Sequence record: SRR22947727_793
Length of the DNA: 32,692 bases
Reading direction: 5' to 3' (one strand)
This document shows positions 1-32,692 of this stretch, piece by piece. The notes under the pieces were generated by a model. It was not told where the DNA came from and made no database searches. It was given only the letters and a program-made list of their open reading frames with translations. The position numbers were made by a program, and so were the translations under genes. Each line of letters starts with the position of its first letter. Position 1 is the first letter of the stretch.

Positions 1-1824
1 GTCACCACCCTCTTCTTGACTGGCCTTATAAATCGCCTCGCCCAGTTTCATGGCGGCTTCCGTTACGTTTTGAACGCCAGATTTAATTTTTGCGGCATTA
101 TCGGTTTCAAGATCATCCTTCAACGCCACAATCGCCAACTCGATCGCTTCGATTGTTGTTGGATCGACCTTGTCAGCGTGCTCTTCCATCGACTTCTCTG
201 TGGAATGGATCATGCTTTCCGCTTGGTTTTTAGCTTCAATCAGCTCACGGCGCTCTTTGTCTGACTCGGCGTTTTCTTCCGCTTCGCGCACCATATTATC
301 GATGTCTTCATCCGACAATCCACCCGAGGCTTGGATGGTAATGGTTTGCTCTTTACCGGTGCCTTTATCTTTCGCCGCCACCGACACAATCCCGTTGGCG
401 TCAATGTCAAAGGTTACCTCAATCTGCGGCATACCGCGCGGGGCCGGAGGAATATTTTCAAGGTTAAATTCGCCCAGAATTTTGTTATCCTGCGCCATTT
501 CACGCTCGCCTTGGAAAACCCGAATGGTCACAGCACCCTGATTGTCTTCCGCGGTTGAGAACACCTGCGATTTCTTGGTGGGGATTGTTGTGTTGCGGTC
601 GATCAACCGCGTGAACACCCCGCCCAAGGTTTCGATACCCAAAGACAAAGGCGTCACATCCAGTAGAACAACATCTTTTACATCGCCCTGCAAAACGCCG
701 GCTTGGATCGCCGCACCCATCGCCACAACTTCATCCGGGTTCACCCCTTTATGCGGCTCTTTGCCAAAGAACTTGCTGACTTCTTCATGCACCTTGGGCA
801 TGCGGGTCATACCGCCGACCAAGACCACTTCATCAATATCGCTGGTGCTCAGCCCGGCATCTTTCAAAGCCGCCTGACAAGGTTTCATAGAGGCTTTGAT
901 CAAATCGCCCACAAGGCTTTCCAATTTCGCACGCGTGAGTTTCATCACCATATGCAATGGCTGACCAGTGCTGGCATCCATCGAAATAAACGGTTGGTTG
1001 ATTTCGGTTTGCGTGGCCGATGACAGTTCAATCTTGGCCTTCTCGGCCGCTTCTTTCAGCCGCTGTAGCGCCATCTTATCTTTTGAAAGATCAACGCCGT
1101 TTTCTTTTTTGAACTCATCCGCAAGATAATTCACGATGCGCATGTCGAAATCTTCACCACCCAAAAACGTATCGCCATTGGTAGATTTCACTTCGAACAA
1201 GCCATCATCGATTTCAAGAATGGTCACATCGAATGTACCACCGCCAAGATCATACACCGCAATAATTTTGGTTTCTTTTTTATCCAAACCATAGGCCAAC
1301 GCGGCCGCTGTGGGTTCGTTGATAATCCGCAGCACTTCCAAACCGGCAATTTTTCCAGCGTCTTTTGTGGCCTGGCGCTGCGCGTCATTGAAATAGGCAG
1401 GCACTGTGATCACGGCTTGCGTCACATCCTCGCCCAGATAAGCTTCTGCTGTTTCCTTCATCTTTTGCAAAATAAAGGCGGAAATCTGGCTCGGGCTATA
1501 GGTCTCGTCTTGGGCTTTTACCCAGGCATCGCCATTGCCACCATCCACCACCGCAAAGGGCAGGTTCTTTTTATCTTTTGCCAAATCTGCGTCATCATTA
1601 CGCCGCCCAATCAATCGTTTCACACCAAAAATGGTGTTTTCAGGGTTCGTAACGGCTTGGCGCTTGGCGGGCTGGCCAACTAAACGTTCGGCATCTGTAA
1701 AGGCAACAATTGACGGTGTGGTGCGTGCGCCTTCAGCGTTTTCAATCACCCGAGGCTGCGCCCCGTCCATAATTGAAATACAGCTGTTGGTCGTTCCAAG
1801 ATCAATTCCGATAACTTTGGCCAT
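1..1824 (-). CDS. dnaK: Molecular chaperone DnaK (Hsp70); 3' end runs off the window
   Basis: ATG at 1824 reads [15 protein letters not shown]; also [32 protein letters not shown] and [12 protein letters not shown]-like AAGAGGGA upstream. Absent from the ORF track because the stop lies outside the window. Confidence 0.98.
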
Positions 1825-1929
1825 AAATTTGATCCCTCTTCAATTTAGGCGATACGACCAACGTCAACCCATGCGGTTTTGGCGCGGCGTACTAAATGTT
1901 TGCGTAAATGCGCAAATCTGCGCCGTGTG

Positions 1930-1959
1930 TATATAGGCAGGGGGTTTGCGACCTGCAAG
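1930..1959 (-). promoter_or_regulatory. RpoH (sigma32)-type heat-shock promoter of dnaK
   Basis: Minus strand reads CTTG-N18-CCTATATA about 105 bp upstream of the dnaK ATG, matching the alphaproteobacterial RpoH consensus (CTTG-N17/18-CYTATNT). Confidence 0.8.
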
Positions 1960-2043
1960 CTTTCACAAGGCCAAGAATGCTTAAATTTAAATAAAATTTT
2001 GATTTAATTGACTTTTTCGTACAAATTAAACGCAAAAATAGCA

Positions 2044-2522
2044 CTAAATCTTTGCCAGCCAGCTCGAAGACGCCTCTGTCGGGTATAATATTCGCGTATG
2101 AAGCCAAGCATCAGCAAGCCTAAAGAAAAATATAAGGGGTAAAAAAGATCGCTGTTGCGGGGCTGATAGTTTATAAATGCAAAGCCGCGGGCCTGATCAA
2201 TCACATGAAATAGCGGGTTCCAGGTAAACATCACCAAAACCGATCCCGGCAAACTATTGGCGACAAACATCTTACCCGATGCAACCATATTCAGGCGTTG
2301 AAATACGGTTTGCACCAACATGACCATATCGGGAGCCCAAGGCTTTAATGCATAAATCACCAAACCGATCGCGCATCCGGAAAACCACGCGAGCACAAAC
2401 ATCATGAACGCGCCAAGCGGCTGTTCGATCACAAAAGGCGTAAAGGCAAGGTAATAAAATCCAAGAATAACGATAATAGAGAGCAGCTGCATATAAAAAG
2501 AACCCAATGCCGGTATTGGAAC
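2044..2522 (-). pseudogene. Remnant of a KpsM/Wzm-like ABC-2 polysaccharide export permease (C-terminal part only, frameshifted near the 3' end)
   Basis: Hydrophobic ORF with SGKMFVAN and WNPLFHVIDQARGFAF (ABC-2 permease NPL.H motif). An in-frame TGA lies about 12 codons upstream of the TTG at 2507, and there is no N-terminal half. After EYYTRQ an alternative frame gives ASSSWLAKI* (stop 2044-2046), which looks like the natural end. Confidence 0.7.
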
Positions 2523-2673
2523 CAGAGGCGTCTTTGGCTTGGCTCACGGCCATTTACGACCAAAACTTAGAAAATCACCTGCAAGATATCTATCAACAGG
2601 ATTATCTGTCATTCGGGTTTGGAGCCTGGAGCTCAACGTAAATCAAACGATGGCTCCACCGGCACTAAAGCGT

Positions 2674-3138
2674 TTAAGCGGCCTTCATCGTTTGGGCCTC
2701 GGTCAATAAGGCATAAAGCGTTTTGCTATTCGGATTGGCCCTCAGCTTGTTGCGCAGATCCATATCGCGCAACAGCCGCGACACTTTTGCCAATGCGCTT
2801 AAATGCTCAAACCCTGCATTTTGCGGTGCAAACAACGCAAACACGATATCAACCGGCAATTGATCCACGGCATCAAACATCACCGGAGTTTCCAGCAAGA
2901 TGAAACTGCCCATTACCCGCTCAACGCCCGGCAGGCGGGCATGCGGCAAAGCCACACCATTGCCCACACCGGTCGGACCCAAGCTTTCGCGCTCTTGCAG
3001 CGCGGCGACGGTATCGCCAGCATCCAAACCCAGCGCAGACTGCGCCAAATCGCCCAACGCCGCAATCAGCCGCTTTTTGCTAGACACCTTGGACATCACC
3101 CGCACCGCTTCTGGCCGCAGAAGATCAAACAATTCCAT
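2674..3138 (-). CDS. ptsN: PTS IIA-like nitrogen regulatory protein (EIIA-Ntr)
   Basis: RESLGPTGVGNGVALPHAR phospho-His motif; follows hpf; likely start is ATG 3138 (MELFDLL). Confidence 0.95.
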   Translation of the reverse strand: MELFDLLRPEAVRVMSKVSSKKRLIAALGDLAQSALGLDAGDTVAALQERESLGPTGVGNGVALPHARLPGVERVMGSFILLETPVMFDAVDQLPVDIVFALFAPQNAGFEHLSALAKVSRLLRDMDLRNKLRANPNSKTLYALLTEAQTMKAA

Positions 3139-3177
3139 TTCGCAATTCCCTAAATTCACGCTAATCCAGCGCCGATG

Positions 3178-3744
3178 TTATCGTGGTTCAATCCACCCTA
3201 TATTTCCATCGTCGCGCCGATACACCACATTAACGCTGTTTTTTCCTTCGGTTCGAAACATCAAGAACGTAGAGCCTTTGAGTTCCATTTGCATCACCGC
3301 CTCACCCACAGAGAGCGACGCAATATCATATTCAGTTTCCGCTATAATCACTGGCTCCAAGCTCTCAGGCTCAGCGTCATCGATGCCGGAATCGTTGGCG
3401 AGGGTATAAGAGGCTGCTTGAGAAAGTTCAACCGGTTCGCTGCGCTCTTTATGATGGTTCTTTAAACGCCGCTTATAACGGCGTAATTGCTTCTCTAATT
3501 TCTCATTACAGGCATCAAATGCTGCATAGATTTCAGTATCATGCGCCTTAGCCTGCGCGGTCAAACCGGATGAGAGATGCAAGGTCGCCTCACAAACAAA
3601 CTCATGCGCATTTCTGGAAAATATCACCGTGGCATCGGTGGCCCGCTGCGCGTATTTATCGATAACAACGCCTAACGCCTCCTTTGCATGCGTTTGTAAC
3701 GATACTCCAATGTCGATTTGTTTGCCTGAAATTTGATACCGCAT
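3178..3744 (-). CDS. hpf: Long ribosome hibernation promoting factor (HPF/RaiA)
   Basis: MRYQISGKQIDIG, LEKQLRRYKRRLK and the C-terminal dimerisation domain EAVMQMEL..NVVYRRDDGNIGWIEP. Confidence 0.95.
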   Translation of the reverse strand: MRYQISGKQIDIGVSLQTHAKEALGVVIDKYAQRATDATVIFSRNAHEFVCEATLHLSSGLTAQAKAHDTEIYAAFDACNEKLEKQLRRYKRRLKNHHKERSEPVELSQAASYTLANDSGIDDAEPESLEPVIIAETEYDIASLSVGEAVMQMELKGSTFLMFRTEGKNSVNVVYRRDDGNIGWIEPR

Positions 3745-3900
3745 AGAGACCCCTTATCTAGAAATTAAAGTCATAAGATTGTGTTAAGATTATGGTAGGC
3801 AACAGCATTGCCGACGATGGCGCTATGGCCTTACGTCAAAGCCGATAAGCGGCTTTCTTCCCTGCAACAGACTCAGCTGTAATCGGTTGCATTATCATCT

Positions 3901-3929
3901 ATTGAAGGCGACACAGGCGTCTGTGTCAA
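3901..3929 (-). promoter_or_regulatory. Candidate sigma70 promoter for hpf-ptsN overlapped by a palindrome
   Basis: Minus strand TTGACA(3929-3924)-N17-TTCAAT(3906-3901); inverted repeat GACACAG-N4-CTGTGTC at 3910-3927. Confidence 0.5.
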
Positions 3930-3963
3930 TGGGCAGGAGCAAAAATCCGCCGCTAAAACGCGG

Positions 3964-4737
3964 CTATCGCATCCGAAACGCATCGCCCAAATAAACTTGG
4001 CGTACATTGTCATTTTGCACTACATCTTCTGGTTTGCCAGACGTCAAAACCTTGCCATCGTGCAAAATATAAACCCGATCAACCAGTTCAAGCGTTTCCC
4101 GAACATTATGGTCGGTGATCAACACACCAATTCCGCGCGATTTCAAATCCGTGACCAATTGCCGGATTTCCCCAACAGCGATCGGATCAACCCCGGCAAA
4201 GGGCTCATCCAAAAGCAAATATTTTGGATTGGCGGCCAAACAGCGGGCGATTTCAACGCGTCGCCTTTCGCCGCCCGATAAAGCAATGGCGGGCGTGCGC
4301 CGCAAATGCTCGATTGAAAACTCAGCAAGAAGCTCTTCCAGCCTTTCGCGCCGTTTATGACGATCGCCAATTGCGATATCCAGAATAGCCCCGATATTCT
4401 GTTCAACGTTTAAGCCGCGAAAAATCGAGATTTCTTGCGGTAAATAGCCAATTCCCATCCGCGCCCGCCGATACATCGGCAGCGCCGTGATATCATCACC
4501 ATCGATGCTCACTTTTCCGCCATCAGCAGAGACTAAGCCAGCCACTGCGTAAAATGTTGTGGTTTTTCCAGATCCGTTCGGACCCAACAAACCCACAACC
4601 TCACCGCGCTGTAAAGACATTGATACATCCCGAATAACCACACGCTTTCGGTAGCTTTTTCGTAAGCCGTGGATTTTTAAACCGATTTCGGGGTTCTCGC
4701 TAGCCAACTCTGCAATATGGGCCTCCGGCTCAGTCAT
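3964..4737 (-). CDS. lptB: LPS export ABC transporter ATP-binding protein
   Basis: Walker A GPNGSGKTT, GIGYLPQE, LSGGERRRVEIAR, LLDEPFAGVDP, LITDHNVRETL, YLG; follows lptA. Confidence 0.97.
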   Translation of the reverse strand: MTEPEAHIAELASENPEIGLKIHGLRKSYRKRVVIRDVSMSLQRGEVVGLLGPNGSGKTTTFYAVAGLVSADGGKVSIDGDDITALPMYRRARMGIGYLPQEISIFRGLNVEQNIGAILDIAIGDRHKRRERLEELLAEFSIEHLRRTPAIALSGGERRRVEIARCLAANPKYLLLDEPFAGVDPIAVGEIRQLVTDLKSRGIGVLITDHNVRETLELVDRVYILHDGKVLTSGKPEDVVQNDNVRQVYLGDAFRMR

Positions 4738-5230
4738 CGCCGGTTCCCAAAACGGTTTTCACACGGCCGCTCAGCGTCGCCGCGCCCGTTTCAAGATTGA
4801 TTTCAGCCCGTTCGGCAGACAGATTATTTCCCGCCTGTCGCACAAAAACATTGCCCGTCATGATGATTTGGTCTGAATCGACCGCATATTCAGCGCGATC
4901 GGCTTTGGCTTCGTCTTCACCAGACCGCAAAATAACCTCGCCCGTTGCCAGAAGCGTTTCTATGGCGCCGCTTCCCGGCGTGTACGTCGCTTGCACAAAA
5001 TCGGCGTTCAGGGATAAATCTCCTTGCAAAATTTCAACCATCCCGCTGAATTCCGTAACCCCGGTCTCATCATTAATGGCCAATTGATCCGCAGAAATTT
5101 CAATCGGCTTTTCACGATCCGCCACGACAGATCCAAACCCCGTGGCGCCCTGCTGCGCAATTGCCACTCCGATGAACGCCCAGCCAACAAGACCAAAAAT
5201 AACTGCTTTATTCACGCCATACTCTTTCAA
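4730..5230 (-). CDS. lptA: LptA/OstA-family periplasmic LPS transport protein
   Basis: Signal peptide, PIEISADQL, G.V...QG...L.AD beta-jellyroll pattern, GRVKTV; lies between lptC and lptB. Confidence 0.9.
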   Translation of the reverse strand: MKEYGVNKAVIFGLVGWAFIGVAIAQQGATGFGSVVADREKPIEISADQLAINDETGVTEFSGMVEILQGDLSLNADFVQATYTPGSGAIETLLATGEVILRSGEDEAKADRAEYAVDSDQIIMTGNVFVRQAGNNLSAERAEINLETGAATLSGRVKTVLGTGDD

Positions 5231-5832
5231 TTTTTAGGGTCGTATAGCAGTTTAATACCACCTTTGAAAATAATTTGCAGGCTTTGCGTGGCCTCTTCAC
5301 GAAAAATTTCCATTTCCCCTGCCGATAAACTGCCATTTGGAGCCCTACCTTCAACTGGCCCCTCGGCACGCAACCATGTTTTACTGAGCTTAACCAAAAC
5401 TTTGGGGCTGCTCACCCGATAGCCCGCATCGCTGATGACCTCGACCAATTGATCGACAACCAATTCATCTTTTTCAACCTGATAGCTTCCCAAGCCCGCC
5501 GTAAGCCGTATCTGCCGAGCCTCACGAGGCTTGAGAAGCAGCGCTATATCTTCGACCAAAACCGTATCCTCTTTGGCAGGATCTGGTAGGATCTGACGGG
5601 CCGAAAGGCTGACACTGTCACCTCCCGCTGTCACCCCAGAATAATAGGGGGCGGTTATTTTCTGATCTGAAATTAAATCAAGCCGCTTGGCTTCGGAAAA
5701 AGGCAATTGGCTTTGCGTGGGCATCGGCTTTGAAATCAAGAATAAAGTTGCCAAAAGCCCCAAAGCGCTGAGCGGTAGCACAATTTTTAAGGCTACGATC
5801 AACGGGGAATAAGAGACTTTAGGCTCTGCCAT
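5227..5832 (-). CDS. lptC: LptC-family LPS export protein
   Basis: Single N-terminal TM helix (LKIVLPLSALGLLATLFL), P.YSG.T..G, C-terminal FKGGIKLLY.P; start ATG 5832; overlaps lptA by 4 bp. Confidence 0.8.
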   Translation of the reverse strand: MAEPKVSYSPLIVALKIVLPLSALGLLATLFLISKPMPTQSQLPFSEAKRLDLISDQKITAPYYSGVTAGGDSVSLSARQILPDPAKEDTVLVEDIALLLKPREARQIRLTAGLGSYQVEKDELVVDQLVEVISDAGYRVSSPKVLVKLSKTWLRAEGPVEGRAPNGSLSAGEMEIFREEATQSLQIIFKGGIKLLYDPKN

Positions 5833-5858
5833 ACTGTTTCGTGTAAACGGTTTTGAAG

Positions 5859-6470
5859 TTAATGTGCAAAAATATCGACCTCGGGCCAGCCCGCAAGATC
5901 TAATTGCGCGCGCGTTGGTAAAAACGAAAAGCACCGCGCTGCCAGATCGCTGCGATTTTCACGCGCCAAGCGTGTGTCCAATGCGATGCGCAACTGATGC
6001 AGGTAAAGAACGTCAGATGCGGCATAATCCAACTGTGCGTCGCTTAATGTTTCAGCCCCCCAATCCGATGATTGCTGAAATTTTGAGATATCAACCGAAA
6101 GCAATTCCTGCAAAAGGTTCTTAAGCCCGTGCCGATCTGTATAGGTGCGGATCAATTTACTGGCGATTTTTGTGCAATAAACGGGCTCTGCCAAGGCTCC
6201 GAATGCGTGATACATCGCCGCAATATCAAACCGACCAAAATGAAACAGCTTCAAAACATCTCTATCTTCAAGCAAGGCGCAAAGATTTGGCGCGGGCGCA
6301 GCCTCAGCTGCGATTTGCACCAAATGCGCATTGCCGTCGCCGCCCGAAAGCTGCACCAAGCACAGCCGATCACGATGCGGGTTCAAGCCCATCGTTTCGC
6401 AATCAATCGCGACCACCGTGCCCAAATCCAATTCATCGGGCAAATCGTCTTTGTAGAAAAAATTGGCCAC
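5859..6470 (-). CDS. rnd: Ribonuclease D-like 3'-5' exonuclease (short alphaproteobacterial form)
   Basis: DEDDy motifs AIDCETMG, LFHFGRFD, QSSDW, YAASDV; ends DIFAH. Confidence 0.92.
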   Translation of the reverse strand: MANFFYKDDLPDELDLGTVVAIDCETMGLNPHRDRLCLVQLSGGDGNAHLVQIAAEAAPAPNLCALLEDRDVLKLFHFGRFDIAAMYHAFGALAEPVYCTKIASKLIRTYTDRHGLKNLLQELLSVDISKFQQSSDWGAETLSDAQLDYAASDVLYLHQLRIALDTRLARENRSDLAARCFSFLPTRAQLDLAGWPEVDIFAH

Positions 6471-6735
6471 GCCCCTGCTCCTGTAAAAACCGCGCTGTCA
6501 AGGCACCCATAAAGGCAATCGCTAAGCCCCGCAACTGTTTGCGACTTCTGTTTTGCGCCACGCAACCCGCGCCTGCGGCCGCGCAAATTTAACCACAATG
6601 CATAGCCCGCGCCGAAAACCTTCAAAAATTGTTTTCGACCAAAGCCTTGAACAATAACAAGCTTATGGGCCATCATCGGCTTATCGCATTCGGGCTGAAG
6701 GCTTGATGTGCATAAGCTTAAATAGGGGGAAGGTT

Positions 6736-7551
6736 ATGCTTCCATCGAACCTTTTTGATTTGACTGGCAAAACCGCTCTTGTAACGGGCGGTGCAACAGG
6801 GATCGGAAAAATGGCGGCAACGGGATTGGCCGCGGCGGGCGCCAGCGTGTTTATTGCCAGCCGTAAGGGCGAAGATTGCCGCAAAACCGCTGCCGACATA
6901 AATGCGCTGAATTTCTCCGGATCGGTGGAAGGCTTCGCCGCGGATATCGCCACTCAAACGGGCATTGAAGCCTTGATAAACGAAGTACAAAAAAGAACCG
7001 CACGGTTAAATATATTGCTGAACAATGCTGGGCGCAGCTGGGGCGCACCGCTGGGCGCCTTCCCGCATGACGCTTGGGGCAAAGTGCTTGATTTGAACGT
7101 CACGGGTATGTTTCACCTTACGCAAGGCCTGATCGAGATTTTGGCAGCCTCGGCGCAGCCAGATGATCCATCGCGCGTGATCAATCTGGGCAGCGTGATG
7201 GGCGAAATCCCGATGGGTGATCAAGCCTATTCCTATTCTGTTTCGAAAGCCGGCGTACATCACATGACCAAGATTTTGGCCAAAGAGCTTGGTGCGCGCC
7301 AGATCACCGTCAATGCTTTAGCACCAGGGCCCTTTCAATCGGGTATGACCAAATTTGCCATTGGTGAAGACAAGGGCAGCGCCCGGGTGGCGGCGCGGGT
7401 TCCGGCGGGCCGGTTGGGGCGCCCCGAAGATATGGCAGGCGCCATTCAATTTTTATGCGGCGCCGGAGGCGCGTATATAACGGGGGCCATATTGCCGCTA
7501 TCAGGCGGGATAAACGTTGCCACAGGCCCCTCAATATTTGGAGAGGATTAG
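6736..7551 (+). CDS. Short-chain dehydrogenase/reductase (RhlG-like classical SDR)
   Basis: TGGATGIG, NNAG, catalytic S...YSVSK; SD-like GGGGGAAGG before ATG 6736. Confidence 0.9.
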   Translation: MLPSNLFDLTGKTALVTGGATGIGKMAATGLAAAGASVFIASRKGEDCRKTAADINALNFSGSVEGFAADIATQTGIEALINEVQKRTARLNILLNNAGRSWGAPLGAFPHDAWGKVLDLNVTGMFHLTQGLIEILAASAQPDDPSRVINLGSVMGEIPMGDQAYSYSVSKAGVHHMTKILAKELGARQITVNALAPGPFQSGMTKFAIGEDKGSARVAARVPAGRLGRPEDMAGAIQFLCGAGGAYITGAILPLSGGINVATGPSIFGED

Positions 7552-7554
7552 CCG

Positions 7555-8010
7555 ATGCGCCGCCTCTCACGGAAAGCGTTTAAAGCCTGTCTAGGGCAAA
7601 CATTTGCCCCCTCCCGCTGGTTTCAGATTGATCAATCGCGCATCGATGCTTTCGCGGCCACCACCGATGATCATCAATTCATCCATGTTGATCCAGAGGC
7701 CGCCGCGCAAACGCAATTTGCGGGAACCATCGCGCATGGGTTTTTGACCCTATCGATGCTTTCAGCAATGTATTATGATGCCGTGCCCGCGATAGACGGC
7801 GCCGAACTCGGCGTGAATTACGGGTTTAATAAGCTGCGGTTTCTGTCACCTGTGAAAGCCGGGGCTTATGTGCGTGGACATTTCACTCTGACCACTGTGC
7901 GCCAAATAAAAGACGATCAACTCACCAACATCTGGGATGTCAGCGTTGAAATCAGAGGCCAAGAGCGCCCGGCCTTGGTGGCTGAATGGATTGGGCAACA
8001 ATATTTTTAA
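7555..8010 (+). CDS. MaoC/NodN-family (R)-specific enoyl-CoA hydratase
   Basis: Hydratase-2 motif FAATTDDHQFIHVDP..TIAHGFLTLS and NYGFNKLRFLSPV. Confidence 0.9.
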   Translation: MRRLSRKAFKACLGQTFAPSRWFQIDQSRIDAFAATTDDHQFIHVDPEAAAQTQFAGTIAHGFLTLSMLSAMYYDAVPAIDGAELGVNYGFNKLRFLSPVKAGAYVRGHFTLTTVRQIKDDQLTNIWDVSVEIRGQERPALVAEWIGQQYF

Positions 8011-8081
8011 CGCAGCGCCCAAAACAACCTGCCGTCCGCAGGCATAACTGGGCCCGCTGATGAAAAGCTAAAAGGGGTTGA

Positions 8082-8747
8082 ATGGCCGAGCTTTACCTAA
8101 TTCGCCATGCGCAAGCCAGTTTTGGCGCAGAGAACTATGATCAATTATCCGACCTTGGCCATCAACAAAGCCAAAGCTTGGGCAAGGCCTTGGCCGATCA
8201 AGGCGTAAGCCCAGATCTTTTCTACGCGGGTGATATGCAGCGCCACCGCGAAACTTTAGAGGGTATTCAAGCCGGGCTGGGGCATAAAAAAAGCCCCTTT
8301 ATTCTTCATACTGGTTTGAATGAATTTGATTTCACCGGGCTTCTAAACGCCCGGTTTCGCAAAGGCGGAGCGCCAGCGCTGATGCATAAAGACCGCAAAG
8401 TGCATTTCAAAACTCTGCGCGACACGGTTTTGGCTTGGCAGCAAAACCAAATCGAAGATCCACCAGAAAGCTGGGGCGTATTTTGCGCTCGGGTCGAAGC
8501 GGCGCGCCAAGCGATGATGATCGAAGGGCCCAAAACCGTGCTGGCAGTCAGCTCGGGGGGCGTGATTGCTCAAATGATCGCCGCGCTGTTGCAAACGCCC
8601 GCCAAACAGCAGATAAAATTGCAACTTCAATTGAAGAATTGCGCGGTCAATCGGTTTATTTTCTCGGCGCGCTCTACCTATCTTCACGGGTTTAATGAAA
8701 CCCCGCATATCACCGCAGCCACCGCGCCGCTTTTATCTTACAGTTGA
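8082..8747 (+). CDS. Histidine phosphatase (PGM-like) family protein
   Basis: LIRHAQASFGAENYDQLS, R..ET, LNEFD, VSSGGVI. Confidence 0.88.
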   Translation: MAELYLIRHAQASFGAENYDQLSDLGHQQSQSLGKALADQGVSPDLFYAGDMQRHRETLEGIQAGLGHKKSPFILHTGLNEFDFTGLLNARFRKGGAPALMHKDRKVHFKTLRDTVLAWQQNQIEDPPESWGVFCARVEAARQAMMIEGPKTVLAVSSGGVIAQMIAALLQTPAKQQIKLQLQLKNCAVNRFIFSARSTYLHGFNETPHITAATAPLLSYS

Positions 8748-8757
8748 GGCTTTTCAG

Positions 8758-9786
8758 ATGACGGATCACACCCCCCTTGATACGGATGCAGTGGCGCTGT
8801 GGATGGCCGATCACATAAAGGGGTTTCAAGGCCCGGTATCTGCCATAAAATTCATCCTTGGCCAATCCAATCCAACCTATGCGTTAACCGCGCAGTCAGG
8901 GCGCTATGTTTTGCGGCGCAAACCGTCCGGTATCTTGCTCAAATCTGCGCATGCGGTTGAGCGCGAATTTCGCGTGCAAAACGCACTCAGCGGCAGCGCA
9001 GTTCCAGTGGCCAGAATGTACAAGCTTTGTGAAGATCCCAGCATCATCGGATCGCCGTTTTACGTGATGGATATGATAGATGGGGTGACCTATAACGAGC
9101 CGCATCTACCCGATCTCGCGCGCGAAAAACGGCGGGCGATTATTATGGAAATGAACCGCGTCTTGGGCGCCATTCATAACGTTGATTTAAGCGCAACGGG
9201 GCTGACCGATTTTGGCCCTGAGGGAAATTATTACCGCCGCCAAACCGACCGTTGGACCAAACAATATCGCGCGAGTGAAACCGAAACGCTGCCAGATATG
9301 GACGCATTGGCCGCATGGCTTGATCAGAATATGCCCGCAGAAGACGGGCAGCGCAGCTTGGTGCATGGCGATTACCGGCTTGATAATATGCTGTTTGCAA
9401 AAGACGCGCCCAACTGCTTGGCCGTCTTGGATTGGGAATTGTCAACGCTGGGCCATCCCTATGCCGATTTGGCAGGCGTGCTTATGCAATGGTCGATGCC
9501 CGTGGGGGCGCAGGGGCGTGGCTTGGCAGGGCTTGCACGCAGCGCCGAAGGGTTAATGGAGGATCAAGAATTTATCGATCTTTACTGTGCCCAGCGCGGT
9601 TTGTCACAAATCGACCGGTTTGAGTTCTATCTGGCCTTTTGTTATTTTCGAATGGCCGCTATCTTGCAGGGTGTGAAAAAGCGGGCTCTGGAGGGCAATG
9701 CCTCTAATCCTGAAAGAGCGATGCAATTGGCCGAACATGTTCCGGCATTGGCCAGCGCCGGCCTCCAAGCCGCGCAAGGCATATAA
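8758..9786 (+). CDS. APH-family phosphotransferase resembling the ACAD10/11 N-terminal kinase domain
   Basis: GQSNPTY, YVLRRKP, SAHAVERE, HGDYRLDN, LDWELSTLGHP.AD; start ATG 8758. Confidence 0.9.
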   Translation: MTDHTPLDTDAVALWMADHIKGFQGPVSAIKFILGQSNPTYALTAQSGRYVLRRKPSGILLKSAHAVEREFRVQNALSGSAVPVARMYKLCEDPSIIGSPFYVMDMIDGVTYNEPHLPDLAREKRRAIIMEMNRVLGAIHNVDLSATGLTDFGPEGNYYRRQTDRWTKQYRASETETLPDMDALAAWLDQNMPAEDGQRSLVHGDYRLDNMLFAKDAPNCLAVLDWELSTLGHPYADLAGVLMQWSMPVGAQGRGLAGLARSAEGLMEDQEFIDLYCAQRGLSQIDRFEFYLAFCYFRMAAILQGVKKRALEGNASNPERAMQLAEHVPALASAGLQAAQGI

Positions 9787-9822
9787 ATTCTAAACCGCCA
9801 ATAATAAAGGCCTTTCATTCAG

Positions 9823-10251
9823 ATGAACTCTCAAAGCCCCCCCCAAGAAGCCCCCTATCCTTTGCAGCGCCATTTAGGATTTAGCGTAACCGATTGGCGG
9901 ATTGATTACTGCCGGCTTGAATTGCCGCTTCAAGGCTTTTTAATGAACCGGCAAGGCATTCCACATGGTGGCATACACGCAACATTGATGGATACGGCAA
10001 TGGGGTTTTCGGGCTGCTTTTCGGATGATCCAGAACGCCCCCGCTATGCCATGACGCTAAACTTATCGGTCAATTTCCTTGGCTTGCCAGAAGGGGATTT
10101 GCTGATCACGCAAGCCTGGCGCACCGGCGGCGGACAAAGCACGTTTTTTGCCGATGCCAAAGTCACCGATGAAAATCAAACCGTTTTGGCCAGCGCAACG
10201 GGCGTGTTTCGCTATCGCAAAAATTTTACGAAAGGCCCAAACCATGGATAA
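9823..10251 (+). CDS. PaaI-family hotdog-fold thioesterase
   Basis: N..GIPHGGIHATLMDTAMG motif; TLNLSVNFL. Confidence 0.88.
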   Translation: MNSQSPPQEAPYPLQRHLGFSVTDWRIDYCRLELPLQGFLMNRQGIPHGGIHATLMDTAMGFSGCFSDDPERPRYAMTLNLSVNFLGLPEGDLLITQAWRTGGGQSTFFADAKVTDENQTVLASATGVFRYRKNFTKGPNHG

Positions 10252-11287
10252 GCCGACAATGCAGCATATTGTTCTATCCCAGCGCCCCAAAGGCCCCGCC
10301 CGTGAAAACCATTTTCGGCTTGAAACCAAACCCATGCCCGTGCCAGCGCAAGACGACGTTCTGGTTGAGCTTGCCTATCTTTCGGTTGATCCCTACATGC
10401 GCGGGCGCATGGATGATGTGAGATCCTATGCAAAGCCAGTTGCCTTGGGCAGCACGATGGAGGGCGGCGCGGTTGGACGGGTTATCGCGTCGCGCAGCGC
10501 CGGTTTTGAAATTGGGGATTACGTGATGGGCCCCTTTGGATGGGCCAGCCATGGCTGTTGTCCGGCGGCCCATTTGCGCAAGCTGGATACAAGCATAGCG
10601 CCGATCAGCACGGCGCTGGGGGTTCTGGGTATGCCGGGATTTACCGGCTGGTACGGGTTTGAAAAACTGGGCCGCCCCAAACGCGGGGAAACGCTTGTTG
10701 TGGCCGCGGCCACCGGCCCGGTTGGATCTATGGTAGGGCAATTGGCAAACGCCGCAGGCCTGCGCGCCATTGGGATCGCCGGAGGGGCAAAAAAATGCGC
10801 CTTGGCCATTGAGCGTTTTGGATTCAAGCAATGTTTGGACCATACCGCTTTTGCAACCTCAAAAGATCTGCGCGCAGCGCTGAAAAGCGCCTGCCCCGAC
10901 GGCGTAGATATTTATTTTGAAAATGTGGCTGGCAAAGTTCTAGAGGCCGTTATGCCTCTGATGAATACGGGCGGCCGCGTTCCGATCTGCGGCTTGATCA
11001 GTTGGTATGATGAGGGGGCTTTGGGGGGGCATGCAGCCGGCGGGGCTCAGGATAATCTGCCCAAGTTTTGGCGCAGCATTCTGGTCAAACGGCTTTCAAT
11101 CAACGGCTTTATAATCTCAGATCACTGGGCGCTTTTTGATGCATTCCTGGCGGATATTACGCCGCGGGTGGCGGCGGAAGAGATCCGGTTTTACGAAGAT
11201 ATCACAGAAGGGCTTGAAAAAGCCCCCAAAGCTTTGACCGGCCTGTTAAATGGGCAGAATTTCGGAAAACAGCTGATCAAGCTTTAG
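10244..11287 (+). CDS. NADP-dependent alkenal/enone reductase (CurA/PTGR-type MDR)
   Basis: YLSVDPYMRGRM, LGVLGMPGFT, AAATGPVGSMVGQ, DIYFENV, GQNFGKQL; overlaps the thioesterase stop. Confidence 0.92.
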   Translation: MDKPTMQHIVLSQRPKGPARENHFRLETKPMPVPAQDDVLVELAYLSVDPYMRGRMDDVRSYAKPVALGSTMEGGAVGRVIASRSAGFEIGDYVMGPFGWASHGCCPAAHLRKLDTSIAPISTALGVLGMPGFTGWYGFEKLGRPKRGETLVVAAATGPVGSMVGQLANAAGLRAIGIAGGAKKCALAIERFGFKQCLDHTAFATSKDLRAALKSACPDGVDIYFENVAGKVLEAVMPLMNTGGRVPICGLISWYDEGALGGHAAGGAQDNLPKFWRSILVKRLSINGFIISDHWALFDAFLADITPRVAAEEIRFYEDITEGLEKAPKALTGLLNGQNFGKQLIKL

Positions 11288-11316
11288 CGCTTTTTCATTG
11301 CGCGCCAGCCTTGGCG

Positions 11317-12381
11317 TCATCCCGCCCAGCCATGGAGGTTTTCGTCAATCACCGTGCATAACGCGCTCACATGCTCGGGGTCATCATTGAGGCACGGAAT
11401 ATAAAGAAAATCTTCGCCGCCCGCTTCTTCAAAGCTTTCTTTAATTTCTTCATTGATCTCTTCGAGAGTTTCGATGCAATCGGCAGAAAACGCGGGCGCG
11501 ATCACCGCAATGTTCTTTTTACCCTCTTCCTCGGCAAGCCGGGCCACCTCTTCTACGGTGTACGGCTTCAGCCATTCTTCGGGGCCAAATTTTGACTGGA
11601 AGGTTGTTCTTATTTCCGTATCTTGCCAGCCCAACCGCTCTTTGAGAAGCCGCGTGGTTTTTTGACATTGGCAATGATAGGGATCGCCTTCAAGCAAATA
11701 CCGCCGTGGCACGCCGTGATAAGAGCACACGAGAACATCAGGCTTTTTTTCCGCCGCTGCATAGGCCCGCTCAACCGATTTTGCCAGCGCGTCAATATAT
11801 TCTGGATGATCAAAATAAGGCGCCACAGTGCGCGCCGATGGCTGCCATTTCTCTTGCATCAAAGCGCGAAAAAACTGATCATTTGCGGTCGCGGAAGTGG
11901 CCCCCGCATAATGCGGGTAGAGCGGGAAAAACAGGATTTTGCTGCAGCCTGCTGCCGTCATTTCACGCACTTTTGATTGGGTGGAAGGGTTGCCATAGCG
12001 CATGCAGAAATCAACCATCACCGATTCGCCATAGCGTTTATGCAGCTCTGTTTTGATTTTATCGGTTTGATTTCGGGTGATGGTCATCAGCGGGCTTTCA
12101 TCGTCGGCCTCATTCCAAATCGACTTATAAGCCGCGCCCGAACGAAATGGACGCGAGGTTAGAATGACCAATTGCAACAGCGGCTGCCACAGCCAGGGCG
12201 AATAATCGATCACCCGCCGGTCCGATAGAAACTCGCCCAGATAGCGGCGCATTGACCAATAATCATAATTATCCGGAGTGCCCAGATTGGCCAATAAAAT
12301 GCCCACTTTTTGCTGTGGTACTTTCGGGTGATCTGGCGCGGCATGTACAGGGCAGGCGGCTGGAACCGTGGCGTCAAACAT
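11317..12381 (-). CDS. hemH: Ferrochelatase
   Basis: LANLGTP, FLSDRRV, MRYGNPS, SYHGVP, FQSKFGPEEWLKPYT, FSADCIETLEE, IPCLND. Confidence 0.97.
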   Translation of the reverse strand: MFDATVPAACPVHAAPDHPKVPQQKVGILLANLGTPDNYDYWSMRRYLGEFLSDRRVIDYSPWLWQPLLQLVILTSRPFRSGAAYKSIWNEADDESPLMTITRNQTDKIKTELHKRYGESVMVDFCMRYGNPSTQSKVREMTAAGCSKILFFPLYPHYAGATSATANDQFFRALMQEKWQPSARTVAPYFDHPEYIDALAKSVERAYAAAEKKPDVLVCSYHGVPRRYLLEGDPYHCQCQKTTRLLKERLGWQDTEIRTTFQSKFGPEEWLKPYTVEEVARLAEEEGKKNIAVIAPAFSADCIETLEEINEEIKESFEEAGGEDFLYIPCLNDDPEHVSALCTVIDENLHGWAG

Positions 12382-12437
12382 CGTCTATTTCCAATTTTCT
12401 AAACATTGAGTGTCATTTAACTCTTTATAACTCTGGG

Positions 12438-13259
12438 TCAATCTTGCAGAGGCCTTTCGGGCACCTGCAACGCATCGGACAGCCGCGTTTGCGCCGATCC
12501 GGGGCGCAAGGGCTGTTGCTGCGATGCATCCGGTGCCCAGCCGGTTAACCAAATCATTTCAAAAAGCACCGGTAGAAGACCGTCAGGATGCGCAAAATGT
12601 TCGGCATAGATATCTTGTGCGGTTTCAAAAAGCCTGCGTGGGGCAAATTTTTTCAAACGCGCCTGTTGCGCGTTGGTTTCGCCCATTGCCCGAAGATCGT
12701 GCATGATATGCCGCAAATCTTGATATTGGGCGGTGATTTCGAAACTGTCCGCCACGGGCAGCGCCAAGCCCGCACGCTGCAGCAAGCTTCCCAATTCACG
12801 AATTTCGGCCATTGGCAAAACGCGTGGAGACACCCCGCCCATCACGGCAATTTCTGCCTCAGCCAAAGCGCTGCGCAACTGAAACAAACTGCGCCCGCCC
12901 AATAAGGCCGCCAAGAGAAGCCCATCACCGCGCAAAGCGCGGCGGCATTGAATCAATTGCCCCAACGGATCATTCGCCCAATGCAGCGCCAAGGCATGCA
13001 CGATCAAATCACAGCTATTTGGCGCAAGATCCAAAACATCGTCATCTGAAATCACCCGTGCCTGCGGGTAAGCCGCTGCCCATATTTCAGGATCTGCGGT
13101 AATAATCACCATATCCGTAAAGGCTTTTGTAACCATTAGCAGGCGATCTTGCAGATCTTCAAGAGCTGCAACCTGCAAAAAATCAGGGCGGCTGCGCTGC
13201 TGTCTGGAGCGCTGGCGCAAAAGCGCAGATCGATCAATCAAAGGGGCGGGTACGCTCAT
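12438..13259 (-). CDS. BioC/NDUFAF5-like SAM-dependent methyltransferase-fold protein
   Basis: LALHWANDP.GQL, GGVSPRVLPM, LLQRAGLALPVAD, MHDLRAMGETNA, GWAPDASQQQPLRPGSA; start ATG 13259. Confidence 0.85.
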   Translation of the reverse strand: MSVPAPLIDRSALLRQRSRQQRSRPDFLQVAALEDLQDRLLMVTKAFTDMVIITADPEIWAAAYPQARVISDDDVLDLAPNSCDLIVHALALHWANDPLGQLIQCRRALRGDGLLLAALLGGRSLFQLRSALAEAEIAVMGGVSPRVLPMAEIRELGSLLQRAGLALPVADSFEITAQYQDLRHIMHDLRAMGETNAQQARLKKFAPRRLFETAQDIYAEHFAHPDGLLPVLFEMIWLTGWAPDASQQQPLRPGSAQTRLSDALQVPERPLQD

Positions 13260-13273
13260 ATAAGGCCCCATAA

Positions 13274-14008
13274 ATGAAACCAACGCTTTTTGAAACCATG
13301 TTACGCAGTCTTTATCCGCCCTGCTGCCTGCTTTGCGCTGCACCCGTGGACCGAGATTTCGGATTATGCCCGCCCTGTTGGCGCGATATGCCCTTTATCA
13401 GCCAGCCCGCCTGCATGTTTTGCGGAATGCCCATAGCCGCTGATAAGCTTGAGGGGCCCACCCCCTGCGATTCTTGTTTTCGCGCCCCGCCAGCTTGGGA
13501 GGCCGGACGCGCGGTGCTATTGTATCAACGCAGCGCAAAGGGGTTAATCCTTGCGATGAAGCATGGTGATAGAACCGACTGCTTTAAACCCGCCGCTTCT
13601 TGGCTTTTCGCGGCCTGCCAATATCTTTTGACCCCCGATACAATCGTCACAGCCGTACCTTTGCATTGGCGGCGCTATCTAAACAGAAAATACAATCAGG
13701 CGGCTTTCTTGGGGCAGCACATGGCGCGACTGGCCAATATTTCATATGAGCCGTTTTTGTTAAAGCGCCACCGCGCAACAGCCCCGTTGGACACCGCGTC
13801 CAGTGCAGAACGCCGCGCGCGGATGCAAAACACCATCGCATCGAACCCGGCTCGGGCGCAGGCGCTTTATAACAAACCGGTTTTGATCATTGATGACGTG
13901 ATGACATCAGGGGCTACGTTAACCGCCGCGGCGCAGGCTTGCCGCGCCGGCCAACCTCAAAAAATTAGCGTAGCGATACTGGCGCGCACGCCCAAAAACG
14001 ATTACTAG
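13274..14008 (+). CDS. comF: ComF-family protein (double zinc ribbon plus PRT domain)
   Basis: Four CxxC pairs, VPLHWRR...R.YNQA, LIIDDVMTSGATL. Confidence 0.9.
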   Translation: MKPTLFETMLRSLYPPCCLLCAAPVDRDFGLCPPCWRDMPFISQPACMFCGMPIAADKLEGPTPCDSCFRAPPAWEAGRAVLLYQRSAKGLILAMKHGDRTDCFKPAASWLFAACQYLLTPDTIVTAVPLHWRRYLNRKYNQAAFLGQHMARLANISYEPFLLKRHRATAPLDTASSAERRARMQNTIASNPARAQALYNKPVLIIDDVMTSGATLTAAAQACRAGQPQKISVAILARTPKNDY

Positions 14009-14031
14009 CAGCCCGGTAAGGGGTCGCTCAT

Positions 14032-14292
14032 ATGCAAACCATTGAAATTTATACCACGCCACTTTGTGGCTATTGCTTGGCCGCCAAACGCCTTTTGAAG
14101 CAAAAAAAGGCGCCGTTTCACGAAATCGACCTGAGCAAAAACCCCGATCGGCGCAAAGAAATGCAAAAACGCGCCGAAGGGGGCCGCACGGTGCCTCAGA
14201 TTTTTATCGGCGAACTACATATTGGCGGCTGCGATGAGCTTTACCAACTTGAACAGGCCAAAAAACTGGACGCCTTGCTTAACGCGGCATGA
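14032..14292 (+). CDS. grxC: Glutaredoxin 3
   Basis: CGYC active site, TVPQIFI, GGCD. Confidence 0.95.
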   Translation: MQTIEIYTTPLCGYCLAAKRLLKQKKAPFHEIDLSKNPDRRKEMQKRAEGGRTVPQIFIGELHIGGCDELYQLEQAKKLDALLNAA

Positions 14293-15128
14293 AACTGGCG
14301 CTTGTTCAAATCTGCAGTGGGGATAACCCAACAAAAAACCTAGGAAAAACATGTGGTTTCATTCGCAAGGCAGCGCGGGCCGGGGCCGAACTGATCGTAA
14401 CCCCCGAAGTGACCAATTGCGTGTCTCAAAACCGCGATCACCAACGGCAAGTTTTACAAACAGAGGCTCAAGATCTTACCTTGGCGCAGCTGCGCAAGCT
14501 GGCAGAACAGGAACGTATCTGGCTGCTGATTGGCTCTTTAGCGTTGAAAAATTCCGGGCCGGATGATCGGTTTTCCAACCGGTCTTTTCTGATTGATCCG
14601 CAGGGTCAGATTCAGGCCCGCTATGATAAAATTCATATGTTTGATGTCACCTTATCCGGCAGCGAATCATATACCGAATCCGATGGCTACAAACCGGGCA
14701 ATCGTGCTGTCTTAAGCCAAACGCCTTTTGGCACCTTGGGCATGACCATTTGCTATGATCTGCGCTTCCCGCAGCTTTACCGCGATTTGGCCCAGAAGGG
14801 GGCGCAGCTGATCAGCGTGCCCGCGGCGTTTTCCTGCACCACCGGCCCCGCCCATTGGGAAATATTACTGCGCGCACGGGCGATCGAGACTGGCTGCTTT
14901 CTGTTGGCCGCCGCGCAATCTGGCACGCATCCAACAGACCATGGATCAGCGCGCCGCACATATGGGCATTCTATGGTCATTTCCCCATGGGGGGAAGTTT
15001 TGCTGAATTTAAAATCCGCCCTCGGATTTGGCCTTGTTGATCTTAATCTCGAAGACGTTGACACAGCCCGCAACCGTGTGCCATCGCTACGGGCAGATAC
15101 CCAATACGCCGGACCATTGCATGAGTGA
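14289..15128 (+). CDS. Carbon-nitrogen hydrolase (Nit1-like, probable deaminated-glutathione amidase)
   Basis: Catalytic triad TPE, YDKIHMFDV, ICYDLRFP; HWEILLRARAIE; ATGA overlap with grxC. Confidence 0.9.
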   Translation: MKLALVQICSGDNPTKNLGKTCGFIRKAARAGAELIVTPEVTNCVSQNRDHQRQVLQTEAQDLTLAQLRKLAEQERIWLLIGSLALKNSGPDDRFSNRSFLIDPQGQIQARYDKIHMFDVTLSGSESYTESDGYKPGNRAVLSQTPFGTLGMTICYDLRFPQLYRDLAQKGAQLISVPAAFSCTTGPAHWEILLRARAIETGCFLLAAAQSGTHPTDHGSARRTYGHSMVISPWGEVLLNLKSALGFGLVDLNLEDVDTARNRVPSLRADTQYAGPLHE

Positions 15129-15582
15129 TGCTCAAAACCCGCTTGCCATTTTGTTTTTCAGCGAATTGCTGACCGTTGAACAATTGCTGCGCAATCAACT
15201 GGCCCGCGCGCTGCCCAAAGGGATGGAATTATCTCATTTCTCAGTTCTCAACCAATTGGCGCATATCGGCAATGAACGCACTCCCGCGCAATTGGCCAAA
15301 AGCTTTCACGTCACGCGCGGCGCAATGACCAACACGCTCAGCAAACTTGAGATGGCTGGCTATATTCATATCCGCCCAGATTGGGATGATGCGCGCCGCA
15401 AATTGGTTGCGCTCAGCCCTGCCGGCTCGCAGGCAAGAGATGCCGCACTCAGCGCGCTCACCCCAATGATACAAGAGGTCGTAGAACAAATGGGGGAAGA
15501 TAAAACCCGCCTCTTGCTGCCGGTTTTGCGAGATCTACGCCTGCGGCTAGGAGCCGAAACCGAGCCCAAAAAAAACACCTAA
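15121..15582 (+). CDS. MarR-family transcriptional regulator
   Basis: HFSVLNQL, TPAQLA..FHVTRGAMTNTL, D.RRKLV.L...G winged helix; start ATG 15121. Confidence 0.9.
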   Translation: MSDAQNPLAILFFSELLTVEQLLRNQLARALPKGMELSHFSVLNQLAHIGNERTPAQLAKSFHVTRGAMTNTLSKLEMAGYIHIRPDWDDARRKLVALSPAGSQARDAALSALTPMIQEVVEQMGEDKTRLLLPVLRDLRLRLGAETEPKKNT

Positions 15583-15762
15583 TGCGAAGAATAAAATCAA
15601 GATAAGATTTAAAAATAGACGCCACGCAAAAAAATCTTGAAAAGTTTTTTGTTCACTGGTGTACAGGATCATTTAAGTTTTATATATACTGCGCGCGTTT
15701 GCCTCCCCAAGGCTGGTAATCGCGTTTTGATAAAAAAGAGCAGCACCGTTGAGGAAACCGTC

Positions 15763-16242
15763 GTGAAGACCATCGCATCAGCTATATTTATGATCGCGCT
15801 TTGGCTATTGCTGTCAGGCATTTACAAGCCGATGCTGGTGGGATTTGGCATCGCCTCGGTGATGTTGGTTTTGTTTATCGTGCGGCGGATGGATCAAGTT
15901 GACGGCGATCGTGTGACGGTTGCCTTAAACCCGATCAAATTTCTGACCTATTTTATCTGGTTGCTGGGTGAAATTGCCAAATCAAATTGGGCGGTCACCA
16001 AAGTTATCTTGTCGGGCCAGGCGCCACAACGGCAGCATTTCTTTGAAATTCCTTATTCTCAATCTACTGATTTGGGGCAGGTGATCTTTGCCAATTCGAT
16101 CACCTTGACACCCGGAACTTTGACCGTTGAAACAGAGCAGGGTGATTTCCAAATCCACGCGCTTGCCTATTCAGATGAAGATCTTGAGGCATTGGCCGAT
16201 ATGGACCGTCGCGTCACCGCGATTGAAACGGAGCGGGCCTGA
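15763..16242 (+). CDS. mrpE: Mrp Na+/H+ antiporter subunit E
   Basis: FANSITLTPGTLTV and IHAL motifs; GAGG SD before GTG 15763. Confidence 0.93.
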   Translation: MKTIASAIFMIALWLLLSGIYKPMLVGFGIASVMLVLFIVRRMDQVDGDRVTVALNPIKFLTYFIWLLGEIAKSNWAVTKVILSGQAPQRQHFFEIPYSQSTDLGQVIFANSITLTPGTLTVETEQGDFQIHALAYSDEDLEALADMDRRVTAIETERA

Positions 16243-16244
16243 GC

Positions 16245-16538
16245 ATGTTTGAGATTGCCGCCATCGCCATTTTTGTTGCTATGTTGCTAGTGCTAATCCG
16301 CTTGATCAAAGGCCCCACGCTTTATGATCGCGTTTTGGCAGGAAACGCCTTTGGGACGCATACAGTGCTGCTGATCGGTGTGGTCGGGTTTTTAACCGGG
16401 CGCCCGGATTTTTTGGATATCGCGCTGCTTTATGCTCTGATCAACTTTGTTGGCACGATCGCAATTTTGAAGTTTTTCAGATATCGGGCGATCGGCGACG
16501 CGCTGTGGACGCCCAAGCAAGAGGAGCCAAAAGAATGA
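16245..16538 (+). CDS. mrpF: Mrp antiporter subunit F
   Basis: GPTLYDRVLA, LDIALLYALINFVGTIA. Confidence 0.93.
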   Translation: MFEIAAIAIFVAMLLVLIRLIKGPTLYDRVLAGNAFGTHTVLLIGVVGFLTGRPDFLDIALLYALINFVGTIAILKFFRYRAIGDALWTPKQEEPKE

Positions 16539-16909
16539 CCTTTCCCGCGCTCTTGATCGATATCTTAAGCTGGGCGATGATCCTTGCCGGATCTTTTTTC
16601 GTGATTATCGGCGCCGTTGGTACTTTGCGCTTTCCCGATTTCTGGTCACGCCTACATGCCGCCTCGGTGACAGAATCAGCCGGCATGATCTTGCTGCTGA
16701 TCGGGATGGCGCTGCAAACGGGCTGGACATTGATCGCCTTTAAACTTGGTGTGATCGGCATTTTTATGTTGATCACCGGCCCAACCTCAACCCATGCTGT
16801 GGCCAATGCCGCGCTGGTATCTGGGCTGCGGCCACCTAAATTACCCCAAACCTCGCCGCAAAAGGCTGCCGCGGAAGCGGCTGATAAAAACCAAACAGGT
16901 GACGCATAG
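16535..16909 (+). CDS. mrpG: Mrp antiporter subunit G
   Basis: RFPDFWSRLHAAS, GPTSTHAVA.AA; ATGA overlap with mrpF. Confidence 0.93.
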   Translation: MTFPALLIDILSWAMILAGSFFVIIGAVGTLRFPDFWSRLHAASVTESAGMILLLIGMALQTGWTLIAFKLGVIGIFMLITGPTSTHAVANAALVSGLRPPKLPQTSPQKAAAEAADKNQTGDA

Positions 16910-16929
16910 AAAGCTTCATTAATATAGCC

Positions 16930-17478
16930 TTGTTCAGCATGTTGGTGATCACCGCTTTGGCAGTGGTGCGCACGCATTCTTTGTTTGCTATCGTGGCGCT
17001 GTCGGGGGTGTTTAGCCTGCTTTCTGCCTTGCTTTTTATCACGCTTGATGCCGTTGATGTGGCCTTTACCGAAGCGGCCGTGGGCGCAGGAATTTCAACA
17101 GTATTGATGCTCAGCACATTGGCGCTGACATCGCGCGCTGAGAAAGTCAGCCATAAACCAAACCTAATCCCCTTACTTGCGGTGATTGTCACCGGCGCGG
17201 CACTGGTTTACGGCACGCTCGATATGCCGAGCTTTGGCGCGCCTGAAGCGCCCGTTCACACACATCTTGGCCCAGCTTATTTGCATGATATTCCACATGA
17301 TATCCACGTGCCAAACGCAGTGACTGCGATTTTGGCCAGCTATCGCGGGTATGATACGTTGGGGGAAACCGCGGTGGTGTTCGCCGCTGGGATTGGTGTG
17401 TTGATGCTGATCAGCGGATTGCGCCGGCGTCGGCGCCCCGAGGATCAGGACGATGACGCGCAGAAGGAGGCCAGCTGA
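16930..17478 (+). CDS. Mrp subunit B-related protein (DUF4040 / MrpA C-terminal-like domain)
   Basis: LDAVDVAFTEAAVGAG and NAVTAILASYRGYDTLGE, both typical of the MrpA C-terminal domain. Start uncertain: the frame is open through ATA 16906 and ATT 16918. Confidence 0.88.
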   Translation: MFSMLVITALAVVRTHSLFAIVALSGVFSLLSALLFITLDAVDVAFTEAAVGAGISTVLMLSTLALTSRAEKVSHKPNLIPLLAVIVTGAALVYGTLDMPSFGAPEAPVHTHLGPAYLHDIPHDIHVPNAVTAILASYRGYDTLGETAVVFAAGIGVLMLISGLRRRRRPEDQDDDAQKEAS

Positions 17479-17918
17479 TGCGTCACCATCTTATCTTGCG
17501 GGTGATTACCAAGCTTCTGGTAGGCACGATTTTTCTCTTCGCTTTATACGTTCAATTCCACGGTGATTACTCGCCCGGTGGCGGCTTCCAAGCCGGCGTG
17601 ATTATGGCTGTTGGGTTTATCATCTACGGATTGGTCTTCAGCCTAAAAAAGGCCAAGCAAGTGTTTCCACCTTGGTTGGTGCATAAATTGCTGGCCTTTG
17701 GCGTTTTGCTTTATGCCGGCACGGGGATTTATAGCTTGTTCATGGGCTATGCCTATTTGGATTATGCCGCGATTGACCCCCAACATCCCTCGCATGGTCA
17801 ACATTTGGGGATTTTGATCGTCGAAGCGGGCGTTGGCATCACGGTGACGGGGGTCATGGTGGCGATCTATTATGCCTTCGCGGCCCGCGCACCAATTTTA
17901 AGCGATGAGGATTGGTAG
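17478..17918 (+). CDS. mrpB: Mrp antiporter subunit B
   Basis: HGDYSPGGGFQAG, E.GVG.TV. Confidence 0.92.
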   Translation: MRHHLILRVITKLLVGTIFLFALYVQFHGDYSPGGGFQAGVIMAVGFIIYGLVFSLKKAKQVFPPWLVHKLLAFGVLLYAGTGIYSLFMGYAYLDYAAIDPQHPSHGQHLGILIVEAGVGITVTGVMVAIYYAFAARAPILSDEDW

Positions 17919-17919
17919 A

Positions 17920-18354
17920 ATGGGTACGCCAATGCTTGAATTTGTGATAGGGCACGCCAATTACTGGTTGTTTATTCTATTGATGATGACCGGCCTTTAC
18001 ATCGTGATTGCCAAAGGCAATCTGGTAAAGAAAATTGTTGGTCTGAATATCTTTCAAACCTCTGTTTTCATGCTCTATATTTCAATGGGAAAAATTGCCG
18101 GCGGCACCGCGCCGATCTTTCCTTTAGATTTGACAGTTGATCCAGATACGCTCTATTCAAACCCGCTTCCGCATGTGCTTATTCTCACTGCGATTGTGGT
18201 GGGCGTTGCCACTACATCTTTGGGATTGGCGTTGATTATCCGTATCCGCGAAGAATACCACAATATTGAAGAAGCGCAGATTGCCGAGGCCGAAGAGGCC
18301 TTATTTCAATCTGAAATCAAAGCCTCGGATACTGCAATGAAAGAGGCCGTGTGA
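17920..18354 (+). CDS. mrpC: Mrp antiporter subunit C
   Basis: NLVKKIVGL, NPLPHVLILTAIVVGVA; start 17920 (GAGG SD) or 17932. Confidence 0.93.
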   Translation: MGTPMLEFVIGHANYWLFILLMMTGLYIVIAKGNLVKKIVGLNIFQTSVFMLYISMGKIAGGTAPIFPLDLTVDPDTLYSNPLPHVLILTAIVVGVATTSLGLALIIRIREEYHNIEEAQIAEAEEALFQSEIKASDTAMKEAV

Positions 18355-19880
18355 TGGCAAGTGAAACCGTTCATCATACCGCGATGACGCTCAGCGAGCA
18401 TTTGCCGATCCTAGAAATTCTGGTGCCCTTCGTCGCGGCACCCCTGATTGTGTTCATTGGCCGCCGCGATCTGGCTTGGCCGATCGCCTTTATCGCCAGC
18501 GCCGCCTCCTTTGTGATCGCGGGAATGCTGTTAAGCCAAGTGATTGATGGCTCTGTTATTTCTTATCAATTGGGGGGCTGGGCGCCACCTTTGGGCATCG
18601 AATACCGCGTCGACACGGCCAATGCATTCGTGCTGCTGCTGGTCTCGGGGATCAGCACCTTAGTGTTGCCCTATGCCAAAGCCAGCGTGGCGCGGGAATT
18701 GCCCGAAAGCGCGCAGACGCTGTTTTACGCGCTGTTTTTGCTTTGTTTCACGGGGCTTCTGGGCGTTACGATTACAGGCGATGCCTTCAATGTGTTCGTG
18801 TTTTTGGAAATCTCATCGCTGTCTACCTATGTGTTGATCGCGCAGGGCGCACATCGTGATAAGCGGGCACTGACCGCCTCGTATAACTATCTGATCATGG
18901 GCACGATAGGCGCCACCTTCTTTGTGATTGGCGTTGGCTTTCTTTATATGGCCACCGGCACGTTGAATATGGCCGATCTCGCAGATCGCATCGAAAACCA
19001 ATATGATAGCCGTACCGTGCGCGCCGCCTTTGCCTTCATCATGGTGGGCATGGGGTTAAAAGTGGCAATCTTCCCACTGCATTTATGGCTGCCCAATGCC
19101 TATACATACGCCCCCTCAGCAATCACCAGCTTTCTCGCCGCAACGGCCACAAAAGTGGCTATCTATGTGATGCTGCGATTCCTGTTCAGCGTCTTTCAGC
19201 CAGGGTTTCTGGCCGAAGTGCCAACGCTTGATCTTATTCTTTACCCTTTTGCAATTTTGGCGATGTTCGCTGCGTCTTACACGGCGATTTTGCAGCGTGA
19301 TCTCAAGCGCATGCTGGCCTATTCCAGCATCGGGCAAGTGGGATATATGCTTTTGGGCATCGCGCTGCTGTCAGAAAGCGGGTTGATGGCAACGATGATC
19401 CATCTGTTCAACCACGGCATCACAAAAGCCGCGCTTTTCATGGGGGTGGGCGTCTATGTGCTGAATGGCGGCGGGTCGTTTTACCATAACTTACGCGGAC
19501 GCGGAAAAACCATGCCTTGGACCAGCGCCGCGATGGTGGTGGCTGGGCTGTCTTTGATCGGCGTTCCAGGCACGGCCGGTTTTCTGAGCAAATGGCTTTT
19601 GGTTGAAGCCACATTGGAGCAAGGCCTCTGGCCAATCGCTTTGTTGATCGTGGCCTCGTCTTTGCTGGCTGTGATCTATGTGTGGAAATTGATCGAAACG
19701 CTGTATTTGGCGCAACCTGCCGAGGGCCTGCAAGACCAAAACGTGCCCTTAATGATGATGATCCCACTTTGGGTTATGGCGTTAGCCTGCATCTATTTTG
19801 GCTTTGACACAGACATCACGCTCAGCGCAGCGCGCAGCGCAGCGGAAGGTCTTTTGGCCGGATCCGCAGGGATGCGCTAG
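18351..19880 (+). CDS. mrpD: Mrp antiporter subunit D (first antiporter-like subunit)
   Basis: GGWAPPLGIE, GDAFNVFVFLEI, LKVAIFPLHLWLPNAY, ATKVA, GFLSKW. Confidence 0.93.
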   Translation: MMASETVHHTAMTLSEHLPILEILVPFVAAPLIVFIGRRDLAWPIAFIASAASFVIAGMLLSQVIDGSVISYQLGGWAPPLGIEYRVDTANAFVLLLVSGISTLVLPYAKASVARELPESAQTLFYALFLLCFTGLLGVTITGDAFNVFVFLEISSLSTYVLIAQGAHRDKRALTASYNYLIMGTIGATFFVIGVGFLYMATGTLNMADLADRIENQYDSRTVRAAFAFIMVGMGLKVAIFPLHLWLPNAYTYAPSAITSFLAATATKVAIYVMLRFLFSVFQPGFLAEVPTLDLILYPFAILAMFAASYTAILQRDLKRMLAYSSIGQVGYMLLGIALLSESGLMATMIHLFNHGITKAALFMGVGVYVLNGGGSFYHNLRGRGKTMPWTSAAMVVAGLSLIGVPGTAGFLSKWLLVEATLEQGLWPIALLIVASSLLAVIYVWKLIETLYLAQPAEGLQDQNVPLMMMIPLWVMALACIYFGFDTDITLSAARSAAEGLLAGSAGMR

Positions 19881-19886
19881 GGGTAT

Positions 19887-21359
19887 ATGGCAATGGAAAC
19901 ATCCTTCGCAATTCTGCTTTCAATGCTGCTGCCCGGCGCGGCTGTTCTCAGCAATATGCTGCTGCGCAACAGCCCCGATCTGCGCGACGGGCTGACATTG
20001 GGTGCCGCGATTGCCACCTTCATGGTGGTGCTGAATATTTTGGCCAATGTGGGCAATACAACCACAGAAACCTTTACTTTCCTGACGGTTATGCCGGGTC
20101 TGGAATTGGCCTTCAATGTTGAGCCTTTGGGCTTGATGTTTGCGCTCTTGGCCTCGGTGCTATGGATCGTCACGCATCTCTATGGCCTTGGCTATATGCG
20201 CGGCAATAATGAAGACAATCATGCAAGATTCTTTGCCTGTTTCTCTTTCGCTATTTTTTCGGTGATGGGCATCGCTTTTGCCGCCAATATGTTTACCCTC
20301 TTTCTATTTTATGAGGCGCTGACGCTCTCAACCTATCCGCTGGTGGCGCATAAGGGCAATATGGCTGCGATCAAGGGCGCGCGCACCTATCTGGGTATTT
20401 TGATCGGTACGTCCATCGGCTTGCAATTGGTGGCGATCATCTGGACCTACGCGGTTGCAGGCACGCTTGATTTTGCAAAAGGCGGCATTTTGCAAGGGCT
20501 GATCGCGGGCCCCAGCGTTGCCATCCTGCTGGCACTTTACGCCTTTGGCATTGGCAAAGCCGCACTGATGCCTTTTCACCGCTGGCTGCCCGCGGCGATG
20601 GTCGCGCCGACACCGGTGAGCGCTTTGCTGCACGCCGTTGCCGTTGTGAAAGCCGGCGTCTTTACCATGCTGAAAGTTGGGATCTATATCTTTGGCATCG
20701 AGTTTCTAGCAGAAAGCGGCGCCTCAACCTGGTTGATGTGGCTCGCGGCCTTCTCGATCCTGGCCGCTTCTGTCATTGCCATGACCAAAGATAATTTAAA
20801 GGCGCGGCTCGCGTACTCCACGATCAGCCAATTGTCTTACATCACGCTGGGCGTGGCGTTGGCCAGTTCCATGGGGATATTGGGCGGCGGGCTGCATGTG
20901 GTCATGCATGCGATGGGTAAAATCACCTTATTCATGTGCGCTGGCTCGATCTATGTTGCCACCCACCGCACTGAAATCAGCCAGATGACCGGTTTGGGGC
21001 GGCGTATGCCGATCACTTTTATCGCCTTTTTGATCGGTGCCTTATCGATCATTGGTTTACCACCTTTAGGCGGCTCTTGGAGTAAATGGCTGCTGATGGT
21101 GGGTGCAGTGGATGCCGAACATCTGTTTATACTGGGCGTTTTGCTGGTGAGCTCTCTGTTGAACGTGGCCTATTTGCTGCCGTTGGTGGCAAAGGGGTTT
21201 TTCTTGAGCAACGATACAGATGCCGAACTGGCGCAATCTGCAGAGGCCTCGCCGCTTGTCTGGGGGCCCCCAGCAGCAACCGCCTTTGGCTGCGTGGTGC
21301 TGTTTTTCTATGCCGGGCATATTCAAGATTTTCTAATGCCGATCGTGGCCACAAATTAA
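19887..21359 (+). CDS. Second antiporter-like subunit (MrpA/NuoL-type core)
   Basis: FLFYEALTLSTYPL, GKAALMPFHRWLPAAMVAPTPVSALLHAVAVVKAG, LKARLAYSTISQL, HAMGKITLFM.AG. Confidence 0.9.
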   Translation: MAMETSFAILLSMLLPGAAVLSNMLLRNSPDLRDGLTLGAAIATFMVVLNILANVGNTTTETFTFLTVMPGLELAFNVEPLGLMFALLASVLWIVTHLYGLGYMRGNNEDNHARFFACFSFAIFSVMGIAFAANMFTLFLFYEALTLSTYPLVAHKGNMAAIKGARTYLGILIGTSIGLQLVAIIWTYAVAGTLDFAKGGILQGLIAGPSVAILLALYAFGIGKAALMPFHRWLPAAMVAPTPVSALLHAVAVVKAGVFTMLKVGIYIFGIEFLAESGASTWLMWLAAFSILAASVIAMTKDNLKARLAYSTISQLSYITLGVALASSMGILGGGLHVVMHAMGKITLFMCAGSIYVATHRTEISQMTGLGRRMPITFIAFLIGALSIIGLPPLGGSWSKWLLMVGAVDAEHLFILGVLLVSSLLNVAYLLPLVAKGFFLSNDTDAELAQSAEASPLVWGPPAATAFGCVVLFFYAGHIQDFLMPIVATN

Positions 21360-21369
21360 GGAGGCGCAA

Positions 21370-21717
21370 ATGGATAAGAACCATCCCGAAGACACCAGCG
21401 GATATAGCCCCCTTGCGAAACTGTTCGTGTGGTTTGCAACGCCGGCCAATGCGAATAAAATTTTTGCCGCGCTTATTGCGCTGTGCCTGCTGCTGTTTCT
21501 GTCAGATTTTACCTATAAGAAATACGGCCATTTCCCGATCGAAAAGATCCCCGGATTTTACGGCGCCTACGGGTTTATCATGTTCACCGCGTTGATTTTA
21601 GCCGCCAAAACGCTGCGCCTCTTCATCAAACGCGACGAGACATATTATGGCGAAAAATCAGTCGATCGCGAAGAATATCCGGCCGATCAATTGGAGATGG
21701 GGCAACATAATGATTGA
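21370..21717 (+). CDS. Small two-TM membrane protein embedded in the mrp operon
   Basis: Strong SD AGGAGG; two hydrophobic segments flanking HFPIEKIPGFYG; overlaps the next gene's start. Confidence 0.85.
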   Translation: MDKNHPEDTSGYSPLAKLFVWFATPANANKIFAALIALCLLLFLSDFTYKKYGHFPIEKIPGFYGAYGFIMFTALILAAKTLRLFIKRDETYYGEKSVDREEYPADQLEMGQHND

Positions 21718-23404
21718 GGCGATGCCAACGTTCTATCTCTTTGTTCTGGCCGCGCTGGGCGCCGGCCTGTTGCCCAAAGGATCCATGCGGGCGGCGCTTT
21801 TGCTACTTGTACCGGTTCTGGCAGCGCTTCAGATCTGGTCCTTGCCCGAAGGAAACCTTTATCAGGTTGAACTGTTGGGTCAGCAACTTGAGCTGATGCG
21901 GGTGGATAAACTGTCGCGCGTTTTTGGGCTGATTTTCTGTATTGCCGCGTTTTTGGGCAATCTCTACGCATGGCATATCAAAGATACCGTGCAGCAAATT
22001 GCCGCCGTGCTTTATTCTGGTTCGGCGATCGGAGCGGTTTTTGCCGGGGATCTGGTGACGCTGTTTTTTTACTGGGAAGGCACCGCGATTGCATCGGTAT
22101 TCTTGATCTGGGCGCGGCGCACTGAGGGCGCGTATCATACCGGGATGCGCTATCTGATCATTCAAATCACCTCGGGTGTGATTTTGCTGGCGGGCACAGC
22201 GCTGCTATATCGCGAAACAGGCTCTATTGCCTTTGAGCAAATGACGCTTGGATCCTTGGCCACTTGGCTAATCTTTTTATCCTTTGGGATGAAATGCGCT
22301 TTTCCGTTTTTGCACAATTGGTTGCAAGACAGCTACCCCGCCGCCACCATCACCGGCACGGTGATCCTTTCTGCCTTTACCACCAAATTAGCCGTTTATG
22401 CTTTGGCCCGCGGCTTTGCCGGCACTGAAATGCTAATTTATATCGGCGCTGTGATGACGCTGTTTCCAATTTTCTTTGCCGAAATTGAAAACGATCTGCG
22501 CCGCGTTCTGGCCTATAGTTTGAACAACCAGCTGGGCTTTATGGTGGTGGGCATTGGTGTTGGAACCGAAATGGCCCTGAACGGCACCGCCTCTCACGCT
22601 TTCGCGCATATTCTGTACAAAGCACTTTTGTTCATGAGCGTCGGCGCGGTGCTGTTGCGAACCGGCACGTCAAAAGCCTCAGAGCTGGGCGGGCTCTGCC
22701 GTACCATGCCGCGTACGGCCCTGTTTTGTTTGATCGGAGCCGCCTCAATTTCGGCTTTCCCGCTTTTCTCTGGATTTGTCACCAAATCTTTGATTATGGA
22801 TGAGACCGCAAACGAACATTATCCAATCATATGGGCCATCTTGGTATTTGCCTCGGCTGGTGTTCTATCACATTCAGGGATTAAGATCCCGTATTTCACC
22901 TTTTTTGGCCATGACAGTGGATTGCGCCCCAAAGAAGCCCCATGGAACATGCAGCTGGCGATGGGGATTACCGCGTTTCTGTGCATTTTCATTGGGGTTT
23001 ACCCCGATCCGCTCTACGCGCTTTTGCCCTATGACGTGGTTTATAAACCCTACACAACCAATCACGTGATTGCCCAATTGCAATTGCTATGCTTTGCGTT
23101 ATTGGCTTTTGCAGTTCTAATGCGCAGCGGTATTCATCCACCCGAAATACGCGCGGTGAACTTGGATGTTGATTGGATCTATCGACGCTTGATCCCAAAG
23201 CTTTACCGCCCGATTGCCGCGTTGATTGGCTCGATTTGGACCGCGTTAAGCGAGGCGGCTTTGAAAAACCTTGGGCAGTTTCAGAATTTGTTATACCGCT
23301 GGCACAGCCCGGAAACCGGAATGGCCCGCGTGCGGCCAACCGGCGCTATGGTGATTTGGGTTGCGATCCTATTGGCGGTGACTTTGATCGCCAGTTATTT
23401 TTAA
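21710..23404 (+). CDS. Third antiporter-like subunit (MrpD family, with C-terminal extension)
   Basis: FFYWEG, MKCAFPFLHNWLQDSYP, FTTKLAVY, HAFAHILYKALLFM, GFVTKS; tail LDVDWIY plus amphipathic segment and a final TM; GGAG SD before ATG 21710. Confidence 0.9.
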   Translation: MIEAMPTFYLFVLAALGAGLLPKGSMRAALLLLVPVLAALQIWSLPEGNLYQVELLGQQLELMRVDKLSRVFGLIFCIAAFLGNLYAWHIKDTVQQIAAVLYSGSAIGAVFAGDLVTLFFYWEGTAIASVFLIWARRTEGAYHTGMRYLIIQITSGVILLAGTALLYRETGSIAFEQMTLGSLATWLIFLSFGMKCAFPFLHNWLQDSYPAATITGTVILSAFTTKLAVYALARGFAGTEMLIYIGAVMTLFPIFFAEIENDLRRVLAYSLNNQLGFMVVGIGVGTEMALNGTASHAFAHILYKALLFMSVGAVLLRTGTSKASELGGLCRTMPRTALFCLIGAASISAFPLFSGFVTKSLIMDETANEHYPIIWAILVFASAGVLSHSGIKIPYFTFFGHDSGLRPKEAPWNMQLAMGITAFLCIFIGVYPDPLYALLPYDVVYKPYTTNHVIAQLQLLCFALLAFAVLMRSGIHPPEIRAVNLDVDWIYRRLIPKLYRPIAALIGSIWTALSEAALKNLGQFQNLLYRWHSPETGMARVRPTGAMVIWVAILLAVTLIASYF

Positions 23405-23656
23405 AAGCGCTTAACGTTTAACCAACCATCCACCGCATGAAAGCCCCAAAGCCAAAGCCTAAAATCAGAGCCTTAAATCTTAGCAAAAAACCACCTCAGG
23501 GTTTTCAAATAGGCATCGGGTTTGCGCCATGGCAGCGGCAGAATTGCCGCGCTTAAGACAAAATAAAAACATATTTTATGCGTAAACCACCTCGTAAGAG
23601 TTTGTTAAAGCCTTGTTGTTATTGCTGGGGCTTGCGCGGCTTAAGGTCGTTTATCG

Positions 23657-24328
23657 ATGATAGAGTTTCGGAATGTCAGTAAATCCTTTTGGACGGGCAC
23701 GCGCCGAAAAATCATTCTGAATAATGTGTCTTTCCGGGTAGAGCTGGGGCTATCTTTGGGCATTTTAGCCTCAAATGGCACGGGCAAAACAACCTAAATC
23801 AATATGATCGCGGGGTTGGAAAAACCGGATGAGGGCCAGATCACGCGGGCCTGCAATATATCCTTTCCTCTGGGGTTTATGGGCGGCGTTGTTCCCAAAC
23901 ATACGGGCCAAGAAAATGCGCGCTATATCGCCAAACTCTATGGGATGGATCCAAATTTTGTAGAGGCGTTTTGCCGCTGGTTATGCGGTTTAGAAGAATA
24001 TTTTGACCAGCCGCTTGGCACTTATTCTTCTGGTATGCGCGCGCGATTTACGTTTTCGCTGATGCTGGCGATGGATTTTGACGTCTATCTGATCGATGAA
24101 GGCATGCCCACCAGCACGGATGTCGAGTTTAACCGAAAAGCTGGTGAAATCTTAGCGGAACGCTTGCAAAGCACCACCACCATTGTGGTCTCGCATCAAG
24201 CAGAGGTGCTGGAACAATATGCGCAAAAAGCCGCCGTGCTTACCGTTGGCTCTTTATATTTCTTTGACAGTTTAGGCGACGCGAAAAACCGCTGCAGGCG
24301 CCCCCCTCATCGCCGCAAAAAACCTTAA
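23657..24328 (+). pseudogene. kpsT: KpsT-like polysaccharide-export ABC ATPase with in-frame nonsense codon and aberrant 3' end
   Basis: ATG 23657 reads MIEFRNVSKSFWTG..LASNGTGKTT*(TAA 23795-23797)INMIAG; then YSSGMRARFTF, YLIDEG, VSHQ. The downstream 174-aa ORF lacks Walker A. Confidence 0.85.
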
Positions 24329-24453
24329 GAGAAGACGCTCCAAAACCCCCGAATATTTCGCTTTCACCACATCAAAAATCGCCAGCCGGCACGCCGCATG
24401 CATTTCCAAATGCAGCCCAAAGGAGCGAAGAGATTTCAGCGCTGCAAAACAGC

Positions 24454-25557
24454 ATGACGCGGCGACGGCGACGTCTAATCCAAAAGCTAATCCTGCGCCT
24501 AAGCATCTTTATTCTTCTGCCAACATTGGCCGCAGGCTATTATTACAGCTTCATTGCAACGCCAATGTTTGCCACGGACACGGCCTTCCAAATCACCACG
24601 GGTGATAGCACAAATCCAAGCTCACCTTCTATGTTTGGCGGCGGTCAATTCGCCACAACGCCCGATGCCATCGCAGTGCAAACCTATCTCCAATCAAAAG
24701 AAGCGATGATTCGCCTACAAGATAATGAAGGGTTTAAGGCCACCTTCTCGGATCCCACAATTGATTGGTGGCAACGTTTGCCTACAGAGGCTTCATTTGA
24801 AGAAACGTATAAAACCTATCTCAAGCATATCAAAATCGCCTTTGACCCCACCGAGGGCATGATCAATATGGAGATCAGCTCCCCCTCGCCCGAATTGAGC
24901 GTGTTATTTTCAAAAGCGCTTCTGACCTATGCCGAGCAAAAAATCGATGGGCTTTCGCAGCGCAAACAAGAAAATCAATTGTCTGATGCCCGCAAATCTT
25001 TGGCGACGGCAGAAGACGCGCGCGTAGACGCGCAGCGGCACTTAATTGCCTTGCAACAATCCACGCTTCTTGATCCAGAGGCCTATGCCACAAGCCTTCG
25101 AGCGCAAATCAGCGGGCTTGAAGAAAAAGCACTGCAAAAAACCATCGAGCTTCAGGCGTTTCTGGATAATGCCAATCCCAATAGCAGCCGCATTGCGGGC
25201 TTGCGCGCCGAAATCCAGCGCCTCCAAAATGCCAAACGCGAAACCGAGGCAAAAATGATTGCGCAAATGCCCAATGGGATGACGTTGCCCGAGTTGCTTG
25301 CGCGTTTGCAAATGGCCGCTTCTGACGTTGCGACGCGTGATTTGATGCTGCAATCCGCTTTAGAGCAGCTGCGCGCAACGCAAATTCAAGCCACATCGCA
25401 ATCGCGCTATCTTACAGTCGCGGTAGAGCCTATTGCACCGCAAGATCCGGCCTATCCCAGGCATATTCATGATACGCTTCTGGTGTTTTTGATCCTTTCA
25501 GGCGTGTATCTCATAATTTCAATCACGGCGTCCATTTTATGCGAACAAATCTCATAA
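24454..25557 (+). CDS. KpsE-like capsule export inner-membrane protein (polysaccharide co-polymerase), probably 5'-truncated
   Basis: N-terminal TM (FILLPTLAAGYYY..IATPMF), YLQSKEAM.RL, coiled coils, RYL..VEP.AP....YPR and C-terminal TM. The frame is open upstream to 24268 with no start codon. Confidence 0.75.
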   Translation: MTRRRRRLIQKLILRLSIFILLPTLAAGYYYSFIATPMFATDTAFQITTGDSTNPSSPSMFGGGQFATTPDAIAVQTYLQSKEAMIRLQDNEGFKATFSDPTIDWWQRLPTEASFEETYKTYLKHIKIAFDPTEGMINMEISSPSPELSVLFSKALLTYAEQKIDGLSQRKQENQLSDARKSLATAEDARVDAQRHLIALQQSTLLDPEAYATSLRAQISGLEEKALQKTIELQAFLDNANPNSSRIAGLRAEIQRLQNAKRETEAKMIAQMPNGMTLPELLARLQMAASDVATRDLMLQSALEQLRATQIQATSQSRYLTVAVEPIAPQDPAYPRHIHDTLLVFLILSGVYLIISITASILCEQIS

Positions 25558-25598
25558 TCAGAACAAATACCTCAGGCCCGGATGCAGCGCATACCACC

Positions 25599-27787
25599 TT
25601 AAAGCAGGCGTGCGCGCAAGCGCTGTTGATGAAAATGGCGTAACTGATCCACTACCGACTGAAGGCGCACCGGCTTACTTAAATAATGATCCATGCCAGC
25701 GGCTAAAATGCGCGTTTCATCCCCCGGCATAGCATCGGCTGTTAAGGCAATGATCGGCGTATATACCCCGCGAACTTCATCCAAACCACGGATCACTTTT
25801 GCCGCTTGCAACCCATCAAGCTTGGGCATTGAAATATCCGTAAAAATAATGTCAGGGGGCTGTGCTTTATAAAGATCAACCGCGTGCTGCCCATCGCAAG
25901 CCACTCTCAAACTTACGCCAAAGCGCTGCATCATTTTGGCAAAAATCAACCTGTTGGTTTTATTATCTTCTGCGAGAAGGACCCGCAATTGGAAGGTTTC
26001 AGACCTCTCATCCTTGATGCCAGCAGGATTGCCCGCCTGTAACTGAACGGCGGATTGCGCAGGTTGGATGGCGGCCTTTGGCTTTTGCAACGCTTTTAAC
26101 AGGCTTAAACGAGAAAAAACCAGCTCAGATGAAAGCGCCGGCGCCGCCAGATCAGTTTGTGCCCCCGCGGAACCCTTGCTTAAAAAAATGCTTTTTGCTG
26201 CCATTTTATCCGCGATGCGGGGCGGTGCCTGTTGCAGTAACACCTCTATTTTCGATTGTTCCTGTTCGGCAAATAATATGGCTGAGGTTTTCGCCGTGAC
26301 CACCCGCAACACGGCCTGAACGGATCGAACCCGTTTGACCTTGCCACCCAACCCAACGATTTGATTGCGAAGAATGCGCCATTTAATTGGGCATTTTGAC
26401 ATGACAAGAATATGCGATAATTGCGGCTTGACGACGTGCCATTCATCCTGCGCCGGCTTGCAGGGTTGCGGTTCGATCGTAAAGCCAACGTCAGCCCCTC
26501 CGCAAGCTGACGCCTCAACCCAAATATCACCTCCCATCAACGAGACCAGTTTTTGGCAAATCGCCAAACCCAATCCTGTGCCCTCGCCGCCTAGATTTTC
26601 CGATCGCTTTGGCGTTTTCGATTGTAATTGGGTAAATTCTTGAAAAACATTCTTCCTTTGATCGGGCGGAATACCAACCCCTGTATCAATCACGCAGATC
26701 TGTAACTTGCAGGAATGGCTTTCTGCTCGGAACAGTTTTTTAACCCCAATCGCGATATGACCGTGAGATGTAAATTTTAAAGCGTTTCCAATAAGATTTA
26801 TCATAATTTGCCGTATCCGGCCCGGATCACCAATAAAATCAGTTTCGCATGCGCCGTCATAATCCAAAAAAAGCGGCAAACCTTTGGCTTGTGCTTTATG
26901 CGATAAAACAGACAGCACATCATGGATCGCTACCTCAAGGTTAAATTTTTGGCGGCGCAACGTTAAGCGATCTGCCTCCATCATTGAGTAATCCAGCACA
27001 TCTTTCAAAATCACCAAAAGCGATTCACTGGAGGTTTTAATCGTGTCTGTAAATAGCTTTTGCTCTTTGCTAAGCGCCTTAGACGAAAGCAAATCAGCCA
27101 TCCCGACCACCCCATGCAAGGGCGTGCGGATTTCATGGCTGATATTGGCCAAGAATGAAGCCTTTGCCCGCATATTTGCCTCGGCGGTTTTGCGCGCGGT
27201 TTTCATAACTGTCTTATAGCGCAAGGCCGCCGTCACATCATGCGCCAGACTAACCATATCACCCATTGGGCCCCGCTGATCGATCAGACGCAACATTTGG
27301 CCATTCCACAATTTTATATTTTTTGGTTTCGGCTGCGGTGCTTGCCAGCGCTGCAGCATCATCTGCCGCCACTGCGCCGCGCCCAAATGGCCAGTATCAA
27401 CAATACCTTCTTGCGTTAAAAAAGATAAAATATCCGAATATGAAACCCCTGGGCGCATCGCCTGCAAACCATCAAAGATTGAAAAATAAGCCGAATTAGC
27501 AATCAATAACCGCGAAGATGCGTCAAAAACAGCAAAGCCATTTTTTGCGTTTCTAAGGCTAGAAAAAGCCGTTGTTCGGCAATCTGCACCTGGTGCGTGG
27601 CAACGCCTAAATCAGAGATCACCCGCTCATTTTGGCTGCGAACCGTATCAATCTCAACGCTCAGCGCTTCAGCGCGCAGCCCAAGCTTCTGGTTTACCAA
27701 CGACAATTCGGCCTGCTTTAAGATCGGCAGGCGTTCTACGCTTAGGCGCGCGCGGCGCTCAGCAATAAGTTGGCGAGCCAAAGTCAT
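25599..27787 (-). pseudogene. Hybrid sensor histidine kinase (coiled coil/PAS-like, HisKA, HATPase, degenerate REC, REC) split by a frameshift
   Basis: FLANISHEIRTPL, NLIGNALKFT, DTGVGI, GTGLGLAI, LLAEDN..DISMP..KP. The 94-aa ORF (27503-27787) joins the 635-aa ORF if one A is added to the A6 run at 27541-27546, giving ETQKNGFAVFDASSRLLIANSAY. Confidence 0.8.
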
Positions 27788-27843
27788 CGCTGGGATCTCT
27801 TAGGAACGATGCGATCAATCGCAAGAAAATATCCCAAGCTATC

Positions 27844-27858
27844 TTAAAAACTGTTTAA
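27844..27858. promoter_or_regulatory. Candidate CtrA-binding site
   Basis: TTAA-AAACTGT-TTAA (TTAA-N7-TTAA) 57 bp upstream of the kinase start, with a TTAAC half-site near 27875. Confidence 0.55.
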
Positions 27859-27893
27859 AACCCGCATATCCTGTTTAACAAAAATGGCCTTGA

Positions 27894-29075
27894 TTAGGCC
27901 GCAATCCGTTCAATGGCCAAAGCGATCCCCTGACCACCCCCAATACACATGGTGATCAAGGCGCGGTCTGATTGGGTGCGTTCCAGCTCATGCAAAGCTT
28001 TTATCACCAAAATCGCTCCGGTGGCGCCAACCGGATGGCCCAGTGCGATCGCGCCGCCATTTGGGTTCACCCGCGCTGCATCCAGCCCCAAGGCTTTATT
28101 AACCGCCAAAGCCTGCGCCGCAAAAGCTTCGTTGGATTCAATCACGTCAAAATCTTCAACGGTCAGACCAGTTTTCTGCAATAGGTTTTGCACGGCGGGT
28201 ATGGGCCCAATCCCCATCACCGCGGGGCGCACGCCCGCATGCGCATATCCCAACACCCGCGCCCGCGGGCGCAGCCCTGCCATTTGCGCAGCAGAGGCTT
28301 GCGCCAAAACCAAGGCTGCAGCGCCATCATTGATCCCCGACGCATTGCCCGCCGTCACCGAGCCGTCTTTTTGGAACACCGGGCGTAACCCGGCCAACGC
28401 GGCCTCATCCGTCTGTTTGGGGTGTTCATCGCAAATAAAATCAACCTTATCGCGCTTCACTTTCACCGATACCGGAGTAATCTGGTCTTCAAAACGCCCA
28501 TCACGGATGGCGGCAGCCGCGCGGGTTTGACTGGTCATCGCAAACGCATCTTGTTCCGCCCTTGAAACATCATGCTCTGCCGCCACATTTTCCGCCGTAA
28601 CGCCCATATGACCGGTGCCAAAAGGACAATTCAGCGCCCCAAGCATCATATCCAACGTGCGCACATCGCCCATTTTTGCCCCCCAACGCTGATCCTGCAA
28701 AATAAACGGAGAGCGACTCATATTTTCTGCACCGCCAGCCAATCCAAAATCGGCATCCCCCAGCATCAAAGATTGAATGACCGAAACAATCGCTTGCGCC
28801 CCGGATCCGCAAAGCCGGTTCACATTCATTGCCGCTGTCGTTTCAGACACACCAGCCTGCAGGGCTGCAACCCGGCTTAAATACATATCTTTAGGTTCCG
28901 TATTAATCACATGACCAAAGGCAACCTGGCCAATTTGTGCGCCCTCAACCCCGGATCTTTCCAGCGCCGCTTTGCTAACAACCGTTGCCAATTCGATGGG
29001 AGAGGTTCCGGCCAACATCCCGCCAAAAGTTCCAATTGCGGTGCGTGCGCCGTCTAAAATCACAATCTCGTTCAT
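27894..29075 (-). CDS. Acetyl-CoA C-acyltransferase (beta-ketothiolase, BktB-like)
   Basis: VNRLCGSG, NEAFAAQ, GHPVGATG, MCIGGGQG; SD GAGGTGG. Confidence 0.95.
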   Translation of the reverse strand: MNEIVILDGARTAIGTFGGMLAGTSPIELATVVSKAALERSGVEGAQIGQVAFGHVINTEPKDMYLSRVAALQAGVSETTAAMNVNRLCGSGAQAIVSVIQSLMLGDADFGLAGGAENMSRSPFILQDQRWGAKMGDVRTLDMMLGALNCPFGTGHMGVTAENVAAEHDVSRAEQDAFAMTSQTRAAAAIRDGRFEDQITPVSVKVKRDKVDFICDEHPKQTDEAALAGLRPVFQKDGSVTAGNASGINDGAAALVLAQASAAQMAGLRPRARVLGYAHAGVRPAVMGIGPIPAVQNLLQKTGLTVEDFDVIESNEAFAAQALAVNKALGLDAARVNPNGGAIALGHPVGATGAILVIKALHELERTQSDRALITMCIGGGQGIALAIERIAA

Positions 29076-29166
29076 CTTCCACCTCTGTTATCTTTCCCGT
29101 AGTGCTAAAGGCCAAAACGCGCCCTGTCAGCCAAAACGTTCCGTCACTTATCATACAAATTTTTAG

Positions 29167-29802
29167 CTATGGCGCCGCCCGTCGAAAAACCGCAATCTTT
29201 GCAAGATCAGCGCTATGCGATCCGCTTGCCTGCGCGCCGTAAATGGGCACCTCAAAAACTTTTAAATCCGAAACTACGCCGGCCAGAGCCGAAAATTTGC
29301 GCGCGAAGCCTTGGCTTTGCCAATGCGCGGCGTTGATGGAAACCACAAACAGCGCCGAGGGTTTGCCCAGATCTATCAGCGCATCCAGAACATCCGGGCC
29401 CAAATGACCATTGGTAAATGTACCGGCGCTGACCACCGCGCCATAATGCGCAGCCGGCAGCGGCAAAGCTTGTTCTAAATCCGCTGTAATTAAATCGCGA
29501 TAGATATTCTTTTGTCGCGCAACCTCAAGCATTTCAAACGAAAGATCCAGCGCATCAATCGGACCAGTGTCCTGATCCGCTAAACAAACGCCCAGCAAGC
29601 CGGTGCCCGCCCCGACATCTAAAACAGGCCCCTCAGAATCAAACCTACTAAAATAAAATGCCACGTGTTGGGGTAAGATATAATCCATATCCGCCGCAAA
29701 GCCCCGATCATAATCGGGCGCCCAACGCGCATAGAGCGCCCTGTTTTCTTCGGCGCCGGACAGGGCATAAGCCGCTTCTAAATCAGGATCTTTTTCACTC
29801 AT
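29167..29802 (-). CDS. Class I SAM-dependent methyltransferase (METTL27-like)
   Basis: Y..WA..YD, VLDVGAGTGLLG, LDLS.EML..A, SAGTFT.GH; start ATG 29802. Confidence 0.88.
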   Translation of the reverse strand: MSEKDPDLEAAYALSGAEENRALYARWAPDYDRGFAADMDYILPQHVAFYFSRFDSEGPVLDVGAGTGLLGVCLADQDTGPIDALDLSFEMLEVARQKNIYRDLITADLEQALPLPAAHYGAVVSAGTFTNGHLGPDVLDALIDLGKPSALFVVSINAAHWQSQGFARKFSALAGVVSDLKVFEVPIYGAQASGSHSADLAKIAVFRRAAP

Positions 29803-29890
29803 CCAGCGAGTGCAGCAGGACGGTTGTGAAAAATCAAGCAAAATTATCAAAGCCGCTTGCGGGCGCTGCCCGAACATGGGCAAATAGCCT

Positions 29891-30757
29891 ATGCAGAAAC
29901 ATCTTTTTTCATTCGGACATGGATATACAGCGCAAGCGCTTTCACGCGCGCTGCCCAAAACAGATTGGGCCATTACGGGCACCACCCGCAAGCCTGAAAA
30001 GCAAGAGCAGATGCGCCAAGACAACGTTACCCCTTTGCTTTGGGACAGCCCCGATATCGACGCCGCTTTGGCGCGCGCTGATGCGGTTTTGATTTCAGCC
30101 GGGCCCGAGGCGCAGGGAGATCCGGTTCTGGGCCGGTTTTCGTCTTTCTTTAAAAAACAGGGGCCTAAACTGGACTGGCTAGGCTATTTATCCACCACGG
30201 GCGTCTATGGCGATCATGCGGGCAATTGGGTCGATGAAACCACGCCTCTTACCCCGTCGACCCGCCGGGGCAAGCTGCGTTTAAACGCCGAGCAGGCCTG
30301 GCAGGCAATACCAGATTTGCCTTTGCATATTTTTCGTTTGGCCGGAATTTATGGCCCTGGCCGAGGCCCGTTTTCAAAGGTGCGCCAAGGCACAGCCCAG
30401 CGCATTATAAAACCCAATCAAATTTTCAGCCGCATCCATGTGGCCGATATTGCACAAGTGTTAAAAGCCTCGCTGCACTCGCCCAATCCTGGCGCGATCT
30501 ATAACGTATGCGATGATGATCCGGCCCCTCCACAAGACGTGATCGGACATGCGGCCGCCTTGCTGAACACGCCTTTGCCAGCAGAAATCGCGTTTGAAAA
30601 GGCCGATCTAAGCCCGATGGCGCGCAGTTTTTACGCCGAAAGCAAAAAAGTTCGCAACCAGCGCATTAAAACCGAGCTTGCTGTAAACCTGCTTTATCCC
30701 AGCTATCGTGACGGTCTGCCCGCCTTGTTGGAAGAAGAAACCAAAAACCAATCGTAA
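29891..30757 (+). CDS. Atypical SDR / NAD-dependent epimerase-family protein
   Basis: FGHGYTA, YLSTTGVYGD..G.WVDE, RLAGIYGPGR, RIHV.DI, YPSYR.GL. Confidence 0.9.
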   Translation: MQKHLFSFGHGYTAQALSRALPKTDWAITGTTRKPEKQEQMRQDNVTPLLWDSPDIDAALARADAVLISAGPEAQGDPVLGRFSSFFKKQGPKLDWLGYLSTTGVYGDHAGNWVDETTPLTPSTRRGKLRLNAEQAWQAIPDLPLHIFRLAGIYGPGRGPFSKVRQGTAQRIIKPNQIFSRIHVADIAQVLKASLHSPNPGAIYNVCDDDPAPPQDVIGHAAALLNTPLPAEIAFEKADLSPMARSFYAESKKVRNQRIKTELAVNLLYPSYRDGLPALLEEETKNQS

Positions 30758-30787
30758 CTGAACGGCGCTCGCAAAGGCGCTATAGAA

Positions 30788-30830
30788 AATAGCGGCTTAT
30801 CAACGTGGCTTTTACGTCCAAGCCGCCATT
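30788..30830. terminator. Possible terminator-like hairpin between convergent genes
   Basis: AATAGCGGCTT...AAGCCGCCATT, 10/11 complementary (G-U on the minus strand, followed by TTCT), with an inner ACGT/ACGT pair. Confidence 0.4.
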
Positions 30831-31086
30831 CTTCAGCACGGCGGATCAAAACGGCGCATCACTTCCTTTTAAGTGCCCGTCAGAAAATCTTTGGAAAAAA
30901 GCTGAAACCCTTTCAACCAAACCGGCGCAGGCCCTCTTTACAAAGGTTAAGCCGTTTTAAGTCAGCGCCATCCGCCCTAAGCAGCCATTGAAGAGATTTT
31001 GCAATTCTCTCAAACCAGATGCGGCCACCGCGTTAGGCCCGCAAACGGTTTTTTCGTTTCAGTACAAACAGGCAAGAAGCGTCGGC

Positions 31087-32692
31087 TTAGCCCTGCGCAA
31101 TTGCTTTTCTCTGTTGCAACAAACTCATAACTTTTTCGGCAATATGCTGCGCGTTTAAACCGGCCGTGTTATACATATCCGTCGGGCTTGCTTGGTCAAT
31201 AAACTCATCAGGAAACACCATTGAACGGAATTTTAAGCCCGCATCAAAAACGCCGTGATCGGCAAGCAACTGCATAACATGCGAGCCAAAACCACCAATA
31301 GCGCCTTCCTCAACGGTGATAAACGCTTCATGGTCTTCTGCCAAAGATAGAATAAGCGCCTGATCCAGCGGTTTGGCAAAGCGCGCATCGGCGATAGTGG
31401 GGGTGATGCCCTGCGCGTTTAAAAGTTCGGCCGCCTTGATCACTTCACCCAACCGCGTGCCAAAAGACAAAATCGCTACGCGGCTGCCCGCTTGAATATG
31501 CCGGCCTTTACCGATTTCCAACACAGTTCCGCGTTCGGGCAACTCAACGCCTTCGCCATCTCCACGCGGATAACGAAAGGCAATCGGCCCCGCATCATAC
31601 GCGGCGGCCGTGGCCACCATATGCACCAGTTCAGCCTCATCCGCGGCCGCCATCACCACCATTCCGGGCAAATTGCTCAGATAGGCCACATCAAAACTGC
31701 CAGCATGCGTGGCGCCATCTGCCCCCACCAGACCGGCGCGATCAATCGCGAAACGCACAGGCAGATTTTGGATCGCCACATCATGCACGATCTGATCATA
31801 TCCGCGTTGCAAAAAGGTGGAATACATCGCGCAAAACGGCCTCATGCCGCCAGCCGCCAATCCAGCGGCAAAAGTCACCCCATGCTGTTCGGCAATGCCC
31901 ACATCAAAACAGCGCGACGGGTAACGCTGCGCAAACAGGTTTAATCCAGTTCCATCGGGCATCGCAGCTGTGACGGCGCAGATGCGGGGGTCTTCACCGG
32001 CTTCGCGCAACAGGCTATCGGCGAAAACTTTGGTGTAGCTGGGCGCATTTGACGCTGCCTTTTGCTGCGCGCCCGTCATCACATCGAATTTTGCCGTTGC
32101 ATGACCTTTATCGCGCGCCTGTTCTGCAGGGCCGTAGCCGCGGCCTTTTTTGGTGATCACATGCAGTAAAATTGGCCCATCGGCCCGCTGCTGGACAGTG
32201 CGCAAAATTGGCAACAACTGATCCAGATCATGGCCATCTATAGGCCCCAAATAAGAAAACCCCAAAGCTTCAAACAAAGTGCCCCCGACGGCCATGCCCT
32301 TGAGCATATCTTTTGCGCGTTTGGCACCTTCGCGAAAAGGCTCGGGTAGAAAGCTTATCGCGCCTTTTGCCACATCTTTAAGATCTTGAAAGGGCGCCCC
32401 GGCATAAAGCTGTGACAAATAGGTGGAAAGCGCACCGACAGGCGGCGCGATCGACATTTCATTATCGTTCAAAATCACGATCAGGCGCTTCTTCAAATGG
32501 CCCGCATTGTTCATCGCCTCATAAGCCATGCCCGCGCTCATCGCACCATCGCCGATTACCGCGATCGCATCCCCATGGCCAGTCTCGCTTTGCCCGCCCA
32601 AATCCCCAGCAACCGCGAAGCCCAACGCAGCGCTGATCGACGTGCTGGAATGGGCTGCGCCAAAAGGATCATAGGGGCTTTCGCTGCGTTTG
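31087..32692 (-). CDS. dxs: 1-deoxy-D-xylulose-5-phosphate synthase; 5' end outside the window
   Basis: [75 protein letters not shown]. Confidence 0.98.

Follow-up and report, generated by a model that had tools for sequence, protein, structure and literature searches.

In Escherichia coli K-12, the genes lptC, lptA and lptB lie within the series yrbG-kdsD-kdsC-lptC-lptA-lptB-rpoN-hpf-ptsN (NC_000913.3). The canonical operon of the Rhodobacterales is 'ribonuclease D'-KpsF/GutQ isomerase-lptC-lptA-lptB-raiA-ptsN, as found, for example, on the 323-kb replicon of Qingshengfaniella alkalisoli. The DNA considered here is a stretch of 32,692 nucleotides (record SRR22947727_793), referred to as the window, and its host is a low-GC, fast-evolving roseobacter. 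As in E. coli K-12, lptC, lptA and lptB precede hpf and ptsN, all of them sharing one strand and having translationally coupled junctions, but kdsD, kdsC and rpoN are missing and a rnd-like exonuclease gene precedes lptC. Relative to the canonical operon of the Rhodobacterales, the other genes, their order, their strand and their tight spacing are alike, whereas a spacer of 26 nt replaces the isomerase gene. Most likely, this arrangement represents an intact Lpt operon of a lineage that has its Kdo genes elsewhere in the genome and is losing a polysaccharide export system.

The reading frames of lptC, lptA and lptB are open in the window, neighboring genes overlap or abut, and LptA and LptB pass the cutoffs of their family profiles (TIGR03002 and PF03968 for the former, TIGR04406 for the latter; Table 1). 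Among the matches listed, LptB is up to 78% identical to that of its relatives. LptC scores 20.1 bits against PF06835 (cutoff 21) and 21.7 bits against TIGR04409 (cutoff 38), and a profile made from its alignment matches PDB sequences weakly (E 0.03-0.08, with LptC at E 0.077). The protein nevertheless aligns over its whole length with the LptC of 14 relatives, with all invariant columns conserved, and its AF2 model (pLDDT 82.4) displays the N-terminal transmembrane helix (residues 10-33) and the beta-jellyroll (13 strands) of an LptC. When the model was compared with the PDB using Foldseek, the top matches were the LptC chains 4b54, 6mit_C, 3my2 and 6mjp_C (E 2e-5 to 1e-4). The gene is also located directly upstream of lptA-lptB, and its Qingshengfaniella homolog is annotated as lptC. 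Thus, the three lpt genes are intact, as an earlier note on this DNA had stated, and the gap of 26 bp that it gave between the rnd stop (5859) and the lptC start (5832) is confirmed, with the exonuclease stop codon occupying 5859-5861 on the minus strand. The series exonuclease-lptC-lptA-lptB-hpf-ptsN is predicted to be a working operon that encodes those parts of the LPS transport bridge which lie in the inner membrane and the periplasm. A scan for promoters and terminators between 1800 and 6800 gave counts not above those of shuffled sequences (3 vs 5.8 and 9 vs 7.6).

Table 1. Features of the window, in 32,692 nt, with the evidence for each assignment.
Feature	Position	Strand	Evidence
Exonuclease gene ('rnd'-like, DEDDy 3'-5', 203 aa), first gene of the operon	5859..6470	-	PF01612, 131 bits
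Spacer, 26 nt, at the kdsD site of most Rhodobacterales	5833..5858	-	
lptC, 201 aa, ATG at 5832	5227..5832	-	fold, alignment and position
lptA, 166 aa	4730..5230	-	TIGR03002, 78.3 bits (cutoff 71.7); PF03968, 75.7 bits (cutoff 20.4)
lptB, 257 aa	3964..4737	-	TIGR04406, 362.6 bits (cutoff 240)
hpf, long form	3178..3744	-	PF02482 and PF16321; TIGR00741
ptsN (EIIA-Ntr)	2674..3159	-	PF00359; TIGR01419, 120.6 bits
Sulfotransferase, 3'-terminal remnant of ~53 codons (deletion edge)	2480..2641	+	tblastn with sulfotransferases of 14 relatives
kpsM-like ABC-2 permease fragment, C-terminal ~145 aa only (other deletion edge)	2004..2507	-	KpsM and VexB profiles
dnaK	1..1824	-	
kpsT-like ABC ATPase, in-frame TAA at 23795-23797	23657..24328	+	translation; VexC profile
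kpsE-like polysaccharide export inner-membrane protein	24454..25557	+	TIGR01010, 150.5 bits (below cutoff 437.5)

The first gene of the operon had been named rnd, and this name is only partly appropriate. Its product carries a DEDDy exonuclease domain (PF01612), but against the ribonuclease D profile TIGR01388 it reaches 98.8 bits, where the cutoff is 298.95, and matches only profile positions 19-176 of 363. This partial match shows the protein to be an exonuclease domain alone rather than a full-length RNase D, which would include HRDC domains. In 21 loci of the Rhodobacterales type, the gene that precedes lptC or kdsD encodes a protein with 67-81% identity to it.

When the full 32.7-kb window was searched by tblastn with KdsD probes from E. 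coli and from locus L003, there was no match to either of them, the latter of which carries both SIS and CBS domains, and a Pfam scan of the 38 ORFs of the window found no SIS or CBS domain. Likewise, a relaxed tblastn search (E up to 10) found no remnant of kdsD in the 26-nt spacer. Searches over the same 32.7 kb with KdsA, KdsB, KdsC, WaaA and LpxK also gave no match. For comparison, 80 loci with 10-kb flanks were collected around LptB as anchor, among the matches listed, and probed by tblastn with the proteins of the window and with KdsD, KdsC, KdsA, KdsB, WaaA, LpxK and MsbA of E. coli K-12. Twenty-three of these loci are of the Rhodobacterales type, and 21 are assessable, as L011 and L021 are cut off upstream. 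In 15 of the 21, the exonuclease gene and lptC have a kdsD gene between them, so that its absence from the operon of the window, as noted earlier, is a genuine departure from the Rhodobacterales norm. The accompanying claim that kdsD occupies this position in many alphaproteobacteria is true of the Rhodobacterales but not of other members of the class, where none of 13 loci has kdsD within 10 kb. Outside the alphaproteobacteria, an E. coli-like kdsD-kdsC pair lies upstream in 29 of 44 loci.

The six assessable loci in which kdsD is absent from the site are of several kinds. They include three metagenome-assembled genomes, assigned to Cognatishimia (L001), Pelagicola (L002) and Ca. Planktomarina antarctica (L015), and two loci from cultured species, Psychromarinibacter sediminicola (L017) and Roseinatronobacter domitianus (L069). 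In these five, the spacing between the exonuclease gene and lptC ranges from an overlap to ~67 nt. The sixth, L006, has instead a 2.1-kb gap that holds two unrelated ORFs on the minus strand, and kdsB is still present at its usual site. Absence of kdsD from the operon is therefore not equivalent, on its own, to loss of the pathway.

The history of the site was followed on a maximum-likelihood tree of 29 rows, for which the sequences of the exonuclease, LptB, Hpf, PtsN and LptA were concatenated. Here, the window groups with L001, L002, L003, L004, L005, L007 and L008 (support 100/99) and has an end branch of 0.62, compared with a median of 0.28. The kdsD-bearing state is basal in the tree, including L018, L019, L020 and L022, and the presence of kdsD at the lpt operon is, by this reconstruction, ancestral in the Rhodobacterales. 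The presence or absence of kdsD requires seven changes on the tree; the well-supported branches alone force five, one of which is the split from the Hyphomicrobiales. The absence of kdsD from the lpt site is thus recurrent, with at least four independent losses. A single clade of the window, L001 and L002 was not rejected (p-AU 0.08), and their absences of kdsD may accordingly represent anything from one to three events.

A second Kdo gene is missing from a second conserved site. With probes taken from relatives, a neighborhood was found downstream of ptsN on the opposite strand, consisting of genes for a sulfotransferase, a Branch/DUF5927 protein and one or two GT2 proteins, followed by galU, kdsB and cysQ and then by kpsM. 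The block galU-kdsB-cysQ next to kpsM includes kdsB in nine of ten assessable loci (L006, L007, L008, L009, L010, L013, L014, L016 and L018), a count that leaves out L003 and L019, whose sequences end too early. The statement that kdsB is found beside the permease in roseobacters, and is missing here, is thereby borne out. The sole exception among the ten is L001, where galU and cysQ are present and ~350 bp apart, and a search of this gap (E up to 10) found no remnant of kdsB; this locus, like the window, lacks both kdsD and kdsB at their usual sites. In L001, the polysaccharide cluster downstream is retained, as are galU, cysQ and a kpsM of full length, whereas the window has lost all of these to the deletion described below. 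The further proposal that kdsA lies beside kpsT and kpsE in this group did not hold, either in one annotated Thioclava example or among the 23 loci of the Rhodobacterales type.

What remains of kpsM in the window, its C-terminal part, begins 167 bp beyond ptsN, and the spacer still codes for the C-terminal ~53 residues of the sulfotransferase. The remnant is up to 53-59% identical to its orthologs over their last 29-38 residues, ends at their own stop codon and has the same relative strand as in the relatives. On the other side, the match of the kpsM fragment to the KpsM profile begins only at position 114 and that to the VexB profile only at position 129, and the fragment is 59% identical to residues 238-383 of the KpsM ORF of L001. 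The occurrence of a sulfotransferase remnant and a truncated kpsM at one junction shows that a single deletion of ~8 kb, which began within the sulfotransferase gene and ended within kpsM, took galU, kdsB and cysQ. In Qingshengfaniella, a cysQ-kdsB-galU trio is located beside dnaK with no capsule genes, which suggests that these three genes are a housekeeping block of long standing, and not a kpsU specific to capsules.

A second export gene of the window, kpsT, is also impaired. Its in-frame TAA sits directly after the Walker A motif, at a position where, going by the Walker A regions of ABC ATPases, we take a Leu codon to be expected, and the ORF downstream of it matches the VexC profile from position 51. 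Together with the truncation of kpsM, this stop codon indicates that the KpsMT system is decaying, and the window does not encode the intact KpsM and KpsT on which ABC-transporter-dependent polysaccharide export relies. With the ~8-kb deletion, the truncation of kpsM and the stop in kpsT, the lineage is clearly shedding envelope genes.

A possible source of replacement genes is found on the plasmids of roseobacters. In at least 12 genera of roseobacters, plasmids carry homologs of KpsF/GutQ that are 54-62% identical to a chromosomal KdsD; homologs of KdsB likewise occur on roseobacter plasmids. By coordinates, kpsF lies next to kdsB in seven records, namely those of S. guttiformis pSD118, Roseivivax THAF197b, Thalassovita gelatinovora, Pseudosulfitobacter DSM 107133, Alloyangia pacifica, Ruegeria PR1b and Sagittula stellata. 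For pSD118, pSD20 (Ruegeria PR1b) and pTHAF197b_a (Roseivivax), this adjacency is backed by annotation, and pTHAF197b_a has the order kpsF-kdsB-kdsA, the sole case that includes kdsA. The Kdo genes missing from the window can thus travel as a unit on other replicons of this family, although no such cassette is present in the window. In a KdsD tree, the five plasmid copies included group together (SH-aLRT 88), and the 13 lpt-linked copies of roseobacters are separate from them (95). A search of the available literature found no paper on loss of Kdo genes or on their location on plasmids in roseobacters, and a term look-up in PMC5030684 and PMC6739100 found no Kdo terms.

The missing genes would probably be accounted for by relocation, or by replacement with canonical Kdo genes encoded elsewhere in the genome. 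This is the likeliest reading because roseobacter plasmids often carry kpsF-kdsB pairs; by acquiring a cassette of this kind, a cell would cease to need either chromosomal gene, which would explain the absence of both from the window and from L001. Alongside the observed gene order, deletion scars, intact Lpt genes and comparative frequencies, the following history may be proposed. The ancestor of the Rhodobacterales had kdsD between the exonuclease gene and lptC and the block galU-kdsB-cysQ a few kb downstream of ptsN. A replacement, most likely in the form of a kpsF-kdsB(-kdsA) cassette like those on roseobacter plasmids, may then have made the old chromosomal kdsD and kdsB redundant before they were lost. 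Removal of kdsD from the operon of this lineage left no trace, and a single deletion of ~8 kb subsequently took the polysaccharide cluster, galU, kdsB, cysQ and the 5' part of kpsM. Kdo-containing LPS would still be made from genes encoded elsewhere in the genome, and Lpt would still carry ordinary LPS.

Several observations favor such a location elsewhere. The kdsD gene has been lost from the site repeatedly, including in the cultured species of L017 and L069, and L006 keeps a kdsB that would be of no use where Kdo was not supplied. In addition, lptC, lptA and lptB are intact, and the Lpt proteins of the window are not accelerated beyond its generally long branch. On the other side, each of two separate conserved sites has lost its Kdo gene, and loss of the whole pathway would leave the same pattern; no match to a Kdo gene occurs in the 32.7 kb of this genome, and the lineage is one that sheds envelope genes. 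Moreover, the cassettes are known here from plasmid records.

Also in favor of Kdo genes elsewhere is another roseobacter, Loktanella rosea, in which chemical analysis of the LPS found two Kdo residues in the core (PMC3210612).

If the Kdo genes are indeed elsewhere, the window holds an ordinary Lpt operon, and its value is mainly comparative: the Rhodobacterales ancestrally link kdsD to exonuclease-lptCAB and kdsB to galU-cysQ, and both links have been broken repeatedly. Plasmid-borne kpsF-kdsB(-kdsA) cassettes could, furthermore, assume an essential envelope function, which is one route by which a plasmid may become indispensable.

It is also conceivable, if improbable, that an unrelated or very divergent A5P isomerase, and possibly a CMP-Kdo synthetase of the same kind, has taken over elsewhere in the genome, with Kdo still being made. 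In other bacteria, A5P isomerase activity is known from isomerases that consist of a single SIS domain, and the absence of kdsD from the site in six of 21 relatives would be permissive of such a replacement. No candidate emerged, however; no SIS-domain protein is encoded in the window, and every roseobacter replicon examined has canonical homologs of KpsF/GutQ and KdsB.

Loss of Kdo itself, as proposed in the earlier note, is a still less probable explanation. Under this proposal, no CMP-Kdo would be formed, and the conserved LptB-LptC-LptA bridge would move a Kdo-free lipid A or another glycolipid; there is only a slim chance that the lineage of the window, and perhaps that of L001-type loci as well, has given up Kdo while keeping lptCAB under selection for another cargo. 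Such a loss would agree with the fact that neither kdsD nor kdsB is left at its conserved site in the window or in L001, the latter with its flanking genes kept, with the lack of any Kdo gene in the window, with the decay of other envelope polysaccharide genes alongside, and with the preservation of intact lpt genes over a long divergence. A Kdo-free envelope is also physically possible, as E. coli without kdsD and gutQ survives with suppressor mutations; these strains and the LPS-free sphingomonads are relevant analogies only if Kdo has truly been lost. Against this, kdsD is gone from the same site in at least four other lineages, including two ordinary species in culture, L006 retains kdsB despite its lack of kdsD at the site, the plasmids of roseobacters offer a cassette ready to serve as a replacement, and we know of no natural Kdo-free LPS.

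The rates of change of the proteins likewise argue against loss, since LptA and LptC are not accelerated beyond the general rate of the window. The LptC of the window is 30% identical to those of its clade mates, which are 34-41% identical among themselves, and its exonuclease is 78% identical where the mates share 78-84%. On the long branch of the window, the divergence of LptC, LptA and LptB does not exceed that of the exonuclease, Hpf and PtsN. Acceleration specific to Lpt was considered as a sign of changed cargo and was rejected; all six proteins of the window are somewhat more diverged, and so there is no Lpt-specific signal. Were Kdo loss true, this would be, to our knowledge, the first natural Gram-negative known to keep Lpt without Kdo, and one would have to ask which feature of its cargo Lpt recognizes.

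Finally, an assembly or sequencing artefact, in which a mis-joined or error-bearing contig would account for the missing genes and the stop in kpsT, is very unlikely: that stop is a single in-frame TAA and could by itself be a base-call error, but the window contains no N, the exonuclease-lptC junction is tight like those of L001, L002, L015 and L069, the deletion edges are coherent (an in-frame sulfotransferase 3' end and an open 3' part of kpsM), and the arrangement without kdsD recurs in six independent assemblies.

A 21-kb inversion that would have split the truncated kpsM (at 2.0 kb, minus strand) from kpsT (at 23.7 kb, plus strand) was also considered and dropped. It is unneeded, as dnaK lies by cysQ-kdsB-galU in Qingshengfaniella and kpsT-kpsE occurs as a stand-alone pair in Thioclava. 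In a megablast comparison of positions 1-25000 of the window with plasmids, dnaK alone was matched, at 75.6%, and the kpsE-like protein is ~41% identical to the products of genes annotated as 'capsule biosynthesis protein' on replicons of Thioclava and Paracoccus.

The segment beside ptsN is the scar of an approximately 8-kb deletion, in which the 3′ end of a sulfotransferase gene has been joined to the C-terminal part of kpsM (Table). In relatives, the region between these two breakpoints holds the Branch/DUF5927 and GT2 genes, galU, kdsB, and cysQ. The window also has a low G+C content, at 51.9% versus 45–72% in the relatives' loci, and in the 29-row tree of concatenated exonuclease, LptB, Hpf, PtsN, and LptA its end branch is the longest in its clade (0.62 versus a median of 0.28). 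Taken together, the low G+C, the long end branch, and the deletions fit a lineage that is undergoing genome reduction.

Features of the window and of one related locus, with coordinates in their respective sequences
Feature	Sequence	Position	Strand	Detail
kpsM remnant	window	2004-2507	-	C-terminal ~145 codons
Sulfotransferase gene remnant	window	2480-2641	+	last ~53 codons
Deletion scar	window	2004-2641		
Short DEDDy exonuclease gene	window	5859-6470		first gene upstream of lpt genes
Mrp/Pha-type cation/proton antiporter operon (multi-subunit)	window	15637-23404	+	
kpsT-like ABC ATPase gene	window	23657-24328	+	in-frame TAA at 23795-23797
kdsD slot	L006 (Paracoccaceae MAG)	6741-8890	-	two ORFs, 372 and 429 aa

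On the upstream side of the lpt genes, the short DEDDy exonuclease gene is the conserved first gene in the Rhodobacterales. Among 13 other alphaproteobacterial loci gathered around LptB, five (L023, L025, L028, L035, and L049) also have it upstream of lptB, no more than 5 kb away. The single public record examined, from Qingshengfaniella, annotates its product as "ribonuclease D". In L006, another locus without kdsD between the exonuclease gene and lptC, this slot is occupied by two ORFs that, judged by eye, look XdhC-like and molybdopterin-binding-like.

Downstream of lptB, the gap to hpf spans 220 bp in the window (3745-3963) and is devoid of rpoN. Of the 23 Rhodobacterales-type loci, 17, all from among L001-L017 and L069, likewise lack rpoN at this site, which the cut end of L011 leaves unaffected. 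L018-L022 carry the gene between lptB and hpf, as do most other Proteobacteria.

Genes of the Kdo pathway, and one gene annotated as part of the Lpt system, also occur on roseobacter plasmids. The conjugative 131-kb plasmid of Ruegeria sp. TM1040 (L085) carries a gene for a KpsF/GutQ isomerase of the KdsD type, with a gene annotated as lptC ~2 kb away and a rhamnose (rfb) operon adjoining. On pSD118 of S. guttiformis (L087), histidine-phosphatase, NADP-oxidoreductase, and MaoC genes lie ~6 kb from a kpsF-kdsB pair, and in the window (7555-11287) the exonuclease gene is bordered by the same three kinds of genes. This likeness, which is one of gene kind, hints that a chromosomal neighbourhood may have moved onto pSD118.

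Within the kpsT-like gene, the in-frame TAA falls directly after the Walker A motif (GKTT*), and a 174-aa ORF remains open 3′ of it. Either the gene is a pseudogene or the stop codon is a base-call error. The kpsT-like gene sits immediately downstream of the antiporter operon, whose subunits comprise MnhE, MrpF, MbhD/E-like, MnhB, and NuoK-like proteins together with three of the Proton_antipo_M type.

What the first reader, a model, noticed from the sequence alone, without database searches (positions are those of the whole stretch)
15763..23404. Non-canonical Mrp complex: three antiporter-like subunits with MrpA features spread across separate genes
Seen: order E-F-G-B'-B-C-D1-D2-orf-D3 with no full-length mrpA. 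All three large subunits retain the TM5 Glu, TM7 Lys and TM12 Lys. D2 has the MrpA/NuoL signature PTPVSALLHA but ends at 490 aa. D3 has a TM8 Lys (TTK) and an LDVDWIY-amphipathic-TM tail resembling the NuoL/MrpA lateral helix. The MrpA C-terminal motifs (DVAFTE, RGYDTLGE) form a stand-alone gene. Known: canonical Mrp has two such subunits and complex I has three; rearranged group-3-type operons exist but are poorly characterised. Inference: a three-channel antiporter with different H+/Na+ stoichiometry, or alternative assemblies.
Basis: partly seen in the sequence, partly recalled or inferred. Interest (0 to 1): 0.7.

Follow-up and report, generated by a model that had tools for sequence, protein, structure and literature searches.

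The report
Ten-gene three-pump Mrp antiporter operon
This is an intact, expressed ten-gene operon for a stand-alone sodium/proton-type membrane exchanger with three pump-like subunits instead of two, a layout that is common in marine bacteria and already annotated but has never been tested at the bench.

Summary
Window 15763-23404 (+) encodes mrpE-F-G, a stand-alone MrpA C-terminal domain (B'), mrpB, mrpC, three antiporter-like subunits (D1, D2, D3) and a 115-aa two-helix protein between D2 and D3. All three large subunits keep the TM5 Glu and the TM7, TM8 and TM12 Lys.

D2 carries the MrpA-type His+Lys on TM8. D3 carries a NuoL/MbsH'-type TM15, lateral helix and TM16.

It is not a rarity. The ten genes are collinear in 69 of 80 close loci and 15 of 20 distant ones, from Planctomycetota, Myxococcota, Desulfobacterota and a Pelotomaculum MAG. 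The D3 family occurs in 27 of 401 sampled Pseudomonadota genomes. The same layout is tabulated for a Nitrospira genome (PMC7784846), and this scan met it three times before on other DNA.

- D2-orf-D3 is a portable cassette. In 8 of 29 sampled places it sits in NuoL's slot of a complex I operon.
- The small protein belongs to an unnamed family of 811 clusters.
- The operon lies on contigs of 4 of 4 seawater metatranscriptomes laid.

Best reading: one three-channel group-3 Mrp. Its stoichiometry is untested.

The parts
15763..16242 (+). mrpE (about 159 aa). GTG start with GAGGA 7 nt upstream; the open frame reaches back to TTG 15637.
   Evidence: PF01899 4.8e-29, from residue 50 of the 201-aa frame. 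Sequence read. Orthologues align from residues 3-8 of the 160-aa form.
16245..16538 (+). mrpF (97 aa) with the GP..YDR motif
   Evidence: PF04066 4e-19. D and R of YDR are kept in 84 of 85 cognate genes.
16535..16909 (+). mrpG (124 aa from ATG 16535; the frame is also open from GTG 16505)
   Evidence: PF03334 2e-23; TIGR01300 78.2 bits, above its cut-off of 63.1. ATGA overlap with the mrpF stop.
16930..17478 (+). B': stand-alone MrpA C-terminal domain (MbhD+MbhE, DUF4040), 182 aa, with DVAFTE and RGYDTLGE
   Evidence: PF13244 1.7e-17 and PF20501 4.8e-07. NF009159 188.2 bits, above its cut-off of 141. D and E of DVAFTE kept in 88 of 88, and R, D, E of RGYDTLGE in 89 of 89.
17478..17918 (+). mrpB (146 aa)
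   Evidence: PF04039 6e-30; NF009162 177.6 bits, above its cut-off of 120.
17905..18354 (+). mrpC (NuoK-like, 149 aa)
   Evidence: PF00420 4.6e-20; NF005621 126.6 bits, cut-off 126.
18351..19880 (+). D1: MrpD/MbsH/NuoN-type antiporter-like subunit, 509 aa, 14 TM, with E153, K237, K268, K414
   Evidence: Best solved relatives are MbsH 6u8y_H 2.9e-69, MbhH 2.2e-55 and MrpD 7qru_D 3.9e-53. Residues mapped. Clade support 97/97, on the MrpD/NuoM/NuoN side of the tree.
19887..21359 (+). D2: MrpA-N/NuoL-type antiporter-like subunit without lateral helix, 490 aa, with E143, K224, H249+K255 (TM8), K400
   Evidence: PF00361 8.8e-52 plus PF00662, the NuoL N-terminal domain. Best solved relatives are NdhF 1.5e-40 and NuoL 9.3e-35. 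His+Lys on TM8 is the MrpA signature (PMC7419157 passage). Clade support 100/100.
21370..21717 (+). Small conserved subunit ('orf'), 115 aa: an amphipathic helix, two TM helices and an R.EDYY tail. GGAGG lies 6 nt upstream, and the stop overlaps the D3 start by 8 nt.
   Evidence: No Pfam or NCBIfam match. 811 representative clusters at E<=1e-3. Found between D2 and D3 in 92 cognate loci. AF2 model pLDDT 78.7. Sequence read.
21710..23404 (+). D3: MbsH'-like antiporter-like subunit with TM15, lateral helix and TM16, 564 aa (frame open from ATG 21647)
   Evidence: NF009310 723 bits, above its cut-off of 564. Best solved relative is MbsH' 6u8y_X 9.9e-33. Fold. Sister to MrpA+NuoL at 95/92.
23371..23404 (+). 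Terminator-like hairpin with a T-run at the D3 stop (weak)
   Evidence: Pattern scan; the number of such sites in the region is not above shuffles (18 found against 13.0 +/- 3.8).

Best explanation
The ten genes encode one stand-alone, secondary cation/proton antiporter of the Mrp (CPA3) group-3 kind with three proton channels.

Inferred architecture, by homology to solved Mrp, MBH and MBS:
- MrpE, F, G and B, together with B' (the MrpA C-terminal domain) and MrpC, form the Na+ side and the small composite proton path.
- D1 (MrpD type) sits next to MrpC/B'.
- The D2-orf-D3 cassette takes the place of the N-terminal antiporter module of MrpA.
- D3 lies at or near the far end and throws its lateral helix and TM16 back over its neighbours as the clamp.
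- The two-helix protein is a fixed partner of D3.

Inferred transport: protons enter through three channels instead of two while Na+ (possibly K+ or Li+) leaves. The exchange would then be more electrogenic, towards 3 H+ per Na+ instead of about 2.

My own illustrative arithmetic, with assumed values: membrane potential 150 mV, cytoplasm 0.5 pH unit more acid than seawater, 30-fold Na+ gradient. Two H+ per Na+ give about 90 mV of drive against about 90 mV needed. Three H+ give about 210 mV. This fits a marine bacterium at pH about 8 and 0.5 M Na+.

Shown: gene content, residues, fold of D3, conservation, presence on RNA-library contigs.
Inferred: subunit order, ion, direction and stoichiometry.
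For: (1) All seven Mrp subunit families lie in one tight same-strand cluster.

(2) The ten genes are collinear in 69 of 80 close loci, and the other 11 are cut by contig ends; none of the 67 loci with at least 6.5 kb upstream lacks a gene. They are collinear in 15 of 20 distant loci, with 1 split into two divergent units and 4 cut. In an even sample of the phylum, 19 of 29 D3 places have this layout.

(3) Channel residues are kept in cognate genes:
- D1: E 90/91, K 90/91, K 91/92, K 91/92.
- D2: E 94/94, K 95/96, H 95/96, K 97/97, K 97/97.
- D3: E 100/100, K 95/100, K 100/100, K 99/99.

(4) Acidic and other motifs on the Na+ side are kept: B' D..E 88/88 and MrpF D-R 84/85. That these are the functional residues is recalled from the Mrp mutagenesis literature, not checked here.

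(5) D3 has a NuoL/MbsH'-type TM15-HL-TM16. A lateral helix that holds the antiporter-like subunits together is universal in this superfamily (PMC8165549 and PMC7684303 passages).

(6) No redox module is nearby. The window has none. No NuoB/C/D/H/I, hydrogenase or formate dehydrogenase family appears among 85 flanking ORFs of 12 diverse loci.

(7) Contigs of 4 of 4 seawater RNA libraries (four studies) cover 15808-23430 at word depth 6-31, against 0-3 in the upstream bins and under 1 downstream. One contig spans 15808-22599.

(8) The nearest complete genome, G001, has only NuoL, M, N and D1-D3 as PF00361 genes, so no canonical Mrp. It has no CPA1/2, NhaA or NhaB hit.

(9) Related group-3 Mrp systems work as Na+/H+ antiporters. 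These are Aphanothece (Fukaya 2009, as told in PMC5703873 passages) and the P. furiosus stand-alone Mrp (PMC8415708 passages).
Against: - No assay, structure or co-purification exists for any member of this layout; none was found in paper searches.
- The subunit order D1-D2-D3 is not shown. In MBS the D3-like MbsH' lies directly next to the D1-like MbsH, so D1-D3-D2 is possible.
- The 45-residue helix (about 67 A) may be too short to span three subunits.
- Tail length is not tied strictly to the number of pumps. Four Mrp-context loci outside Pseudomonadota have tails of 105-115 aa, as long as those in complex I.
- The D3 TM7 Lys is Asn in 5 of 100 loci.
- RNA evidence comes from assembled contigs. 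They cannot show strand, ends or one transcript, and DNA can be present in RNA libraries.
- G001 has a CitMHS-family carrier (200 bits) that could be an NhaD-type antiporter, and a sub-threshold NhaC-like hit. Mrp is therefore not shown to be its only Na+/H+ exchanger.
Confidence: 0.7

Rival explanations
1. D2-orf-D3 is a free-standing, exchangeable two-pump module that docks on different base complexes. In the cell it may serve complex I or another partner as well as, or instead of, the Mrp base. The ten genes would then not define one fixed complex.
For: - The same trio sits between nuoJ/K and nuoM in 8 of 29 sampled places.
- One genome has a bare trio beside flagellar genes, in addition to two full operons.
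- A Desulfobacula locus has orf-D3 divergent from E..D2.
- D2 and D3 trees both put the complex I versions at the base.
Against: - In the Mrp context the trio is always fused to the operon, with short or overlapping junctions. D1 to D2 overlaps or lies within 30 nt in 57 of 61 loci.
- The nearest genome G001 has its own NuoL in the nuo operon.
- The bare trio is 1 case of 29.
Confidence: 0.1
2. It is an ordinary two-channel Mrp in function. One of the three large subunits is only a structural spacer or a regulatory subunit.
For: - The canonical H+/Na+ ratio of about 2 is itself only estimated (PMC7419157 passage).
- The D3 TM7 Lys is replaced by Asn in 5 of 100 loci, and the D2 TM11 His by Gln in 10 of 97.
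Against: The full set of TM5 Glu, TM7 Lys, TM8 Lys and TM12 Lys is kept in each of D1, D2 and D3 in at least 95% of cognate genes, across Pseudomonadota, Planctomycetota, Myxococcota, Desulfobacterota and a Pelotomaculum MAG.
Confidence: 0.08
3. It is the membrane arm of a redox-driven ion pump (MBH/MBS- or complex-I-like) whose electron-input module is encoded elsewhere.
For: - The gene order equals mbh/mbx A-H(H').
- D1 is closest to MbsH and D3 to MbsH'.
- In MBS, TM15-16 of MbsH' tie on the redox module (PMC7684303 passage).
- The cassette also serves complex I.
Against: - No NuoB/C/D/H/I-like or hydrogenase gene lies in the window or among 85 flanking ORFs of 12 diverse loci.
- Flanks differ from locus to locus.
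- An earlier follow-up on the Parvibaculum-type neighbour (Mo-hydroxylase) judged it an unrelated neighbour (e1-2641425; not re-tested here beyond seeing the gene).
Confidence: 0.05
4. The architecture is as in the best explanation, but the transported cation or the direction differs: K+/H+ or Ca2+/H+ exchange, or Na+-gradient-driven proton extrusion.
For: - Mrp members with K+ (Pha1) or Ca2+ (Thermomicrobium roseum) specificity are described (PMC5703873 passages).
- The P. furiosus stand-alone Mrp is proposed to take Na+ in and pump H+ out (PMC8415708 passage).
Against: Most carriers are marine or saline organisms, and the runs that hold the operon are seawater or marine metagenomes. This fits Na+ handling. 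No sequence feature tested here tells the ion.
Confidence: 0.07

Closest known systems
Pyrococcus furiosus stand-alone group-3 Mrp, mrpEFGBB'CD (PMC8415708, passages read)
   Same: - The order of the first seven genes is the same.
- There is no mrpA.
- The MrpA C-terminal domain is a separate small protein.
- It is a stand-alone antiporter with a genetic phenotype in pH homeostasis.
   Different: The archaeal system has one antiporter-like subunit and no lateral-helix subunit. The window adds D2, the small protein and D3.
Membrane arm of MBS (MbsA-H, H'; PDB 6u8y; PMC7684303 and PMC8165549, passages read)
   Same: - D1 is closest to MbsH (2.9e-69) and D3 to MbsH' (9.9e-33).
- MbsH' also has TM15, helix HL and TM16 holding the pumps together.
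- The gene order is collinear.
   Different: - MBS has two antiporter-like subunits and a NiFe-hydrogenase-derived redox module (MbsJKLMN), which is absent here.
- MbsH has Glu where D1 has the TM7 Lys.
- MBS has no D2 or small-protein counterpart named in the passages read.
[quoted passage not shown]
   Same: The D2-orf-D3 trio is the same cassette.
- 50% identity for D2 and 49% for D3; 29% for the small protein (E 2e-6).
- The same NCBIfam models apply: NF006236 (836 bits) and NF009310 (793 bits).
   Different: - There the cassette sits between nuoJ/K and nuoM-nuoN of a redox-driven pump with four antiporter-like subunits.
- D3 tails are 102-107 aa (8 of 8), against 79-88 aa in Mrp-context places of the same sample (15 of 15 with the motif).
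'Ca. Nitrospira alkalitolerans' group-3 Mrp locus (PMC7784846; passages and supplement file 5 read)
   Same: Consecutive genes are annotated mrpE, F, G, mrpA (fragment), B, C, D, mrpA/D (nuoL) and mrpA/D (nuoM). This is the same layout in another phylum, read there as a Na+/H+ antiporter.
   Different: It is annotation only. The small protein is not listed, and there is no discussion of three channels or of the complex I cassette.
Canonical group 1/2 Mrp (PDB 6z16, 7qru, 7d3u; PMC7419157, passages read)
   Same: - The subunit families are the same.
- MrpA-type His+Lys on TM8 (D2).
- A lateral helix (D3).
- An MrpA C-terminal domain (B').
- MrpD type (D1).
   Different: One MrpA polypeptide is replaced by four genes (B', D2, small protein, D3). 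There are three rather than two antiporter-like subunits, and the gene order is EFG-first.

Membership tests
Mrp / CPA3 antiporter, group 3 | All Mrp subunit families (E, F, G, B, C, D and the MrpA C-terminal domain) encoded in one cluster | tested here: met
   Pfam and NCBIfam matches for each gene.
Mrp / CPA3 antiporter, group 3 | No full-length mrpA; only MrpD-size antiporter-like subunits, sometimes several (definition in PMC8415708) | tested here: met
   The largest subunit is 564 aa. B' matches only the C-terminal part of MrpA models.
Mrp / CPA3 antiporter, group 3 | Cation/proton antiport activity | not testable with these tools
Mrp / CPA3 antiporter, group 3 | Charged channel residues in the antiporter-like subunits (TM5 Glu, TM7 Lys, TM8 Lys/His, TM12 Lys) | tested here: met
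   conservation.
MBH/MBS-type respiratory complex | Mrp-like module in A-H gene order | tested here: met
   The order E-F-G-(D+E)-F-G-H equivalents is collinear.
MBH/MBS-type respiratory complex | Adjacent NuoB/C/D/H/I-like redox module (MbhJKLMN) | tested here: not met
   None in the window, nor among 85 flanking ORFs of 12 loci.
Complex I with NuoL replaced by the D2-orf-D3 cassette ('green' type) | D2-like, small protein and D3-like in this order | tested here: met
Complex I with NuoL replaced by the D2-orf-D3 cassette ('green' type) | Cassette flanked by nuoJ/K and nuoM/N, with nuoB-G in the operon | tested here: not met
   The window has mrpC-D1 upstream and no nuo gene.
NuoL/MrpA-type antiporter-like subunit (asked of D3) | C-terminal TM15, lateral amphipathic helix and TM16 | tested here: met
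   AF2 model; superposition on NuoL and MbsH' through the helix.
NuoL/MrpA-type antiporter-like subunit (asked of D3) | His on the TM8 pi-bulge (PMC7419157) | tested here: not met
   D3 has Lys only (TTK). The His is in D2 (H249).
NuoL/MrpA-type antiporter-like subunit (asked of D2) | Proton_antipo_N domain and TM8 His (+Lys in MrpA) | tested here: met
   PF00662 25.7 bits, above its cut-off of 24.5. H249 and K255 are kept in 95/96 and 97/97.
NuoL/MrpA-type antiporter-like subunit (asked of D2) | Lateral helix extension | tested here: not met
   D2 ends after TM14 at 490 aa.

The most novel reading that the evidence does not exclude
D2, the small two-helix protein and D3 form a portable 'booster' cassette.
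- It is a pair of proton channels with its own clamp helix and adaptor subunit.
- Evolution has plugged it onto two different bases, an Mrp Na+ module and the complex I quinone module. Each time it raises the number of protons moved per Na+ or per electron pair.
- The clamp tail is lengthened by about 23 residues when one more pump has to be spanned.
- The unnamed small protein family (811 clusters) would be a new obligatory subunit of this superfamily.
Probability: 0.35. Interest if true: 0.6.

Novelty: new variant of a known kind. Interest (0 to 1): 0.4.

Why it matters
Mrp is taken as the ancestor of the membrane arms of complex I, MBH and MBS. Its H+/Na+ ratio and coupling mechanism are still debated (PMC7419157 passages).

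A natural, widespread Mrp with three instead of two antiporter-like subunits is a ready-made test of the idea that each such subunit moves one proton. The same assay on two- and three-channel complexes should give different ratios.

The shared D2-orf-D3 cassette links this antiporter directly to a four-pump complex I. It also adds a conserved small subunit that no family library names.

Ecologically, the operon is carried by abundant marine Rhodobacterales and their relatives and lies on contigs of seawater RNA libraries. In the nearest complete genome no CPA1/2, NhaA or NhaB gene was found, so it may be a main Na+ extrusion route there.

Against this, the layout is common, already annotated and already seen three times in this scan. 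The finding is a lead for bench work, not a surprise.

Tried and rejected
- Complex prediction of D3 (alignment A2) with the small protein (A4) never ran. The tool answered 'queue full' or 'not sent on', and 'no usable answer'. There is therefore no structural evidence on who touches whom.
- Small protein against known folds and families. Pfam and NCBIfam gave no match. The PDB sequence profile gave a best E of 0.54. VIA-align against 48,161 chains gave a best Z of 4.6, which is helical-hairpin noise. The ESM Atlas gave only 'hypothetical protein' clusters.
- Promoter and terminator pattern scan: not above shuffles (9 against 8.2; 18 against 13.0).
- Helix length as a ruler for subunit order was rejected as decisive. 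Within the Pseudomonadota sample the tails split cleanly: 102-107 aa in complex I (8 of 8) against 79-88 aa in Mrp (15 of 15; 4 more Mrp places lacked the exact motif). However, four Mrp-context loci of other phyla have 105-115 aa.
- The RNA contig 3' ends near 23430 are not transcript ends. Three runs show loose ends there, meaning the sampled strain differs downstream.
A single member (P0062) was used instead.
- The MarR gene upstream (15028-15582) was considered as a dedicated regulator. It is found beside the operon in only 2 of 80 loci.
- The window's own assembly is not held, so whole-genome statements rest on G001, the nearest genome (76% of words).
[quoted passage not shown] 2018. They are known here only through citing papers, and they may already describe the small ORF or the link to Mrp.

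Full report
WHAT IS THERE

Between 15763 and 23404 on the + strand lie ten tightly packed genes. Pfam and NCBIfam name them as follows:
- mrpE (PF01899)
- mrpF (PF04066)
- mrpG (PF03334)
- B', a 182-aa protein that joins the MbhD and MbhE domains. This is the C-terminal domain of MrpA (NF009159, 188 bits against a cut-off of 141).
- mrpB (NF009162, 178 bits against 120)
- mrpC (PF00420)
- three PF00361 proteins of 509, 490 and 564 aa (D1, D2, D3)
- a 115-aa ORF without any family match, between D2 and D3

Junctions are short or overlapping. These include ATGA at F/G and an 8-nt overlap of the small ORF's stop with the D3 start at 21710. There is no full-length mrpA.

The neighbours are a MarR-type regulator upstream and capsule-export genes downstream. 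No hydrogenase or Nuo gene is in the window.

They are right.
- Alignment to the solved MBS subunits gives D1 E153/K237/K268/H351/K414 and D3 E144/K216/K247/H317/K380 in 585-aa numbering. These sit at the positions that the MBS papers name as the proton path.
- The same columns are invariant among D1, D2 and D3.
- D2 has PTPVSALLHA...VVK, that is His249 and Lys255 on TM8. A passage of the A. flavithermus Mrp paper says that MrpD-like subunits have only the TM8 Lys, that MrpA adds a His on the pi-bulge, and that NuoL keeps only the His (PMC7419157). D2 therefore carries the MrpA signature, plus the NuoL-type N-terminal domain PF00662.
- D3, folded with 29 orthologues, has TM15 (450-473), a 45-residue helix (488-532) and TM16 (545-563). 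Mean pLDDT is 76.9 and lower in the tail. It superposes on NuoL chains through the helix and on MbsH', with Z about 41.

Two corrections:
- D1 also has the TM8 Lys.
- D3 most likely starts at 21710, not 21647.

HOW COMMON IT IS

Close relatives:
The best 80 loci are marine Rhodobacterales, Rhizobiales, Parvibaculum and gammaproteobacterial Granulosicoccus.
- In 69 of 80 loci all ten genes are present and collinear. The other 11 are cut by contig ends, and none of the 67 loci with at least 6.5 kb upstream lacks a gene.

Distant relatives:
- Starting from a distant member of the small-protein family gave 21 loci. They come from Planctomycetota (Rhodopirellula, Novipirellula), Myxococcota, Desulfobacterota, a Pelotomaculum MAG and others.
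- Of the 20 with matches, 15 have the ten genes collinear, one (Desulfobacula) has orf-D3 divergent from E..D2, and 4 are cut.

Sampled frequency: in an even sample of 401 Pseudomonadota genomes, 27 have a D3-family gene above NCBI's cut-off. None of 14 well-known control genomes does.

THE SMALL PROTEIN

It is a real, conserved subunit.
- It has a strong Shine-Dalgarno sequence.
- Its motif set is kept in cognate genes: C39 88/92, E58 88/92, G68 92/92, F69 90/92, R83 89/92, E90 91/92, Y93 92/92.
- The predicted shape is an amphipathic helix, two TM helices and a short tail.
- Its stop overlaps the D3 start in 72 of 78 loci, by my heuristic start calls.
- An exhaustive HMMER search finds 811 representative clusters at E<=1e-3 and 152 at E<=1e-10.
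- No library names it.

THE CASSETTE

The highest scores to the D3 model came from large genomes of one alphaproteobacterial genus. I looked at one of them, G069, and found this order: nuoJ, nuoK, a D2-like gene (50% identical; NF006236, 836 bits), an 84-aa small ORF (29% identical, E 2e-6, same motifs), a D3-like gene (49% identical; NF009310, 793 bits), then nuoM, nuoN, nuoB, C, D, E, F, G.

This is the 'green' complex I, in which two MrpD-like subunits replace NuoL. I know it only through passages of PMC9040806 and PMC7415380; the original paper is not held.

I fetched all 29 D3 places of the 27 positive genomes:
- 19 are ten-gene Mrp operons. One is cut at a contig start, and in one the small ORF was not detected.
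- 8 are complex I operons. Four are of one genus, three of another family, and one is of the window's own family.
- 1 is a bare D2-orf-D3 trio beside flagellar genes, in a genome that also has two full operons.
- 1 lies on a 3.2-kb contig and cannot be placed.

In this sample, D3 tails after the DxDWxYR motif are 102-107 aa in complex I (8 of 8) and 79-88 aa in Mrp (15 of 15 with the motif; 4 lacked the exact motif). The difference of about 23 residues is like the 26-residue insertion reported per extra pump (PMC9040806 passage). However, four Mrp-context loci of other phyla have tails of 105-115 aa, so the rule is not strict.

FAMILY TREE

The tree has 45 sequences: D1-D3 of 11 loci; the complex I versions; and NuoL/M/N, one MrpA and one MrpD from two genomes. 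It was built with IQ-TREE under LG+C20.
- D1, D2 and D3 are each one clade (97/97, 100/100, 100/100).
- {D1, MrpD, NuoM, NuoN} split from {D2, D3, MrpA, NuoL} with support 92/84.
- D3 is sister to MrpA+NuoL (95/92).
- The references are few, MrpA and MrpD sit on long branches, and no archaeal Mbh/Mbs sequence was on hand. I take only the coarse picture: D1 is MrpD-type, and D2 and D3 are both of the MrpA/NuoL side and are old, not recent copies (27% identity to each other).

EXPRESSION

Twenty-two of 23 listed public runs hold the stretch; they are seawater or marine metagenomes and metatranscriptomes. I laid four runs recorded as RNA, from four studies.
- All four have contigs over 15808-23430, with word depth 6-31 inside against 0-3 in the bins upstream and under 1 downstream.
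- One contig spans 15808-22599 and another 20115-23427.
- Contigs cannot show strand, ends or a single transcript. The 3' ends carry loose ends (strain differences).
- The contrast with the flanks argues for RNA rather than carried-over DNA.

WHAT IT MOST LIKELY DOES

It is a stand-alone group-3 Mrp antiporter with three proton channels.

The Na+-side motifs are kept: B' D..E 88/88, RGYD 89/89, and MrpF D-R 84/85. Their role is recalled from the literature, not tested here.

No redox module is near in the window or in 12 diverse loci (85 flanking ORFs).

The nearest complete genome (G001):
- It has only NuoL/M/N and D1-D3 as PF00361 genes.
- It has no CPA1/2, NhaA or NhaB hit.
- It has a sub-threshold NhaC-like hit and one CitMHS-family carrier.

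By homology I infer the following:
- D1 sits next to MrpC/B'.
- D2-orf-D3 takes the place of the N-terminal module of MrpA.
- The helix and TM16 of D3 act as the clamp.

A third channel should raise the H+ per Na+ ratio. This is an inference, and the subunit order, ion and direction are not shown. The complex prediction that could have tested the D3-small protein contact never ran (see Tried and rejected).

WHAT IS KNOWN

- Group 3 Mrp is defined as lacking mrpA and having one or more mrpD (PMC8415708; PMC5703873).
- The P. furiosus stand-alone mrpEFGBB'CD has a genetic phenotype.
- The Aphanothece mrpCD1D2EFGAB works as a Na+/H+ antiporter in E. coli, as told in PMC5703873.
- For 'Ca. Nitrospira alkalitolerans' the very layout of the window is tabulated: mrpE, F, G, mrpA fragment, B, C, D, mrpA/D (nuoL), mrpA/D (nuoM). 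The small ORF is not listed (PMC7784846, text and supplement file 5).
- The Mrp structure paper says that the two-subunit unit can be extended to three or four in complex I-like enzymes. It does not mention a three-subunit Mrp in the passages I read.

Seven paper searches found no assay or structure of a three-channel Mrp and no name for the small protein. Subscription papers are not searched.

This scan met the same operon type three times before on other genomes and reached the same reading, including the complex I link. I saw those notes after my own.

VERDICT

It is a common, annotated but experimentally untouched variant of a known kind. Two modestly new points are the portable D2-orf-D3 cassette and its unnamed small subunit.

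Noticed in passing
G103 loci L121:7751-11316, L122, L123: One genome of the same phylum (93% complete) holds two full ten-gene operons and a third, bare D2-orf-D3 trio. The trio has flagellar genes (FlgD/E, FliL/M/N/O/P, CheW) on the other strand upstream and a response regulator downstream.
   Followed up: partly
L097 (Desulfobacula MAG) 2644-10201: orf-D3 lies on one strand and E-F-G-B'-B-C-D1-D2 on the other, divergent. This is the only locus in which the cassette is broken between D2 and the small gene.
   Followed up: no
window 23804-24328 and 24454-25557; window 2004-2507 (-): These are capsule-export genes.
- A 174-aa ABC ATPase piece matches only positions 51-208 of 231 of VexC/KpsT-type models.
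- There is a KpsE-family protein.
- Far away lies a KpsM-like piece.
The first two lie beside the Mrp operon, in either orientation, in many Rhodobacterales loci.
   Followed up: partly
window 2148-2300 (+): Rfam match to the Ruegeria cis2 sRNA (54.5 bits, gathering score 50). It lies opposite the KpsM-like ORF 2004-2507.
   Followed up: no
window 15028-15582: A MarR-family regulator lies directly upstream on the same strand. It was found beside the operon in only 2 of 80 related loci (L006, L007).
   Followed up: partly
L051 13082-15463 and L063 13002-15383 (Parvibaculum): A molybdenum hydroxylase large subunit (CoxL-like) lies about 1.3 kb downstream of D3. An earlier follow-up of this scan judged this an unrelated neighbour (e1-2641425).
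   Followed up: no
window 15808-15868: The RNA-library contigs of four studies all begin 45-105 nt inside the proposed mrpE frame, without loose ends. Depth upstream is 0-4. This may be incomplete 5' assembly or a start site inside the annotated frame.
   Followed up: no
G037 locus L128: A genome of the window's own family carries the D2-D3 cassette in a nuoJ...nuoM-nuoN-nuoB context rather than in an Mrp operon. The complex I form is therefore not confined to rhizobia.
   Followed up: partly
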